From: a virus
Length of the DNA: 64,000 nucleotides
Virus record (IMG/VR): IMGVR_UViG_3300036766_000837
Coordinates: 32,001 to 96,000 of that record
Direction: 5' to 3' (one strand)
Positions within the stretch are counted from its first letter, which is position 1. Each line of letters opens with the position of its first letter. Below the pieces are notes generated by a model, which worked only from the letters and a program-made list of their open reading frames with translations, was not told the DNA's origin and did no database searches. Shown here piece by piece: positions 1 to 64,000 of this stretch. Both the position numbers and the translations under genes were made by a program.

Positions 1-282
1 GAAGTCTTTTCCGCCCCCCTTACCTATTTGGCATATAAGTTCGTTCACCGTATCTTCCCACATCTTCTGGCCTTCCTCTCCATATAGATATAGAAGGGAA
101 GGTTCCAAAAAGATTTGGCTCATCTTTTCAATCATATTTATTTGAATGGGGCTTGGAGTTACACTCATTCCTAAATAATATTCATCTTTACAGAAAGTCA
201 TCAAATCGACAGGTTCTTCATCGAATTCAGTTTTATTTAGAATTTTTTTGAAATCATCTAAGTCTAGATTAAATTTAGGCAT
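1..282 (-). CDS. terL: Terminase large subunit, N-terminal part (runs off the window edge)
   Basis: Not in the ORF track. Manual translation from ATG 282: MPKFNLDLDDFKKILNKTEFDEEPVDLMTFCKDEYYLG...TVNELICQIGKGGGKDF, ending in a terminase-type Walker A (GKGxGKD). Confidence 0.75.
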   Translation of the reverse strand, partial: MPKFNLDLDDFKKILNKTEFDEEPVDLMTFCKDEYYLGMSVTPSPIQINMIEKMSQIFLEPSLLYLYGEEGQKMWEDTVNELICQIGKGGGKDF

Positions 283-520
283 CAAATTCCTTTATTTCTA
301 TTATAACTTTTCTGGGGATAATTGAAATCCCTCTATATTCAGTTTCTAATACTTCTCCCGCTACAACTATGAATTTCGATGTATATAAAAGTAAAATTCC
401 ATAATTATATACTAGTTGTAGACTAAGAGAGGACAGCCTATCTTTACTTGCCGCAAATTCAAAATTTGCATCTAGCCATGAAATTTTAACTAATTTATTT
501 AAAAACTGTTTTATTTCCAA
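275..520 (-). CDS. Hypothetical protein
   Basis: 81-aa ORF tightly coupled between neighbours. Confidence 0.6.
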   Translation of the reverse strand: MEIKQFLNKLVKISWLDANFEFAASKDRLSSLSLQLVYNYGILLLYTSKFIVVAGEVLETEYRGISIIPRKVIIEIKEFDA

Positions 521-522
521 AT

Positions 523-1077
523 TTAAACCTCCGATGATTCTGATAAGGCCGTTGTCTCCTTCTCCTCATCAGTCCCCGTGAAGATTTCTTGAAGTTCATT
601 CCAGAGACGCGGCCTACAAATATCACAATCAGAGATAACGGTTCTAATCGCGTCCGAAAGAACACGATTAACTCTTTCGGCCCTTCTAGCCCTTTCACTT
701 CCACGGGTATCAGATTTAGGGCCAAGAAGTTGTACCAAACGAGCCTTTTGAGAAGTTAATTCGTGTATAAGTTTAAGTGATTGAAGGCGGGTAGCGGCAA
801 CGTTCATCGCCTTAGCGTCTTCATATACTTCCCACGCTTCTTTCAAAATATAGTCGTAATTCTCAAGGAACGCTACGGTGTTTTCTAGAACATGTTCAAG
901 AAGGTCTGGATTGGCCTCAGCCTTATCTCGTATATATATTTCCCATTCCTTAAGGTAATTTTTAACGGTGCCTATAGAAACGGAAAGTTGTTTTGCAATT
1001 TCCGTTTCCTTGTGGCCTTGCATATATAATTCCGCCACTTTTTGAATCGTATCAACTTTCTCTATATTGCTATTCAT
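523..1077 (-). CDS. HTH protein, probable terminase small subunit
   Basis: N-terminal HTH (ETEIAKQLSVSIGTVKNYL), helical body, CxxC; lies just upstream of terL. Confidence 0.5.
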   Translation of the reverse strand: MNSNIEKVDTIQKVAELYMQGHKETEIAKQLSVSIGTVKNYLKEWEIYIRDKAEANPDLLEHVLENTVAFLENYDYILKEAWEVYEDAKAMNVAATRLQSLKLIHELTSQKARLVQLLGPKSDTRGSERARRAERVNRVLSDAIRTVISDCDICRPRLWNELQEIFTGTDEEKETTALSESSEV

Positions 1078-1280
1078 TTTGCGCTTTTCTCCATCATATC
1101 TTCAATCGGCACTATTTCATTCTTAGAGCCACGCATCCCTATAAGTTTCATTTTCTTGCCGCCACAATCACGAAACGCATTACACCAACCTTCCACATGC
1201 GGGCTAAAAACGTCTGTGGTTGCTTTACATATCTGGCATTCCAATACATACCAGATTTCTTTGGGTCGCCCCTTACCCAT
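1074..1280 (-). CDS. Small Zn-ribbon protein
   Basis: CQIC...C..C motifs; ATGA overlap with the next gene. Confidence 0.55.
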   Translation of the reverse strand: MGKGRPKEIWYVLECQICKATTDVFSPHVEGWCNAFRDCGGKKMKLIGMRGSKNEIVPIEDMMEKSAK

Positions 1281-1396
1281 ATATATTTACACTCCCATTT
1301 AATGTAATAAATTTAACACCTAGGATATTCAACATCAGATATTGGAGTTTTTCATTTTCTGCCCAAATATCTTCCAAAAGACAATTATTGCAGATT

Positions 1397-1606
1397 CTAA
1401 CGTAGCGCATCATGGCCCCTCCTGATAACTTTTCTACTCCCAAGCCTTCGTCCCTTCCCACGCAATTTCAAAAGCCCATGACGATTAAGATGATTCCATA
1501 TGGTCATCTCTGAAACTTCATTCTCTTCAGCGATTTCCTTGACTGATTTCCTATTTTTTACATATTCATCATATAAATAGTCATAATCTGCGTATTCTTT
1601 CCACAT
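1397..1606 (-). CDS. Small HTH DNA-binding protein
   Basis: KSVKEIAEENEVSEMTIWNHL HTH signature. Confidence 0.7.
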   Translation of the reverse strand: MWKEYADYDYLYDEYVKNRKSVKEIAEENEVSEMTIWNHLNRHGLLKLRGKGRRLGSRKVIRRGHDALR

Positions 1607-1722
1607 ATTCTTCCCCTCGCAAATATTGTATCAGATTCCTTGCACGACATCCAACACACCATTCATATCTAATCGTATGGGCACAATAAGAAGCAATCTT
1701 GGTCAATTCCTCAATTATTTTG

Positions 1723-2289
1723 TCATATTTTCCCATATTTACTCCAGAAATACAGGGCGATTCCGCAAGAGTCTGCAATATCATCATCGTCCCAAACAAA
1801 ATTGGGATATTGATCTCTAAGGATATTTTGGGTTTGAGTTTTCTTAAGGTTATGGATTTCTTTCCTCCCCACAGTCTGCCCTAGACGACTGATTATTTCA
1901 TTTTTCTTGGTCTTTGTCAAAGGCTTAACTCCAAGAAAAGATTTCCACTCCGCAGGAGAAATATCTTCAAGAACAATTTCTTTGTGTAATGTTTCAGCAA
2001 TAATCACCCCTACAATATATGAAAGTTTTCTACTTGTGGCTGGATTTTGCACGAAAATCGCTTGTTCTATTCCCACAAAATCTGGTTGATATATATCCAA
2101 TAAATGAGGATACCTTTTTCTAACATCAAAAAGTCTCTCATAAATATTCCCACTTCCCAGACTCAATGCAACAGTTGCCATAATAATTCCATCAACGATA
2201 AGGGTGCAAGCAATTTTTTTAGAGGAGGGGTCAATCCCCAAAATCCTTCTAAACTTATGTGGTGAAGAATCTTCTAATATCTTTTTCAT
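1723..2289 (-). CDS. ruvC: RuvC-like Holliday junction resolvase
   Basis: ILGIDP, GIEQ, SPAEWK, DIADS catalytic motifs. Confidence 0.85.
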   Translation of the reverse strand: MKKILEDSSPHKFRRILGIDPSSKKIACTLIVDGIIMATVALSLGSGNIYERLFDVRKRYPHLLDIYQPDFVGIEQAIFVQNPATSRKLSYIVGVIIAETLHKEIVLEDISPAEWKSFLGVKPLTKTKKNEIISRLGQTVGRKEIHNLKKTQTQNILRDQYPNFVWDDDDIADSCGIALYFWSKYGKI

Positions 2290-2585
2290 TGATTATTTTG
2301 GCGAAGAAGTTTATTTTCCTTCTTTAACTCACATGAGCCACAAATCTTGCTTTTATTATAAACACTTAGAATCGTTGCGCAACCTTTTTCTTGACAAATT
2401 CTTCCCTGTTTTATGGGGACCTTATTTTCATAATATTTGTCTAATAATTTCTTATTAGTTGCAAGGCGACAACATTTTTTACCACAAAATTTTTGATTGT
2501 GAGAATTCTTGGTAAATTTTTTCTTACATTCGACCCTGGCACACACCTCTTTTTGTGTCCGCCGTCTTCGCCCTCCTTTCAACAA
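2286..2585 (-). CDS. Cys-rich basic Zn-binding protein
   Basis: CARVEC, CGKKCC, CQEKGC, CGSC; AGGAGG SD upstream of TTG. Confidence 0.6.
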   Translation of the reverse strand: MLKGGRRRRTQKEVCARVECKKKFTKNSHNQKFCGKKCCRLATNKKLLDKYYENKVPIKQGRICQEKGCATILSVYNKSKICGSCELKKENKLLRQNNQ

Positions 2586-2609
2586 TTTTTAAATCATTAA
2601 CCTCCTATT

Positions 2610-3359
2610 TTAATTGTCAACCATCGCCCAACACCAAGATTCCAGGTCACACTCAGAACATTGGGTTGATTCACGGATATATGGCCGTTTGGGACAATTC
2701 TTATTTTCAAATATCTTATATATATTATTAAATCTTCGCAACTCTTTCTTGATTAATTCATCATCTCTGGATACAGAGTAAATTAATACTTCTTGATTTC
2801 CCTTATTTTCATAAATTACAAATCCATCCTCTAAATCTAATGCATACAGATATAATTGAATCTGTTTATAGGTCTTTTCATCTGGCTTTTTATAAACCTT
2901 TCTAAATTCAAATCTTTCAGGATTGATACTTTTAAGTTCGTATAATTTCTTGCCGCCCCATTCTAACAGCCCATCAGCACTTCCTTTTATGGGCGCCGGA
3001 GTTTCTATATAAACCGGAATCTCAGAATCTAATAATATCCCCATCGTGGTGAAATAGTCTCGATATCTAGAATGAATATCATGTCCATTATCAAAGATTC
3101 GTAGTGTTCTGGCGGAAAATTTCGGCTGAGATTCAGCGCCCTCAAACATGAGATAATACCATCTCTTACATGTTTGATGAGTGGAAGGATGGAACTCAGA
3201 GATTTGTTTATGAATCTTTTTGTTTCTCTTAAGTAATTGGGTATCTAGCCCTTTCCGTAAAGATTCTGCCGATGCCTCATTTTTAGGTTTAATCTTATCA
3301 CTCTTCTTTGGCTGAACATTCCTCCCCTGAACCCGCTTAAGAAGCCTCTCTAATGTCAT
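2610..3359 (-). CDS. Cas4-like PD-(D/E)XK exonuclease
   Basis: C-KR, GHDIH, ADG, ELKS, QIQLY and C-terminal CxxC-x5-C (Fe-S ligands). Confidence 0.85.
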   Translation of the reverse strand: MTLERLLKRVQGRNVQPKKSDKIKPKNEASAESLRKGLDTQLLKRNKKIHKQISEFHPSTHQTCKRWYYLMFEGAESQPKFSARTLRIFDNGHDIHSRYRDYFTTMGILLDSEIPVYIETPAPIKGSADGLLEWGGKKLYELKSINPERFEFRKVYKKPDEKTYKQIQLYLYALDLEDGFVIYENKGNQEVLIYSVSRDDELIKKELRRFNNIYKIFENKNCPKRPYIRESTQCSECDLESWCWAMVDN

Positions 3360-3643
3360 GATATATTGGCCTTTATTTTATATTTGAGCGCGGAAATAAT
3401 ATATTCAATACTTTTAACTAGAGATTCCAAGTATGCCCCAGTATTTTTATCTCCAAATAACTTCTCCTCCACACCTTTCTGGCGAAGATATCCAGCTAAA
3501 GCCGATGCCTCACTGAGAGCCTCAAGAGTATTAATGCCGAATACATCTGGATTCAGCATTTGGTCCTCAATCATTTTCAATGCCTTATCTATTGCCATTA
3601 GGACATTTTCATCATCTATCAGCTTCTTAATATCGTCAATCAT
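3356..3643 (-). CDS. Hypothetical helical protein
   Basis: Coupled ORF in the recombination operon. Confidence 0.55.
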   Translation of the reverse strand: MIDDIKKLIDDENVLMAIDKALKMIEDQMLNPDVFGINTLEALSEASALAGYLRQKGVEEKLFGDKNTGAYLESLVKSIEYIISALKYKIKANIS

Positions 3644-3954
3644 ATATTTCCTTCTTTCATAAACTCATCAAAGTATTCAAGTTCCTCTAAGATATACCAA
3701 TCGATACAGGCCACCATAGTTCCATCAGAAAAAACCCGAAGAATCATGGGTTGATATTGGATACCATGCTGCATGGCATCGGCACGAATCTTTGCCCAAG
3801 ATTTCTCAGACAAATCGAATGATTTTCCCTCCTTAACATCTCCTATATATTTATTCTTCTGGCCATGATACTTATAGTCTCCCTTCATCATGCCTCTGCC
3901 AGAATTTTTAACAGGCATCGCGCCAATTTTATCTATAATCTTTTTCTCACTCAT
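3640..3954 (-). CDS. Small PD-(D/E)XK nuclease / Holliday junction resolvase-like protein
   Basis: NSGRG-x2-KGD...DVK pattern. Confidence 0.6.
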   Translation of the reverse strand: MSEKKIIDKIGAMPVKNSGRGMMKGDYKYHGQKNKYIGDVKEGKSFDLSEKSWAKIRADAMQHGIQYQPMILRVFSDGTMVACIDWYILEELEYFDEFMKEGNI

Positions 3955-3961
3955 GATTTCC

Positions 3962-4198
3962 CTAGATATCTATTCTCCATTTTATAGTATTTATACGATT
4001 ACATTCCGGGCAGGCGAATTGCGCCTTTTCTTCTTCCGTAGGGCCACCTTCCATCTGTGCAAATACTCCACAAAACTGACATTCTAAATTTAATTTTATC
4101 AATTTTTGCACAACAATCTGAGGCTCATCAGAATCGTCATTTTCAATCTTTTTCAAAAATTTCATTTTTAAGTTCTCCATATATATCAACGTTCTCAA
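3962..4198 (-). CDS. Zn-ribbon protein (true start probably downstream)
   Basis: CQFC...CPEC. Confidence 0.55.
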   Translation of the reverse strand: MRTLIYMENLKMKFLKKIENDDSDEPQIVVQKLIKLNLECQFCGVFAQMEGGPTEEEKAQFACPECNRINTIKWRIDI

Positions 4199-5096
4199 GA
4201 GTTTCCACCATATTTTGTGGTCCCTGAACTTTAATATCTTTATATGTAAGCCAGCTTCCGGTTTGAACGATGATGCCTTTGCGTATAGCCAATTCGACTA
4301 ATTCATATCTTGAATCAATTATACCATCATTGTAGTAGAATCTGTACTGTCCCTCAAGAAGGGGAGTAGAAATTTTTGATTTCTCTACCTTCCACCGAAT
4401 TCCTTGCCCAATAATAGTCTCAATTCCGTTAATCTTCTCCTTAATTTGGTCATTTCGGGCAGAAGAAAGTTTTACTATAAGTGAGGCATGATGTTCCAAA
4501 GCATGTCCTCCAGTGAAACTAGGAACCCATAGTATTCCTATATTATGTTCGGTTATCTGACTTATTACGATGATAAGAGCATTAGGGTTTAAATATGCCA
4601 ATATATTTATCAATTTTTTCGCAGCTTTGGCATTTAACCCCATAGCTCCACTACCATCTTCAAGATATTGGCTTGAATAGATAATGCTTATAGAATCTAA
4701 AACACAAACATCAATTTCCTTAAAGAAATCTTCTTCTCTGGCCTTCTCTATAATTGTATCTACATCCATTTCCTTCATATACAAAAGATTATCAACATCT
4801 ACCCCTAAAATTTTAGCCCAAGAAGCATCAAAAGTATTTTCTGCATCAATGAATAAGCATTGTTTACCCATTGCTTGAGCATTCTTAATGGAATATAGAC
4901 TTAATGTTGTTTTAGTAGAAGCTTTTGCGCCCCAAAGGGTGATTATCCTCCCTGATGGCCATCCTCCTCCGATAGCAGAATCCAATCCGAGACTTCCAGT
5001 AGGAATTCTTTCCTTAATTAGAATATCTTTAGCTGCACTAATAATTTCTCTCTTATTATTTATCTTTTTTAATTTAGATAATAATGTATCTTCCAT
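4143..5096 (-). CDS. recA: RecA/UvsX-like recombinase
   Basis: IPTGSLGLDSAIGGGWPSGRI, FIDAEN, VLDSI, ISQI, TGGHALEH, VEKSK; the Walker A is variant (GAKASTKTT). Confidence 0.9.
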   Translation of the reverse strand: MEDTLLSKLKKINNKREIISAAKDILIKERIPTGSLGLDSAIGGGWPSGRIITLWGAKASTKTTLSLYSIKNAQAMGKQCLFIDAENTFDASWAKILGVDVDNLLYMKEMDVDTIIEKAREEDFFKEIDVCVLDSISIIYSSQYLEDGSGAMGLNAKAAKKLINILAYLNPNALIIVISQITEHNIGILWVPSFTGGHALEHHASLIVKLSSARNDQIKEKINGIETIIGQGIRWKVEKSKISTPLLEGQYRFYYNDGIIDSRYELVELAIRKGIIVQTGSWLTYKDIKVQGPQNMVETLENVDIYGELKNEIFEKD

Positions 5097-8000
5097 TAAC
5101 TTAACCCCTTTAACAACTTAATTTCATTTATAGTTTTTAGATTATCACCATTAATCACTATCGTTCCATCCTTTGCCTCAGATAATCTTACCACCATAGG
5201 CGCCCACACCTTTAGTTTATGATAAATTTTCGAATAAGTATTTGGGAATAAAATCACCTTTTGGATTTGCTTTCCATCATATAATAAGATTGCTGCCATA
5301 TCTTGCCCCATCGACGGACCCTTTTTAACCACGAATTTTCTCATATGTATTAATAGGGCAAGAGATTTATCGGATTCGAAATCCCCTATACCATGTTCAT
5401 ACAGGATAATCTCATCTCCAAAAGTTTCACCAATCAAAAATTTCTCAAATTTAGTAAGTTCTATCTCTTCATGTATTCTATCTAAGAATTCATCTAGATA
5501 TACATATTCTATCAAATTATTGTCATAACAGATGGCTAAGACAATCTCTCCCTCTTTCATCATCTCTTGATTCAAAGTAGGTTCCATAAAGAATGTTTCT
5601 GAGGCTGTTTTGTCTGCTATCTCAACGCGAATATATGTTTGCTTAAATTCCACCTTACGAACCAACCCGCAAATCAGTTGCAATTTATTATCAGAATAAC
5701 TATCTAACTCTATTAATTTGAAAGCAAATATTGAAGAATCTATAGTTCTGAAATCTTTAGGGTGTCCAAGAAGTTCATAATAATACTCTTTCGGATTTCC
5801 TTCCTGAATAAATCCCCTAAGATTGTCTAATGCCCCTATCTGAGATAACACCTTTACAATTCTTTGAGTACAAGACCTTTTCTCCGTCTTGGCGATAAAA
5901 TCATCATACGACTCAAATGGTCGTTTTTTGATAATTTCTTTGACGGCAGCATCACCAACACCTTTTATCTGTAGCAATCCATAGCGAATTGCGTCTCCTT
6001 CAATGGAAAAACTACTATCTGACAAGTTGACATCGGGCGAAAGGATATCTATCCCCATCCTTTGAGCTTCAAGAACAAATGAGGTTATTTTATCCATGCT
6101 TTTCTCATTCTTCATTAGGCAATAGATATATTCGATAGGGTAATATCTCTTAAGCCACATTGTTTGATATGAAAGGAATGAATAACAACACGCATGAGAA
6201 TTATGAGTCACGATACCGTTTGCTATAAAATTATGATTAGGTCCATCCATCTCAACATCATATGTATCCTCTATGCCACAATATTCTATTGATACAATCT
6301 TGGCAAAATCCGGTTTATACCCCTTCTGCCATTGCTTTCGTCTATTATGATTTTTGTAGTCAAATTTTTTATGACATGAAACACAAAGCAATCTCCAATT
6401 TTCAACAACATTATTCCTGTGATTACCATCTATATGAGACGTTTCAAGTCTCATATTTTCCCCTCCGCACGATTGGCACCTTTCTTCTTGTTGTTGTCTC
6501 CATTGCTTCCAACGAATATAGGAGCCGTCAATAAACCCCCTTCCTTTTCTATCTCCATATGACCATCGTTGTTTAAGGTCATATTTTGTTTCCTCATATC
6601 CATTGTTGACGATTAAATAATCTCCGATTTGCATCTCATCGGTTCGCATCCAACCATTTTTTGTTAGAGAGCGATGATTGGCAGTAACCTTCAGTGTTCT
6701 ACCATCATCTGTTATTATTTTAAATATCGACTGTTTCCCCTGATAGTACACATTTCTAACTTTGTTTGGCCTAATTCTGCCATCAGATTCATCATAAGAA
6801 AGTATAGTAAGTCCGATATTTTTGAATCTTTTTCTCCAAGACTTATATTTGGAAGTGTTATCATGAAGTCTATGATATAAATCGGCTATACTTATTTCTC
6901 GACCCTCATATTGATTTCCTGTTGGCCGATATAGAATCGTATCCCCAGACGAACACCTGCCGAAGGCATATCCGGCAAATTTCAAGAAGTCTGCCCATAA
7001 TTTCTTCGCGTTTAGTTTGCCGATTTTATCCCCTGCATTGGCCAACCATTTCTCCTCAAAGGGTTTGAATTCCTTCTCGTCGCGCTTCTTTCCGATAATC
7101 TTTCTGATATTATCTGCTTCGGTCCAAGTAAATCCGCCAACCTCAACTAAGGCTCTAAGGAGTTGCTCCTGATATATGAATAATCCATGAGTAGAAGCAG
7201 TAATCTTCTCAATAATTGGATGTTGCTTCAGAGGAGGTTCTTCACCGCGTTTCCTTGCAATGTAAATCTCTGTGGCTGTCAAGAGTGGTCCTGGCCGGAC
7301 AAGAGCATTTGACGCCACTAAATCCTCAAATGTATCTACTCCCATCAATTTTAATAATCGAGTATACGATTGAGCCTCTGTTTGAAATATCCCAACCGTA
7401 TGTCCCAAACTGAATTCCTGTAGAATTTCCGGATCATTAAGGTTAATCGTATCCAAATCAACAGAAATCTTATGTCTTTCATGGATAAGTGATAGTGTAT
7501 CCGCAATAACAGATAAAGCTGCTATGCCCAAGATATCCATCTTGATTAATCCAATACTCTGACAATCATCCATGTCATAGGCCGTAACGGGTATTCTTTT
7601 CTTCTTTAATCCCGAAGTACGACTTTCAAGTGGCAAAATGGTATTCAATTCCCTATCAGCAATAACCATCCCTGCGGCATGAACGCTACTGAATCTCCAT
7701 CGTCCCTCAAATTTCTTGGCCAGATATATTATCTCTGGATATTTGCGTCTAAATTCTGCCGCCCTATCTGTCGTCAAAAGTTCTTCTAGCGTTTCAAAAT
7801 GTTTACAAACGGCATTAACATCAGCTAAGGGAATGGCGAAAACTCGGCAAAGGTCCCTAATCATTCCTTTTGCGCTAAATTTGGATATGGTAGATATACT
7901 TGCTACATTTTTCCACCGATTTATGAGATAATCCTTAATCTCATCACGTCTTCTATCTTCAAAGTCGATATCTATATCTGGCGGTTCAATTCTGGTCGTT

Positions 8001-8236
8001 TTTGCCACTACCGGAGGGCGTTGTATAGGAGAATAATCAGTAATCCCTAACAAATAGGCAACAGAACTATGATGATTATTTGTAAATTTCTTACCGGTTT
8101 TTATCATACGTAGTACATTCCCGGCCATTCCCAATGTTTTGATTGCAAATAATTCCTCATCAAGCCAAGATGGCTCCAATAAGGTTCTATTTGATTGTTT
8201 GATTAATTTAACTAATTCTTCGTATTCAGTCACAAC
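5096..8236 (-). CDS. dnaE: DNA polymerase III alpha (DnaE), C-terminal polypeptide, contains an intein
   Basis: PDIDIDF, HAAG, KMDILG, GIFQ, RPGP, YQEQ, YAFGR|SHA, IKGVG and OB-fold tail. Likely start is GTG 8234 (GTGACTGA overlap with the upstream stop, GGAG upstream). Confidence 0.9.
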   Translation of the reverse strand, partial: VVTEYEELVKLIKQSNRTLLEPSWLDEELFAIKTLGMAGNVLRMIKTGKKFTNNHHSSVAYLLGITDYSPIQRPPVVAKTTRIEPPDIDIDFEDRRRDEIKDYLINRWKNVASISTISKFSAKGMIRDLCRVFAIPLADVNAVCKHFETLEELLTTDRAAEFRRKYPEIIYLAKKFEGRWRFSSVHAAGMVIADRELNTILPLESRTSGLKKKRIPVTAYDMDDCQSIGLIKMDILGIAALSVIADTLSLIHERHKISVDLDTINLNDPEILQEFSLGHTVGIFQTEAQSYTRLLKLMGVDTFEDLVASNALVRPGPLLTATEIYIARKRGEEPPLKQHPIIEKITASTHGLFIYQEQLLRALVEVGGFTWTEADNIRKIIGKKRDEKEFKPFEEKWLANAGDKIGKLNAKKLWADFLKFAGYAFGRCSSGDTILYRPTGNQYEGREISIADLYHRLHDNTSKYKSWRKRFKNIGLTILSYDESDGRIRPNKVRNVYYQGKQSIFKIITDDGRTLKVTANHRSLTKNGWMRTDEMQIGDYLIVNNGYEETKYDLKQRWSYGDRKGRGFIDGSYIRWKQWRQQQEERCQSCGGENMRLETSHIDGNHRNNVVENWRLLCVSCHKKFDYKNHNRRKQWQKGYKPDFAKIVSIEYCGIEDTYDVEMDGPNHNFIANGIVTHNSHACCYSFLSYQTMWLKRYYPIEYIYCLMKNEKSMDKITSFVLEAQRMGIDILSPDVNLSDSSFSIEGDAIRYGLLQIKGVGDAAVKEIIKKRPFESYDDFIAKTEKRSCTQRIVKVLSQIGALDNLRGFIQEGNPKEYYYELLGHPKDFRTIDSSIFAFKLIELDSYSDNKLQLICGLVRKVEFKQTYIRVEIADKTASETFFMEPTLNQEMMKEGEIVLAICYDNNLIEYVYLDEFLDRIHEEIELTKFEKFLIGETFGDEIILYEHGIGDFESDKSLALLIHMRKFVVKKGPSMGQDMAAILLYDGKQIQKVILFPNTYSKIYHKLKVWAPMVVRLSEAKDGTIVINGDNLKTINEIKLLKGLS
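6200..6955 (-). mobile_element. Class 1 intein in DnaE carrying an HNH endonuclease domain (252 aa)
   Basis: C1 (CSSGDT), block B TANH, block F TYDVEM, block G IVTHN|S; internal CQSC...HIDGNHRNN...LCVSCH. Confidence 0.9.
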
Positions 8237-9509
8237 TCTTAATCTCCGCAAATCCAGGATTATATTCTATGTCCACATTCAAAAATCGCCAAAATAAAAG
8301 ATCATGTTTGATTGGATCAATCTTTGTAATCCCCAAAATGTATGCAAGAAGCGAGCCTCCCACGGAACCTCTTCCCGGCCCAACTAATATATTTTTAGAG
8401 TGTGCATAATGCACCATATCCCAGATGACCAATATATAATCTGAGAAATTAAGAACTCTGATGACTCCAAGTTCTTCTTCTAGCCGATTGATATATTCTG
8501 GATTATCCAAACCCATCTGGGAAAGATTATCGAAAGCCAAATCTTTGAGGTAGTCGAATGAATCAAATTTCTTAGAAAATGCGGGGAAATAATCTTTCCC
8601 GATTTCTATATTCACATTACAAGTTTCTGCTATATCAACGGTGTTGTCATAGATATCTGACCTATCTATACCTTGCTCTTTCATTCTAAATTCGAGATTC
8701 TTACGTGTCATTAAATAATTATCGATATGGTCATATCTTAATTTCCTATCTGGATGTAGATAGTTTATACGATTTAGATCATTAGAAATATTTCTAGATT
8801 CCTTAAACTTCTCCTGCAAAATTTTCTTATGTTTCTGTCCAAAACTTGAACTCTGAGCTATTATCAAACTAACCTCTTCAGCCAACTTATTTTCTTGTTC
8901 CGCATAATGAGCGTCGGTTGTAACAACCATAGGAATTTCCCCGGCAATCTCTATAAGTCCTTTATTGAGTTCGGGATCGTTCCAGGGTTGCAGTTCAACA
9001 AAATATCTATCCCCAAAGATATCTTTATATATCTCATTTCGCCTTACGGCCTCACTTTTATTTCCATCCAAGATAGCCTGAGCCACAAATCCATTCATAC
9101 AAGCGGATAGGCAAACAATTCCCTCATTATAATCATTCAATACGGATGGGTCTATCCTCGGTCTCCTATAGAATCCTTGATTCCAGCCTATATCACTCAT
9201 CACATAAAGATTTTTAAGTCCGATCTGGTTTTGAGCTAAAAGAACAACATGAAAATTTTGACTAGTCTTTTCCTTCTGGTTTATATCTTCACAGATATAT
9301 GCCTCAATACCGATTATTGGTTTGATACCTTTATCTTTCGCATAATTATGAAACTGTAATGTTGCGGAAAGAGTTCCATGGTCCGTAATCGCTATGGCAG
9401 AATGATTGATGGAGACCGCTCTATCTACGGCCTCCTGCGGGGTTGAGAAGCCATCAAGGAGACTTCCCATTGTATGTACATGTAGGTGGCAAAAATCATC
9501 TTTTACCAA
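8226..9509 (-). CDS. dnaE: DnaE N-terminal polypeptide (PHP exonuclease domain plus start of palm)
   Basis: HLHVH, SLLDG, TDHG, GIE, SAC, TTDAH; GPGRGSVGGSLLAYILGIT; LLFWRFLN. Confidence 0.9.
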   Translation of the reverse strand: MVKDDFCHLHVHTMGSLLDGFSTPQEAVDRAVSINHSAIAITDHGTLSATLQFHNYAKDKGIKPIIGIEAYICEDINQKEKTSQNFHVVLLAQNQIGLKNLYVMSDIGWNQGFYRRPRIDPSVLNDYNEGIVCLSACMNGFVAQAILDGNKSEAVRRNEIYKDIFGDRYFVELQPWNDPELNKGLIEIAGEIPMVVTTDAHYAEQENKLAEEVSLIIAQSSSFGQKHKKILQEKFKESRNISNDLNRINYLHPDRKLRYDHIDNYLMTRKNLEFRMKEQGIDRSDIYDNTVDIAETCNVNIEIGKDYFPAFSKKFDSFDYLKDLAFDNLSQMGLDNPEYINRLEEELGVIRVLNFSDYILVIWDMVHYAHSKNILVGPGRGSVGGSLLAYILGITKIDPIKHDLLFWRFLNVDIEYNPGFAEIKSCD

Positions 9510-9922
9510 TAGTGTACCCCTGCTTCATTGAATAATTCTCTATATGCTTCGTCAGGATAATCCCCTCTCCAATGCACATATTTGGCGCCTACCTGTACTA
9601 TGGCTCTAGCACAATCCTTACAGGGGCTACAGGTAATATATAGGTCACTCCCTCTAAGGCAAATCCCATTAAGGGCGGCATTAAAGATTGCATTTAATTC
9701 TGCATGAACCGCCCTGCAAACTTCACTACGTTCTCCCGGTTTCCGACCATCACACTTATCGCAATGCTTCGTCTTTCTTGGAGCCCCATTATAACCTAAA
9801 GATAGAACGGAATGTGTATCTCCAGCGACGAACACAGCCCCCACCATTTTAACCGGACAAGTTGCCTTCGCCGCAACCTTCTCTGCAATATCTAAAAAAT
9901 ATTCGTCCCAACTTATAGACAA
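9503..9922 (-). CDS. dCMP deaminase
   Basis: GYNG, HAELNA, PCKDC. Confidence 0.9.
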   Translation of the reverse strand: MSISWDEYFLDIAEKVAAKATCPVKMVGAVFVAGDTHSVLSLGYNGAPRKTKHCDKCDGRKPGERSEVCRAVHAELNAIFNAALNGICLRGSDLYITCSPCKDCARAIVQVGAKYVHWRGDYPDEAYRELFNEAGVHYW

Positions 9923-10191
9923 TCTAACCTCTTAAGGTAGTTGAGATAATCTTCATTGTTCTTGCTTTTTACCGCAGACTCCAACCTTTTAAGGCGTATA
10001 TAGAGCATGGTGGCATATGCAGCCACATCTTGAAGTTCTTCATAGGCAGATTGGAACAAAACATCCAAATCCAACCCTTCAAAGACTTGCTTTTTTCCCA
10101 AAGAATACTGGGCATTCCCCGTTCCAACAACCCTATCTATCGCCTCAGATATAAATTTAGAGGTTTCCTCTGCCAATTCTTCAGATGTCAT
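9913..10191 (-). CDS. Possible MazG-like nucleotide pyrophosphatase
   Basis: All-alpha, G-x-x-x-Y, EELQD-x3-Y motif; lies between nucleotide enzymes. Confidence 0.4.
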   Translation of the reverse strand: MTSEELAEETSKFISEAIDRVVGTGNAQYSLGKKQVFEGLDLDVLFQSAYEELQDVAAYATMLYIRLKRLESAVKSKNNEDYLNYLKRLDCL

Positions 10192-10796
10192 TATTTTCCT
10201 TTCATATACTCTTCAGTATGCATGTCTTGTATCGCCCCATCTGCTTCTTCCAAATTATCGACAAAGGTGAGCAAGGGATTCGTTACTCTATCTTCGAAAT
10301 CGATATTCCATGGGCGTCTTACAACAAAAGACCTGATGCCGAATGCTGCACATTTATTGGCCTCATAGAATCTATCTTCAAACATTATCGGAATATCATT
10401 ATTCTTTAGATAGATAACCTTATGCATCGGTTTTTCAAAAGAAAAAGATGTATATGGAATTTTATATCTTCTAAGCCAACCTAATGTCACCATTCCGCAT
10501 TGATTCTTATCGCGCCCCGTTACTATATAGATTTCATGCCCTTGCTCACCCCATCGACGTATTTGCTCTACATTTTCAGGATACGAAGAAGCTTTAGCCC
10601 AAAACCATTCATCTTTAAACAGAATCCTATAAATCCATTTATCAGGTATTTGGGTGTACTCAGAAAGACCCATATCTTCTCCAAAAGTAAATTTATCTTC
10701 AGATATGTCAAGATCAAAATCGGTCTTAACACGCCTTCTTACTTCAGAGATGATATTACAAAGAATTCCGTCCAAGTCACAACCAATCGCCACCAT
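10191..10796 (-). CDS. HAD-family 5'(3')-deoxyribonucleotidase-like protein
   Basis: DLDGIL, IVTGR, K, FED, RPWN. Confidence 0.8.
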   Translation of the reverse strand: MVAIGCDLDGILCNIISEVRRRVKTDFDLDISEDKFTFGEDMGLSEYTQIPDKWIYRILFKDEWFWAKASSYPENVEQIRRWGEQGHEIYIVTGRDKNQCGMVTLGWLRRYKIPYTSFSFEKPMHKVIYLKNNDIPIMFEDRFYEANKCAAFGIRSFVVRRPWNIDFEDRVTNPLLTFVDNLEEADGAIQDMHTEEYMKGK

Positions 10797-10801
10797 CTAT
10801 T

Positions 10802-11422
10802 TTACCAACCAGCCTCAGGTGAATCTTCAACAAGAGCAACCTGCTCTTCATAGGCGAGATTCTTATACACATCTGCAAAATCAATCAATTCTAGCGAAAG
10901 TTCTGCTTTCGTAACGGCAGAAACTTCGCGTGGCAGAAGGGTATAAGATGTCTTGAGTCCTTCACCATTTCTTTTGAGTCGATAATCCCTATCGCAAAGA
11001 GTTCCATATTCCTTAGCAAATTCTACAAGGGTAGGAGTTAGACCCTTATTTCCAATCCCCGTAGAGAGGATTTTGACCTTCGATTCCTCACCCTTATTGC
11101 CACGAATCAAAACATTTATCAATAGACGACCACGAGGACGCCATTTCTTTTCGACAGAAGCCTTCTCACAACCCAAACAACGTCCCTCATCTTCCCTAGA
11201 ACAAAGAAAACTCTGAGAGAAATCTTCAGGGTTGAGATGTTCAAAAATTCCTACAGCCGTTCCATGTTTCTCATCATAATTTTTGTCGCCAGTGTCCAAT
11301 TCCTGTAAGAATCTGATTGTTACTGAGTCTCCGTCTGCAATCTTTAGAAATCTTGATTCTCCAGAACCAAACCTTTTTGCGGCCTCCTCTATATTCGTTA
11401 TTCCTGACAGTACCGATTTCAT
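10802..11422 (-). CDS. Single-stranded DNA-binding protein (gp32-like)
   Basis: IRFL, H...C...CxxC Zn site, RxGxGLKTSY, acidic C-terminus; sits next to primase. Confidence 0.75.
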   Translation of the reverse strand: MKSVLSGITNIEEAAKRFGSGESRFLKIADGDSVTIRFLQELDTGDKNYDEKHGTAVGIFEHLNPEDFSQSFLCSREDEGRCLGCEKASVEKKWRPRGRLLINVLIRGNKGEESKVKILSTGIGNKGLTPTLVEFAKEYGTLCDRDYRLKRNGEGLKTSYTLLPREVSAVTKAELSLELIDFADVYKNLAYEEQVALVEDSPEAGW

Positions 11423-11427
11423 TTATC

Positions 11428-12396
11428 TTATCCTCCAATTCCTATCTCTAGTATTTTCTTCTCCAATAATGTCACTTTATTCTCTATAACTTCGGCTATT
11501 TGTCCATCTCCCATCTCTCCTGGGTCTTTTATCCTTTCAGGATACTTCACATAAAAAATCCTCTTTCCCGCGCTCCGCATCACCCTTTCTATCTTCTTGG
11601 CAAAAGCCCTTCCCGCTTCATCGTTGTCAGTAAAAATTATAACAGACTGGAAGTGTCTGAGCAACTTCTGGGACTGTTGTTTGGTGAATCCTCCGCCCAA
11701 TATGGCAATCACATTGGGAAATCCAGCCTGGTATACCTTCATTGCGTCTAACGGACCTTCTACAACTATAACCTCGTCATATTTTTTTGCATTATCCAGA
11801 TTAAACAATATGAATTTTTTAGGAAGGCCCTTATCCCAATATTTCTTGGTCTGTTCTGGCTTAGTAGCCCTTCCAGTAAATCCAACGAATTGTCCAAACT
11901 CGTCTCTAACAGGAATAGTTATCCTTTCCTGTTTTCTAGAATAACCAATTTCAAATATTTCTAAGGTGTTCTTTCGAAATCCCCTTTCATATAAACAGTC
12001 AAATATGGGGTCATCATAACTTAATTTCATATTATCTATTAGAGCTTCATCCCATATTTCATATGCCTCTTTCTTCGCAGTCGATAATAATTTTTCAATA
12101 TTATCTATTGTTCCGGTTTTAAATTTTATAAGATATCGAATCGCTTCAAGGATTGTCATTCCATCGATTTTTTGAACCAAAGTTATAAGGGTTCCTGATT
12201 TATCGCATCGGGGATTCCAACACCGCCAAGCATAAGGGCTTTCCTTAGCCATATTAAATGCGGGAGTATCTCTATTTTGATGAAAGGGACAATATCCAAT
12301 AAGGTCTTGAGAAGATTCACTTAGAATCTCAATCCCAAGTTCATCAAGAATCTGTATTAGATTCTCTCTCGATATTTTCCCAATGATTTTCTCCAC
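11428..12396 (-). CDS. dnaG: DNA primase
   Basis: CPFH...CWNPRC Zn finger; Toprim VEGPLD, DND-x-AG, KDP. Confidence 0.9.
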   Translation of the reverse strand: MEKIIGKISRENLIQILDELGIEILSESSQDLIGYCPFHQNRDTPAFNMAKESPYAWRCWNPRCDKSGTLITLVQKIDGMTILEAIRYLIKFKTGTIDNIEKLLSTAKKEAYEIWDEALIDNMKLSYDDPIFDCLYERGFRKNTLEIFEIGYSRKQERITIPVRDEFGQFVGFTGRATKPEQTKKYWDKGLPKKFILFNLDNAKKYDEVIVVEGPLDAMKVYQAGFPNVIAILGGGFTKQQSQKLLRHFQSVIIFTDNDEAGRAFAKKIERVMRSAGKRIFYVKYPERIKDPGEMGDGQIAEVIENKVTLLEKKILEIGIGG

Positions 12397-12697
12397 TATA
12401 TGGCTCCTTATAGATAGGATGACTTCCTAAAAGCCCTAATATTATTTTAGATTTCTTTTTTCCCACGAAAGAACCGTACATTATTACAGCAAATTTAAAA
12501 ATAACCTTTTCTGGAACATATTCCCAATATAGGTCTGGAGTTATATCTAGACTGGGGACATATCCTTGACCACGCATCTCATCTTCTAAATGTCCTTCAA
12601 TTTGTTGTCGCAAACGCAAGATTGTCTCTTGATCTGTTGCTTCTCCTTCAGCCGCAAAAGATTTTATTTTCCGATTAAAGTAATTCATTCTTCCCAA
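12344..12697 (-). CDS. Hypothetical protein
   Basis: ORF between helicase and primase. Confidence 0.55.
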   Translation of the reverse strand: MGRMNYFNRKIKSFAAEGEATDQETILRLRQQIEGHLEDEMRGQGYVPSLDITPDLYWEYVPEKVIFKFAVIMYGSFVGKKKSKIILGLLGSHPIYKEPYSGENHWENIERESNTDS

Positions 12698-14940
12698 TCT
12701 TGGACGGTAACTATACCTTGGTCAAAATCCCAATATAATTTGAAGGCGAAATACGGACCTCTGCGATTTTTCTTACATTCAACGGTTTGTATCTGACCTT
12801 CTTTCCTGACCGATAATGCTAAGTCTGAATCATAGGCAATAGCTTTGGACCATGCAACTTCATGTAATTCCGCAACTCGTTCGTTATGCCCCTCCTGCAT
12901 CGTTACAGAGACAATATCTATTATGGGGATACCATATCTTCCAGCGATTTTCTTGAAATCTCTCGATAAATTCTTATGTTTCTCTGTTTCTGTTTTGCCC
13001 CTTCTTGCATCATCTACCAAACTGTGATAATCGATAAACACGATATCAGGATTATATTGCTCAATTTTTGATTGAATGGTAAACTGATTCACTTCATCTA
13101 TAGAGTCATTGGTGGCAAGATAGAAGGGGTGTTTATTTTTAAATTGTGTATCCGTCCAGTTCTCATAAATATCTACATCGATTCCCCTAGCATTCATTAA
13201 AGATGTGTTGGAGAATTTCCCCGCGCCCATCAAGGTATCTGCCCTATATCCATATTGCTTATCATCAAGTTCTAGCGAAAAAACCAAAGGAACAAATCCT
13301 CTCAGCCATGCTTGCACCGCAAAGAAAATCGCAAGCCAAGTATTATGAGTGGGAATATAATTGTCTATTATAAATAAATGGTCATCGGTGTCTACTAATA
13401 GACAGGCCATTTCACAATCCTCTTCGGGAACCTTTTCTATTGATTCAATTGCCCTAAACCAACCATAAGAATCTTTATGTTTATGATACTTAAATGGTAT
13501 AGTAAATGGATTAAATGGGGTCCAAATAACTACTTTAAATCCACAATGTTTTTTCCAATCATGTCTCTTGGCGATACCCCCCAATGAGCGAACAAGTTCA
13601 ACAACATTATCGGCTAATTGTTGACTATATGTAGAATAACTTGCCTTTTGGTTCTTGGCTGGCTGTCCACCTGTATCCATTAAACCATAAAGCAATTCTA
13701 GACGCGCCTCAATATGGGCAATAAGATATTGGGAGGGAATAAATTTCTCCCGACTTCTTTTCCCCCTCAAGCCCAATGATTCAAGGTCATTCCTCATATC
13801 TACCCTAAAACATGAGCGGCCTGCGGTCATATTACCATGTTTTGGCTTGAAATAAATTTGTCGTTGAGGATTATTCTTACGGACCTTTTCATGAATAAAT
13901 AATTGATTTGAAGTAAGAGATGTTTGATCTCCAAGATGTCCGTTACCTAAAAGAGTGCCTAATGTATAAGAGTCTATTGGCAAGTCCACTTTATTATATT
14001 CAACAGCCTCTATATAGGGCAAATAATATTTATATCCAGCCTCATGGCTTTCTCGTTCTTTATACCGAAGGCCAGAATCTACCATCTGTTTCGTTGTAAG
14101 AGTTGTAAATGACTCGGACTTTCCTGCCAATCTACGTTGACGTTGTTTAGCCGTTTCAATGGTCCATAAATGTTGTTCATCACAAATAATATTAGAACCA
14201 TCACTAAAATTAATCTGATAGGCGGGGCGTATTCCTTGAGGAAATATACCTAGAACTTTCGTTGGCTTTCCATTTCGGCCAATAACATAATCTCCCACCT
14301 TCAATTCATCCATTCGACACCAACCATTAGGCGTAGGCAATAATGTCTTTACAGGAATACTTTTCGCCGATTCTGTCCAACCCATAATCGAAATAAAATC
14401 GCCCTCTTGCCAACCACCAAAGATATAGTCTATGGCGGGAATGGAGGAGGGTATTCCCAATATTTCCTTCCCTTCTTTGGTTTTTTCTATACGCTCTTTC
14501 AGCGAATTAACCCTAATGCCAACATCAGCCGCTAAATCGACATCTTTAGTCGATTGTGTTTCATGGACAATGGTTGAGAGTTTAGAAAAAGCATATAAAA
14601 GAGCATCTCTAGGTTCCTCATTCTTTAACATGCCAGCGGTGTCAATGATTATATCTTCCGCAAGTTCTTTTATATGTTCAGATTGAATCTCATCAATCAG
14701 ATATTCCAAACTGACATCTTCAACAGATTCGGGTTCAAATTCTTGAAATTTCTGTTTAATGATAGAAAGTGTGGGAACTTGTTTAAACCTACTGTTGTAT
14801 CCAACAATATATTCCCACAAATCTGGATACATCTTGATACATAAACCAGCATTGGCGTTTAAAGCCTTATATATCTCCTTAGTTTCTAAGATTTTCGATA
14901 TTAAAGCTACTTCAAGATTTTCCAATTTCTTTTTCCTCAA
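12685..14940 (-). CDS. dnaB: DnaB-like replicative helicase with intein
   Basis: GIPS, GGWQEGD, Walker A GWTESAK|T, FSLE, FIDY, IAYDSD, KNRRG. Confidence 0.9.
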   Translation of the reverse strand: MRKKKLENLEVALISKILETKEIYKALNANAGLCIKMYPDLWEYIVGYNSRFKQVPTLSIIKQKFQEFEPESVEDVSLEYLIDEIQSEHIKELAEDIIIDTAGMLKNEEPRDALLYAFSKLSTIVHETQSTKDVDLAADVGIRVNSLKERIEKTKEGKEILGIPSSIPAIDYIFGGWQEGDFISIMGWTESAKSIPVKTLLPTPNGWCRMDELKVGDYVIGRNGKPTKVLGIFPQGIRPAYQINFSDGSNIICDEQHLWTIETAKQRQRRLAGKSESFTTLTTKQMVDSGLRYKERESHEAGYKYYLPYIEAVEYNKVDLPIDSYTLGTLLGNGHLGDQTSLTSNQLFIHEKVRKNNPQRQIYFKPKHGNMTAGRSCFRVDMRNDLESLGLRGKRSREKFIPSQYLIAHIEARLELLYGLMDTGGQPAKNQKASYSTYSQQLADNVVELVRSLGGIAKRHDWKKHCGFKVVIWTPFNPFTIPFKYHKHKDSYGWFRAIESIEKVPEEDCEMACLLVDTDDHLFIIDNYIPTHNTWLAIFFAVQAWLRGFVPLVFSLELDDKQYGYRADTLMGAGKFSNTSLMNARGIDVDIYENWTDTQFKNKHPFYLATNDSIDEVNQFTIQSKIEQYNPDIVFIDYHSLVDDARRGKTETEKHKNLSRDFKKIAGRYGIPIIDIVSVTMQEGHNERVAELHEVAWSKAIAYDSDLALSVRKEGQIQTVECKKNRRGPYFAFKLYWDFDQGIVTVQDWEE
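13342..14361 (-). mobile_element. Intein in the DnaB P-loop (340 aa): Ser1 plus class 3 WCT motif, degenerate LAGLIDADG
   Basis: SIPVKTLLPTPNGW...CDEQHLW...MACL...IPTHN|T; endonuclease motifs LGTLLGNG and YGLMDTGG. Confidence 0.9.
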
Positions 14941-15259
14941 TCCTATTTATTAAATCTTTAGTAGATTTTAAAGTTTCTTGAAGTTTCCTTTCCTCCTCTT
15001 CAACTTTTTTAGCAGCACTAAGAAATTCATCTATCCCACTTAGAAATTTATAGAAATTAATTCCATTATATTTGAAGAAGTAATCCATCGCCGCGAAAAT
15101 CTCACCCATAGTATAATATGGAGCAACTTTCTCGGCTGAAACAATCATTCCATAATTCGGGCGAAATTCTGTTTCATATTTTTCCTGATATAGCTCCATA
15201 AATCCTTCAATTATTTTATGGCCATTCTTAGGTGGCCTACCTGTTCGTTTCGGCATCAC
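14912..15259 (-). CDS. Hypothetical protein (possible helicase partner)
   Basis: Overlaps the dnaB start; GRPPK basic N-terminus. Confidence 0.5.
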   Translation of the reverse strand: MMPKRTGRPPKNGHKIIEGFMELYQEKYETEFRPNYGMIVSAEKVAPYYTMGEIFAAMDYFFKYNGINFYKFLSGIDEFLSAAKKVEEEERKLQETLKSTKDLINRIEEKEIGKS

Positions 15260-15269
15260 TTTCTCGATT

Positions 15270-15503
15270 CTATTTTGTTTCCCCCAAAATCATACTAGCC
15301 TTCTCCACCTGAGAATCTAATTCGTTTTCAACGATACCCCAAGCGCGAGACCATCCCTCTTCATGAGTTTCAGTCTCCCTCCTCGTTATTGTAACCCCAG
15401 CAAAAAAATCCATAGATTGATAATTCCCAAGATTCTTTTTAAATGTCAGAGAGGCACTTATTTTATCTCCAGGGTCCGTTAAATCTATCTCATTTTTCTT
15501 CAT
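15270..15503 (-). CDS. Hypothetical protein
   Basis: Coupled ORF; NLGNYQS motif. Confidence 0.55.
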   Translation of the reverse strand: MKKNEIDLTDPGDKISASLTFKKNLGNYQSMDFFAGVTITRRETETHEEGWSRAWGIVENELDSQVEKASMILGETK

Positions 15504-15778
15504 TATAATGCCCCTATACTATTCCTAATCTTATTTACCCTAGATTCAAGGGTTTGAAGTTTATTTACTAAATCATTTGATGCAGATAGGCATCCCTGGT
15601 ATGAAGGGGCACAATCTACATTACTCGCATTCTTTTCTTTTGCATTGTCTATAAACAAATAATCCGTCGTAGATAGTAAAGTATCTATCATCTCATGAGC
15701 CTGATTTAATAAACTAAGAATCGTTTCTGTCTTATTTGTCATCGGTTCACATTCTGTCATTTCACCGTATGCCATCAT
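15503..15778 (-). CDS. Hypothetical coiled-coil protein
   Basis: Coupled ORF with SD. Confidence 0.5.
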   Translation of the reverse strand: MMAYGEMTECEPMTNKTETILSLLNQAHEMIDTLLSTTDYLFIDNAKEKNASNVDCAPSYQGCLSASNDLVNKLQTLESRVNKIRNSIGAL

Positions 15779-15787
15779 TACCCCTTT

Positions 15788-15973
15788 CTATACGAGTCTC
15801 CCCGAATAATCTATCTTAAGAGCATCTAATATTTTTAGATATCTTTTTGTCTGAAAATAAAATCTCTTCCCACAATGTATACAAAAAAATTCAGTATAAG
15901 GACGGTTTCGATCAAGCGATCTTTCCGCCTCAACAACAAATCCTCCGCATTTTTTGCATTTAATTAAACTCAT
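15788..15973 (-). CDS. Zn-ribbon protein
   Basis: CKKCGG...CIHCG. Confidence 0.6.
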   Translation of the reverse strand: MSLIKCKKCGGFVVEAERSLDRNRPYTEFFCIHCGKRFYFQTKRYLKILDALKIDYSGRLV

Positions 15974-15992
15974 ATCTGATCATACTACCGCC

Positions 15993-16175
15993 TTATTTAG
16001 AGTTAGCCCATTGAATGGCTATGTTAAGCAAAAATGTTCCAGCCGTTGTTAACCCTGTAAAGAATGCTGCTTGAACGGCATTTACATCACCAAATCCAGT
16101 TACCAAAAGAGCAGAAGCTACGGCCATAACGAATGTTTTAGCTGTCCGAATTCCTATATCTTTCCAATCAAACAT
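15993..16175 (-). CDS. Probable holin (r1t-holin-like)
   Basis: 60 aa, two hydrophobic segments, W-K-D-x3-R-x2-KTF start; strong GGAGGTGA SD. Confidence 0.6.
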   Translation of the reverse strand: MFDWKDIGIRTAKTFVMAVASALLVTGFGDVNAVQAAFFTGLTTAGTFLLNIAIQWANSK

Positions 16176-16187
16176 TTATTTCACCTC

Positions 16188-17279
16188 CTATCCAAAAATT
16201 TTACCATAATGTGGGGTGCTTTCCAAATATCCTGAGAGAGACACCTCAACAAATTGGGCTTTTTCCCAAAGCTCTTTGAGATTTCTGGCACCAAGATACG
16301 AAAAACCACTATATATACCGTCCCTCAAAGACTTAATCACTTCTTTATGGTTATATGTTACAGGAATCTCAAATTCGTCTCCCTCGACAATGAACTGTTG
16401 CCCCCTCTTATGGCTTGATAATGCTGCCTCAGAAGCCATACCGCGATATCGCTTAACCATGATATTTTTGGGAAGGTCTCCTTTGATACCAAACATCTCC
16501 GCGAGAGGAGATGCCTCATTTAACAATTTATAGTATTTCTTTCCTGCCGAAATATCAAATGATGCGAATAATCCTCCAATCATAACCGCTGAAGCTCCTG
16601 CGGCCAAAGCTTTAACTATATCGCCACTATTTTTAATTCCTCCATCAGATATTATTGGGATTTCTTTCCCAGATTCATCAACAACAATCCTTGCTGAATC
16701 TATTGCCGTAATTTGAGGAATTCCAACCCCCGCAACAATTCTTGTAGTGCAAACAGAGCCGGAACCAATCCCAACACGAAGAGCATCAACGCCTGCACTT
16801 ATAGAGGCAGAAGCGGCATCCGGTGTTGCTATATTTCCCGAAACAAGAGGAATTAATGGAAATTCATTTTTTATTTTTTCTATCCTTTCAAGGGCTTGTT
16901 TTGAATGTCCATGAGCAACATCCAAAACAAGGAAATCCGCTCCTGCCTCTATAAGTGCTTGCGTCCGTTCCCAACCATCACCATTTATTCCAATAGCGGC
17001 TCCGACGCGAGCCCGAAACTCCTTAATCCATTTGACGTGAGAAAATTGCTCATTAACCGTATTATATCTATGAATTATCCCGATTCCCCCAGATTCCCAC
17101 ATAAAGATTGCCATATTCCCCTCTGTAACAGTATCCATAGGAGAAGACATTATTGGCAAATCTAAACTTACTCCGCAAACATTTGAACCAATCTTTGGTT
17201 CCATTCTGTTTTCTAACTCAGAATATTTAGGAACCAAAAAAACATCATCGAAGGAATATCCCTTAAGTGGTGTTTGCAT
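16188..17279 (-). CDS. guaB: IMP dehydrogenase / GMP reductase family, no CBS domains
   Basis: FDDV, SPMDTVT, DVAHGHS, GIGSGSVCTTR, SDGGI, YRGMAS; probable start MQTPL at 17279. Confidence 0.85.
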   Translation of the reverse strand: MQTPLKGYSFDDVFLVPKYSELENRMEPKIGSNVCGVSLDLPIMSSPMDTVTEGNMAIFMWESGGIGIIHRYNTVNEQFSHVKWIKEFRARVGAAIGINGDGWERTQALIEAGADFLVLDVAHGHSKQALERIEKIKNEFPLIPLVSGNIATPDAASASISAGVDALRVGIGSGSVCTTRIVAGVGIPQITAIDSARIVVDESGKEIPIISDGGIKNSGDIVKALAAGASAVMIGGLFASFDISAGKKYYKLLNEASPLAEMFGIKGDLPKNIMVKRYRGMASEAALSSHKRGQQFIVEGDEFEIPVTYNHKEVIKSLRDGIYSGFSYLGARNLKELWEKAQFVEVSLSGYLESTPHYGKIFG

Positions 17280-17433
17280 TTGGGGTATCAATCTCCGATA
17301 TAAGTTCAAATACAGCCTTTATGACCTCTCGCCTAATTATCTTCATTCCATAATATTTACCAATATAAAATGCTATTACACCAACAAGTATCCAACTCAA
17401 AACAATAACCGATACAATAGTTATTTCTGCCAT
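17263..17433 (-). CDS. Small single-TM membrane protein (56 aa)
   Basis: Below the ORF-track cutoff; MAEITIVSVIVLSWILVGVIAFYIGKYYGMK..., AAAGGA SD. Confidence 0.6.
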   Translation of the reverse strand: MAEITIVSVIVLSWILVGVIAFYIGKYYGMKIIRREVIKAVFELISEIDTPNANTT

Positions 17434-17449
17434 ATTTTATAATCCTTTC

Positions 17450-18064
17450 TCATATCCCATAATCTTCCCAACGCACCACCCTTATAAGTTCTGCGCCACG
17501 TATATTCCTATGGTTATAGAATCTCCAATCCAAGAAGTTCAATAACTCTATCGCCTTTCTTCCTCGCCAATTTATTCTATAGGTTGTAAAACCATTCTTT
17601 CTTACCTCCACTCTAAATTTTCCGCCGAACATTTTTTGTAATTTTAGTACACCGATTTTGTTGACATTAGATAATGCTATATATGGCTGCCCCCTATCGA
17701 TATCCACATTTCCAATAGAATCTATAATCGCCCGCAAATATTCTTTTTGCCCCTCAAATCCCCAGACCGTAATAGTTGGCACATTCCAATCATCAGAATG
17801 AAATTTTTTAAATCCCAAATCAATCAATTTATCGTGTAATTCCTTAGAACTAAATTGTAATCGCCCTTTCCGACTTCCTTCATTTATTTCCCTTCCTAAA
17901 ATTCTATTTATTAATTCATTCATATCACTAATCTGATTAGTAGAAAAACCAAACCTATAGTCTATATTGATTAAGGGCGGTTTCGGTTTTCGAATAAAGG
18001 TATTTCCTTCAAGTTGAGAATACACCCCTATTCGAATTAAATCTGAAAATATGCTACCTACCAT
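17450..18064 (-). CDS. Degenerate LAGLIDADG-fold protein
   Basis: EYLRAIIDSIG helix, R-L-x-F-S-S-K, Y-R-I-x-W-x-G; catalytic acid missing. Confidence 0.55.
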   Translation of the reverse strand: MVGSIFSDLIRIGVYSQLEGNTFIRKPKPPLINIDYRFGFSTNQISDMNELINRILGREINEGSRKGRLQFSSKELHDKLIDLGFKKFHSDDWNVPTITVWGFEGQKEYLRAIIDSIGNVDIDRGQPYIALSNVNKIGVLKLQKMFGGKFRVEVRKNGFTTYRINWRGRKAIELLNFLDWRFYNHRNIRGAELIRVVRWEDYGI

Positions 18065-18885
18065 TTAGTTTCTCCAAAAACATCCACTTCAATCTTCCTA
18101 TTTTTAGCGCCAAAATGAATTAAGGCAGCGCCATCCAATGTGGGATTGTATAGAGCCACCCTTGAATAATCTGGTTCAGTAATAAAACCTCCACTTCTAA
18201 TTAAGTGAACGATATAACGCTTCTCATCGCCATCTATAACCCGTTTCTTAACAATGGCTTTATGGGCTAGATGATGATTATTTCCCATAACGATAACATC
18301 GGCGTCATCATAGACGCCATATCTCTTTTCCAATTCCGTAAATGGGTTAACCGTAACGGAATATCCATGGAATATGGCCAACTTGTAAGTCTGAGAACCA
18401 ACATTAACAATCAAGTAACCACCATGGTTATTATAGAAACATCCCATCTCTCTGGCAAAATGCTCCGCCATATCAAAACCCGTCTTTTTCCAGACGCGAG
18501 CATCATGATTGCCGGTAATAGAGAAAAGAATCTTATCCCTGAAAGGCAACAGATATCTAAGAGACTCCTTGTATTGGTCTCCTGTGGAAAATTCTATCTC
18601 GAATACTGATTCCTCTATACGAGAAGGAATTGCTACTTCCCACAAATCTCCACCTAAAGTAAAATAGGCATTTAAATCGTCGGCCAATTCTAAATACTTT
18701 TCAAATAATGGGCGGTTGAAACATTCATGCCCGATATGAGGATCAGAGAGCAAAAGTAAACTAGCTTTATCCCCATTAGGATTTAATGTTAGGTTTGGCA
18801 CCGCCCCGCCCCGATGAGTGGAACATACCTTATTAAGATTCCAATTCACATCAGTTTCATTTGGGTGATATTTACTGGTTGCTAT
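18058..18885 (-). CDS. Calcineurin-like metallophosphoesterase
   Basis: SDPH, GGD, GNHD, FHG, GNNH. Start is either GTG 18849 or in-frame ATA 18885 behind a strong SD. Confidence 0.85.
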   Translation of the reverse strand: MATSKYHPNETDVNWNLNKVCSTHRGGAVPNLTLNPNGDKASLLLLSDPHIGHECFNRPLFEKYLELADDLNAYFTLGGDLWEVAIPSRIEESVFEIEFSTGDQYKESLRYLLPFRDKILFSITGNHDARVWKKTGFDMAEHFAREMGCFYNNHGGYLIVNVGSQTYKLAIFHGYSVTVNPFTELEKRYGVYDDADVIVMGNNHHLAHKAIVKKRVIDGDEKRYIVHLIRSGGFITEPDYSRVALYNPTLDGAALIHFGAKNRKIEVDVFGETKW

Positions 18886-18922
18886 GTTTAGTCACTCCTT
18901 TCCACAACCAAAACTTATTCTA

Positions 18923-19297
18923 TCATATTTTGCCACCATCTTGAATGTATTGCCCCTTAGGATTCCGTTTTCTTGTGGCAGATAACGTTTGATGCTTTTT
19001 TGACATCATAGCACGACTTTTGCGCCCCTGAGTTTTTCCGAGACGATGAATTTGTTGATGTTCACTCGAATTGCAACGGAAAAGATTCCAAATTTCATTA
19101 CATTGTTTATCTTCGTTAACATGATGGACAACTTCGATTTCGGGGTCAAGATATCTTTGTAGATAATTTTCCATAACAAGACGATGTAAAAGCATGTAAC
19201 CGTCATTGTTATATGGGTGTTCGGGGAAATATACCTCTAAATATCCCGCACTATTCTCTTTAATTAATCTTCCTGTCCATTCATGAGTTTGCCACAT
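18923..19297 (-). CDS. Free-standing HNH homing endonuclease
   Basis: GY...HP...HRLVME...VHHVNEDK..N..WNL......EH...H. Confidence 0.85.
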   Translation of the reverse strand: MWQTHEWTGRLIKENSAGYLEVYFPEHPYNNDGYMLLHRLVMENYLQRYLDPEIEVVHHVNEDKQCNEIWNLFRCNSSEHQQIHRLGKTQGRKSRAMMSKKHQTLSATRKRNPKGQYIQDGGKI

Positions 19298-19306
19298 GTC
19301 TTCCTC

Positions 19307-19822
19307 TTAAGGTGTCGGATTGGTATCAGAATCTAATTCATTGTCTTCTACAGGTTTTACTCCTACGGCTAGTATATCAAAATGAAACTCTTTGCCTCGT
19401 TCGATAGTCATATCTTTATAGATTGTAGCTCTATACACAACTTTTTCAGGAGTTACATTCGTTAATATTACAGATAATGGGAGGGTTCTGTTATCTCTAT
19501 GCGTCATAATCACTGCTGGCTGATAATCTCCATCCCAATAATTATTGCCTGGAAAATCATATGTTTTTTCAAAAGATGGATACTTGCCGTCAATATAAAT
19601 AAGGTCACTTCCCGGAGTTTCAGTTATCTCTCGCGCAAATAACGCGGCATGATTAACTATCCATTTTGTATCTCTAACTTCTTTAGTTGCCGGATTAACA
19701 TTACTAATCTTAAATTCTATGAGGTCATCATTCAAGAAGATATGGTTTTGAATCATCTGGTTCAATAAATCGGCGGTAATGTCCTGATTAGGCTCCCATA
19801 CGACCGTATTATATTTCGGCAT
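19307..19822 (-). CDS. Small tail/baseplate protein (paralog of 19823..20305)
   Basis: N-terminal V-x-W-x-P-x3-IT-x3-LNQM-x2-N-x2-FL; C-terminal AVGVK. Confidence 0.55.
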   Translation of the reverse strand: MPKYNTVVWEPNQDITADLLNQMIQNHIFLNDDLIEFKISNVNPATKEVRDTKWIVNHAALFAREITETPGSDLIYIDGKYPSFEKTYDFPGNNYWDGDYQPAVIMTHRDNRTLPLSVILTNVTPEKVVYRATIYKDMTIERGKEFHFDILAVGVKPVEDNELDSDTNPTP

Positions 19823-20305
19823 TTAGAGCTTAACCCCCATGGCTATATAACAGACAAAGAAATCCATATCCGGATCAAAATCAACATTAGAAACTCCCCT
19901 GATACTAACGGTAAATGAGGCATTAGTTATCTCTCTTAAGACCCAAGTTATCTCCTTCACTTTTTTAATCCCAACACTACATATAACTACAGGTCTAAAA
20001 TCGGGGTGAAAGAAATCGCGGGGAAAAGGAATCTCCCTTTCAAATACGGTAGATGTTTTATCAGAACCTTCTTGCGCCGCATTAGGAGTTTGCTTTACAG
20101 GACTGATTTCTTTATACCCGGAAACCAGGGCAAGATTATCTTTGATATATCTAAGGCCGGTTCTTTCATTGCCATTCGGCGCGATGTTGCGAAGAGCGCC
20201 AGATACCTTCCTATCTTTCAGGAAATCATCATTTTTCGCCATCTGATTCAATTTTTCACTCGTGATTATCTCTTCAGGAGCCCAAGTTACAGGGTCAAAT
20301 ACCAT
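19823..20305 (-). CDS. Small tail protein with lectin/gp53-like C-terminal fold
   Basis: FP-x2-F...P-V-V...IT-x-ASFTV...YIAMG pattern. Confidence 0.55.
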   Translation of the reverse strand: MVFDPVTWAPEEIITSEKLNQMAKNDDFLKDRKVSGALRNIAPNGNERTGLRYIKDNLALVSGYKEISPVKQTPNAAQEGSDKTSTVFEREIPFPRDFFHPDFRPVVICSVGIKKVKEITWVLREITNASFTVSIRGVSNVDFDPDMDFFVCYIAMGVKL

Positions 20306-20339
20306 AAAAACCTCCCATTAATTTATTATACATCATTTC

Positions 20340-21347
20340 TTATCCCCACCCATCCCCTATATTTAATGAAATTCCCCAACCAGCCCCACCAACTCCCCCA
20401 GGTTGCCTCCAAACAACGGCATGATAACGGGGAGAGAGATTATTATCATCAGATTGACCAACAATTGTTGTTCCACAAATACCCCAGCTCCCATCTCGTG
20501 GATATGTCAATGTAGTACTAAGTTTGGGTAACACTATAGGGAGCCCCAATGGGTCTGTTGCGTAATCCCAATATACTCCTCGATATCTAGATGTACCTCC
20601 ATAAGTAGAAGAACCTACAATAATACTGGAGTCAGTAATAGCCCGAGCTTCATTATATGTTCCTACAAATGGTAATATAGTTGGCACCCCGGCATTCCAA
20701 ATTACAGCATTATGATTTCCATAAGTTGAACTTTCAGTCCATCCAACAATCTGACCCAAGTTGTTTATTCCAAAAGCTTGACCGTGTATTTGGCCAGGAG
20801 GTAATGTTAAAAGAGATGGAGTAATTCCATTCCAAACAACTGGATAAGGGGCACTTGAATTATTATAAGAATAACCACAAATAACTGCCGAATCATTAAT
20901 GCCCCTAGCAACACACATATTATAATAAGGATTCAAAGAAGTATCTATTGTTCCGTCCCATCTAATGGCGGTCGTCGCATAAGAACCTATTGACTGTCCA
21001 TTTTGATTAATTCCATAACCATATGCGTGATTTCCACTTCCAGGATTATCGAGGGCGGTTGGGGTTGTTCCGCTCCAAACACAAGCTCGTCTATACCCCC
21101 CGGTAGCTGTAGAACTACCAACTATTTGTCCAGAATTATTGATACCATAAGCATTTGCATTTGTCCCTCCAGGAAGGAAACTAAGCTGGGTTGGAATCTC
21201 ATTGTCCCATCTCACAGCATAAATAGGAAAGGGAGATACAGGGTTTTCAATCCATCCTACAATTATTCCTGAATTATTAATTCCCAAAGCTGCTGACGTT
21301 TCAGGAGAAAATAATGAACCAAGTTGAGTTATAGTATATAATTCCAT
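20340..21347 (-). CDS. HAF-type repeat beta-propeller, probable receptor-binding/virion protein
   Basis: ~8 repeats of A-x-GIN-x2-G-x-IVG...A-x2-W. Confidence 0.75.
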   Translation of the reverse strand: MELYTITQLGSLFSPETSAALGINNSGIIVGWIENPVSPFPIYAVRWDNEIPTQLSFLPGGTNANAYGINNSGQIVGSSTATGGYRRACVWSGTTPTALDNPGSGNHAYGYGINQNGQSIGSYATTAIRWDGTIDTSLNPYYNMCVARGINDSAVICGYSYNNSSAPYPVVWNGITPSLLTLPPGQIHGQAFGINNLGQIVGWTESSTYGNHNAVIWNAGVPTILPFVGTYNEARAITDSSIIVGSSTYGGTSRYRGVYWDYATDPLGLPIVLPKLSTTLTYPRDGSWGICGTTIVGQSDDNNLSPRYHAVVWRQPGGVGGAGWGISLNIGDGWG

Positions 21348-23101
21348 TATGTTGTCCTTTCAATCTTTAATATGAATTGATAGTCTTTCCCCGCAGTTGC
21401 AGCTATTGTTTCACATTCAATCTCAAGCAAATCTCCATCCTTAATTGAGATGGTTTGAAAAGCGCTTGTGGAACCCGAAGTATCTCCACTATTAAAAATA
21501 AGTTTATCTGCATCATTTGCAAACACACTTGTAAACGCCCCCGACCCAGATTTAACCAATAAATCAAATCTGTCCTGATTTCCGCTTGGAGCGGTTCCAG
21601 CATGCCCCACCCATTTCAAAAGGTCGAAATCATACATCGCCTCAAATTGTTTGGGGTATACTTTTATCTCCGCCGAATTATCAATATGGAATAAAATAGT
21701 ATCGGCATCAATATCTGATTTGCTACCTTCAGGGGCAACATCGGGATTAGAATTTCCAGTAAGTGTTGCAGGAACCCATTTACTCTTATTTCCGGAATTA
21801 TCTACATTTCGAACTCTACCGTAGTATTTTGTCTTTCTGTGTGGAGCTTTAAAACCTCTATGAGTTTTTGGAACGTATTTATCTTTCTTTACGATATGGT
21901 CTCGATGAAAACTATCATCATCAGCCATCTGAATTTGGCTATAAGATATATCTTCGTTCTCACCTTCTATTTCATAGAAAGCATCTGAAAACGTGGTTGC
22001 AAAAGTATCATATATATAAAGTATTGTATCAGGATTGTCAGTATCTAAATAAAACACATCATATTGATAGTTATCAACCCATATGGTATCCCCCTCTCCA
22101 AGTTCTGATAAGAATAGTGTTCCCACTCCTGTAAGGGTGTCTGTTCCAATCGTGGCAGATACCGTTCCTGTCCCTAAATCTTTCTCTATCGGCTGGTCCC
22201 AGGTAAATTCGATTCTTTTAACTCCTGGGTCAATAGTCACATTTATAGGTGTTGGGGGTTTTTCTGTATCTGCCGCTCTTGTTGGTTCAGACCATGCCCA
22301 AACTCCTCTTTTCCCGTGCCTAACGGCCCTAATTGCAACTTTCCACCATTGCCATTTGTGAATACCTATAAAACGAGCCTTACAAAGAATATCTTCATCT
22401 TTATCTTTTGCCTCAACAGTTATTTTTCTGGCATAATCATCATCTTCAAAGACACCATTTTTCATATCCCATCGCCAAAGTTGAACAACATAAAAATCTA
22501 CATCTGACTCACAGGAGGGGAGTATTACTTCGTCCCAAAGAACGGTCATTCGAATTTTTCTTGATTTATTTTTTTCAACAGTATCATAATTAAAGTGAAT
22601 TCCCGTAACAGCGGGAATATCTGTTGATTTCATCGTTTTATAAATAAGAGGAATGTTCAACCAGGGACCATTTTCGGTTCCCAAAACAACTCTGACACTT
22701 ATCATATAAGTAGTATCATAATCAAGATTCCTAAAAATTTTTGTTACAATTTCGCCAGAAATTCCCTCAAATCCAGAAGAATCCTGTTCTGGCATGTCGT
22801 CAGAAATTTCTTCTATCGAAAACTCATATTCTATATCGTCAATTGGAGCCTTAAGATATTGGATTTCTATATTTGGCCATGAATGTTTCCCTTCACATTT
22901 GACAAATTCATTTAAAACGATTAGGTGTGGAGGAGTAAAAATTCCTAATACACGGGGGTCCTCATCATTGTCTTCATCATCGCCCGGAGAACCTTCTCCA
23001 TCAGCACATGACAAAATATCATCAGTTATATCCTCTCTAGGAAGATAATATTTCCTTAAGTTTTCTAATATTTCATCGCCGCTATTGAATTCATCAGGCA
23101 T
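21347..23101 (-). CDS. Tail tip protein with fibronectin type III domains
   Basis: LDYDTTYMISVR, W...RAV...G-x-W, KYYGRVRNVDNSGNKSKW. Confidence 0.7.
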   Translation of the reverse strand: MPDEFNSGDEILENLRKYYLPREDITDDILSCADGEGSPGDDEDNDEDPRVLGIFTPPHLIVLNEFVKCEGKHSWPNIEIQYLKAPIDDIEYEFSIEEISDDMPEQDSSGFEGISGEIVTKIFRNLDYDTTYMISVRVVLGTENGPWLNIPLIYKTMKSTDIPAVTGIHFNYDTVEKNKSRKIRMTVLWDEVILPSCESDVDFYVVQLWRWDMKNGVFEDDDYARKITVEAKDKDEDILCKARFIGIHKWQWWKVAIRAVRHGKRGVWAWSEPTRAADTEKPPTPINVTIDPGVKRIEFTWDQPIEKDLGTGTVSATIGTDTLTGVGTLFLSELGEGDTIWVDNYQYDVFYLDTDNPDTILYIYDTFATTFSDAFYEIEGENEDISYSQIQMADDDSFHRDHIVKKDKYVPKTHRGFKAPHRKTKYYGRVRNVDNSGNKSKWVPATLTGNSNPDVAPEGSKSDIDADTILFHIDNSAEIKVYPKQFEAMYDFDLLKWVGHAGTAPSGNQDRFDLLVKSGSGAFTSVFANDADKLIFNSGDTSGSTSAFQTISIKDGDLLEIECETIAATAGKDYQFILKIERTT

Positions 23102-23125
23102 TACAAATAAAATTCCTCCATTAAA

Positions 23126-23770
23126 TTATACACTAATCAGACTATCCATATCTTGATCAACAAAGAATATTTCATATACCAACCCATCTATATTTTGATT
23201 TATTAGATATTGTTCACTTATTAAACTATCCATACTATGATTAATCAAAAATGTCTGACACACCAATCCCTCTATATTTTGACCTATCGAGAACCTTCTA
23301 AGTAACAGACTGATGACATTTTGAGGTTTTGAAGACTGTAGAAGTTTCAAACTGGTTATACTTTGAGTAGCCCTAAATCGGCAGAGTATCAACCCCTCTA
23401 TATTTTGATTTATCCAAACATGTCCAATAATATCTACTATCATATCTGAATATTTATATACTTGATAGAAAATATTTGCCAATACAACAGAATATTGATG
23501 TAATGGTAATCCCCGGATTGAACTATCAAACCTATGAGTTCTTCTAATATTATAAGGAATTAATACATCTATTGCCGAAAAAATGGTAGGTTTCTTCAAA
23601 AGAGAATCAATATTAGAATATATAGATACCTGTCCAGAAATATATGAGGAAAGATATGTTTCAATATTTTTATACCCCACTAACACCCTAAGACGATGAT
23701 ACAAAGTATATGTAGTTAACCCTAATTTTATATTAGAATTAACACTAGCATAAACTATTGAACGTCTCAT
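23126..23770 (-). CDS. Tail-region protein with 14-aa repeats
   Basis: NIEGLILCRFRATQ / SITSLKLLQSSKPQ / NIEGLVCQTFLINH / SMDSLISEQYLINQ / NIDGLVYEIFFVDQ. Confidence 0.65.
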   Translation of the reverse strand: MRRSIVYASVNSNIKLGLTTYTLYHRLRVLVGYKNIETYLSSYISGQVSIYSNIDSLLKKPTIFSAIDVLIPYNIRRTHRFDSSIRGLPLHQYSVVLANIFYQVYKYSDMIVDIIGHVWINQNIEGLILCRFRATQSITSLKLLQSSKPQNVISLLLRRFSIGQNIEGLVCQTFLINHSMDSLISEQYLINQNIDGLVYEIFFVDQDMDSLISV

Positions 23771-26019
23771 GTTGCCGCCCTACCCAATATTTCATATATC
23801 TCTTGTTCTCCCGCTTTAGACCTAAGAGTTAAACTCTGTGTAAAATTAGAACTATCCATTCCCAAATTTATTGCGGTAATATGGAAATTCCTATTACGCA
23901 ATCCTAATCTTCCATAATCTATAATAACCATATCTCCGAGTTGTAGATGAGGAACAGCAAAAGTGTTGGCATTCACAAATATAATTGGAGACGAATACAC
24001 CGCAATAAGATAGTCAAGGAGTTGCTGGGCATGTTTTTTCGATTGAACCCATTGTAAATTAAGTTCCAACTTTTGCCGACCATATTTCCTTATGGAATCA
24101 TCGTTCTGCTTCTTCTTGGTATCAGATGTTGAATCCTGTTTGAATGCTTTGCCAATTATGATAAAGAATTCGGGAAGATTTTCAATGGCTTTCTTTATCT
24201 GCGCGCCCTCAATGATTATCGTCCCGTTATAATTATTTAATACATATATTTTTGCACTAGCAGGACTAAAATCGAATGAGATAACCTCGGCATATGCTTC
24301 GTTCGTTAATATATAGGTGATATTTTTAGCGGGGCCGACAGTATAATCTATATCGAATTCTCTAATTTCATATACTATGGTGGTTGGGTCGTGGGAAGCA
24401 GGGTTGGTATTTAATTTTCCACGTTCACAGTTATGTAATCTATTGTTATCCCTGTCATTATCACTATATTTTATTATTTCACTATTAATTTTGAAATAAC
24501 CTTCATCTGGCCAATCTTCTGAATCAACAACAAGGATACTGGTTTCAGTTGTATCCACTACTTCCGTAGTGTTGGTGGCTCTAAGCACCGTAGGATCATC
24601 TGCTTCCCACAACGCAACCGTCTCAGACAACTCAGGAATGATATATTCCAATGAAAAATCATTTTTAAGGAGTTCTGTTGACCACTGTGCTGTCTGAATC
24701 TCGTTATCCTCCATTAAGGTCTTAACTGGCACCATATCTGGATATGCCGGGTCGGTTAAGGATTCCTTTATCTTAAAGTTGAAGTATCCATTTTCATCAA
24801 AATAATATACACCTAAATCTATAACCGCTATCTGCTGTAGGAAGTCCCAAAATGTTTGACCTTCAGTTGTCCAAATAAGATTATGTCCGGGAACACAAAC
24901 CAGTTCATCTATATTTACGATTGTTGCTCTATCGTGTTCTGCCAGATCATTATAGTTCAGCGTTGATGTGTCAATTATGAATTTTAGGATTCCCGCCTTT
25001 TCCGCGATATCTCTAACAATATCTGATATGAGCCATTTATCATAAAGCATTTGGGGGATTTCTGTTTCTTGCAAAATCTTTGACATATCCCTCAAGGAAA
25101 CTTCCATCGTGGCTGTATTGTCAGACATACTCCAAGTATCTACATAAAATTCTCCTTGCTTCATATATTCATAAGTGGTATCCGCAAGTTTAAACCCTGA
25201 ATATATATCAAATTTAGTATTTTGAAGGAGCAAGGAGAAGTATGGACCAGTCTCATACTCATTATTATATTTATCTTCACTGTTATCAAGACTTATGCTT
25301 GCAGAGTTGGCAGAGGAGATTCCGATAGGATTCACCGTTGTACTTGAAAGATCACGTTCCTTCCTTACACTCCATGAAATTACATCATCTGATACATCAA
25401 CCTCAATGGCAGCATCAATCTCATATATCTGCGCTCTCCCCGGAATCGAGATTGAATTAACTTTGACTCGGATTGCATTTATCTCGGTTGTGTATGTTCT
25501 ATTTACAATATCAGACCATGTAAGCCCATTAGCAGTTTGTAGATATATATCTGTCTTATAGTCTCCTGGATCATAGTTAGTAACTGCGTTATAATAACTT
25601 CCACCAATTTTTATATCTATAGTTACTGAGGTTATCATGGAGACAAAAATATCTGAAGTAAGGAGAATTTTATTACAGGTAACCGGCTCTGGGTATGTAA
25701 CCTCAATCTCTAATGGCGGCGAAAAATCTCCACCAGAATCAGATTCCGTATCACTGGACCAAGGAACCCTATTATCCAATTCATCAGTTGGCCAAGTCCT
25801 TGCCCAATCATCTGTGCGATAATAATTCGAATCCGTTACGGCAAATTTCATCGAAGGATCATATACTCCATCCACAATCCTATTTTTCCTTACATCATTA
25901 TCACATGTAACTACAGGTTCATATACTCTATTATTGGAAAGATACATTATTATTTTTGATTTTGGATAGACACCTGACGCTGCTAATGCGGTTTCGAGGT
26001 CATCAGTGATTATCTGCAT
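23767..26019 (-). CDS. Minor tail / baseplate hub protein
   Basis: Position after Dit-like gene; G-x-FYVD, LRDMSK, YFDENG, SIRKYG, PHLQLGD hub-like motifs. Confidence 0.7.
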   Translation of the reverse strand: MQIITDDLETALAASGVYPKSKIIMYLSNNRVYEPVVTCDNDVRKNRIVDGVYDPSMKFAVTDSNYYRTDDWARTWPTDELDNRVPWSSDTESDSGGDFSPPLEIEVTYPEPVTCNKILLTSDIFVSMITSVTIDIKIGGSYYNAVTNYDPGDYKTDIYLQTANGLTWSDIVNRTYTTEINAIRVKVNSISIPGRAQIYEIDAAIEVDVSDDVISWSVRKERDLSSTTVNPIGISSANSASISLDNSEDKYNNEYETGPYFSLLLQNTKFDIYSGFKLADTTYEYMKQGEFYVDTWSMSDNTATMEVSLRDMSKILQETEIPQMLYDKWLISDIVRDIAEKAGILKFIIDTSTLNYNDLAEHDRATIVNIDELVCVPGHNLIWTTEGQTFWDFLQQIAVIDLGVYYFDENGYFNFKIKESLTDPAYPDMVPVKTLMEDNEIQTAQWSTELLKNDFSLEYIIPELSETVALWEADDPTVLRATNTTEVVDTTETSILVVDSEDWPDEGYFKINSEIIKYSDNDRDNNRLHNCERGKLNTNPASHDPTTIVYEIREFDIDYTVGPAKNITYILTNEAYAEVISFDFSPASAKIYVLNNYNGTIIIEGAQIKKAIENLPEFFIIIGKAFKQDSTSDTKKKQNDDSIRKYGRQKLELNLQWVQSKKHAQQLLDYLIAVYSSPIIFVNANTFAVPHLQLGDMVIIDYGRLGLRNRNFHITAINLGMDSSNFTQSLTLRSKAGEQEIYEILGRAAT

Positions 26020-26022
26020 TGT

Positions 26023-26439
26023 CTATTGCTCAATCAGGGAGAGCGTTATATCCCAATATTGAGCGCCCCACCTCTTAGTTAAAGTTTCTTGATATTCTTC
26101 TATGAAGACCATCACAACAACATCAGTCTGAATGTTAGACGAATTAACTTCTTTATATGTAAGAGTTACTGTTGTCCCGATATTAGCATCATAAAAAGCC
26201 TTTAAGGAGTTTCTCCCTGCTTTTCCATCTACGGTTTGGGTATCTATGGCCGGTAGAAACGTCCAGCTAGTGCTAAATGTTCTTTTTTCCGCAACAAAGT
26301 ATCTTCGTGTTTTTCCTGTTGCAGTTACATTATCCGTCTTAATGGGAATAAAGGCTATTACAAATTGGGCGCGATTATGTTCACTAAGTTCTGTAGAATT
26401 TAGTTTTACAAGAGAACCTTTTGGAAGTGTGAGGACCAT
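26023..26439 (-). CDS. Distal tail protein-like
   Basis: Directly after the TMP; G-x2-RRY...KRTFSTSW...WDITLSLIEQ. Confidence 0.6.
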   Translation of the reverse strand: MVLTLPKGSLVKLNSTELSEHNRAQFVIAFIPIKTDNVTATGKTRRYFVAEKRTFSTSWTFLPAIDTQTVDGKAGRNSLKAFYDANIGTTVTLTYKEVNSSNIQTDVVVMVFIEEYQETLTKRWGAQYWDITLSLIEQ

Positions 26440-29400
26440 TAAGAATTGCCTACCTTAACAACCATATTGTTTGCTCCCCTTTCCTTAGATATCTTATTCC
26501 CGACCTTTTCTAGTGTACTATATAGTTGTCTATAGGACTCATCGTTTCCAAAGAAATGCCCTATATCAACATTTATATTTACGGTACTGTTATTGCCTGC
26601 CGCCTTAGAAAGAGCTTTTGAAATATTCGCGGGGACCACAGTTTCGCCAGCATGAAGGAGTGCGGGAGTATTAAATTTCACAACCCCACCACCATGCATC
26701 CCTATTGGGTATCCTGGAGGGGTTCCACCATATTGGGGCATAAAGTCGGCATGGACATGTGTTGTGTGGGGAACCCCGGTATAGGCATGAATAGTTGGAT
26801 TCTCGTCACTCCATATGCTTGTTTTATATATCAAATGCCCCATATGAAGCGGTGCAACATTTTTAAGAGCCCAATTCCATATAGCTGAACGAATCTTTTC
26901 ACTATTGGACATTCCCAGGTCAACGGCGTTTCCATAACTATGTTGTGAAAAGATGTTGGTTCCGGCAATATATTTAACATAATTAAATCCGCCCATTGAA
27001 GTGTTTGGGAATAGATTCTTAATTTGTTGTACGAAAGCCCAAAGAGATTTGGTTATAAGGCCATATGGCGTCTCTATCTTGCCGGGAGCCCCAGGACCGC
27101 CAGCAGGATATCCTCTCCCCATTCCTGCGGCATAGGCCGTTCCAGCCTGTTCTATAAGGGAGTTTAGAGCCCATTGCCCCATCATTTTTGCCGCAGTCCC
27201 AACCATACCTCTTGTCATATCCCCAATTATAGGGGCAAGAAGTTGATATGCCGTTCCTAATGTTGCCATTGGAACCATAGCGAGGTTATAGAGTTGTTCA
27301 CCACTCACTACACTATTTGGAATACCACCTACATATCCGGTTCCACCAACCATCCCCCCAATATGAAATTTACTAAGGCGTTCTAATGCCCTTGCGCCAA
27401 ATTTCTTGACTGTCTTCTTTGAGAAAACATACTCTCCGGGTTGTGCCATTATCGGAACTTCTTCATGAGAACCTTCTATAAGCCCTCCTGTGTGAGCTTT
27501 TGGCCCATATCCAGCGGTGCCCGCATATTTAATGGCTGTTTTTGATACCCCAGCTAATGCGGCAGAGATTTGTTGGATGAAACTAAGCATCAAGGCTTTC
27601 GGCATAGGTTCATGTAGGCCAGCATACTTTGCTTGAGCCGAAGCATATTCAGAAAGAAGGGTAAAGAATTTGCGATCTGCTGGTGTTGAAGCATTGGCCA
27701 ATTCCCCACGCATAGCTTCCGCTGTACTTGCCCCTATAGCCGTGGCATCTCTTATCGCTGCTTGTTCCGCCCATACTCTTGCCTGACGGAATCCTTCCTG
27801 AATGGTTCTGCCATAATCAGCCATAAATATTGCGGCAACATCGTTTATTTGAATCCCATAGGTATCACCTAAAGCTAGGATATCTTTATATTGTTTCTCC
27901 CATTCCTTCTTATTCCTTGGAGTAAATTTAAGAACTTCATCTAATCTATTTTGAAGTAGTGTTCTTTCCTGGTCTATACTTTCCTGCATCGCCTCTTTTT
28001 GCGCATCAAGCGACTCTTGAAGGGCATCTCTTTGCGCATCAAGCATCTCCTGAAGGGCATCTTTTTCTTTATTAAGTTCGTCTATGCGTTTCTGTCTGCG
28101 CCTATCTGCAAGAGTTTGCGTATGTTGTTGGTCAAGGTCTCTTATACTCTGTTGATTGTCTTTATAGTCCGCCTTGGCTTGCATTTCCAAGATTGCGGCA
28201 TCATCATATCTTCCTTCGGCAATGGCCTTAATACGTTCACGATATGCAATCGCCGAATTTAATTCACCTTGCTGTATTAATTGTTCCCTTTGTTGTCTAT
28301 ATTCTCTTTGTTGTTGTAACCAATCTTCTCTTTCGTTTACATCCTCAATTTTTGCAATCTGTGCATCATAAACACCAAGTCGTTTTTCTTCCGTTGCAGT
28401 AAACGCTTCTAATCTTGCTTCAGAACTTTTATCAAATGCGGCGAGTGTTGCTTCGGCATTCTTGTCAAAAGCTTCCAAAACAACATTAGACACATTAGAA
28501 GCGAGACTTCCAAGTTCACTTTCAAGAGCATCCCAATATGCCTGCCCTTCTTCTGTCCCTTTCTTCTTGAATGCATCTGTATCAACTTCTCCGGCCAAAG
28601 TTGCAAAGTCTGCGGCTTGAGCATTAAATGAATCAGCCTCGGCATCAAATAATATTCCACTCCGTTCAATAAGAGATAAAAGTCTTTGATAGAAAAGAAC
28701 CAGTTCTTTAGTGTATTGAACGGATTTGTACTCTTCTTGAACCATCTTCTCATTTCCAACGGCCATAGCCTGAAACATCTTTACCAGATGAGGCCCTATT
28801 GAGGCTTGCGTTAAAGCAAGGTTGTCTTTTATATCACTAATACCCATATTCAATTGGTCTATATCGGCGGTTGATAAGACCTTTAATAAATCTTTGGCCT
28901 CTGAATCTATAGCCAGCATTAGACTATCGCCATTCTCAACACTATTCATAAAGTCATTAAACACCTGATTCATATTGGTTCCATAATCTGTAATATTTTG
29001 GACTTCCTCCGTAATCCCCACAAAATTGGCAAGGGCCATCCTAGCCTTATCATTTATATTCCCCACGAAATCACCAATAGGAATATCTGTTAATTGCCCC
29101 ATCAATCGTGACCACTTTTCGACATCTTCTATATTCTTTGCAAATTCAACACCCGGAAGGTCGAGGGGACCAGCAGGCCCCTTTACCTCTGCCACACCAG
29201 CTATTTCTTTTAATTGTTCTCCCACCGCAGATAAAGCACTTGTCCAAGATTGTTCAAATTCTTCTATATCAGCCTTTTCCGTAATTGTTTTGGCCAACTC
29301 TTGAAATGCATCACTAATCGCCTGAACATGATTAGAGACCGCCTCCGCAATCTCATCTACGTGCCGTCCAAATGTAGAAAAAGCCATTATTACAGTTCCA

Positions 29401-32400
29401 ATCACTGTTGCTAACATCAACCAAGGACTAACTGCTGTAACCAATTTCGATGAGGAGGCAAGAGCTACATTCGCGGTAGTATTCGCTATGGCTGCTCCTG
29501 TTGCCGCTCTTTCCATAACTACAACACTCCCTGTAGCAAGTGCTTGTCGTGTAGCAGCCTCCGCAGTCAAATTTTTAGACACCGCACTAGCTCTCTCTGC
29601 AAGAACACTTGCAAGAGTGGCTGTAGTATCACCACCCTTTACCGCCTTAGCTAAAGCAGCAACAACGGTAAATGCTTTAATTGCACTTCCTGTAGCAACA
29701 TATGCCGTTCCTAATGCCTTCATCATCATGGTTATTTCTTGAATAATCTTAAGCCCCTTAGCAATAACAATAAGGGCCACTAATGAGGCAGTAATTGTTC
29801 CGGCAGCATCAGCATCCTTCAAAAATGCTTTCCCATTTAAAGTTAATAAATCTATGAGGAGTCTAATCCCTTTTGATGCCGCACTAACAACATTTCTTAA
29901 AACGGGACCAATCATGCGAAGAAGTCCTGACACGGCCTTAGACATTCCCAATACTGCTCTTCCCACCAATGAACCTAACTTTCTAAAGGCATCTCCGGTA
30001 CTAACTATACTTTTATCTCCCTGACTAAATACACTTACAATATTTCTAACCAAATCGGCTACCGCGCTTTGTATTATCTCTATCGCTTGTGTAACGTAGG
30101 GAGCCATACCTTGCCAGATAGCATTCCAATTCTTTCCTATCGCTAATAACGCTAATCCAACGGCCGCTATTACAGGAAGGAGACTCTTGAATTGCAATAT
30201 ATATTTAGAAAATCCTTCCGCCTGTGTTGATTTGCTTATCGCCGTAATCGTTCCTGGACCTTGAAGGAATTGAAATGCTTTCGTTGCCGCAGTTTTAACT
30301 TTATCCCAAGCAGTGTTCATTCCCGCTGCAATATTTGTTCCAATAGTAGTAAATAAACCCTTATTTTGTGCTACCTCTTTTGCCCCGATTGCCATTCCAC
30401 CTTCAAGCGCTACAACCTCGGCAGCAGCAACGGAGGTTGCTGATGGTATTGTGGCGGCGGCAATGATGGCAGCCTTTGCCGCTGCTTGAGTGGCAAAGGT
30501 TCCTTCTATTCCGGCAGCGGTCCATCCCGCCGCATATCTTCCAGCGGCAGTACGTGTTTGAACTGCCACCGCTTGTGCCGCTTGACTCTTGAATGCTTCC
30601 GTCGCCCCTAAAGTCATAACTGCCTGATATCGTAATTGTGCTGCCTGGAAAGCCTCTAAAGTTCCTGTTGCTCCGCCTTGGGCAGTAGCAAGAGTCCCAA
30701 ACGCTCCGGCTTGAGCGGCAATGGCTTCCGTCATAGCATTTGTAGCGAGCATCGCTTCGCCCGCAGTTGCCGCAACACTTTGGTTCATTGCTGGCAATCC
30801 GGCAAGAACCATCAATTTGGGATTCTTGGTGGCACGAGCCAACGCAACTAATCCGAATGGGTCTTCCCGACTTACAATATCTCCAACAACAAGATGTGCC
30901 AAACCAGGAACAATTTTTAGTAAACTACCTTCGATTAGATGTAACTGACCATATAGATATGTTAAGGGGCCAATTGCTGCCGCTATTCCGGCAATAGCCA
31001 AGATAGCTTTCTTTGCAGAATCGCTCATGTTATTAAAACCATCAACAATCTTAATAATCCAATTAAAGGCTTGTTGGATATATGGAACCATTATTTTTCC
31101 AAGAGATGCGGCAGCATTTTCAAGACTAACTTTCAATCTATCCCAATTTTTTGCCGCACTATTGAGTACGATACTTAACTGTTCTTCGAATACGGCATGA
31201 GCCCTTGCCGCATCATTAGAAACGGCCATGGCCTTGTTGTAGTCAGATGTACTATCATTCATTGCGTCAAATAACTTGGTCATACGGTCAACCTGACGAA
31301 CACCAAACACATCTGTTAAGAGTCGGGCTGCGGCTCCCGCCTTCATGCCTGGAGTTTTTTCAATTACTTGAAGTAGTGAGGCAAACTCTTCAAGGGCCGG
31401 AATTCCTTTGGCGGCACCCGAAGCCGTATACATCAAATCCCGAAGAGATGTGGTAGAAAATTCCATCTGTTGAGCCATAGCGGCAAATGTCTCCGCAGCC
31501 TTATCTGTAGGAGCGGCAAGACGAAGAAGGCCGAACTTCAATGCATTAGCCGCCTGATTAGCTTGAACACCCTTCTGACGCATACCAGTTAACATCGCGG
31601 CGACCTCAGCAACATTAATTCCAAGAAGTTTTGCGGAAGAAGATACAACGGGAATAGTTATACCCAACTCTTCATATGTTATCGCGGTTTCTGACTGGAT
31701 TAATTGTAATTTCTCAAGTTCGCTAGTAGTTTGTTCTATGGTTAGGTTATAGGTTGACATTACCGAACGGATAAGTTCATAAGAACTTGCCAGGTCAAGG
31801 TCTCCCTGAGTAACCGCCGCAAGTTGCGTTGTAAGGGTTGTTAACTGTAGGTTAAGTTTTTCTTCTACAAATCCTGCGGCAGCCCACAGTGAAGCAACCT
31901 GTACGATATCTGCCTGATGGATTGCCATTTGTTCGGATAGTGCCTCAAATGCCGGACCTAATGTACTATCCATCATTTGGGCGAATTCAGAAACACTTAC
32001 TCCGGCTTGAGCCATATATTTCTGCAATTCTGTTGTTTGCCTGTTTAGTTCAAGAGTAAGATTGGTTATTACTGCTGCAATGCCAAGAAGAGGAAGGGTA
32101 ATACCAACCATCATCTGACGACCAACCCACTGCGCTTGCTTACCAGTGTTTATCAGTTGATTGGACATACCATGGAGTTTTGAAATCCAAAGGTCACCCA
32201 TAATCCTAAATTTCGCGCCAGGAACCGTAGCAAGACTTACCAAACTACCTTTAGTGGCATCAGAGACAACTTGAACATCTCGTAGTTCACTACTCATGGA
32301 GGCGGCTAATTGTGCAGAAGCCGCCCCACTCTTAGACATAGATGCCAATACGGCCTTCGAGTTACCAGAGAATACCTGGCCAAATGTATTTTGTCCTTGA

Positions 32401-32627
32401 GCTAATCTAACAAAAGAAGCGGCGGCTGTATCTCCCATCCCCGCCATAGTCTTCAATGCCGCAATTTGTGCTGGTCCACCAAGATACTTACCAGTTGTTA
32501 TTGCGCTAGATGCATTGATTGCTGCAAGTTCTCCATAGGCGCGGGAAACAGATTCAATAGATTTCTTGGTTTCCGCCGCCCCTTCGGACATGAATTTTAT
32601 AAGTATTGATGCTATATTCTCACTCAA
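26439..32627 (-). CDS. Tape measure protein (TP901-type) with C-terminal Zn-peptidase domain
   Basis: 2062 aa, Ala-rich helical, G-x2-A-x2-AA-x-ALK, TM segments, coiled coils; follows the chaperone pair; SQHSYGNAVD...HVH near the C-terminus. Confidence 0.9.
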   Translation of the reverse strand: MSENIASILIKFMSEGAAETKKSIESVSRAYGELAAINASSAITTGKYLGGPAQIAALKTMAGMGDTAAASFVRLAQGQNTFGQVFSGNSKAVLASMSKSGAASAQLAASMSSELRDVQVVSDATKGSLVSLATVPGAKFRIMGDLWISKLHGMSNQLINTGKQAQWVGRQMMVGITLPLLGIAAVITNLTLELNRQTTELQKYMAQAGVSVSEFAQMMDSTLGPAFEALSEQMAIHQADIVQVASLWAAAGFVEEKLNLQLTTLTTQLAAVTQGDLDLASSYELIRSVMSTYNLTIEQTTSELEKLQLIQSETAITYEELGITIPVVSSSAKLLGINVAEVAAMLTGMRQKGVQANQAANALKFGLLRLAAPTDKAAETFAAMAQQMEFSTTSLRDLMYTASGAAKGIPALEEFASLLQVIEKTPGMKAGAAARLLTDVFGVRQVDRMTKLFDAMNDSTSDYNKAMAVSNDAARAHAVFEEQLSIVLNSAAKNWDRLKVSLENAAASLGKIMVPYIQQAFNWIIKIVDGFNNMSDSAKKAILAIAGIAAAIGPLTYLYGQLHLIEGSLLKIVPGLAHLVVGDIVSREDPFGLVALARATKNPKLMVLAGLPAMNQSVAATAGEAMLATNAMTEAIAAQAGAFGTLATAQGGATGTLEAFQAAQLRYQAVMTLGATEAFKSQAAQAVAVQTRTAAGRYAAGWTAAGIEGTFATQAAAKAAIIAAATIPSATSVAAAEVVALEGGMAIGAKEVAQNKGLFTTIGTNIAAGMNTAWDKVKTAATKAFQFLQGPGTITAISKSTQAEGFSKYILQFKSLLPVIAAVGLALLAIGKNWNAIWQGMAPYVTQAIEIIQSAVADLVRNIVSVFSQGDKSIVSTGDAFRKLGSLVGRAVLGMSKAVSGLLRMIGPVLRNVVSAASKGIRLLIDLLTLNGKAFLKDADAAGTITASLVALIVIAKGLKIIQEITMMMKALGTAYVATGSAIKAFTVVAALAKAVKGGDTTATLASVLAERASAVSKNLTAEAATRQALATGSVVVMERAATGAAIANTTANVALASSSKLVTAVSPWLMLATVIGTVIMAFSTFGRHVDEIAEAVSNHVQAISDAFQELAKTITEKADIEEFEQSWTSALSAVGEQLKEIAGVAEVKGPAGPLDLPGVEFAKNIEDVEKWSRLMGQLTDIPIGDFVGNINDKARMALANFVGITEEVQNITDYGTNMNQVFNDFMNSVENGDSLMLAIDSEAKDLLKVLSTADIDQLNMGISDIKDNLALTQASIGPHLVKMFQAMAVGNEKMVQEEYKSVQYTKELVLFYQRLLSLIERSGILFDAEADSFNAQAADFATLAGEVDTDAFKKKGTEEGQAYWDALESELGSLASNVSNVVLEAFDKNAEATLAAFDKSSEARLEAFTATEEKRLGVYDAQIAKIEDVNEREDWLQQQREYRQQREQLIQQGELNSAIAYRERIKAIAEGRYDDAAILEMQAKADYKDNQQSIRDLDQQHTQTLADRRRQKRIDELNKEKDALQEMLDAQRDALQESLDAQKEAMQESIDQERTLLQNRLDEVLKFTPRNKKEWEKQYKDILALGDTYGIQINDVAAIFMADYGRTIQEGFRQARVWAEQAAIRDATAIGASTAEAMRGELANASTPADRKFFTLLSEYASAQAKYAGLHEPMPKALMLSFIQQISAALAGVSKTAIKYAGTAGYGPKAHTGGLIEGSHEEVPIMAQPGEYVFSKKTVKKFGARALERLSKFHIGGMVGGTGYVGGIPNSVVSGEQLYNLAMVPMATLGTAYQLLAPIIGDMTRGMVGTAAKMMGQWALNSLIEQAGTAYAAGMGRGYPAGGPGAPGKIETPYGLITKSLWAFVQQIKNLFPNTSMGGFNYVKYIAGTNIFSQHSYGNAVDLGMSNSEKIRSAIWNWALKNVAPLHMGHLIYKTSIWSDENPTIHAYTGVPHTTHVHADFMPQYGGTPPGYPIGMHGGGVVKFNTPALLHAGETVVPANISKALSKAAGNNSTVNINVDIGHFFGNDESYRQLYSTLEKVGNKISKERGANNMVVKVGNS

Positions 32628-32630
32628 GCC

Positions 32631-32942
32631 TTATAGTTCTCCCGATTGCTGGTAGTCAAATAACACCTGCCCTTCAGCCATGATTGGACCGGTAGCTACC
32701 ACAGTCTCATCTTTCTGGTCGGGAACACTTGCGCCAAGTGCAGAAGCAACGGTCTTAAGCATTCTAGATTGTCGTTCGGTCGCCATTTCATATAATATAA
32801 ACAACTCATCTAGAGTAAGATTTTCCTCTAAATTATCAAAACTATTCCATGCTCCCGATTCACACATCACCTCAGCCTCTACATCATCTAAGGGGAGATC
32901 GTCAAATGTTAGGGCGTCCCCCTCGCCCTTTAAGCGTTTGGG
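32631..32942 (-). CDS. Tail assembly chaperone, -1 frameshift extension (gpGT-like)
   Basis: The -1 frame from CCCAAAC reads PKRLKGEGDALTFDDLPLDDVEAEVMCESGAW... and stays open to 32631. Confidence 0.8.
   Translation of the reverse strand, partial: PKRLKGEGDALTFDDLPLDDVEAEVMCESGAWNSFDNLEENLTLDELFILYEMATERQSRMLKTVASALGASVPDQKDETVVATGPIMAEGQVLFDYQQSGEL
32891..32942 (-). promoter_or_regulatory. Programmed -1 frameshift signal: slippery C CCA AAC plus predicted H-type pseudoknot
   Basis: Heptamer 32942-32936 in correct phase, 6-nt spacer, stem AGGGCG/CGCCCT whose loop AGGGGGA can pair with downstream UCCCCU. Confidence 0.75.
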
Positions 32943-33250
32943 TTTTCTTCAAGACGATTGCCCATAGCTACACTGAACAGTTTCCAGAAGATTTCAACAT
33001 CAATAGCGTCTTCCAGAGCATCTCGATTTTCCGCAAGCTTAGTGTCGATACCTTTCATAACAATAGCAGCAGCATCCATCATAAGATCGATATCTTTATC
33101 CGTTAATTTCTCGCGCTCTCCAACTAGAAGTTTGTCCGAAATCTTAACGAATTGTCTAAGTTGCTTGATTGTGAGAGGTTTCACCGTTCGAGTTACACCA
33201 TCAGCAAATTCCATCTCGACAGCAATCCTAGCCGATTTCTTGTCTACCAT
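32930..33250 (-). CDS. Tail assembly chaperone (gpG-like)
   Basis: Between tail tube and TMP; AAAGGAG SD before ATG 33250; KPLTIKQLRQF. Confidence 0.8.
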   Translation of the reverse strand: MVDKKSARIAVEMEFADGVTRTVKPLTIKQLRQFVKISDKLLVGEREKLTDKDIDLMMDAAAIVMKGIDTKLAENRDALEDAIDVEIFWKLFSVAMGNRLEENPNA

Positions 33251-33399
33251 GTCATCTCCTTTCAAAGATATTATGAAGATTTTTTCTATAAAAAGCAATT
33301 GTTGAAGCTAACTTATTTTACCATATCTGTAAAATATATTAAAATGCAGTCCATGTCTCATCCTCATACATTTCCATGTTTTTAATTATAATATAAAAA

Positions 33400-33424
33400 C
33401 AGACCCCCCAACTTGGGGGGCCTG
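33400..33424 (-). terminator. Intrinsic terminator after major tail gene
   Basis: CAGGCCCCCCA-AGT-TGGGGGGTCTG followed by TTTTT on the minus strand. Confidence 0.75.
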
Positions 33425-33451
33425 CTAATTTTTTTCTAGTTTGTCTTCATA

Positions 33452-34033
33452 TTACAACTCGTCCTCTATAAAACCGTATTGAGCAACCGAGTAGTTCGGG
33501 TCGGCTAGGATTCGAAATGCTACGGGGAACATGGTTGCTTCAGCACGTTTTAGTGCATGAGAAGAAGTATCAACCGCTACAATTCTACGGCAGAAATACT
33601 TCCTTCTCTTCAAAGCACTTGCAGTAGAATTAGGACTCCTTCCAAATACGACCAATTGCCTTTCAACTGGTTCATCTTCGGGAACCGTAATATTCAGTGT
33701 CGCTGTTCCGGCATTTGTAGAGTAGGCGCTATCAGGCAAACCCCAAACCATCTTCAGATTTGTTAATGTAGCTTCTGCCAAGTTCGTTCTCACGGTAACC
33801 CTGAAACCGTTCTGATAAATAATCGCGGCATCCTTAAGTTGGTCAACCACGATATCTGTATAGTCAGGCTCATACGCTACCTCAACGCCGTCCATAGTGG
33901 CCCCAAGATGGGAACCATTGGTATCAAGTGTGGTCTGCGGAAGCGTATTAAATGTAGCCCAATAAGTGTCACCAGGACTGGCGACATATAGGTTACCAGC
34001 ACCCACAATTATATTTTCAATGTTGATGGTCAA
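33452..34033 (-). CDS. Major tail tube protein
   Basis: NIIVGAG-x-LY, LGATMDGV, VDQL, LAEATL-x-NL, FPV-x-F; AGGAGGTGA SD plus TTG. Confidence 0.8.
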   Translation of the reverse strand: MTINIENIIVGAGNLYVASPGDTYWATFNTLPQTTLDTNGSHLGATMDGVEVAYEPDYTDIVVDQLKDAAIIYQNGFRVTVRTNLAEATLTNLKMVWGLPDSAYSTNAGTATLNITVPEDEPVERQLVVFGRSPNSTASALKRRKYFCRRIVAVDTSSHALKRAEATMFPVAFRILADPNYSVAQYGFIEDEL

Positions 34034-34111
34034 ATCTAGTTTTCACCTCCTAAATTCAAGAGGGGCTACCTCTCGTTATCATAGTTTCAAAGAATCGTTT
34101 ATATTGCAAAT

Positions 34112-34612
34112 CTATATCAAAACCGTGTCTATCAATGTAATCTCCCTATTTCGCGTATAGGCCCCCCATAGATTGTCTCTATCTGAAAATGTGTAAATGA
34201 CCCCACAAGAGACCATCTGCTCCCATACCCCCAAATCTTGGGATGGCAAAACAGGATAACCAGATGAATAAAAAATAAGGTCCATAACCTTAACCGTTCC
34301 AGTAGAATCTGTGACCGGCAGGTTGGGGTTAGAATCATCTGCATCGACAAGATAGATGATCCTTTCAACTATTTTGGTGAGATTATCTATATTGGTATCT
34401 CCCGCCCAATATTGGATAACATCCCTTCTAATCCTCATATTATTGGGTTGTATAACTGGGACCGATAAGTATCTGATATATGGGTATGACTTTCCACCAA
34501 TCGGTTCCCCGGCAACCCCCGGAAATATATTCGGAGAGGTTCCCCCAAATAATCTTTTGATTACTATATCATTTTTTATCAAATCATTTACTAATATGGT
34601 AGCTGTCTTCAT
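34112..34612 (-). CDS. Tail terminator-like protein
   Basis: Position; IFP...YPYI-x-Y motif. Confidence 0.6.
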   Translation of the reverse strand: MKTATILVNDLIKNDIVIKRLFGGTSPNIFPGVAGEPIGGKSYPYIRYLSVPVIQPNNMRIRRDVIQYWAGDTNIDNLTKIVERIIYLVDADDSNPNLPVTDSTGTVKVMDLIFYSSGYPVLPSQDLGVWEQMVSCGVIYTFSDRDNLWGAYTRNREITLIDTVLI

Positions 34613-35238
34613 CTATTGAAGATTCCTCCCCCGGCTATAAACTGTCCCCCTCCAAAGAATCTCAGGCTCGATGGGTCATATACTCCACCTGCGGGAGCGC
34701 GATACCTTCCGCCAGAAATCCTCTCTTCAACCGTAACCCCATGAGCCTCCCAATAATTATGAACAGATTCTATAACCGTATTTACCATTTCTGATTGTGT
34801 TACCTCTGCTATCCCAGGAGCTATAGTATTAATAAGATTTTCAGCATAGTTCATTATCGATGGGCGTCCTGCTGTTGTTACTCCTTTAACGTAGATTCCT
34901 TGCTCCCCTTGCTTACCCAACTGCATTGGTCTTGTAGTCGGCCCTAACTTTTCACTTGGGAGGAATGTCGCCACTCCCATTTTCGGCAAAGCAAAAGTAG
35001 CGGCTTCTGCTGTTCCATGCATCACCGTAACAAGATATGCACTTTCTGATACAGGAGAAGTACCGACACGTATCTTTCCCTTTATCTCTTCGGGGATGCT
35101 CATCATAAAAGCGGAAGTGGCGAAGGCAGCGGCTTTAGCTAATGCCAAAGTAGCCAATCCCTCGGTTGCATCTATATTGGCTACTAAATCTTTTATCACA
35201 TCGTCTTTTATAAGAACGTTTGCCGATTTAAATACCAT
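34609..35238 (-). CDS. Neck/tail completion protein (putative)
   Basis: Position between head closure and tail terminator. Confidence 0.45.
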   Translation of the reverse strand: MVFKSANVLIKDDVIKDLVANIDATEGLATLALAKAAAFATSAFMMSIPEEIKGKIRVGTSPVSESAYLVTVMHGTAEAATFALPKMGVATFLPSEKLGPTTRPMQLGKQGEQGIYVKGVTTAGRPSIMNYAENLINTIAPGIAEVTQSEMVNTVIESVHNYWEAHGVTVEERISGGRYRAPAGGVYDPSSLRFFGGGQFIAGGGIFNR

Positions 35239-35247
35239 TCCTTCTCC

Positions 35248-35592
35248 CTAGTCCAGAATTTTTTGGCAATTTAAGGTTACATGCGTTACTGTTGCCCAAC
35301 CCCTTTGCGACCTTATACCAATTATGTTAAATTCTCCATCATCTACAAATTTTCCATATCTATCTTTTATATTTCTTATCTGGTCACTATTATTTATATC
35401 AGTATCGTTCGTAAAAATCAGATAGGAAGTGGGATTTTGAATCCTTCCAACCAATCTTTCCTCGGCTCTGGAAGGCATATAATCGCATTTTATTGTACGG
35501 TCATATTTCCACTCCGAACTTTCCTGTCCAGAATCATTATAATATATTTCTTTTTCCCAAATTTCGGCCTTAAATGGTAAGTGTGCCCACAT
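35248..35592 (-). CDS. Head closure (stopper) protein
   Basis: Size, position, beta-rich, D-S-G-Q...W motif. Confidence 0.6.
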   Translation of the reverse strand: MWAHLPFKAEIWEKEIYYNDSGQESSEWKYDRTIKCDYMPSRAEERLVGRIQNPTSYLIFTNDTDINNSDQIRNIKDRYGKFVDDGEFNIIGIRSQRGWATVTHVTLNCQKILD

Positions 35593-36489
35593 TTAAATCA
35601 GCCTGACCTTATAATTTATAGAGTTAGACAAAAGAACATCAACATCGTAGTTTCCGGTAGTACCCAATAGGTCTTGACTAAACGTTAAGGTTCTGTCCCC
35701 CATACTTGCAACAATAACTCCATGCTGATGAAGCATATAGTCATCATTGAAGTAATCCGATATAAGTAATCGAGCACTTTCAGAAACCTCTTCTGGAACA
35801 TATTGCCATCCCCAATTTCCCAATATATGATATTCAACACTCGACGGGAAATAGGCACTCGCTTCTATAATCCCCCTCTTGATATCCGAGAAATATCTTG
35901 AAAAGGCATTTTGTGGGCGAATCCAATAATCATCGAATATCTCCACCTCAGTTGTGATATCATCTGTTCCATCAATCTTAACTGAGGTAAGTAGATATAT
36001 CCTCTCATCCAAGAACAAGGTATCCTTATTTTGTCCTCTGATGATTTTAGTTACATTCTCTTGGAATGAGAATGTATCGTTACAGACCGAATTTATTATC
36101 TTCCTTGCCATTCGCTCCTTACGATAGATTTCCTCATTTGATTTATCCTCCAACTCAAGAAACGTGTCTTTTACCTCTTGAGCAGTGGTATATGGAACAA
36201 CGACATCATAGTATTCTATCTTAGTATTAACGACACCATCTACCGTATATAGCCAAACAGACTTATATTTGCCAACCTTAGAATTAAGTAGGGTGGTGAG
36301 AATATATTCATATATCCCCGCCCCCACATGGTCCGCCAATTGGCCTGTTACTACTGCCGAATTGTCTACAAGATAGGTAATCGTAACGAACACCTGATGA
36401 ACATTATTCACCACGTCAGCATTCTGTAGCCTTCCATTTACATATATAGATAATGTTACGGAATCGCTTGTTTGATATAGGTGTTCCAT
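35593..36489 (-). CDS. Head-tail adaptor with N-terminal Ig-like domain
   Basis: G-x-YEY, PYTT..., GNWGW-x2-VP-x2-V-x2-A, TGN-x2-VD-x-LL. Confidence 0.7.
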   Translation of the reverse strand: MEHLYQTSDSVTLSIYVNGRLQNADVVNNVHQVFVTITYLVDNSAVVTGQLADHVGAGIYEYILTTLLNSKVGKYKSVWLYTVDGVVNTKIEYYDVVVPYTTAQEVKDTFLELEDKSNEEIYRKERMARKIINSVCNDTFSFQENVTKIIRGQNKDTLFLDERIYLLTSVKIDGTDDITTEVEIFDDYWIRPQNAFSRYFSDIKRGIIEASAYFPSSVEYHILGNWGWQYVPEEVSESARLLISDYFNDDYMLHQHGVIVASMGDRTLTFSQDLLGTTGNYDVDVLLSNSINYKVRLI

Positions 36490-36562
36490 TTTAGATCACC
36501 TCCTTGTAATATTTGTTGTAATCTCACCTTAGATTCTACCTCCTATCTGATTTTTTCTCCAA

Positions 36563-39500
36563 TTAGAATGAGATATTCTTATCTCCACCCCCAGATTCAC
36601 CGTCGATACTTCGACGCCTTTCAAGAGTTTCGGAAGTTAGAGATGTTTCTGTACCCCCCTCAGGGTCTATATTTGCCCGTCTTTCAAGAGCCTCAGACGA
36701 CATTTCCATATGACCGCTAGGCTCAGGGCCAATCTTATGTACCTTTCTCTTCAGAGATGTGTACACACCATGAGAAACTCTTCCTCTCCTTACTATGTAC
36801 GCATCTACACCTGAATGCATTAAGTTCCCGGTTATAATTATTCCAGCCTCAACCGCTGAAGAAATCCTTATGATTGCAATAGTTGAGACAACCAGGCGAG
36901 TATTTACCGTCTCTTGGGCGACAATTCCACAAACTATATCTGTATCCGCAAAAGACGTTCTAGATATAGAAGACCTAATCGAAGATTCTATAGAAATAGA
37001 CTTAACTATTAGAGCCTCTATCTGAGTAGTAGTGACCCCCTGTTCCTCCACCCGAGAATCTACAGAAGTCTCCAAAGAATATCTATTTAATATTAGAGAC
37101 CTTACGATATTATTAATCGTGATAGTCTTTGTTATTAAACTAGATATGCTTGTAGATATCTTCTGAATCTTTTCAATTCCAGCAGTTATTTTCGTCTCTA
37201 TTCTCGACTGAAGAGACAGTAGTGACTCTATATATGTTACATAGGTTTTCGGCGTATAGATTACAAAATCAACTGCCTGACTAACCCTTGATAGCCTTAA
37301 GATAGAAGAATCTATATTTGTGGCAATTCTAATTGTCTTCTGTATACAAGAATCTATCTGTTGTGATACTCCATATTGATGAGAAATCAAAGACTCTATT
37401 TGAGAGGACCGGCCAATTTCTTTTCTTTGGATAGCATCGATAGATGAAATTATAGTGCGCGATTTTTGCACTAATACTGTTATTTCAGACGATAACCTTC
37501 TGGCGGGAAGAACCAAGGAATCTATACTAGATTCCACACAAATCGTCTTTGATATATCAGAATCGACATAATTTTCTACTAGTCGCCTAGTTACGATATA
37601 GGAATCAATAGCGGCAAAGATTTCAGATGTTTCTATAATTGAGGTGTCTACCAGATGAACCCTTATATTTTCTATAAAGGCTACAGTATCGATAAAATGA
37701 CTGATTGCCGAAGTTGTTTGTCTCAAAAAATCAATAGAGGTGTTAACATCAAAAATCTTTACTACCAGAGATTCTTCCGCACTTTCAACAGAATATATAT
37801 GCTGGATTAGAGCATCAAGATTAGAAATTATAGTATTGGATTTCTCAAGTAATACCGCCGTGCCATGAGATTGAGTTTCGGTTGCAATCAATAGGCTATC
37901 TATAGAAACGGCAAGAGTTTCTACCTTAAGTTTTAATGTCTCTATGGTAGTCCAAGAAGAACTAGAAAATTCTATTAGAGACCCTAGACTCGTCTGTTGT
38001 TGCAGTATTTGGAGTATATCAGCATCAATCGAAGAAATTATAGTGCGCGATTTTTGTATTAATGCCTCCACCACAAATGCAACTGTTTGCGTTGAAAGTA
38101 TCAGAGAATCGGCATAAGATTCTTGACCATTAGTTTTCTCCACCAAAGAATCGATATCAGATTGCCAGATTCCTCTGATAACTATATCGGTATCGATAGA
38201 TGTTTCTTCTTGGGAAGTAGAAATTATAGATGCATCAATTTGAGAAGTTACAACCGTTCCAATAAATACCACAACATCAACGGAATGTGATATGGCGGAA
38301 CTAGTAAGAGTTAGAGCATCAATCTCTGAGGAGGAGATTTCCCCTCTCTGAATGAGAGAACCAATTAAGCTGGCTACTGTTGCAAAACGCAATATCAGGG
38401 CCTCTATATCATGGTTAGTAGAGAACCCTTGCTCGATAAGAGCATCCGCATTACTTTCTACAACAATCGACGCCTTAGATATCACAGTGTCTATCAAATT
38501 AACCACGAAGGCAGTTCTTAGTATCGAAGTATCAACACTACCACTGGTTATATATGTATGTTTGATAAGGGCGTCTATAGATTCATAAGTCTGGAATGTC
38601 GAACCTATCAGGCTCTCTATCTCTGTAGATTTTATTGTGAAAGAAAGTATGAGAGATTCTATTGTCGAATTTGGCCTCTCCGTCTTAGATATCAGAACCT
38701 CAAGGTCATGAGAAACTGTCGGAGTAATTAGAATCCCGACATCAATACCCGAAGACACTTCACCCCGAACGACTATCTTTGTATCAGCGTTCGAACTTTC
38801 CCGAGATGTCTTTTCTATTAACGCCTTAAGAGATACCGCAACATACCCGGCCTTATCGAGAGAAGAACTAACAGCATGACTTATAGCATTTGTAGTTCTA
38901 AGGAGAGACCCAATCTCAAAGTTTATGGTAGAGAGTTTAAGTATCGAGGCCGATACATCAATTGTCTTCGTATATAGTTTTTGAATCAGAGAGTCTATAA
39001 TGTTTTCTATCTGATACAAGTGTTGGACTAGAGTTTCTATCTCTGTATAGATACCTGTAGTCTTTTTGTTCAAAGACTCTGTACCGCTGTATACCCATGC
39101 CGACTTTTCAACCAAAGACTCCAGAATATTTTGAGTCTTGTTCGTTAACAGTATGAGAGAGTCAATAGACGATACCGCAACAAAGGTTGACCGTATCAGA
39201 GATTGTATGGTCGAGGATACAGACAGCCTCATAGAAATACGAGAATCTATTAAACTGTATCTTGATATCGAAAAAAGAATCAGAGAATCGATTGCTGTCG
39301 TTTTCTCTCCCTGTTTTTGTTGGAGAGCGTCTACAACGCTTTCTATCCGAGATACCTTCCTTATCAGAACGTCAATCGCAGTAGAGGCAATACTTGTTCT
39401 CCACACCAAAGAATCTATAGTGGTTAACAGAAGAATCCAATTTACCAGATATCCCTCAATGGAATGGAAAATTCTACCCGTTATTTGTATTACTGCCTCT

Positions 39501-41776
39501 ACGTTGTATGCAGAGTATCCATAGACCTCTATTGCCGCATCAACATCATGAGACAATACCTCGGTTCTACTGGTTAGAGATTCAATAGAATGACTTGATG
39601 TTTCCGTCTTCTTGACAAGAGTATTGATATTAGAGAAAACTATTGTGGCTTTTCCAATCAAGGCGTCGGCAGAAGAAATTATAGTCTTCGATTTTTGAAG
39701 GGTTGCATCTACAGAGTTTGTTGCCATTCTGGTTTGCAATATCAAAGAGGCAACACTTGAAGCCGCGACCGTCTGTTTCTGAAGACCAGAATCTATTTCC
39801 GTGGATACTATTGGAGTCTTCTGTACCAATGCAGTTATATCGTCTTGTATTCTTCCCCTTATTTGTATTAGAGATTCAACCGAAGAATTAGTGGCCCCAG
39901 ATTTCTTTATAGAGGAATCTATCGAACCAATAATTGTGGTCGTCTTTTTGATTAAAACATCAAGGGTCGAGATTGCCGGGAAGGACTTCTTTATTAAGGC
40001 ATCAAGGAAGTTGGCATTTATCTGAGTTTTCTCTATAGAAGAGTCAACATTATTAGATGCCGCATTTCTTGTAACGATATAGGAATCAAGAATTGAGTAT
40101 GGATTTAGAACCTTCTTGATTAAGGCGACGATAGTGGTTGTCCATATACGCTCTATGTCTAATATGGCATCAGCATTTGCAAAGAGAGTTATAGTTTTTC
40201 GAATATCAGAATCTATACTAGTAGTAATCGATTGAGTCTTTAAAATTCCAGAGTCAACATTAGAGTTGACATAGAATGCTTTCCTCACCAAAGCATCAAT
40301 AGAAAAAATTATAGTAGTTGATTTTTTCAGTAATCCGTCAACCGAAGAATCAACCGTTTGAGTCTTTTTGATTAAAACATCAAGACTATTACTTACAGTT
40401 TGGGATTTCTTTATCAAAGTATCGACATTATTAACTGTTTGAATCGTTTTATTTCTTAAGGCGTCGATACTATCTATGACGGTCTGAGTTTTTTTGCGTA
40501 ACGAATCTATACTATTAACTATCTGGCTTCTTTTTGTTGGTAGAGAATCGATTGTGGATGATATTATTGCCGATTTTTTAATCAGGGTATCAATGCTATT
40601 AGAAATAGATAAAGTTTTCTTGATGTCAGTGTCGAGAGAATGAGTTTTTGTATATGTGCCGCCGCTGGTCTTACGAGCTTGGAAGGAGAACCCATATCCA
40701 CCCTGCTCCGTCCACGTGGACCCGCTGTAGTACCAGTAGGTCCAGGGTGAGGATGCAATACCCACCTTGTAGTAGTTAGTATCGCTAAGGGTTGAAGTGC
40801 GTGCGATGTTCACCCAATAGGTGGTCTCTGCGGTAACGGCGTATGGCGAGGTGAAGGTGACTTCATACCAGGCCACCGTCTGGACATCAACCGTCGCCGA
40901 GACGGCATTTGCTCCATCCTTGGATGTGCGGATAGAGACCTGCACGTCATCGGTAGGGGTTCCCTGCTTCTGCATGAGGATTGCAATCTTCTCTACAGAA
41001 CAGGATTCCCGTGGAACGAATGAACAAGAATCCTCCTGGTTACCGCTTGCCATTCCAAATGAGGAGAGAAGCGCGGGGGCGGCTAGTGCTCCGCTTTCCG
41101 CCACCACCGGAGAGAGGTCCCCTAGAACAGCAACGGTCCAGGCTACCGTTTCCTCAGAACCCGATAGGGCGAAAGTGCCGGGGTCTTCCGCTATCGCGGT
41201 GGCCGAGATGGTCCGCTGTGAGACAGCCCCGCCGCAGTCGCCGGAGCCAGTACCCGAGTTGCCCGATTGAACTACCGCGTAGTTCGTCGGGCTTGTGGAG
41301 TATGTGTCGGTGTGGTCATTGGATTCTGCCGCGAGATAGAGGACATCGCGGGCTTCCTTCAGCGCGGGGACGGCTGGCGGGTCCGGGTTCGCGGTGGTCG
41401 CTACAACGGCCGCCGGGATGATGAGCGGGTACTCGCGGGTGACGCCCGAGATCCGCATGGCGATGGCCTCGCAGGTCTCGCTCTTCGTCCCGAGGATGTG
41501 AACGTCTACATCGAGTTCAACCCCGGTGCACCAACGGTAGAACCAGGTACTCGATGGCGTATCGCCGCCGCTGTAACCGATGACGGTCAATGCCTGGTCT
41601 CCACCGACCACGTTGAAGTGCGCCGTCAGCGCGTTACCCGCACCGTCCGTCGAACAGAAGATGAGGCACAGGTCCCCGGCGGCGAAGTTCGGAAGTGTCG
41701 TCCCGGTGATGGTGTACGAGGTCGCGTTCGAGGCGAAGGCGTGCTTAGTGGATTCCTCAATCACCGGCGCAGCCAC
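36563..41776 (-). CDS. Giant virion fibre-like protein: two high-GC N-terminal globular domains plus ~90 14-aa repeats
   Basis: 1737 aa; repeat consensus S-I-D-S/A-L-I-x-K-T-x-x-I-x-S over about aa 380-1675; lies in the head/neck module. Confidence 0.75.
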   Translation of the reverse strand: MAAPVIEESTKHAFASNATSYTITGTTLPNFAAGDLCLIFCSTDGAGNALTAHFNVVGGDQALTVIGYSGGDTPSSTWFYRWCTGVELDVDVHILGTKSETCEAIAMRISGVTREYPLIIPAAVVATTANPDPPAVPALKEARDVLYLAAESNDHTDTYSTSPTNYAVVQSGNSGTGSGDCGGAVSQRTISATAIAEDPGTFALSGSEETVAWTVAVLGDLSPVVAESGALAAPALLSSFGMASGNQEDSCSFVPRESCSVEKIAILMQKQGTPTDDVQVSIRTSKDGANAVSATVDVQTVAWYEVTFTSPYAVTAETTYWVNIARTSTLSDTNYYKVGIASSPWTYWYYSGSTWTEQGGYGFSFQARKTSGGTYTKTHSLDTDIKKTLSISNSIDTLIKKSAIISSTIDSLPTKRSQIVNSIDSLRKKTQTVIDSIDALRNKTIQTVNNVDTLIKKSQTVSNSLDVLIKKTQTVDSSVDGLLKKSTTIIFSIDALVRKAFYVNSNVDSGILKTQSITTSIDSDIRKTITLFANADAILDIERIWTTTIVALIKKVLNPYSILDSYIVTRNAASNNVDSSIEKTQINANFLDALIKKSFPAISTLDVLIKKTTTIIGSIDSSIKKSGATNSSVESLIQIRGRIQDDITALVQKTPIVSTEIDSGLQKQTVAASSVASLILQTRMATNSVDATLQKSKTIISSADALIGKATIVFSNINTLVKKTETSSHSIESLTSRTEVLSHDVDAAIEVYGYSAYNVEAVIQITGRIFHSIEGYLVNWILLLTTIDSLVWRTSIASTAIDVLIRKVSRIESVVDALQQKQGEKTTAIDSLILFSISRYSLIDSRISMRLSVSSTIQSLIRSTFVAVSSIDSLILLTNKTQNILESLVEKSAWVYSGTESLNKKTTGIYTEIETLVQHLYQIENIIDSLIQKLYTKTIDVSASILKLSTINFEIGSLLRTTNAISHAVSSSLDKAGYVAVSLKALIEKTSRESSNADTKIVVRGEVSSGIDVGILITPTVSHDLEVLISKTERPNSTIESLILSFTIKSTEIESLIGSTFQTYESIDALIKHTYITSGSVDTSILRTAFVVNLIDTVISKASIVVESNADALIEQGFSTNHDIEALILRFATVASLIGSLIQRGEISSSEIDALTLTSSAISHSVDVVVFIGTVVTSQIDASIISTSQEETSIDTDIVIRGIWQSDIDSLVEKTNGQESYADSLILSTQTVAFVVEALIQKSRTIISSIDADILQILQQQTSLGSLIEFSSSSWTTIETLKLKVETLAVSIDSLLIATETQSHGTAVLLEKSNTIISNLDALIQHIYSVESAEESLVVKIFDVNTSIDFLRQTTSAISHFIDTVAFIENIRVHLVDTSIIETSEIFAAIDSYIVTRRLVENYVDSDISKTICVESSIDSLVLPARRLSSEITVLVQKSRTIISSIDAIQRKEIGRSSQIESLISHQYGVSQQIDSCIQKTIRIATNIDSSILRLSRVSQAVDFVIYTPKTYVTYIESLLSLQSRIETKITAGIEKIQKISTSISSLITKTITINNIVRSLILNRYSLETSVDSRVEEQGVTTTQIEALIVKSISIESSIRSSISRTSFADTDIVCGIVAQETVNTRLVVSTIAIIRISSAVEAGIIITGNLMHSGVDAYIVRRGRVSHGVYTSLKRKVHKIGPEPSGHMEMSSEALERRANIDPEGGTETSLTSETLERRRSIDGESGGGDKNISF
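36750..40645 (-). repeat. Degenerate 42-bp / 14-aa tandem repeat array
   Basis: SIDTLIKKSAIISS/TIDSLPTKRSQIVN/SIDSLRKKTQTVID/SIDALRNKTIQTVN/NVDTLIKKSQTVSN..., with phase kept for ~3.9 kb. Confidence 0.9.
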
Positions 41777-42244
41777 GTCACGCCCCCATCGTCAACGGGA
41801 CGATGTAGACGACGCTGGTTCCTGCCGTTCCCTGTAGCCCACCGAGGAACGGGACCACACCCGTCGGGGACTGCTTGTTGAACCAGTTGTACGCCTCGCA
41901 GGTATGCACGAACGCGCCCACCACGTAGGCCGTGCCGGTGCGGGTGATGGTGGCGTACACCTTCTGGCCGATATCTAGGCTGGTCGGGTCCTGGGTATCG
42001 GCGAGTGGGATACCATAGGCGCGGAGTTTTCCTGACGTGCCCAGGCTCACGACCGCCTCATGGTAGGTGTCGTCGGTCAGGGCAGACGCGAGTGCGGGGG
42101 GTGCGTGAGCACCCGTGATCGCACTCGGGGTCGTGGATGACTTTACGAGCGTGAAGGTGACGAACATCCCACGCCCCCGATGCCGCCGCCTGAAGTCGAG
42201 ACGATCTGATGCTCGAACCCATCGATGTGGGTGAGGGTAGGCAA
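40655..42244. other. High-GC foreign segment
   Basis: Hand counts per 60-nt line: 45/60 GC at 41341, 34/60 at 40801, 36/60 at 42181, versus 15/60 at 40561 and 22/60 at 42241. Confidence 0.85.
41778..42167 (-). CDS. Hypothetical virion-associated protein (high-GC)
   Basis: 129 aa, Thr/Gly/beta-rich, GC-rich third codon positions, abuts the fibre gene. Confidence 0.6.
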   Translation of the reverse strand: MFVTFTLVKSSTTPSAITGAHAPPALASALTDDTYHEAVVSLGTSGKLRAYGIPLADTQDPTSLDIGQKVYATITRTGTAYVVGAFVHTCEAYNWFNKQSPTGVVPFLGGLQGTAGTSVVYIVPLTMGA

Positions 42245-42347
42245 ACTATCCTTCTATATTAAAGATGCCTTTCATCATTGTATTGAGTCTCCGTTTCCCA
42301 TTGTATTGGGTATGTTTATTATGGCAGTTATTTATCTTTGCCGCAAA

Positions 42348-42776
42348 TTACTCTATGCTGATATCCTCATTGGGGAATAACTGAATACCATAGAATATTG
42401 GATGCTCCTCCTTAAATTTCCCCGTTGCGATTATGGAGCCATCTGGGAATATCCAGTTAAGTGATTGGATATTCTTCCCGCCCACCGTCTGTTGCCAACC
42501 AACCAGATAGATTGTCCAATTCATATCTCCAGTTGAGGCATTGAGGGAATTCCTACGCCGAAATATCAAACGTTGTTCAGGTTCAAGAGCAAGAGCAAAA
42601 ACGGTCTTCCCAGTTCCTCTATCTAAAATATGGAATTCAATAAGTTTTTTTCTGTCGATATCCATATATTTATTTTCAGTATCATCTTCATTAAATTGAC
42701 GAAAAAATTCATCTTGTCCATATACCGCAACCCATTCTATTTCCACGATTATCCTTTCAAATTCATATTTTGCCAT
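42348..42776 (-). CDS. Hypothetical protein
   Basis: GAGG SD; coherent ORF. Confidence 0.6.
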   Translation of the reverse strand: MAKYEFERIIVEIEWVAVYGQDEFFRQFNEDDTENKYMDIDRKKLIEFHILDRGTGKTVFALALEPEQRLIFRRRNSLNASTGDMNWTIYLVGWQQTVGGKNIQSLNWIFPDGSIIATGKFKEEHPIFYGIQLFPNEDISIE

Positions 42777-43219
42777 TCCTCAAAAGCTGGTTTCCACCGC
42801 TCCATCCAAGCGGCGGAAGATTCAAATTGCGCAAAATCACAATCCTTAAAATATATTACAACATGATCCCCCAATTGGCAAGCCATGGGAAAATCCTTCA
42901 ATTCAAATACGGCAGCGGGAAGAATCCCTGTTTGGTCTAGTGTCATATCCAGCAATAATTCATTTTCCACAATGGCAACTAGATGACCGTTCCAATTTCC
43001 CTGCGGCACAATATTTGATGGATTTCGGCCAATAATGATAAACGGTGAAGGAATCACCACATGAACCGGAAGGGGATATGCTTCGTATCCCTGTAGTTTT
43101 AGACACTCGACGGCAAATCTGGTGGAGGAAACACATGAGGAGGCAGGGAGATGCTTCAACAATATTTCTCTTCCCTCATTCAATAATAACTCAAAATACC
43201 TATTCATATATCTCTTCAA
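42749..43219 (-). CDS. Hypothetical protein, possible Cys-His-Asp (transglutaminase-like) triad
   Basis: SSCV...GHLV...LLDMT. Confidence 0.45.
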   Translation of the reverse strand: MKRYMNRYFELLLNEGREILLKHLPASSCVSSTRFAVECLKLQGYEAYPLPVHVVIPSPFIIIGRNPSNIVPQGNWNGHLVAIVENELLLDMTLDQTGILPAAVFELKDFPMACQLGDHVVIYFKDCDFAQFESSAAWMERWKPAFEEWQNMNLKG

Positions 43220-43694
43220 TCCTTGAAATAACCTCTGATAGCTCCATAGTAGACTTTCTTACAGGATTTAGAGTATATGCAGCAGTAGCAACTTCTTCAA
43301 GCAATTCTTTGCTCCAGACCTTCTCTCCCAATGCTGATGCCACTCCTTTTCTAGATGGAAATTTTTCTAAAGTTAGAACAAATTTCCTGCCTATATCATC
43401 TTTTATAGAAAGATAAGGAATCAAAATATTTGACACATTTAGCAAATTCTTCTTTTTTCCTAAACTCCATCTTGTAAGTCCTGTTTTATCTGGATATAAT
43501 TTTCCGCCGAATTTATTGACACAGCGTTTAAGGGCGTTATTATTTTTTTCTGTATCGAGTAATGTTATAGTAATTCGGGGATTCACCATGACAGAATCCA
43601 CGCCAGTCTTTTTATTCCTTCTAAATAATACCTGAATAGAAAAACTTCCTTCGCCATCAAATAATCCGGCTATATACGAAACTTCAGGGTCCAT
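43200..43694 (-). CDS. Free-standing single-motif LAGLIDADG homing endonuclease
   Basis: YIAGLFDGEGSF, FGGKL, PYLSIK. Confidence 0.85.
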   Translation of the reverse strand: MDPEVSYIAGLFDGEGSFSIQVLFRRNKKTGVDSVMVNPRITITLLDTEKNNNALKRCVNKFGGKLYPDKTGLTRWSLGKKKNLLNVSNILIPYLSIKDDIGRKFVLTLEKFPSRKGVASALGEKVWSKELLEEVATAAYTLNPVRKSTMELSEVISRIEEIYE

Positions 43695-43698
43695 ATGA

Positions 43699-43743
43699 AC
43701 ACCTCCTAGATTGTATTCTAGGAGATATTCGCCAATAAGTCAA
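43699..43743 (-). promoter_or_regulatory. Sigma70-like promoter embedded in an SD-sequestering hairpin
   Basis: TTGACT-N17-TAGAAT; hairpin ATATCTCCTAGA-ATACAA-TCTAGGAGGTGT covers AGGAGG. Confidence 0.7.
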
Positions 43744-43763
43744 GTTTCATTGGTACAAGCAAA

Positions 43764-44318
43764 TTAGGTCTGATCATATTGCCAAGTTAATGTCTCAGCC
43801 GTTGTTACACCGGGACCAGCACTTGAAGAAACCTCAACCTGATACACAACAAAGTCACCGAAATCGCCCGTGGCTGATCCAATAGAACCAGTCACCGTAA
43901 GCATGGTGCCAGAAGAAGCAAAGTTAAAGGCACCTGAAGCAGCACTCTGAGAGAAACTCCATCCCGCGCCATAACCCGCAGATGTGAGCGCAGTTCCGGT
44001 TGTGCCAGGAGTTCCTGTCGCCATTGCATATGCCGATGCCGTCGCAACCTTCAAACTAACACCTGTACCCATCGAGTTGGTTCCGTCTGAATACCACTTG
44101 ATGTTGTTGATTGCCGTAGCGGGAGCAGCAGTAGCGGAAAGCCTCGTGCAAACCCAATACGAGTAGTTAAGGTCCGCTGTTGGAACCGGAATCGGATTAG
44201 CATTGCCAGGAGCCGGGTCATCTGCCGTGGCAGCACGGTTGGTTGCAGATGTAATATCCGTCTTAACCGGGGCGCCCGATGTGCTGGTCCATCTAAAAAT
44301 CTTTACAGTAGCAGCCAA
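43764..44318 (-). CDS. Probable virion structural/decoration protein
   Basis: Ala/Thr/Ser/Gly-rich, NPIPVP...YSYW, C-terminal WQYD; GGAGGTG SD plus TTG. Confidence 0.55.
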   Translation of the reverse strand: MAATVKIFRWTSTSGAPVKTDITSATNRAATADDPAPGNANPIPVPTADLNYSYWVCTRLSATAAPATAINNIKWYSDGTNSMGTGVSLKVATASAYAMATGTPGTTGTALTSAGYGAGWSFSQSAASGAFNFASSGTMLTVTGSIGSATGDFGDFVVYQVEVSSSAGPGVTTAETLTWQYDQT

Positions 44319-44340
44319 AAATTAACACCTCCATTTTTTA

Positions 44341-44658
44341 TTATTTTTTATAATATTCGGCCATTTCCTCAGGAGAAGCCTTTTTGAATTGCATGGTATA
44401 AAGTAACATTTCCGCTTCCCCTTCAGATACAAACTGGAATGGGTGTTCTCTCAAGAAAGTAACCCCTTCCGCCGTTTCATAACTATAATTATCTGATACC
44501 ATTCTGAGTAATATTTTCCCAACAGTCAAGTTTGCAACTATCTCTTTTTTTGTCATTTTTTGTTTTTTGGGTGGTTCTTCAGGTTTTTCACCCATATCCC
44601 CCAAAACCTCTGTTGCCGGTCTTCCTCTCCTAGGAACATCTTTTGATGTAACGACCAT
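44341..44658 (-). CDS. Hypothetical protein following capsid gene
   Basis: AAAGGAG SD; GVTF-x2-EHPF, F-x2-A-x-PEE...YY. Confidence 0.6.
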   Translation of the reverse strand: MVVTSKDVPRRGRPATEVLGDMGEKPEEPPKKQKMTKKEIVANLTVGKILLRMVSDNYSYETAEGVTFLREHPFQFVSEGEAEMLLYTMQFKKASPEEMAEYYKK

Positions 44659-44748
44659 ATATATCTCCTTTCAAGATAAATTATAGTACAAGAACTTTTA
44701 ATAAACCACTTTTTCACGCAATCTTAGATATGCTATGGCTCTCTCCAA

Positions 44749-44775
44749 AGAAAGGCCCCTACACGGGGCCTTTCT
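44749..44775 (-). terminator. Intrinsic terminator after major capsid gene
   Basis: Perfect stem AGAAAGGCCCC/GGGGCCTTTCT with 5-nt loop. Confidence 0.8.
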
Positions 44776-44804
44776 CATATATTTTTATTCACCTATAGTT
44801 TACA

Positions 44805-45800
44805 TTATTGAATACGTATATCTTTTACGAAAACCCACGCGTCCAAATTCTCCACCGCATTGCAAACCCTCACAAATACAGTATATTCAATAGCATCCTT
44901 CTTCGGTTTAAACTCACGATAAACCTTAACCTCTCTCTGAACACCAACAATCCTGTTCTGAGGGAACGTTAAGTCCATGAACGTATGGTTACCCGTTTGC
45001 CCTGAATACGTACCGGCAAGAGTTTCATCATACAGAGGAACTTCAATAACCGGAATCCCGAATGGACGGAGATTTGTAACTCCACCACCCTGAGAGTTCG
45101 TCGGGCTACCAAAGATAACTGAGTCTCCAAGCGGGGTTGAACGGTCAGTAAGAGCGTTCAGCCAGTCCTGAAGAGGACTAGTCCCCGTATAGAAACGAAG
45201 TTGCGACCTCTGTTGCATATATTTCTTCGGCATAGCCTTGATAGCAGTATTGAATGTAGCTTTGTCAAGACGATGCGATACATCGGTAAGGGCCGGGGCA
45301 GAAACGACATGCGCCCCGTTAAGAGCCCTCTTATACCATCCATCAAGAGCCTTGAGCAGTGGATCGCCAGTGTTGGTAACGTCGCCGCTGATATATAGGT
45401 CTTCAAGGTCGTTGGCAAACTGACCCGACATCAAACGAGCGATATGATCTTCAAGGGCTGCACCCTCAAGGTTGTCCTCAAGAGACTCTGTGGTGAGGCT
45501 CCAGTCCAAACGAAGCTTCACTGTCTGAAGAGTAATCTTGGAGAACGACGGATCGGCATCAACATGGTCGTCAACATTCTCCGTCGCCTTACGAACTTTC
45601 CTCGTACCAATGGCAATCTTGTCAATCTCACGTGTAGGAGCGTTCATTCTAATAAAACGAACTTCCTTAACGAGGACGGACTGATCTACCATATAGTCAA
45701 TAAAGCGGTCGGCCTGCTCAGGATTAAGAGTTCCACCACCACCCGAACCGATTAGAGTTGTATCTACAACTTTCTGTAGAAGTTCATTATTGTCGCCCAA
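44805..45800 (-). CDS. Major capsid protein (HK97 fold)
   Basis: GG-x-LNPEQADRFID, LEDN-x-EG, NDLEDL-x3-GD, MP-x-KY, FGIPV-x-EVP; AGGAGGTGA SD with TTG at 45800. Confidence 0.9.
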   Translation of the reverse strand: MGDNNELLQKVVDTTLIGSGGGGTLNPEQADRFIDYMVDQSVLVKEVRFIRMNAPTREIDKIAIGTRKVRKATENVDDHVDADPSFSKITLQTVKLRLDWSLTTESLEDNLEGAALEDHIARLMSGQFANDLEDLYISGDVTNTGDPLLKALDGWYKRALNGAHVVSAPALTDVSHRLDKATFNTAIKAMPKKYMQQRSQLRFYTGTSPLQDWLNALTDRSTPLGDSVIFGSPTNSQGGGVTNLRPFGIPVIEVPLYDETLAGTYSGQTGNHTFMDLTFPQNRIVGVQREVKVYREFKPKKDAIEYTVFVRVCNAVENLDAWVFVKDIRIQ

Positions 45801-45823
45801 TTTAGTTTTAATTTCACCTCCTA

Positions 45824-46390
45824 TTATTTGTCCCACTCATCAGAGTAGAACGCTCCACCCCAGATTGAATCTGAAGTTTCTGCTTTTACTAAATCTTCTG
45901 TGTTAACTTCGGAAGATTTCTTCCCACCGCCAGAATTCTCAATGGCATCTATTCTCTTAGCCAATTCAGAAAATTTATCATCGAAATAATCTGCGATAAC
46001 TTTCTTTAAATCTTCAGGTTGTTCGGCTGCGCCTAGATCGGCATGAGGGAGAACGTTCGCAGGAGTAAAATCATTAGTCCCTACATCCGCCCCAACACCG
46101 TCTGTTGAAATCGCGTCGGGAGTAACTTTCTCCGGACCAACATCAGCAGCGGGAAGGGCCGTTTCCTTTGCAACGGTTACCTCTACCGCATTAAGCGTGG
46201 CTCCACCATCATTTGCATTAGAAGTGCCGACACCGGCTTCGCCAGGATCAGAACCAACGGTCTTTCCAGCACCATCTTCGCTGTTCAAATCTTGAACACC
46301 GGCAAACGCCTTAAGAACCTCTTCGGCTTCTCTCTTGGCAACTTCAAAGATATCGGCAATCTTTTCTAGTACCTGTTCGTAGTTTTCCAA
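45824..46390 (-). CDS. Nested in-frame scaffold protein (internal start)
   Basis: GGGAGGTGA at 46409-46401, then in-frame TTG at 46390; 188-aa acidic product. Confidence 0.55.
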   Translation of the reverse strand: MENYEQVLEKIADIFEVAKREAEEVLKAFAGVQDLNSEDGAGKTVGSDPGEAGVGTSNANDGGATLNAVEVTVAKETALPAADVGPEKVTPDAISTDGVGADVGTNDFTPANVLPHADLGAAEQPEDLKKVIADYFDDKFSELAKRIDAIENSGGGKKSSEVNTEDLVKAETSDSIWGGAFYSDEWDK

Positions 46391-48175
46391 ACCGGATATT
46401 TCACCTCCCTTATCATTGGAAGCATCTTTGGTATGCAAAAGTGGAAATATTGTCCTTAACATTTCAACAATATTACCAGAACTATCCTTTTGCAACTTAA
46501 GCACCAAATCAGCCTTCTTTGCATCATTAGAAGTGTTAGGTCCTACAACCCTCCCTCCAGAGAACTTATGTCCCGAACCAAATGCCTTATTTGCGGCAGA
46601 AGCAATTTTTCTTCCTATCGCGGCCCATTGAGACATGGAATAACCACCTGCTTGTCTTTGATTGGGATGATTGAAATACACCATAGCCGCCCTTACCCTC
46701 GCCGAAGAATCTATCGGATATTTATAATTGGCAGGGTCGGCATATTGACTTCTATTTGTAGGTTTGCCCTTAGGAGGAGTCTTACTAGCATTGGTAATTG
46801 CTTTATACAAATCCTCTTCAGTCAAAGCCTCAAAAAATGCAACCTCTTCATCGTCATATATTTTTTTATATTGAACCTCATCATTAGATTTGGTGCGGCC
46901 CTTTAGGACTTCAAGTATTTTTTCGGCAGCCTCTTTGAGACCATCATAGGAATCCTTGTTACCTTCCGCTTTCATCGCACCCTGTTGCGGGCCTCCCTCT
47001 GGGAGACTAGTTTGTGTAATAAGTTCTGGGTTCGCATTTTCTATCTTAGGAGTTGGCGATACTTCTGTCATTTCAAATTGGTTTGTCTCCTTATTATATA
47101 TTTCTGTCTGATTTGTGCCACCTGTCATATCAAAATCTTCGGTAACAACATATTTATCTGGATTCTGTATCATCTCGCTGCCACTAATGTCTTCTGTATA
47201 TACATCGCCAGCCTTATTAAGTTTGAATTCGTCAACCATCTTTTTCAAATCACTCACTCCCAAAACTTCTGAAACCTCGCCAATCTTAATCATCATGGCG
47301 TCACAACTAACACATTCAATGGTAGTTGCTTCTATATTATCAGTCTTTGCAACATCACAAGGTTCACAATAAAATAAAGCACGGTTTTCAATAATCGCAT
47401 CCCCAACAGTTAATTCATCATCTTCTAACTTTAGCAAGGTAGCCCCTTTAGATATATCTTGGAATACTGTTAGGGGATTCATTGGATTATCTACAACCGA
47501 AAGTTCTGCTAAATGGTATTTAGTAATCCTCATAATATTTCTTACCGAATATTTATCGTCATTTACTGGTTTAACAATATCTGGCCTTCTTTCGAGAACC
47601 TTTCCTCCGACCGAATAACCGGAAAGGGTTCCATCTAAAACTTTCTGCCAGGTATCTTCTGCCCCTTTAGAAATTCTAGACTTTACCCATACACCGTTAT
47701 AAGAATTTCCGGATTCATCGGTATATTTCTTCTCTGAAATATCAATAGCTTTTCCAACCGCTATTGGCGCGTGCATCTCACGAATATTTCCAATCCAGGT
47801 TTTAAAAGCTTCTTGTGAGGCAGTAAAATCTACAACCTCCCCAACCTTATCAATATTGTCTAGAGTTGCAAAGCCCTCAACGGTTCTATCTTTAACGTTA
47901 ATTTTCGAGAAAGGAATCCCAAAAGCAATATTGTCACCATCAATTGCTATGGTTGCTTTCAGAACATCTTCAGTCATTTTCACCCACCTTTCTCCTTTTT
48001 TATGATATCCAGCATTTTTAACAGCAAACCAAGCAATTCTGGCCGCTGAAGAATCATCCGCCCCTCCACCCTTTGCGGAATTAAATGCCGAGGTCCATAC
48101 GCGTTTAGCGTGACCTGGAAGTTTTTTAATGCCGGGATTTCTGGCTTCCGCTTCTGCAACACTTTTATAGGGCAT
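45824..48175 (-). CDS. Prohead protease-scaffold polyprotein with N-terminal ChaB-like domain
   Basis: MPY...LP-x-HA-x3-W-x2-AFN (ChaB-like); REMH, GYSVGG, ELSVVDNP (protease); CxxC..CxxC; YADP-x-NYKYPID module; acidic tail. Confidence 0.85.
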   Translation of the reverse strand: MPYKSVAEAEARNPGIKKLPGHAKRVWTSAFNSAKGGGADDSSAARIAWFAVKNAGYHKKGERWVKMTEDVLKATIAIDGDNIAFGIPFSKINVKDRTVEGFATLDNIDKVGEVVDFTASQEAFKTWIGNIREMHAPIAVGKAIDISEKKYTDESGNSYNGVWVKSRISKGAEDTWQKVLDGTLSGYSVGGKVLERRPDIVKPVNDDKYSVRNIMRITKYHLAELSVVDNPMNPLTVFQDISKGATLLKLEDDELTVGDAIIENRALFYCEPCDVAKTDNIEATTIECVSCDAMMIKIGEVSEVLGVSDLKKMVDEFKLNKAGDVYTEDISGSEMIQNPDKYVVTEDFDMTGGTNQTEIYNKETNQFEMTEVSPTPKIENANPELITQTSLPEGGPQQGAMKAEGNKDSYDGLKEAAEKILEVLKGRTKSNDEVQYKKIYDDEEVAFFEALTEEDLYKAITNASKTPPKGKPTNRSQYADPANYKYPIDSSARVRAAMVYFNHPNQRQAGGYSMSQWAAIGRKIASAANKAFGSGHKFSGGRVVGPNTSNDAKKADLVLKLQKDSSGNIVEMLRTIFPLLHTKDASNDKGGEISGLENYEQVLEKIADIFEVAKREAEEVLKAFAGVQDLNSEDGAGKTVGSDPGEAGVGTSNANDGGATLNAVEVTVAKETALPAADVGPEKVTPDAISTDGVGADVGTNDFTPANVLPHADLGAAEQPEDLKKVIADYFDDKFSELAKRIDAIENSGGGKKSSEVNTEDLVKAETSDSIWGGAFYSDEWDK

Positions 48176-48183
48176 TCTAGTTC

Positions 48184-48213
48184 ATTTTATAGTTTTATTG
48201 TATAAAAATGCAA
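48184..48213 (-). promoter_or_regulatory. Promoter for a near-leaderless protease mRNA
   Basis: TTGCAT-N18-TAAAAT, 8 nt upstream of ATG 48175; no SD. Confidence 0.55.
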
Positions 48214-48215
48214 GT

Positions 48216-49811
48216 TTACTTTGCTGGTTCCTCTCCTAAATCTTGCGCTTCTCCCCGCTGTTTCCTTTGACCAATCTGATCGGCCGGACTGGGAGTTCGT
48301 GGTTTTGCTCCTTCTGATGTCTTCTGTCCTGGACCACCCGCATTCGGTCCTTTCTGGAACGGAAGCATGTCATCTCCCCCCAGAGTTGTTGGATATCCGA
48401 TTTCTGACCTAATCTCATTAGGTTTAAGGGCTTGAATTCTGGCATACCTATCATGGATTCTGGATTTGATATCTGCATCAATAATATTCGACTGAATGAA
48501 TTCCAACTTGAAGTGTTTAGTAAATTCCTTAACAATCTTATTTACCCTCTTCTCAATCCGTTTCTGTTCAGGCTCACATACCTGTTCTTTAAATGTTTTA
48601 TCCGCATCTCTAGAAACCGCAAGGTTCATATCCGAAAAAATGGAAACTTTGCCAGGTGGAACCCTATGGGCCATAAGAATTTCTGTTCTATTCTCCTTAA
48701 GGTAATTTATGAATGAAGATTCTTGAACCCCAACCTCAAGAGCCTTAAACTCCGCATCCACTTGCTGACCAATACTTGCAGGCAACGGAATGTATAGAGT
48801 TCCGTGGTTATTTCCCTTAAGTTCATTCCTGAAATAATTTATAAGATTTTCTTCCGCTTTTGCCGAAAGTTTCGCGCCCTTTAAAATGAAGGCGTATCTC
48901 GGTATCGATTTATTTTCGAAATAGTCGATATTATATTGTTTCGCAAGTTTGTCTCCCAAAACTGCCGAAAGCGCGGGAATTATATCGGGAATACCATAGT
49001 ATGTAGAATTCGGAGAATACTTCTTGAAATGAATTATTTCATTTGGTTGGTTATCATTCTTAAGCGGATTTGAAGTTTCGATATCTCCAAAATTCCTAAA
49101 GAAAGTATATTTATTCGAAACAAGTTGTATGAAGCCATCCCTTAACGCCCGAATCCTCATAGTTTGCCCCGGAACATGCCCCAAATAACCAATAGTTTCG
49201 TTTAGGTTTCTGCCAACTTCAAGATAGCCATTTCCCATAGATTCAACATCTGTCCAAACATTGGTCATTATTTCATTGAATTCTTCTTCTCCAGTAATTT
49301 CATCAACAGTTTCATCTAAACGAATCTTTTCTTGTTTCAATTTTTTCATCAAATCTTGGAGGTCTTGTTCTCCATTTATCTGGGCTTGTTCGATATCCAT
49401 TTGGGTTCGTGGATTCTCCACCCATTTATATCCCAACCCAACGATATTGATTGCCTTCATCGTAACCGCAGCATTGTGGGCAGCATTTTGCTCATATACC
49501 TTTGCCAAATTATCTAAGTTATATGGGGGAGAAACTATCTGTAAAATATCATACCCCGTAATAACCTCTAATGATTTTGCCTTTGATTTAACTCCATCAC
49601 TCTTTGCCAGTCTGGCGGCTCGCCTTTTTATATGTTGAGGAAGCCCCGTCATATCTAATTTCAAAAAGGGATCGGAAATCTTTTCCTTTCTTTTAGGAGC
49701 CTTTATATTATAAACTTCAATTTCAGCCTGTTCTCCCTCTAAATCTAAAGAAATCTCCTCAATTTTCTCTCCATGCTTAATAACATCATTGATTTCTTTT
49801 TTAGTTACCAT
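48216..49811 (-). CDS. Portal protein
   Basis: PPY, GNGYLE, EIIHFK, YYGIP, YF-x-N-x2-IP, HRVPP, PNEIR. Confidence 0.92.
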   Translation of the reverse strand: MVTKKEINDVIKHGEKIEEISLDLEGEQAEIEVYNIKAPKRKEKISDPFLKLDMTGLPQHIKRRAARLAKSDGVKSKAKSLEVITGYDILQIVSPPYNLDNLAKVYEQNAAHNAAVTMKAINIVGLGYKWVENPRTQMDIEQAQINGEQDLQDLMKKLKQEKIRLDETVDEITGEEEFNEIMTNVWTDVESMGNGYLEVGRNLNETIGYLGHVPGQTMRIRALRDGFIQLVSNKYTFFRNFGDIETSNPLKNDNQPNEIIHFKKYSPNSTYYGIPDIIPALSAVLGDKLAKQYNIDYFENKSIPRYAFILKGAKLSAKAEENLINYFRNELKGNNHGTLYIPLPASIGQQVDAEFKALEVGVQESSFINYLKENRTEILMAHRVPPGKVSIFSDMNLAVSRDADKTFKEQVCEPEQKRIEKRVNKIVKEFTKHFKLEFIQSNIIDADIKSRIHDRYARIQALKPNEIRSEIGYPTTLGGDDMLPFQKGPNAGGPGQKTSEGAKPRTPSPADQIGQRKQRGEAQDLGEEPAK

Positions 49812-50160
49812 TTTTTCTCTCCATACGTTTATCTTCTATCTCTATAAGAGCGGCGTCCTGTTCATCAGGAATTTCGCCCTCAAGAAGTCTTGCCATCTGC
49901 TCATCTGCTTCCATATGAGAAATCTTGCGCCCAATTCGCCAGGCGGGACGCCCCCCTTTGATTCCCATAGACCTAATCATTTGTCTCATCTTATATTCAA
50001 CAAGTTTATCCCCCATGGTTAAACTTTCTGAACATAAGAACTCTCCCCCTTCATTACCTACAAAAGTTCCATCCGGCATTACCCATACACATACATATTT
50101 CTGTTTATAGCCAGGAGGTAGCCACAATGCCTCACCTTTAAGTCCTTTTGATCTATTCAT
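49801..50160 (-). CDS. Hypothetical protein upstream of portal
   Basis: VWVMPDG...FL...GEIPD; overlaps the portal start. Confidence 0.6.
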   Translation of the reverse strand: MNRSKGLKGEALWLPPGYKQKYVCVWVMPDGTFVGNEGGEFLCSESLTMGDKLVEYKMRQMIRSMGIKGGRPAWRIGRKISHMEADEQMARLLEGEIPDEQDAALIEIEDKRMERKNGN

Positions 50161-50177
50161 TAGTCATCATCGTCTAA

Positions 50178-50207
50178 ATTATACAAAATCTGGCCCTACA
50201 AATGCAA
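50178..50207 (-). promoter_or_regulatory. Promoter of the head operon
   Basis: TTGCAT-N18-TATAAT. Confidence 0.6.
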
Positions 50208-50260
50208 ATTTTGTCGATATGAATTATTCAACAATCTGACTAAATTTGTTCAATAAACGC

Positions 50261-50284
50261 GGAGGCCCGCCGAAGCGGGCCTCC
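50261..50284 (-). terminator. Terminator/processing hairpin downstream of the tRNAs
   Basis: GGAGGCCCGC-TTCG-GCGGGCCTCC (cUUCGg tetraloop) followed by GCGTTTATT. Confidence 0.75.
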
Positions 50285-50313
50285 ACCCAGCCGTCGAAGC
50301 GGCCAGGTCTGCG

Positions 50314-50381
50314 CATCGGGCCAAGGAATCGAACCCTGTCTCACGGCTTTGGAGGCCGTTACGCTCCCCAGCGTGCCCGAT
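50314..50381 (-). tRNA. tRNA-Trp(CCA), atypical short D-arm
   Basis: Acceptor ATCGGGC/GCCCGAT, anticodon arm ACGGC-CTCCAAA-GCCGT, T arm CAGGG-TTCGATT-CCTTG; no encoded CCA. Confidence 0.75.
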
Positions 50382-50419
50382 AACCTACCTTGATTCGCAA
50401 AGCACCAAGCCTTCAACCG

Positions 50420-50491
50420 TCGCGGCGGCGAGATTCGAACTCGCGGCTTCGGAGAATGAGTCCGATATGCTACCTATTGCACCACACCGCA
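50420..50491 (-). tRNA. tRNA-Met(CAT), initiator-like
   Basis: TGCGGTG/CGCCGCG, D arm GTGC/GCAT, TCGGA-CTCATTC-TCCGA, GCGAG-TTCGAAT-CTCGC. Confidence 0.85.
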
Positions 50492-50494
50492 ATA

Positions 50495-50638
50495 TTATTC
50501 AACAGGTAAATATTTATGAAATTCATTACACTGTTCGCAATATAACATTATACTAGGTAAAAGTTCCCAAAGTTCAATTTCGTCTCCACATTCTGCAACA
50601 TATATTAAACTATAGTCATCTTCATGGTTATTCTTCAT
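50495..50638 (-). CDS. Small Zn-binding hypothetical protein
   Basis: ECG...CEQC...H; probable start MKNNH. Confidence 0.45.
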   Translation of the reverse strand: MKNNHEDDYSLIYVAECGDEIELWELLPSIMLYCEQCNEFHKYLPVE

Positions 50639-50640
50639 AT

Positions 50641-50865
50641 TTATTCCCCGTGAAATTCCATATAGTCTTCTTTGGTTGGCCATACTCCAGATTCCAAGCC
50701 AAGATTTTTTTCTATAGAAGAATTTTCTATAAAAATAAATAGTCCGTGATAATTTACAGGACATTTATTATGTGCGCCCCATGCTTCGGAATATGGACCG
50801 GCCGTAGACGGTATTTCTATCCCCCATCTTCTACAAAATGAAACTGACTTTAATTCTTGAGTCAT
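50641..50865 (-). CDS. Hypothetical protein
   Basis: ATGA-coupled to the GT2 gene. Confidence 0.5.
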   Translation of the reverse strand: MTQELKSVSFCRRWGIEIPSTAGPYSEAWGAHNKCPVNYHGLFIFIENSSIEKNLGLESGVWPTKEDYMEFHGE

Positions 50866-51533
50866 ACCAACCCCCCATATCTTTTAAGGGCATCAAGATA
50901 ATCATTTGGAGGTTCCCCATTCCAAGGAATCAAAAATATCTCTTGTTTGGGAGGGCCTCCCCACTTAACTGCATATCTTTCTCTATTTAAAGCAAAATAT
51001 CTTTGATGTTTTAATTTGACATCTCCCGGAAGCCTCTTAAGGGTTTCACTTCCCAGATGTTGAAGATTGGCGGGGATATAACCAACTTTATCTTTGTTTT
51101 TTATATCCATTCTATATGCGAAATCATTATCTTCAAAATAGGCTGGATAAAACCCTTCATCAAAAAAACCTACATCTGAAAAAACAATGGGATTAACCAC
51201 AAATGTATCCCATCCAGAACAATTTACCCCTTGTGCGCCACAAAACCATAAATCTTCTTCCACAACTTTATTTATTATTGTTTGCAAACAATCTTCCCCA
51301 ATAATCGTATCATCAGCAGAATAGACTATATAATTACAGTTCTCATTGATAGCTCTCTTAAATCCCTTATTGAGAGTAGTAGCAAGCGACACCTCAAAAT
51401 TGAAATTGGGAACAATATAGAATTCCTTGGGATATGGATAAGTTCTTACGATACTATCAAGATGATTAGGCATCAAATCCCAGTTTCCCACCGTTAAGGT
51501 TACAATCCCGACCTTTATCGAACTAAAATCCAT
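50862..51533 (-). CDS. Glycosyltransferase family 2
   Basis: N-x-G, SADD, VGFFDE-x-FYPAYFEDND, H-x-GS, KWGG. Confidence 0.85.
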   Translation of the reverse strand: MDFSSIKVGIVTLTVGNWDLMPNHLDSIVRTYPYPKEFYIVPNFNFEVSLATTLNKGFKRAINENCNYIVYSADDTIIGEDCLQTIINKVVEEDLWFCGAQGVNCSGWDTFVVNPIVFSDVGFFDEGFYPAYFEDNDFAYRMDIKNKDKVGYIPANLQHLGSETLKRLPGDVKLKHQRYFALNRERYAVKWGGPPKQEIFLIPWNGEPPNDYLDALKRYGGLV

Positions 51534-52647
51534 ATAATCCTCCATCAAAATTATACTTGGCAATCCATTGCTTCACAAGTTGTATTATCAATTCAATATC
51601 TTCATCTCTGAGCCACCAACCAACGGGTATACACACCATAGTTTCGAACCACTTGTCCAAATATGGCAATTTGGCTCTATATTCACTGAAACAAGAAAAT
51701 CTGTCATTCCTATTATGGGTTTGAGATACTCCCACCCCATTTTGCTTCATAAATTTCTCAAATTTTATCGGGTGAGGAACATGTATGGTATATAACCAGA
51801 AGGATGATTCTCTATCCTTGGGCCATTCAGGGAGAAGTTTCATCTGAACAAGTTCATCATATTTCGCGGCATTTTCTCTATGAGATTTAACAATATTCGT
51901 TGAGGCGTAGTGGATATTTGCAAGTCCTATCGTTGCATTGATATCATTCATATGAAACTTGAAACCTACCTCTGGAATATCTTGCCGACACCGCATAGCA
52001 TCACCGCTAGTTCTATCCAATCCATACCATCTCAAGAGTTTTGCTCTTTCATATTGCTCGGCAGGAGTAATAAGCAACCCTCCATCTCCAGTAGTTAGAT
52101 TCTTAATTGCTTGGAATGAATAACAAATATAATTTCCTCCGCCCACCGATAGGGGTTGACCTTTGTATGTAGCCATAAATGCATGGGCAGCATCTTCGAT
52201 TATTGGAATCCCATTGGCAACTTCTCTCAGGGTAGAATAGTCACAAGGTAATCCTCCCCAATCTACCACCATAATCGCCTTTATCTGATTTCTACCCCAA
52301 CGGTTAATAGCCCATTTTAACGATTCAGGAGACATATTCCCATACTTATCTACATCTGTCCAAACTATATCTGCCCCTCTTGCGGCAATAACTTCGTTCG
52401 TTGCTGAACAGGTCATCGGTGTCGAAATAATATAATCTCCTGGACCAACACCGATGAGATGGAGGGCAAGATATAAAGCCGAAGTTCCTGAATTTACGGT
52501 AACCCCATATTCAAATTGCAAACATTCCTTCAATTTTGATTCGAACTCATCTACCTTCGGCCCTTGACCGATATATCCAGATTCTAAAACTTCGCCAACC
52601 ATATATCTTGCCAATGGATTCATATAAACCTGGAATTGTGAGATCAT
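51523..52647 (-). CDS. DegT/DnrJ/EryC1/StrS PLP-dependent sugar aminotransferase
   Basis: GP-x-V-x2-FE, NSGTSAL, EDAAHA, SFQAIKNLTTGDGG. Confidence 0.92.
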   Translation of the reverse strand: MISQFQVYMNPLARYMVGEVLESGYIGQGPKVDEFESKLKECLQFEYGVTVNSGTSALYLALHLIGVGPGDYIISTPMTCSATNEVIAARGADIVWTDVDKYGNMSPESLKWAINRWGRNQIKAIMVVDWGGLPCDYSTLREVANGIPIIEDAAHAFMATYKGQPLSVGGGNYICYSFQAIKNLTTGDGGLLITPAEQYERAKLLRWYGLDRTSGDAMRCRQDIPEVGFKFHMNDINATIGLANIHYASTNIVKSHRENAAKYDELVQMKLLPEWPKDRESSFWLYTIHVPHPIKFEKFMKQNGVGVSQTHNRNDRFSCFSEYRAKLPYLDKWFETMVCIPVGWWLRDEDIELIIQLVKQWIAKYNFDGGLYGF

Positions 52648-52649
52648 TT

Positions 52650-53432
52650 TTACTCCATCCAGCCAGTCACATCTGATATTTTTAAATCTTCTGGAGGACA
52701 ACCATATATCGCATCTTCGCTCATCGCATCTCCTGAAAGTCTACCCATCTTCACGCTCAAAGCCTTCCTATGTTCTCGTCTATATACCGCAGGAGTCTTG
52801 AGATACCCATAACTCATATGGAGACCCGCCAAGTTATAAATATATTCTATATCCCAGGAATGGGCCTGGTCAACTGGTCTTGGAATCCATCGTAAACCTT
52901 CATCATGAATACAATTAGTCCTATGAACGAAACATCCTAGATTCCACCAATAAATATCATCTGCCTTAAGTTTTGTCACATCATAATTTCCCTTGAATCC
53001 CACCTTCCCCTCTGTGAAAGGATTTTGACCATCATAGAAATACATCGGCTCCCCGACAACAACATGATAGCTTGAAGAATTCTCAATAAATCTATTTGCG
53101 GCCCCTAAGAATTCCGGGGCAAGAATATCATCATCACAAAGATATACTATCAACTCATTATTTGGAATCTCTAAAATAACAACATTAGTGTTTTCTACAA
53201 ATCTTTGGTCGTTTGGGTCTATCCTTTGTTCTAGAGATATCTGAGGCGCCTTGCATAGTATCAATTTATCATTATCATATTCTTTGGATAATTCTAACAC
53301 ATCAAAATCCGAACCATCATCTAATACCCAAACTACAACATCTTGATGAGTTTGATTTACGATAGCACTATCTATAGCCTCACGAAGCATTCTTGGCCGA
53401 TTATAGGAAAAAAGACAAACATTCACGCGCAT
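52650..53432 (-). CDS. Glycosyltransferase family 2
   Basis: SYNRP, LDDGS, YLCDDD, HSWD, YRREH. Confidence 0.85.
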   Translation of the reverse strand: MRVNVCLFSYNRPRMLREAIDSAIVNQTHQDVVVWVLDDGSDFDVLELSKEYDNDKLILCKAPQISLEQRIDPNDQRFVENTNVVILEIPNNELIVYLCDDDILAPEFLGAANRFIENSSSYHVVVGEPMYFYDGQNPFTEGKVGFKGNYDVTKLKADDIYWWNLGCFVHRTNCIHDEGLRWIPRPVDQAHSWDIEYIYNLAGLHMSYGYLKTPAVYRREHRKALSVKMGRLSGDAMSEDAIYGCPPEDLKISDVTGWME

Positions 53433-54274
53433 GATTCCATCACTCCAAGAATCTCCTCAGATATAGGGGGCGGAATATAACCGGGCTTATATCTACCATA
53501 TTTATCTTTTCTTCCCAAAAGAGAACTTAATGATTTCTCATGTTCCCTTCTATACACCACCGGAGATTCTAAAACCAAAAATTGGGGATGCATATTCATC
53601 ATATCATTTATAAATCTGATATCTTGGCTATGCCCAAAATTATTACTTTGCCACCTTATATCTTCATCTTTGAAACACAATACTTTATGCGCAAATGTTC
53701 CCGTTCCCCAATATAAAGCTTTATCGGAAAAGTCTCCTGGCATCCCAAATATAGATTCGGTATATGGGTCTTGATTATCATTAAATGTAAATGCTTGGCC
53801 CACAGCCACATGCATCTTTGGAGTAGAATCTAGGGCTTTTGCCGCCCGACTTACCCAATTAACACCTAATATATCATCATCACAAAGATAATTAACTATA
53901 TCTTCTTTCGAAAGAGTTTCTATAACAGCATTTATATTATCTGATAACCTATTATTTTTAACTCGTTCAGTATTATCCATCTTAGGATGTTGATAATATA
54001 CAACATCAAAATCATGTTCTTTTAATATCTCATTATAGAAATAGTCTGAAGAAAAATCCGATCCATCATCTATGATATGCAAAATCAGAGTTTGGTCATT
54101 CTGTTTCTTTACACTATCTACCGCATCTTTAAGCATTCTTGGACGGTTATAACTAAGGAGAAGAACATGCGATTTGGAAATAGCAAGGCTACTACTGTCA
54201 TTAAGGGTTTGTTTATACCTTCCGATGGCAATTTCTCTTTGCTGTTCAAATTGAGGATCGGTTAATTCTGCCAT
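53423..54274 (-). CDS. Glycosyltransferase family 2 (tandem paralog)
   Basis: SYNRP, IDDGS, YLCDDD, HSQD, YRREH. Confidence 0.85.
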   Translation of the reverse strand: MAELTDPQFEQQREIAIGRYKQTLNDSSSLAISKSHVLLLSYNRPRMLKDAVDSVKKQNDQTLILHIIDDGSDFSSDYFYNEILKEHDFDVVYYQHPKMDNTERVKNNRLSDNINAVIETLSKEDIVNYLCDDDILGVNWVSRAAKALDSTPKMHVAVGQAFTFNDNQDPYTESIFGMPGDFSDKALYWGTGTFAHKVLCFKDEDIRWQSNNFGHSQDIRFINDMMNMHPQFLVLESPVVYRREHEKSLSSLLGRKDKYGRYKPGYIPPPISEEILGVMESCA

Positions 54275-54823
54275 TTAAGTCCCTTTATCAACCAATCCCA
54301 TTAATAGATAATCTAGATATTTCCCATCACGATATAGATGCTCAACCATCTTTCCTTCATATTTCATTCCGGCTTTTTCATATACCTTCCTTGCCTTTTC
54401 ATTAAGTTCTGCCACCAATAACCATATTCTGTGTAAACCCAAAACATTAAATGAATAATCAACTAATAAGGAAAAGGCTTCTACGGCATGTCCTTTCCCG
54501 CGAAAAGGTTCAAATGTGTCTACCCCTACACAAGCATTCCTATTTATCCAATCTATTTCATTTATTCTTGCAATACCAACATCTAACCATCCAACATCTT
54601 CTGGTTTTCGCGGAACATTATCCTTAGTCCTATATTGTGTAATAAAATACATATTATTATTACCAACTGTTTTAAACCATTCATCTTGATTAGATGGCCA
54701 AACAGGAAAGACTGAAGTTAGATAATGCCATGTCGTCGGATTGTTACGGTGCGCGGCCAATAAACGCAAATCTGTTTCTTCTACTACCCTGAAGGCATAG
54801 TTTTTCTTTTTGTATACTTGCAC
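54275..54823 (-). CDS. GNAT N-acetyltransferase (RimJ/RimL/PseH-like)
   Basis: RGKGHA, F-x2-LGLHRI-x-L-x-V-x3-N-x2-A-x3-YEK-x-G-x3-EG. Confidence 0.85.
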   Translation of the reverse strand: MQVYKKKNYAFRVVEETDLRLLAAHRNNPTTWHYLTSVFPVWPSNQDEWFKTVGNNNMYFITQYRTKDNVPRKPEDVGWLDVGIARINEIDWINRNACVGVDTFEPFRGKGHAVEAFSLLVDYSFNVLGLHRIWLLVAELNEKARKVYEKAGMKYEGKMVEHLYRDGKYLDYLLMGLVDKGT

Positions 54824-54837
54824 CTGTTCCCCTTTCT

Positions 54838-56598
54838 TTAAGTATACCCCAAGGTGGCATCCTTTTCCATCGAATCACAACCGCCACCTATTGAGCAAGA
54901 AAGATTCTCATATTCTTTAATATCCAGGATTGTATTATCTAATAATCTTCCAGATTCATCTCTTTTTTCATTATCTCTTTTCTCATAATAAACGGCATCT
55001 CTAGAAGAATCAACATAAGTAGTTAATCCTTTACATCCAAGTCTCCATGCCTCTAAATATGCCTCTTTAAGTTCGGACTCTGCTACTCCTGCCGGAGCAT
55101 TATTAGTCTTTGAAATAGATTGTCCCACCATGTTCTCATCCATAGCATTTTGCCATACTGATTGCATCTTAATATGTGCCGAAAATGGAACCTCATAAGT
55201 GGTGATGAAAGAAGTATTATCCGCCAACCGATGCTTCCATGTTGAGGCCCCTATCCCATTAGAAGTTCGTACTATCTCTCGCCCAAAATTAGGTTCTATA
55301 GATGCACTCGTATTAGATATCAAAGAACGTGTTCCTTCCGGCGCAATAGCAAGAAGACTTATATTTCTCAATTTCAAATCCATCTGTTTATGTTGAGATT
55401 TATCCCATAGGGGATATGTACCCTTTCTTTCAGCAATCCTACATGATTCATCTACTACAATTTTATTCATGAAAGACCCTATATTTCTGGCAATCTCATA
55501 TGAAGATTCTTGGCCATAGATGGAACCCATCATTACTAATATGTCGGCAAACCCTGTAATACCCAACCCAATCCTTCGAGTATCTTTACTAGCCTTCTCA
55601 AATTCTGGGGCAACATGAACATTGGCATCTATAACATTGTCTAAAAATCTTATCCCTATTCTTATAGTCCTTTCAAGTTTTTTCCAATCGATATCCCTAT
55701 TAGATATATGATTGACAAGATTTATTGACCCTAAACAACAATTTTCATAATTTAGCAAAGTTGTTTCGCCGCATGGATTAACTCCCTTAATCTCATATTC
55801 GGGATACAAAGGATTATTTCTATTAATCGCATCTCTCCAAACCATACCCGGTTCTGCCATAAGATAATTGTTTCTAATTATCAAATCAAACATCTCTCTA
55901 GCATCTACCGTATCAACGGTACGTCTACCTACACGAGAGACTAAATTCCAAGAAGAACCATCCTCAACGGCTCGCATAAATCTATCGGAAGTGAAGACAG
56001 ATATATTAAAATTGGGCAGAGAATTTTCTTGACTCTTCAGTGTAATAAATTTTCTAAGTTCGGGATGGTCATCATCAAGAAGGCCCATCATCGCCGCTCT
56101 TCGGCGCCCCCCCTGTTTAACAACCTCTCCTATAGAATTGAAGATATTTGTCATGAATGAAACAGCTCCCGAAGAAAGTCTCATCGATGATTTAACATTC
56201 TCCACTTCAGACCTTAGATTAGAAAAATTATAACCTACCCCAGCTCCTGCTTGAAATAACTTTGCTGAATGCCATGCGTGTTGCATGATTGAATCCAAAG
56301 AATCTTCTGGTATCTGAACAAAACAAGCCGATAAAAGCCTCAGCCCTCCCCTTGACCCGGCATTCATTAAGGTCGGGCTATTAGGCAAAAAGTCTAATTC
56401 ATATATTGCATTAAAAAATTCTTCTTCATAAGCATCTGGAGAGAATCCATATTTAGTCTCTTGAGACGCTATTGTTTTTGCAACCCTCCTCGAAAGCCCT
56501 TCCCAATCTTCTAAAAAATTGCCATTTTCATCTCGATCATAATATCTACTTTTAAGCACCTCTTCTGCAAGAGGGGTAAGCTTGGGCAAAAGAATCAC
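54838..56598 (-). CDS. nrdJ: Class II (AdoCbl-dependent) ribonucleotide reductase
   Basis: NSPTLMNAG, SAC, QGGRRRAA, NPCGE, CCLGS, ISKT, GCKG, C-terminal Cys pair; no beta subunit nearby. Confidence 0.88.
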   Translation of the reverse strand: MILLPKLTPLAEEVLKSRYYDRDENGNFLEDWEGLSRRVAKTIASQETKYGFSPDAYEEEFFNAIYELDFLPNSPTLMNAGSRGGLRLLSACFVQIPEDSLDSIMQHAWHSAKLFQAGAGVGYNFSNLRSEVENVKSSMRLSSGAVSFMTNIFNSIGEVVKQGGRRRAAMMGLLDDDHPELRKFITLKSQENSLPNFNISVFTSDRFMRAVEDGSSWNLVSRVGRRTVDTVDAREMFDLIIRNNYLMAEPGMVWRDAINRNNPLYPEYEIKGVNPCGETTLLNYENCCLGSINLVNHISNRDIDWKKLERTIRIGIRFLDNVIDANVHVAPEFEKASKDTRRIGLGITGFADILVMMGSIYGQESSYEIARNIGSFMNKIVVDESCRIAERKGTYPLWDKSQHKQMDLKLRNISLLAIAPEGTRSLISNTSASIEPNFGREIVRTSNGIGASTWKHRLADNTSFITTYEVPFSAHIKMQSVWQNAMDENMVGQSISKTNNAPAGVAESELKEAYLEAWRLGCKGLTTYVDSSRDAVYYEKRDNEKRDESGRLLDNTILDIKEYENLSCSIGGGCDSMEKDATLGYT

Positions 56599-56644
56599 CT
56601 CCAGATGATATTTCTATTCTAGTAATTTTAGTTTATTTCGCTAT

Positions 56645-58714
56645 TTACTTGACTTTAAAAAACCTCTTGGGGATACGGCCTTCTAGATCGTCAATCTCTT
56701 TGGATATAATTTTTTTCCAATCAAACTTTTTCCGAATAAGTTTGGCGTTACTATATGCTTGTTTAGATACTTCATCATAATTTTCATATACATAAACCAT
56801 CTTGTCACAAAGGTCATTGAAATCTGGCCGAGCCCAGTTTCCTAAATGAAAATCATGACTACTTGGCCCTTCAGTATATTTAAGTTTGATACCATATTCC
56901 GCAAATTCGGACATACCAGAATAATCGGGCAATATGGTTGGCATTCCTGTAGCCATGGCTTGTAAAGGAATCATGCCGAACCCTTCACCAGAATTTCCAG
57001 TAATAAAAACTTTGCCATTTCGTTCTGCAATAATTGTATGATTTTTGTTTGTAACACACCAAACCATACCAGAATATTCTGTATATGTTATATCATAAGC
57101 TTTAATACTTCCTGCGATTTTTGTTTTTTTAACCGAAATTTGATAGTTCAATTGGGTATTGTCCTTAGAAACAAACCTTCCTTCTATAAGCCTATTAATT
57201 GGTTCCCTTTTAAATACTGAATTTGTGTATCCCAATTTAACACATAATTCAATAAAATCATCACAGAGTTGTTCAGAAGAGGTATAATAAGACACATTAT
57301 GACCACTAAAGGTTCCATCACCCGCCATTAATCCATTAAACAAATGTTCAAGCAATCTAGGAGAAAATTCAAAACACCATCTTGGTATTTTTTTATTTAA
57401 AGCTCCCTTCCCGCAAGATTTAAAAATTTCAAGTAAAGACTTAGAAACCACTCGGACATCAAATTTTTGAATGAAGGGATTAAGTTCAAAATATTTAAGT
57501 AGTTTAAAGATATGTTCCAAATTTTCCCTATTTCTGTTTGAAATGCTTATATATGAATTTCCCTCCTCATCATCAAAATAACATCCTTCGGATATATACC
57601 ACCCTAGAAGTTCAAAGAATAATGGAAGATAAATCTTTTCTGGCAATTTCTTTGCCCTATGCCATAAATTCGTTTGGTCATATATTTCATTAGTGGTTAT
57701 GTAATCATCATCCCTTCCTTCCCACTTGCAAGTTAATGGAATATACCTCTTAGTTTTATTTTTCTGAACAAAATCTCCAGCATATTTTACCTGTAAATTC
57801 TCATAATTACGTGGGTTGATCGTTCCCCCCTGAGATGGCCAATAATATACTCTATGGTTTGGAGTTAATAACATATCCATTGATGCATTATCAAAATGAA
57901 TCATCTGTCCGTTATACATAGTTTGATTTATATCAATAATAGGACAAAATTCCATCTTTCCGCTTGAATTAATCGTCGCCACGTTTTGACCAATAAATAC
58001 CTCTGATCTATTTTTCCATCCATTTTCTGTAAGAATCCTTGTATCATCAGAAAAACAAGAAGGATAAACTAAACAATGCAAACTATGAAACATGGCGTTC
58101 ATTTCAGGAATACTCAAGATACTTCTATAAGCTTCCACCTGAGGATGGTCTGTAACCGGACCGATTATAGAGGTTCCCTGTTTCATTCTACATTCCAACC
58201 ATCCATTGGCTTTATAAAACAAACGAACATTGTTATTACCGGAAAATACCTTATTAAATGCATCGAAAACCATCTGGCCATTTTTCCTATCAGCGGGTTC
58301 CCCCATGTGAAAAAAAATAAGATAATCAGAAATTATTCTTTTTGATAAGGTATAGTCTTTTGGGTCTATTCCATGAATAACTGTTCGGATAGGAATCTTA
58401 ACCCCGGCAGCTTTAAACACTTTAGTACACCAATGAGAAGTAGTCCAAAATAAATTACGAGAATTGATACGGTCAATCCATTCATCAGGAACATAGGTGG
58501 ATTCCCAAGGAGTATATCCAATCTTGAATTGATGGTCTTCACCCCCATAGTCTGGGGGTTGTTTGAATGATAGAGAAATAGGGGCTGTCTCGTCTTCCCA
58601 ATATGTTTTAATGCCCATAGAATTAAGAGTTTTACATATCTTAAATCCGGCATAACCGTAACCATCGTTCAATCCACTTGCAGCATTACCCCAAATTCCG
58701 ATTTTTTCTATCAA
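56645..58714 (-). CDS. Glycosyltransferase family 4 (group 1) with intein
   Basis: GYG, WES, HGID, RKN, VYPS|SGEGFGMIPLQAMATGMP. Confidence 0.88.
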   Translation of the reverse strand: MIEKIGIWGNAASGLNDGYGYAGFKICKTLNSMGIKTYWEDETAPISLSFKQPPDYGGEDHQFKIGYTPWESTYVPDEWIDRINSRNLFWTTSHWCTKVFKAAGVKIPIRTVIHGIDPKDYTLSKRIISDYLIFFHMGEPADRKNGQMVFDAFNKVFSGNNNVRLFYKANGWLECRMKQGTSIIGPVTDHPQVEAYRSILSIPEMNAMFHSLHCLVYPSCFSDDTRILTENGWKNRSEVFIGQNVATINSSGKMEFCPIIDINQTMYNGQMIHFDNASMDMLLTPNHRVYYWPSQGGTINPRNYENLQVKYAGDFVQKNKTKRYIPLTCKWEGRDDDYITTNEIYDQTNLWHRAKKLPEKIYLPLFFELLGWYISEGCYFDDEEGNSYISISNRNRENLEHIFKLLKYFELNPFIQKFDVRVVSKSLLEIFKSCGKGALNKKIPRWCFEFSPRLLEHLFNGLMAGDGTFSGHNVSYYTSSEQLCDDFIELCVKLGYTNSVFKREPINRLIEGRFVSKDNTQLNYQISVKKTKIAGSIKAYDITYTEYSGMVWCVTNKNHTIIAERNGKVFITGNSGEGFGMIPLQAMATGMPTILPDYSGMSEFAEYGIKLKYTEGPSSHDFHLGNWARPDFNDLCDKMVYVYENYDEVSKQAYSNAKLIRKKFDWKKIISKEIDDLEGRIPKRFFKVK
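56993..58057 (-). mobile_element. Intein with intact-looking LAGLIDADG endonuclease (355 aa)
   Basis: CFSDDTRILTENGW, TPNH, LGWYISEG, GLMAGDG, VWCV, FITGN|S. Confidence 0.9.
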
Positions 58715-59490
58715 GAAGATTCCTTTTTGATATTTTCCAAGAAATCTTCTATATTTTTCTCAAAATTTGCCATAAAAGTATCTATATCTTGTTCTTCTAT
58801 TTTCTCTCCGCGCGCAAAGGAGAATGGAAATGCTTTACATCCTACCCTATCGAATAGATATGCATTTACCCAAGTGATATTAACTGTATATTTTGTTCCA
58901 CAATTTTCACACTCAACGATAGCAAAAGGATTCGTTAATCCTTTGGGATAATGGACCTCAAATTTATTAATATCCGTAATAGGAACAAGTTTATTGCAGT
59001 TAGGACAAGGAGAATTTCCTATAGTTCTTTTTTCATTCATATTTTTTGTTATTTCCTTCACTTCCTCGTTAGAATCTAATAGTTGTTTTTCTAAAAAATC
59101 CTCACTAAACTTCATTTTTAACTCATCTACTGCCTTTCTAAGATGAGAATGTTCACCAGACTTTCCAAGTTGATATGATTCTGTTTTTTCATTACAAAAA
59201 TTATTTATATGACCTAAATCGTTGTTTATTATTCTTAATACTCCTGTCCCACAGTAAAAATTGGTTAACTCTTGCAAAGTATTATAATTCCCTGGATCGC
59301 TCATGTCAAACCCGGCATAGGCAAGTAACATTAACAAATTATATTCTGATATATCCCCTCCGATAGCGATTCCATAGGCTAAGACGGATAAGATTTTATC
59401 TTCTTGATCGGAAGAATCTTTTATTTTGTCTAAATTATCTTTTAAATACCTAAAAGCATAGAATTCTATGGACATTTCTTTTCTAATCAT
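58711..59490 (-). CDS. Hypothetical protein with C-terminal Zn ribbon
   Basis: CPNC...CENC; first gene after the leftward promoter. Confidence 0.65.
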   Translation of the reverse strand: MIRKEMSIEFYAFRYLKDNLDKIKDSSDQEDKILSVLAYGIAIGGDISEYNLLMLLAYAGFDMSDPGNYNTLQELTNFYCGTGVLRIINNDLGHINNFCNEKTESYQLGKSGEHSHLRKAVDELKMKFSEDFLEKQLLDSNEEVKEITKNMNEKRTIGNSPCPNCNKLVPITDINKFEVHYPKGLTNPFAIVECENCGTKYTVNITWVNAYLFDRVGCKAFPFSFARGEKIEEQDIDTFMANFEKNIEDFLENIKKESS

Positions 59491-59636
59491 ATCATATAAG
59501 ACACATAGATTTATAAATTTTGGACTGATAATCCTATATATTAAAACAAAACCATTAACTTTGGCCCTATAGTCCTATCTTTTAGTTTCTTAGTCTTATA
59601 TAGAGAGTCACATCTTTTTTCTTGCCGCCCTACGCG

Positions 59637-59666
59637 ATTATACATCTTTTTTGAGGGTTTTGTCAA
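59637..59666 (-). promoter_or_regulatory. Consensus sigma70 leftward promoter
   Basis: TTGACA-N18-TATAAT. Confidence 0.75.
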
Positions 59667-59700
59667 ATCGGCAGAAAATGTTTAAAACTTTTTCTTTACA

Positions 59701-59723
59701 TGATATACTATCATGGAAAGGAG
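59701..59723 (+). promoter_or_regulatory. Rightward extended -10 and SD
   Basis: TGATATACT, then AAAGGAG before GTG 59729. Confidence 0.55.
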
Positions 59724-59728
59724 AACGG

Positions 59729-60346
59729 GTGTCCGGTTCGTATACAAATGAAATCGAGTTAGTTAATATTACTTCAGACGCCGAATTTTTGATTGAGGAT
59801 ATAATTTGGTTTCAAAATGTTTTTTCTGACCAATGCGATCATTCAATCGAATGTGCTAGAGAGAAAATCCGATTAGAAATCGCAAACTCACGCCTTGATT
59901 GTCTCAAACATGCTTCCGCGACGTTTAGGATATCATGTTCTTTGTCCTGTCGAGAGTTATTATCACCTAATATTATAAATCTTTCATCAGAAAATGAAGA
60001 AAAACTTAAATATGAAAAGGAAACCTTCATTTATCCCGAAATTTTAGGCAGAGAAGATATACAAGGTAAATATCTATTTGAAGAACACATGAAAATCTGT
60101 TTTGAAGTGTATCAAAAGATGATGGAATATGGTTGGAATGAGGCAAATGCAGGGTTCGTTCTTCCAAGAGCGTGGAAGGTTCAAGTTTTTGCGACGATGA
60201 ACTTCCTTGAATGGAGAAAATTTATCGAAAAATGGTCGAAAAAGCCGATGGAGGCTGAAATTCGACAGATTTCAGATGAAATTTTTAAGACTTTATTCGA
60301 AAAAGCACCATCTTGCTTCGAAATTTTAATGAAGAGGCCAACTTAA
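59729..60346 (+). CDS. ThyX-fold protein lacking catalytic motifs
   Basis: L-x-HASATF, FVLP, TMNF-x-EW-x2-FI, EIR all match ThyX; RHR-x7-S is absent. Confidence 0.7.
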   Translation: MSGSYTNEIELVNITSDAEFLIEDIIWFQNVFSDQCDHSIECAREKIRLEIANSRLDCLKHASATFRISCSLSCRELLSPNIINLSSENEEKLKYEKETFIYPEILGREDIQGKYLFEEHMKICFEVYQKMMEYGWNEANAGFVLPRAWKVQVFATMNFLEWRKFIEKWSKKPMEAEIRQISDEIFKTLFEKAPSCFEILMKRPT

Positions 60347-60355
60347 GGAGGGAAA

Positions 60356-60643
60356 ATGGCGGAGATTAGTGATTTCGGCAATCTAGCCGGACTAAAATTG
60401 AAAAAGGTATCAAAACAAAAAGAGCAAACGGCCAAAAATGTAATATTATTAGGAATAATAGCACTTTTATTTAAATTTGTTGTTTTTTTAGGGACTTGGG
60501 TTGTTTATAACCATGTAATGCCAATTTTTAACTTTCCCCATCTTAATTTTTGGGAATTTTTAGGTACAATTTATATTATTTTCTATACTGGAGGAGTTTT
60601 TCTACACAAAGGGTATCGTTTCAATAATAATATTGCAAAATAA
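60356..60643 (+). CDS. Two-TM membrane protein
   Basis: Two hydrophobic helices; AAGGAGG SD. Confidence 0.65.
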   Translation: MAEISDFGNLAGLKLKKVSKQKEQTAKNVILLGIIALLFKFVVFLGTWVVYNHVMPIFNFPHLNFWEFLGTIYIIFYTGGVFLHKGYRFNNNIAK

Positions 60644-60687
60644 TTTCTATATTCTTATTATGAAAATAGAAGTAAATATTAAATATA

Positions 60688-61083
60688 GTGAGGGGTTGCA
60701 TGATTGAAATAGGGTCAATATTAACAGGAAATATCAAAGATATTATAGTAGCATGTATAACCGGAACAGCATTACTTGGTGCCAGTTATATTGCGGCAAA
60801 AAAGGGAGCTACTAAGGGGTCTTCAAAAGGAAGTAAGGAATTGGGTGATCGGTTAGAGACTGGAAATGGAGACACCCTTGGAACAACTATTCATCATATA
60901 GAGCAAACACAAGAATTGATGGTTACACAACTTCATTCTAATTCTCGTGATCTAACAAAACTTCATGATAAGATTGATAGTACATGTAGTAAACTTGATA
61001 ACCACTTAATTGAAACCAAACCCCTATTAAAATTTGTAACCAAACAAATGGAATCTAAAGTATCAAAAAGAAAGGATAGATAA
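60688..61083 (+). CDS. Single-TM plus coiled-coil protein, possible lysis accessory
   Basis: N-terminal TM segment, heptads; coupled to the peptidase gene. Confidence 0.5.
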   Translation: MRGCMIEIGSILTGNIKDIIVACITGTALLGASYIAAKKGATKGSSKGSKELGDRLETGNGDTLGTTIHHIEQTQELMVTQLHSNSRDLTKLHDKIDSTCSKLDNHLIETKPLLKFVTKQMESKVSKRKDR

Positions 61084-61745
61084 TGAGGAAGTATAGAATA
61101 AAATTAAGCAATAGAGATTCATGGTCTAAGACATTAGATTTGAAACCCTTGATGGAGAGATGGACTTCTCTTGCCACAAATATGGGGGGTCCATATCGCC
61201 TTCGTCAACGAGACGTTAAAGATGCCGAATGGTCTCCTGCTAGAGCATTAAGTCCGACAAAGAAAAGATTGAATGCCCATATGATTCATGGAACCATCGG
61301 GGAGATATGGCTTACTGATACGGTAAAAACTCCTAATATCTCTACTATGATTGTAGATGTAAAACCTGATATTCCAGATTCTCCAGGAACTAAAGCTATA
61401 GATATTGTGAGATGGCAATTGTTCCATAATTTTAATTTGGAATCTTGGGGTATATGTGTTTGTAAAGATATTGCGGGGTCTTCTTCATATAGCCAACATG
61501 CCTATTGTAATGCTGAAGACTATCATGCAATATTTACAATAATGAGCAATGCCGCACATTGGTTGGCCACTAATGCAGCGAAAGATATCGTGAATTTTCC
61601 TGCCGCAGAAATTATATTCAATCGGCAGATTTGGACTCCATCGCAAGGATGGCATTATTATGGCGGAATAAATCCACATACCGATCATATCCATGTTTCA
61701 GGTTATCCTTTGCAATCTGGGTCCAATCTGGAGGCTTGCCACTAA
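61083..61745 (+). CDS. Putative endolysin, M15-like Zn peptidase
   Basis: SQHAYCNAED (SxHxxxxAxD)...DHIHVS. Confidence 0.65.
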   Translation: MRKYRIKLSNRDSWSKTLDLKPLMERWTSLATNMGGPYRLRQRDVKDAEWSPARALSPTKKRLNAHMIHGTIGEIWLTDTVKTPNISTMIVDVKPDIPDSPGTKAIDIVRWQLFHNFNLESWGICVCKDIAGSSSYSQHAYCNAEDYHAIFTIMSNAAHWLATNAAKDIVNFPAAEIIFNRQIWTPSQGWHYYGGINPHTDHIHVSGYPLQSGSNLEACH

Positions 61746-61746
61746 T

Positions 61747-61775
61747 TTGACAAACATATTCTGGCCGAAGATAAT
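61747..61775 (+). promoter_or_regulatory. Sigma70-like promoter
   Basis: TTGACA-N17-GATAAT. Confidence 0.65.
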
Positions 61776-61838
61776 GGGAGAGAAAGTTTAACAGATTAGG
61801 GACAAAAATTCATTTTGGCCAAAATGGAGGTGAATTAA

Positions 61839-62090
61839 TTGGCAAATGTAATAGCTGATAATGCAAAGTTTGGAGAGATGTTGGTATGGGCAAATATAGC
61901 GGCCGATACTCCTATAGTCTATGCATATATATGCCCAGTAGGAACCCATCCCGTGGTTTCTGCGGTAAGACTTCAATATTATGATGCAGATTATGATGGG
62001 GCTGTTGATGATGCTACTGAGGGTGTCGCGATTTGCCCATCCCACTCCGCAACATTAACATCAGAAACGGCAGTTGATGTAAGTCCCTAG
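61839..62090 (+). CDS. Small acidic protein with DxDxDG motif
   Basis: GGAGGTGA SD plus TTG; DADYDG; C-P-x3-H / C-P-x-H. Confidence 0.65.
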   Translation: MANVIADNAKFGEMLVWANIAADTPIVYAYICPVGTHPVVSAVRLQYYDADYDGAVDDATEGVAICPSHSATLTSETAVDVSP

Positions 62091-62110
62091 TTAATATAAA
62101 ATATCTGTCG

Positions 62111-62145
62111 AAGAGGGGGGAAGTCACCAAAATTTCCCCCTTTTT
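62111..62145 (+). terminator. Intrinsic terminator
   Basis: GGGGGAA...TTCCCCC followed by TTTTT. Confidence 0.6.
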
Positions 62146-62156
62146 GATATAATCAT

Positions 62157-62230
62157 GGAGATGCAAGCTCTGAGGCTGAGCGTCCGGTTGTGGTCCGGAA
62201 GGTCGGTGGGTTCAAATCCCCCGCATCTCC
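62157..62230 (+). tRNA. tRNA-His(GTG)
   Basis: 8-bp GGAGATGC/GCATCTCC (G-1:C73), GCTC/GAGC D stem, TCCGG-TTGTGGT-CCGGA, TTCAAAT T loop. Confidence 0.8.
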
Positions 62231-62256
62231 CGACCTATATAGAATAGGAGGAAGTT

Positions 62257-62481
62257 ATGTTTTGTTGCGTATGTGCTGGAAGTTGTTGCCATACAGGACC
62301 ACATTCATATTGTTGGAAACATAGTCAGAATTTATTGGAAAGAATTTGGCCGCCCATTCCTCAAGTTTATTGTAATCATTGTTATTGTATTGATGTCCCC
62401 CCTACATTTAATAGACCCCGATTGCATACTAGGTGTTGCAAATGTTGGAACATACAGTTAAAACATGGAATATTGAAGTGA
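62257..62481 (+). CDS. Small Cys/His-rich protein
   Basis: AGGAGG SD; 12 Cys in 74 aa; GTGA overlap with the next gene. Confidence 0.6.
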   Translation: MFCCVCAGSCCHTGPHSYCWKHSQNLLERIWPPIPQVYCNHCYCIDVPPTFNRPRLHTRCCKCWNIQLKHGILK

Positions 62482-63368
62482 AAATTCTTCTTATTGGTGG
62501 TTGCGGATACATAGGTTCTAAATTATATGAAGAATTAATTAATAATTCGTATGACGTAGATACCGTAGATATTGAGTGGTTTGGAAATTATGTCAATAAG
62601 AATAATCAAAAAATCTTATATAGTGAATTACGGGAAAGCACTCTTCGGAATTATCAGATTATAATCTTGACTGCTGCTTATTCTAGTGTTGCTATGTGTG
62701 AGATTAATCCCCTGGCTTCTGTTGTAAGTAATGTTAACAATTTCATACAATTGTTGGACAAAATAAGTAATGGCCGAAAATTTATATATATGAGTAGTTC
62801 AAGTGTATATAATGGAAGATTTTTTGCATCGGAGGAGACTCCTATAAATGAGGCCACAAACTATTACGACCTTACTAAATTTTTTGCGGACTTATGGGCA
62901 AAGATTTCCGACAAAGAGTTTTATGGACTTCGACTTGGGACGGTAAACGGATTTTCTCCGAATCTTCGCTCCGATATCATGATAAACAAGATGGTTTTAT
63001 CCGCAAAAGATTCTGGTAAAATTGAGGTATATAATCCATATAATGCGCGACCAATTCTTGGCATTAACGATCTTTGCCGCGCAATTATTGCTATAATAGA
63101 AGGGGATGACCGTCGAGGCATTTATAATCTTTCCAGTTTTGACGATATGATAGGAAATATTGCAGAAGATGTTGCTAAAATACTTAACATACCGATTTAT
63201 GATATGGGGGAAAATAAGGCATATGATTTCAGTATCAGAACGGTAAAGTTTCAAAAAACATACGATTTCATTTTTAATGACACTATCGAATCAATCGTTG
63301 AGTCTTTAAATGGGGGATTGGAGAATGGGACCATCAAAAACATACAAGGCAGGCCAATATCTGTATGA
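62478..63368 (+). CDS. NAD-dependent NDP-sugar epimerase/dehydratase (extended SDR)
   Basis: GGCGYIGS, SSSSVY, YDLTK, LRLGTV-x-G-x-SP. Confidence 0.9.
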   Translation: MKILLIGGCGYIGSKLYEELINNSYDVDTVDIEWFGNYVNKNNQKILYSELRESTLRNYQIIILTAAYSSVAMCEINPLASVVSNVNNFIQLLDKISNGRKFIYMSSSSVYNGRFFASEETPINEATNYYDLTKFFADLWAKISDKEFYGLRLGTVNGFSPNLRSDIMINKMVLSAKDSGKIEVYNPYNARPILGINDLCRAIIAIIEGDDRRGIYNLSSFDDMIGNIAEDVAKILNIPIYDMGENKAYDFSIRTVKFQKTYDFIFNDTIESIVESLNGGLENGTIKNIQGRPISV

Positions 63369-64000
63369 ACAAATAGATAGATGCCGATGTTGTGGTAAGG
63401 CGTGGTTGACCCAATATCTTGATTTGGGATATCAACCATTGGCGAATGAATATTCCAAAACAGACTCTATCATCGAAAAAAGATTTCCACTTAAAGTAAA
63501 TTTATGCGAGAATTGTTTCCATTCTCAATTATCTATTGTAGTTAATCCAGATTTAATATTTAAAGAATATCTATATGTAAGTGGGACAACATGGACTTTA
63601 CATAATCATTTTAAACTTTTGGCTGAAGATGCGATGAGGCGTGTAGGACAAAACCATCCGATGGTTCTTGATATAGCCTGTAATGATGGAACCCTTCTGC
63701 AAAAATTTAAGGCTTTTGGGGCTGAGGTTTATGGTGTTGATCCGGCAAAGAATCTTCGCAAAATAACTACAGAGAAAAATCTTAACGTGATAGTGGATTA
63801 TTGGAACTCTGAAACAGCTAAGAGGCTAAGTAAAAGATTTGATATCATAACAGCTACTAATGTTTTTGCCCATGTTGATAATATACAAGAATTTCTAATA
63901 ACATGTATGGGATATCTCAATCCGGATGGTATTATCATTTTGGAGTTTCCATACTGCAATGAATTAATTGTCAACAATGAGTTCGACACGATATATCATG
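63325..64000 (+). CDS. NDP-sugar C-methyltransferase (Zn-binding, class I SAM), truncated by window end
   Basis: Not in the ORF track. Manual translation: CRCCG...LDLGYQPLANEY...CENCFHSQL...YLYVSG...VLDIACNDGTLL...GVDPA...TNVFAH...EFDTIYH. Confidence 0.88.
   Translation, partial: MGPSKTYKAGQYLYEQIDRCRCCGKAWLTQYLDLGYQPLANEYSKTDSIIEKRFPLKVNLCENCFHSQLSIVVNPDLIFKEYLYVSGTTWTLHNHFKLLAEDAMRRVGQNHPMVLDIACNDGTLLQKFKAFGAEVYGVDPAKNLRKITTEKNLNVIVDYWNSETAKRLSKRFDIITATNVFAHVDNIQEFLITCMGYLNPDGIIILEFPYCNELIVNNEFDTIYH

Follow-up and report, generated by a model that had tools for sequence, protein, structure and literature searches.

A phage of a probable actinobacterial host encodes six glycosyltransferases together with predicted enzymes of sugar amination, acetylation, C-methylation, and pyruvylation

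Introduction

Among giant viruses, Mimivirus has viosamine and bacillosamine pathways and PBCV-1 has capsid glycosyltransferases (GTs); to our knowledge, C-methylation and pyruvylation have not been described in giant-virus glycans. The serine-rich-repeat (SRR) adhesins of Gram-positive bacteria are glycosylated by GtfA/B, of GT4 type, and by GT2/GT8 extenders. Rare sugars also have bacterial makers such as CalS13, 4xau, 4zwv, MtmC, and TcaB9, which we take to be actinomycete natural-product sugar enzymes. Among phages, O-glycosylation of actinophage virions has been reported (Freeman 2023, as cited in PMC13313380 and PMC12619734), and phage GT-A and GT-B enzymes build di- and trisaccharides on DNA (bioRxiv 10.1101/2023.12.21.572611; PMC13326640).

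Here, we describe a sugar locus in an uncultivated 115-kb phage, centered on a 64,000-nucleotide stretch (the window). Six GTs are encoded and, besides sugar transfer, amino, acetylated, carbon-methylated, and pyruvate-capped sugars are provided for. The sugar cassettes recur in hundreds of other viruses.

Results

The record is a linear metagenomic contig of 114,931 bp, 85% complete. The host is probably an actinobacterium because the contig carries a WhiB gene and its head/tail module matches that of Streptomyces phage Gilson. Annotation with Pfam, PHROG, and NCBIfam recovered, each in its place, all of the genes that an earlier note on this DNA had named. The left arm is as follows.

59637..59666, minus strand: perfect sigma-70-type promoter (TTGACA-18-TATAAT), head of left arm
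59281..59309, minus strand: another perfect promoter (TTGACA-17-TATAAT), within the p259 ORF
58711..59490, minus strand: p259, acidic protein that has a zinc-ribbon-like CxxC...CxxC element; 4-nt overlap with the GT4 start
56645..58714, minus strand: GT4-type (GT-B) glycosyltransferase; PHROG glycosyltransferase, E 3e-40; exteins 334 aa
56993..58057, minus strand: intein, 355 aa, LAGLIDADG homing endonuclease; Pfam LAGLIDADG_3, E 4e-9
54838..56598, minus strand: ribonucleotide reductase (RNR) large subunit, between GT4 and GNAT; Pfam, E 3e-95
54275..54823, minus strand: GNAT N-acetyltransferase; Acetyltransf_3, E 3e-16
53423..54274, minus strand: GT2b, SpsA-like GT-A glycosyltransferase; Pfam Glycos_transf_2
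52650..53432, minus strand: GT2a, paralog of GT2b (36% identity, E 2e-51)
51523..52701, minus strand: DegT-family PLP sugar aminotransferase; Pfam, E 8e-67
50862..51563, minus strand: 233-aa putative GT-A glycosyltransferase; PHROG 29879 "galactosyl transferase," E 9e-18
50259..50286, minus strand: strong intrinsic terminator (12-bp stem, 10 GC pairs), ending the left arm ahead of the portal operon

Adjacent sugar genes overlap or are separated by gaps of 0 to 59 nt, which is consistent with the translational coupling that the earlier note had proposed for most of them; its view of the two GT2 proteins as paralogs also holds. The GT4 is a core gene of the lineage. It is 37 to 40% identical to Gilson gp22 and gp23 and has an E-x7-Q motif; of the 34 relatives whose sequence extends 7 kb or more upstream of the portal, 13 have it there. 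The Gilson family likewise keeps GT4 genes and RNR upstream of the portal. The intein splits the GT4 at its catalytic motif, between VYPS and SGEGFG, beginning with Cys and ending with Asn followed by Ser; the flanks are joined without an insert in 14 relatives, and a second GT4 (P0043) has an intein at the identical site. The RNR is within the left-arm operon yet is no sugar gene, and it also stands between GTs and portal in Gilson and L011. The 233-aa GT, for which there was no Pfam match and no PDB sequence match, has a homolog upstream of the portal in L011. The first gene product, p259, belongs to no Pfam, PHROG, or NCBIfam family and gave a poor Atlas model (pLDDT 0.45); it was considered as a homolog of Gilson gp22 and rejected, there being no homology.

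The GNAT protein is PseH-like along its full length and SpeG-like in its C-terminal half, and it is a probable amino-sugar N-acetylase; in L091, L110, and L108 a GNAT gene adjoins GT2-DegT or DegT. The DegT protein, whose true start codon may lie downstream of the annotated one, is probably a 4-aminotransferase: the PLP lysine is conserved in an SFQAIK motif, and the PDB entries closest to it are 4xau, 4zwv, and CalS13 (E 1e-76 to 2e-59). GT2-DegT adjacency recurs in L088 to L094 at 46 to 49% identity. GT2b (AF2 pLDDT 82; top PDB match, SpsA) is of a rare family, with 38 proteins in 5.8 billion clusters and no match among 50,697 phage records. It is paired with GT2a again on other contigs, e.g., L086 and L087.

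The two perfect promoters are the only 12/12 sigma-70 matches in the 114,931-bp contig. By these sequence signals the left arm is a unit apart from the head operon, and early rather than late expression is suggested by the strong promoters together with the RNR. The earlier note had relied on a position just upstream of the head genes; this is weak evidence because two promoters and a terminator of its own set the left arm apart.

The right arm diverges from the left, and a ThyX-like gene, three small genes, and tRNA-His precede its SDR gene.

59651..60346, plus strand: ThyX-like protein, first right-arm gene; Pfam Thy1, E 2e-20
60356..61745, plus strand: three small genes (95, 131, and 220 aa), candidate lysis cassette
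61747..61775, plus strand: sigma-70-type promoter (11/12 match) preceding tRNA-His and the right sugar cassette
62158..62231, plus strand: tRNA-His (GTG); ARAGORN on L002 2158-2231
62433..63368, plus strand: extended SDR; Pfam Epimerase, E 3e-19
63310..64000, on to window-equivalent 64584, plus strand: NDP-hexose 3-C-methyltransferase, 424 aa; Pfam Methyltransf_13, _23, and _14
L002 4585-5322 (off window), plus strand: p245, GT2-fold protein
L002 5310-6110 (off window), plus strand: Glyco_tranf_2_4-like GT (GT2_4); AF2 pLDDT 86
L002 6107-6982 (off window), plus strand: pyruvyl transferase; PS_pyruv_trans, E 8e-16

The arm thus runs on past the window end, as had been expected, with two GT-A enzymes and a pyruvyl transferase. 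The ThyX-like protein lacks the RHR signature in both sequence and alignment. The three small genes may form a lysis cassette: the 95- and 131-aa proteins have one predicted membrane span apiece, and the 220-aa protein, which has no family match, reads as H-x6-D...H-x-H. The RNR, the intein, these three genes, and the tRNA-His had all escaped the earlier note.

The extended SDR has GxxGxxG and YxxxK motifs and is probably an NDP-4-ketohexose reductase or epimerase. The label "epimerase/dehydratase" would therefore stand in its first half only; a dehydratase was rejected on account of SSS where dehydratases carry TDE. It is the only SDR on the contig, which at 85% completeness encodes no nucleotidyltransferase (no NTP_transferase or NTP_transf_3), no RmlC, and no 4,6-dehydratase, so that neither the phage-encoded dehydratase step nor the downstream nucleotidyltransferase looked for in the earlier note was found. 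The C-methyltransferase is of TcaB9/MtmC type, with its zinc Cys4 motif and SAM domain conserved; its PDB matches are MtmC, TcaB9, and a third sugar 3-C-methyltransferase, 5t6b (E 3e-61 to 4e-53). In structure, GT2_4 comes closest to two peptide S-glycosyltransferases, ThuS (Z 15.0) and SunS (Z 14.0), which lead the polysaccharide GTs by just 1 to 2 Z units; among viral proteins, a Klosneuvirus GT2 matches it best (27% identity, TM 0.73). TarP, TarS, RmlT, SpsA, WrtF, and AvpGT (solved with Ara-A) are among the structural neighbors of the modeled GTs, GT2b and GT2_4. In sum, the phage does encode NDP-sugar tailoring enzymes and several soluble GTs, as had been claimed.

At least 297 IMG/VR contigs carry the C-methyltransferase. 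Among 80 of its loci, an SDR homolog lies directly upstream in 58 and GT2_4 is present in 36. A good example is the viral contig L110, where GNAT-DegT-SDR-GT(p245-like)-CMT-GT(GT2_4) form a single operon of overlapping genes; L114 and L108 are arranged similarly. Because L110 unites enzymes of both arms, the two arms make up one pathway, in agreement with the earlier note. The L110 cassette adjoins UvsX and DnaB, that of L086 adjoins DNA methylase, Ku, and RNA ligase, and that of L091 (order GNAT-GT2-DegT) has a gene for an Ig-like virion protein next to it. Elsewhere, the C-methyl cassette has porin, OMP, cell-wall hydrolase, and replication genes as neighbors. Phages of unrelated hosts, probably Gram-negative ones, have the same cassettes as well. 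The GT content of the locus varies widely among relatives. The system is best explained as a lineage-core GT4 joined by two mobile viral cassettes.

Discussion

The best explanation, to which we give a probability of roughly 0.4, is a phage-encoded sugar-tailoring and glycan-assembly system that places a glycan on Ser/Thr of virion proteins. Since the contig has neither nucleotidyltransferase nor 4,6-dehydratase, the likely feedstock would be NDP-4-keto-6-deoxyhexose, the intermediate on the way to dTDP-rhamnose, taken from the host's own pool. DegT and GNAT would turn it into a 4-acetamido-4,6-dideoxyhexose, and the C-methyltransferase and SDR into a 3-C-methyl-6-deoxyhexose; a 6-deoxyhexose that keeps its 2-hydroxyl, and not a 2,6-dideoxy sugar, is the probable substrate because 2,3- and 3-dehydratases are absent. 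In the cytoplasm, the GTs would join the sugars into a hetero-oligosaccharide, which the pyruvyl transferase would finish by adding a pyruvate ketal cap. Candidate acceptors are a 1737-aa repeat fiber (14-aa Ile/Ser/Thr repeat) and a Thr/Ala-rich 184-aa head-module protein, and the outcome would be a coat of glycans like that of glycosylated actinophages or of Mimivirus fibrils.

Several observations bear on the acceptor. First, no flippase, polymerase, initiating phosphoglycosyl transferase, or lipid-carrier/export machinery is on the contig, and no credible polytopic membrane protein other than the tape measure protein and the repeat protein; this bears out the earlier note and favors a cytoplasmic, soluble acceptor. 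Second, a protein is tentatively favored by the likeness of GT2_4 to ThuS/SunS and to the Klosneuvirus GT2, by actinophage virion glycosylation, by the Ig-like virion protein gene next to the L091 cassette, and by co-variation with the fiber, which is absent from the same five relatives (four complete) that lack the amino-sugar and C-methyl genes; a single homolog of the fiber is known, on a 6-kb contig, which limits the co-occurrence test proposed in the earlier note. Third, some points count against a virion acceptor: compared with their Gilson counterparts, the major capsid and tail tube proteins are not extended at the C terminus by Ser/Thr-rich sequence, the left arm is its own unit with RNR, promoters, and terminator, the C-methyl cassette elsewhere lies among porin, cell-wall hydrolase, and replication genes, and characterized pyruvyl transferases are known to act on cell-surface glycans. 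On the best reading, a virion protein comes first, then the host envelope, with DNA lower.

An unlikely but substantial alternative is remodeling of the host envelope, in which the soluble enzymes would modify lipid-linked wall or surface glycan intermediates at the inner membrane face, borrow the host flippase and ligase, and alter receptor or surface chemistry early, leading to superinfection exclusion or easier release. GT2, GT4, DegT, and PS_pyruv_trans/CsaB-like proteins are all typical of surface polysaccharide loci; also suggestive are the TarP, TarS, RmlT, SpsA, and WrtF neighbors, the early expression suggested by the promoters, the place of the right cassette after the possible lysis genes, and the porin, OMP, and cell-wall hydrolase genes beside it in other viral contigs. 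However, the missing phosphoglycosyl transferase, flippase, polymerase, and polytopic membrane proteins argue against it, and so does surface conversion being known chiefly as a temperate-phage trait, whereas this phage, which has replication genes of its own, appears to be lytic. It would also seem costly to build on host carriers, within one lytic cycle, a glycan that takes six GTs.

DNA hypermodification is improbable. Here, the GT4 and further GTs would glycosylate a modified base against restriction, with the tailoring enzymes diversifying the glycan. The GTs do share an operon with RNR, divergent from the ThyX-like gene without RHR; related cassettes sit beside UvsX/DnaB or DNA methylase/Ku/RNA ligase, phage GTs that make DNA di- and trisaccharides set a precedent, and locus GT content differs between relatives. 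However, neither a ThyA homolog nor a C5-cytosine methyltransferase was found in the phage, so that the known prerequisites for making the acceptor are absent; a Tet/JBP search gave no match, with an uninformative control. We know of no ThyX-type enzyme that produces hydroxylated bases, all but one of the six GTs are acidic (pI 4.8 to 5.4), and the complexity here exceeds that of any known DNA glycan.

Equally improbable is another soluble acceptor, a small molecule or host protein that is glycosylated or acetylated, for instance to neutralize an anti-phage metabolite of the actinobacterial host or to make a takeover glycoside. It would suit the natural-product origin of the closest solved DegT and C-methyltransferase relatives, the GNAT C-terminal half, closest in sequence to polyamine acetyltransferases, and the AvpGT-Ara-A complex among the structural neighbors, but six GTs and a pyruvyl transferase suggest that the product is an oligosaccharide and not a simple glycoside, the cassettes recur in phages of unrelated, probably Gram-negative hosts, and no aglycone-forming genes were seen.

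That the region is a chimeric assembly or captured host DNA with no phage role, a doubt that the earlier note had raised, is hardly credible even for a linear, incomplete metagenomic contig whose cassette GC (0.36) is slightly under the genome mean (0.41): the GT4-RNR-portal synteny with Gilson and IMG/VR relatives, with GC and an unbroken strand skew that fit the phage, confirms the region as the phage's own, and the genes are closely packed with phage-type promoters and many other viral contigs carry the same cassettes beside phage replication genes.

Comparison with known systems

The proposed virion glycosylation resembles that of Che8/Corndog-type actinophages in using soluble phage GTs without export machinery to form a cytoplasmic glycan on structural proteins. 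In contrast, the present system adds an aminotransferase, N-acetylase, 3-C-methyltransferase, reductase, and pyruvyl transferase, and its capsid and tail tube proteins lack an acceptor-type C-terminal extension. With giant-virus fibril and capsid glycosylation it shares virus-encoded rare-sugar synthesis (4-aminotransferase and N-acetyltransferase) and GT-A transferases, the Klosneuvirus match of GT2_4 included, but this virus is bacterial, of 115 kb, and leaves activation and 4,6-dehydration to the host. Phage DNA hypermodification (T4 alpha/beta-GT, 5hmC glycans, arabinosyl-5hoC; bioRxiv 10.1101/2023.12.21.572611, PMC13326640) also places several GT-A/GT-B enzymes near nucleotide-metabolism genes, sometimes with sugar-nucleotide enzymes, whereas the acceptor-hydroxyl enzyme (a ThyA homolog, or C5-methyltransferase plus 5mYOX, the Tet/JBP type whose search control was uninformative) was not found here. 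The closest solved relatives are in actinomycete dTDP-sugar branches (CalS13 type, E 1e-76; MtmC, TcaB9, and 5t6b, E 3e-61), unlike which the present system has no 2,3- or 3-dehydratase and is set in a phage genome with six GTs, not in a polyketide cluster. Finally, although the fiber carries a 14-aa Ile/Ser/Thr repeat and is not an SRR protein, the proposed stepwise cytoplasmic O-glycosylation of a giant Ser/Thr-rich repeat protein by a soluble GT4 and GT-A enzymes is like SRR adhesin glycosylation in its logic.

Sugar Genes of the Two Arms

All of the sugar genes that an earlier note had named in the two arms of this locus were confirmed, and the gene set is larger than that note gave. The four glycosyltransferases (GTs) counted previously stand, and two further ones, p245 and GT2_4, lie beyond the window end, for a total of six. 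A ribonucleotide reductase (RNR) gene within the left arm had been overlooked.

Genes of the left (-) and right (+) arms, in window positions
50862-51563, -, 233-aa protein, "galactosyl transferase" per PHROGs
51523-52701, -, DegT, Pfam PF01041
52650-53432, -, GT2a, glycosyltransferase
53423-54274, -, GT2b, glycosyltransferase
54275-54823, -, GNAT, acetyltransferase
54838-56598, -, RNR, inside the left arm
56645-58714, -, GT4, PHROG glycosyltransferase
56993-58057, -, putative LAGLIDADG intein in GT4, 355 aa (Cys start; LAGLIDADG_3, E = 4e-9; Asn-Ser end)
58711-59490, -, p259, no family
59651-60346, +, ThyX-like gene, Pfam Thy1 (E = 2e-20)
60356-61745, +, three small genes, then tRNA-His, between the ThyX-like gene and SDR
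62433-63368, +, short-chain dehydrogenase/reductase (SDR), YxxxK motif
63310 to past the window end, +, C-methyltransferase (C-MT), 424 aa, TcaB9/MtmC type
beyond the window, after C-MT, +, p245 (245 aa), GT2-like features and model (score 0.98, TM ~0.7)
beyond the window, +, GT2_4 (266 aa), Glyco_tranf_2_4-like
beyond the window, +, pyruvyl transferase, PS_pyruv_trans

The DegT protein scored 226 bits against PF01041 (cut-off 19.8), covered profile positions 10 to 359 of 360, and carries a PLP-lysine motif of the SFxxxK type (SFQAIK, residues 195 to 200). Its closest solved relatives are 4xau, 4zwv, and CalS13 (E values of 1e-76 to 2e-59); the first two are deposited as putative aminotransferases, and CalS13 is known as a TDP-4-keto-6-deoxyglucose 4-aminotransferase. 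DegT fell below the cut-off for every NCBIfam equivalog. GNAT is PseH-like over its full length and SpeG-like over the acetyl-CoA core only, and because GNAT genes adjoin DegT in unrelated viral contigs, a role as an amino-sugar N-acetylase is favored. The two GT2 proteins had been described as paralogs, and they align at 36% identity (E = 2e-51); their family is rare, comprising 38 proteins among 5.8 billion clusters. The structure model of p259 was poor, and its candidacy as a split terminase was rejected, the GpA_ATPase match reaching just E = 0.008.

GT4 matched the PHROG glycosyltransferase family (E = 3e-40) and scored 22.1 bits against Pfam Glycos_transf_1 (gathering score, 26.4), this domain being split by an insert that had escaped the earlier note. 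The insert is flanked by VYPS and SGEGFG, immediately ahead of the EX7E-type catalytic motif, and has an N-terminal Cys, TPNH (TxxH block), and a C-terminal GN followed by S, with Gly rather than His as the penultimate residue. In 14 relatives, the flanking exteins are contiguous. By these features, it is a predicted intein with a LAGLIDADG endonuclease. The nearest inteins are that of an unrelated GT4 (P0043, from an 84-kb contig), inserted at the identical site, and those of SDR epimerase/dehydratase proteins (P0044 and P0045); more distantly related ones are found in RNR, portal, DNA polymerase, and DNA methylase genes. The first Glu of EX7E is present here (EGFG). At the second position, this phage and Streptomyces phage Gilson have Gln; the intein-bearing P0043 has the full motif.

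In the right arm, C-MT is a three-part protein with an N-terminal zinc domain, an SAM methyltransferase domain, and a C-terminal Methyltransf_14 domain. PF08421 (60 bits), PF13489 (60 bits), and PF08484 (125 bits) were all matched above their cut-offs, and the sequence has two CxxC pairs, spaced 41 residues apart. Structural database matches, each over ~380 to 400 residues, were to MtmC (E = 3e-61), TcaB9 (E = 2e-55), and 5t6b (E = 4e-53), a third sugar 3-C-methyltransferase structure. C-MT is thus a predicted member of the NDP-hexose 3-C-methyltransferases (TylC3/TcaB9/MtmC). The neighboring SDR had been called an epimerase/dehydratase. It keeps YxxxK, but it has SSSSVY where 4,6-dehydratases have STDEVY, and it scored 37.6 bits against the RmlB equivalog (cut-off 365); with SSS in place of TDE and a score so far below the cut-off, it is not a dehydratase. 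A model of GT2_4 from 19 homologs (pLDDT 86) has a GT-A fold. The pyruvyl transferase scored 59.3 bits against PF04230 (cut-off 25.3), with no PDB sequence match and no close relative in IMG/VR; assignment as a CsaB ortholog was rejected, the equivalog score being 56 bits against the 213 needed.

Ahead of these genes, the ThyX-like protein lacks the RHR motif, as does the annotated ThyX of Gilson at the aligned position (locus L001, 1828-2529, -), and its thymidylate synthase activity is doubtful. The three small genes at 60356-61745 (+) encode two small proteins with one membrane span each and a 220-aa protein with an H-x6-D...H-x-H pattern. They could be a holin/endolysin cassette; family searches gave no match.

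Proposed Sugar Chemistry

It had been proposed that the phage makes its own rare sugars and that nucleotidyltransferase and epimerase genes should be sought downstream. No nucleotidyltransferase, RmlC-type epimerase, or second SDR was found on the contig (85% complete); the downstream sequence holds p245, GT2_4, and the pyruvyl transferase instead. The proposal therefore holds for tailoring and glycan assembly, which are encoded, and not for the first pathway steps, which are not. The phage would tap NDP-4-keto-6-deoxyhexose of the host, the likely substrate, and split it two ways, one branch presumably leading to a 4-acetamido-4,6-dideoxyhexose and the other to a 3-C-methyl-6-deoxyhexose.

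Related Cassettes in Other Viruses

IMG/VR viral loci were searched with a GT2b alignment and with C-MT, and 80 C-MT loci were fetched. Three patterns were seen. First, GT2 is directly followed by DegT in seven viral loci (L088 to L094), with DegT 46 to 49% identical to that of the phage; a GNAT-GT2-DegT cassette, the gene order of L091, was found in several unrelated viral contigs. Second, C-MT homologs occur in at least 297 IMG/VR stretches at ~40 to 46% identity, and among the 80 fetched loci, there are 58 cases of an SDR homolog right next to C-MT, 36 loci with a GT2_4 homolog, and 12 with DegT. Third, a single locus can hold genes of both arms. A good example is L110, where GNAT, DegT, SDR, a p245-like gene, C-MT, and GT2_4 overlap in one operon, with UvsX and DnaB-like genes alongside. 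Judged from gene content and order, the two arms are in all likelihood one pathway built from mobile cassettes.

Other genes recur near SDR and C-MT in loci L103 to L182, namely, those for S-adenosylhomocysteine hydrolase (20 loci), an SleB-type cell-wall hydrolase (26 loci), a 528-aa nucleotidyltransferase-domain protein (15 loci), GT10 fucosyltransferase, porins, and an outer membrane protein (OMP) beta-barrel protein. Among 50,697 deposited phage records, DegT was found in 27 and C-MT in 8, mostly from huge or aquatic phages; GT2b and the pyruvyl transferase had no tblastn match there, nor did the GT2a/b family. No paper describing phage-borne sugar C-methyltransferases was found in the literature searched.

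Phage Lineage and Conservation of the Locus

The source is a single linear IMG/VR contig of 114,931 bp (GC content, 40.6%; CheckV completeness, 85%), of which the window covers bases 32001 to 96000. Homology to Gilson (Stanwilliamsviridae) extends over the head and tail genes: the major capsid protein is 55% identical, the portal 46%, and the tail tube 41%, with a further match in the tape measure. In the literature searched, no paper was found that links Stanwilliamsviridae to glycosylation or DNA modification. The contig also has a WhiB-family gene; among 14 control genomes, Corynebacterium alone matched this family. With Gilson-like structural genes and a WhiB gene, the host is most likely an actinobacterium, probably a low-GC one.

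No large terminase subunit was recognized in the window, and the contig lacks a homolog of Gilson gp26, a hypothetical protein of 564 aa encoded upstream of the portal in that phage; packaging genes may sit in the part missing from this 85% complete contig. Within the head module, the maturation protease (45824-48175, -) has 783 aa compared to 444 aa in Gilson, with an additional stretch at the N terminus and a C-terminal part that is long, acidic, and rich in Gly. A free-standing 164-aa LAGLIDADG-type endonuclease (43200-43694, -; motif LFDGEGSF) adjoins a 184-aa Thr/Ala/Gly-rich protein (43764-44318; Ser+Thr, 27%).

Gilson has two GT4 paralogs and RNR upstream of its portal. Of 34 IMG/VR relatives whose upstream sequence was long enough, 13 have GT4, and in the complete 101-kb relative behind locus L011, GT4, a GT2, and a homolog of the 233-aa GT precede RNR and the portal. 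These comparisons indicate that the GT locus upstream of the portal is a conserved site with variable GT content. IMG/VR portal relatives were found with an alignment that included the Gilson portal, a single-sequence portal search having given none; in 0 of 80 were DegT, GT2a/b, GNAT, SDR, C-MT, or the pyruvyl transferase present within 10 kb of the portal. DegT, the C-methyltransferase domain, and the giant fiber of this phage were all absent from the entire records of five relatives, four of them complete. Among the genomes examined, then, the extended sugar chemistry and the fiber are both special to this phage.

36563-41776, -, 1737-aa fiber protein, ~90 copies of a 14-aa Ile/Ser/Thr repeat, between the gp32 and gp33 homologs of Gilson

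The fiber gene sits with five small genes absent from Gilson. Its 14-aa period is visible at the protein level only, and the gene shows no DNA tandem repeat. For the first 380 aa, a search of 5.8 billion clusters gave one homolog alone, P0041 (1214 aa, Pfam DUF4082), from a 6-kb contig.

Transcription Signals

59637-59666, -, perfect sigma-70 promoter, at the head of the left arm
59281-59309, -, perfect sigma-70 promoter, inside the p259 reading frame
50286-50259, -, terminator (12 bp, GC rich), between the left arm and the portal operon

The two promoters, 330 nt apart, are the only perfect TTGACA-N17/18-TATAAT sites in the contig, and a site matching at 11/12 positions lies ahead of tRNA-His and the SDR cassette. 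As consensus matches, these signals suggest that the sugar genes are strong units driven by the host polymerase and separate from the late head operon. The left arm had been described as lying just upstream of the head genes. Any argument from this adjacency is weakened, since the promoters and terminator set the left arm apart.

Target of the Glycan

Virion proteins are tentatively preferred as the target, with a probability of roughly 0.4. A precedent is the glycosylation of actinophage virions (Freeman 2023, as cited in PMC13313380 and PMC12619734). In structure, GT2_4 comes closest to the peptide glycosyltransferases ThuS (Z = 15.0) and SunS (Z = 14.0), but their lead over the next family (13.2) is small, and GT-A fold matches do not confidently separate protein, wall-polymer, and small-molecule acceptors. 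Klosneuvirus carries a GT2_4 homolog, the fiber and the extended cassette covary across relatives, and the head module contains Ser/Thr-rich proteins. Against the virion, the promoters look early, and the capsid and tail tube proteins lack an acceptor-like Ser/Thr-rich C-terminal extension relative to Gilson.

The host envelope is a less probable target, though the first to be considered after the virion. It would fit what these enzyme families usually do, as well as the porins and cell-wall hydrolase that neighbor such genes in other phages. However, when every ORF of 90 aa or more was scanned for hydropathy, no polytopic membrane protein was found, and with it no initiating phosphoglycosyl transferase, flippase/transporter, or polymerase/ligase, in agreement with the earlier reading. 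The genes thus do not resemble a surface-polysaccharide locus of the Wzx/Wzy or ABC type, and a soluble cytoplasmic acceptor is favored.

DNA is an improbable target. The operon of the GTs also contains RNR, the RHR signature is missing from the ThyX-like gene, and related cassettes adjoin replication genes. However, most of the GTs are acidic, and a ThyA homolog (PF00303) and a C5-methyltransferase (PF00145) are absent from the 85% complete contig, in searches whose controls worked. A Tet/JBP (PF12851) search was also blank, and it is uninformative since its control was silent. One route would dispense with ThyA and Tet: the ThyX-like protein, transcribed divergently from the GT4 operon, would make a hydroxylated or hydroxymethylated pyrimidine, the lineage-core GT4 would start a heteroglycan on it, and the GT-A enzymes would extend it with acetamido, C-methyl, and pyruvylated sugars. 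This is more doubtful still than a DNA target in general; if true, no DNA modification known would come near it in complexity. Some other acceptor is likewise improbable, and an artefact is highly implausible.

Returning to virion proteins as the preferred target, many environmental phages would then wear bacterial-like rare-sugar coats, with bearing on adsorption, immune recognition, and particle stability. Were DNA or the host wall the target, a new antidefense or takeover route would be defined. Either way, the cassettes offer compact soluble enzymes testable for making C-branched and 4-acetamido sugars. They form a widespread, uncharacterized viral glycan module, which is the chief added value of the finding. 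Phage-encoded glycosylation is known as simple DNA glucosylation, as serotype conversion, and lately as hexose chains on actinophage virions. With six transferases and predicted amino-sugar, C-branched-sugar, and pyruvyl chemistry, the system described here ranks with the most elaborate ones observed in tailed phages of normal size.
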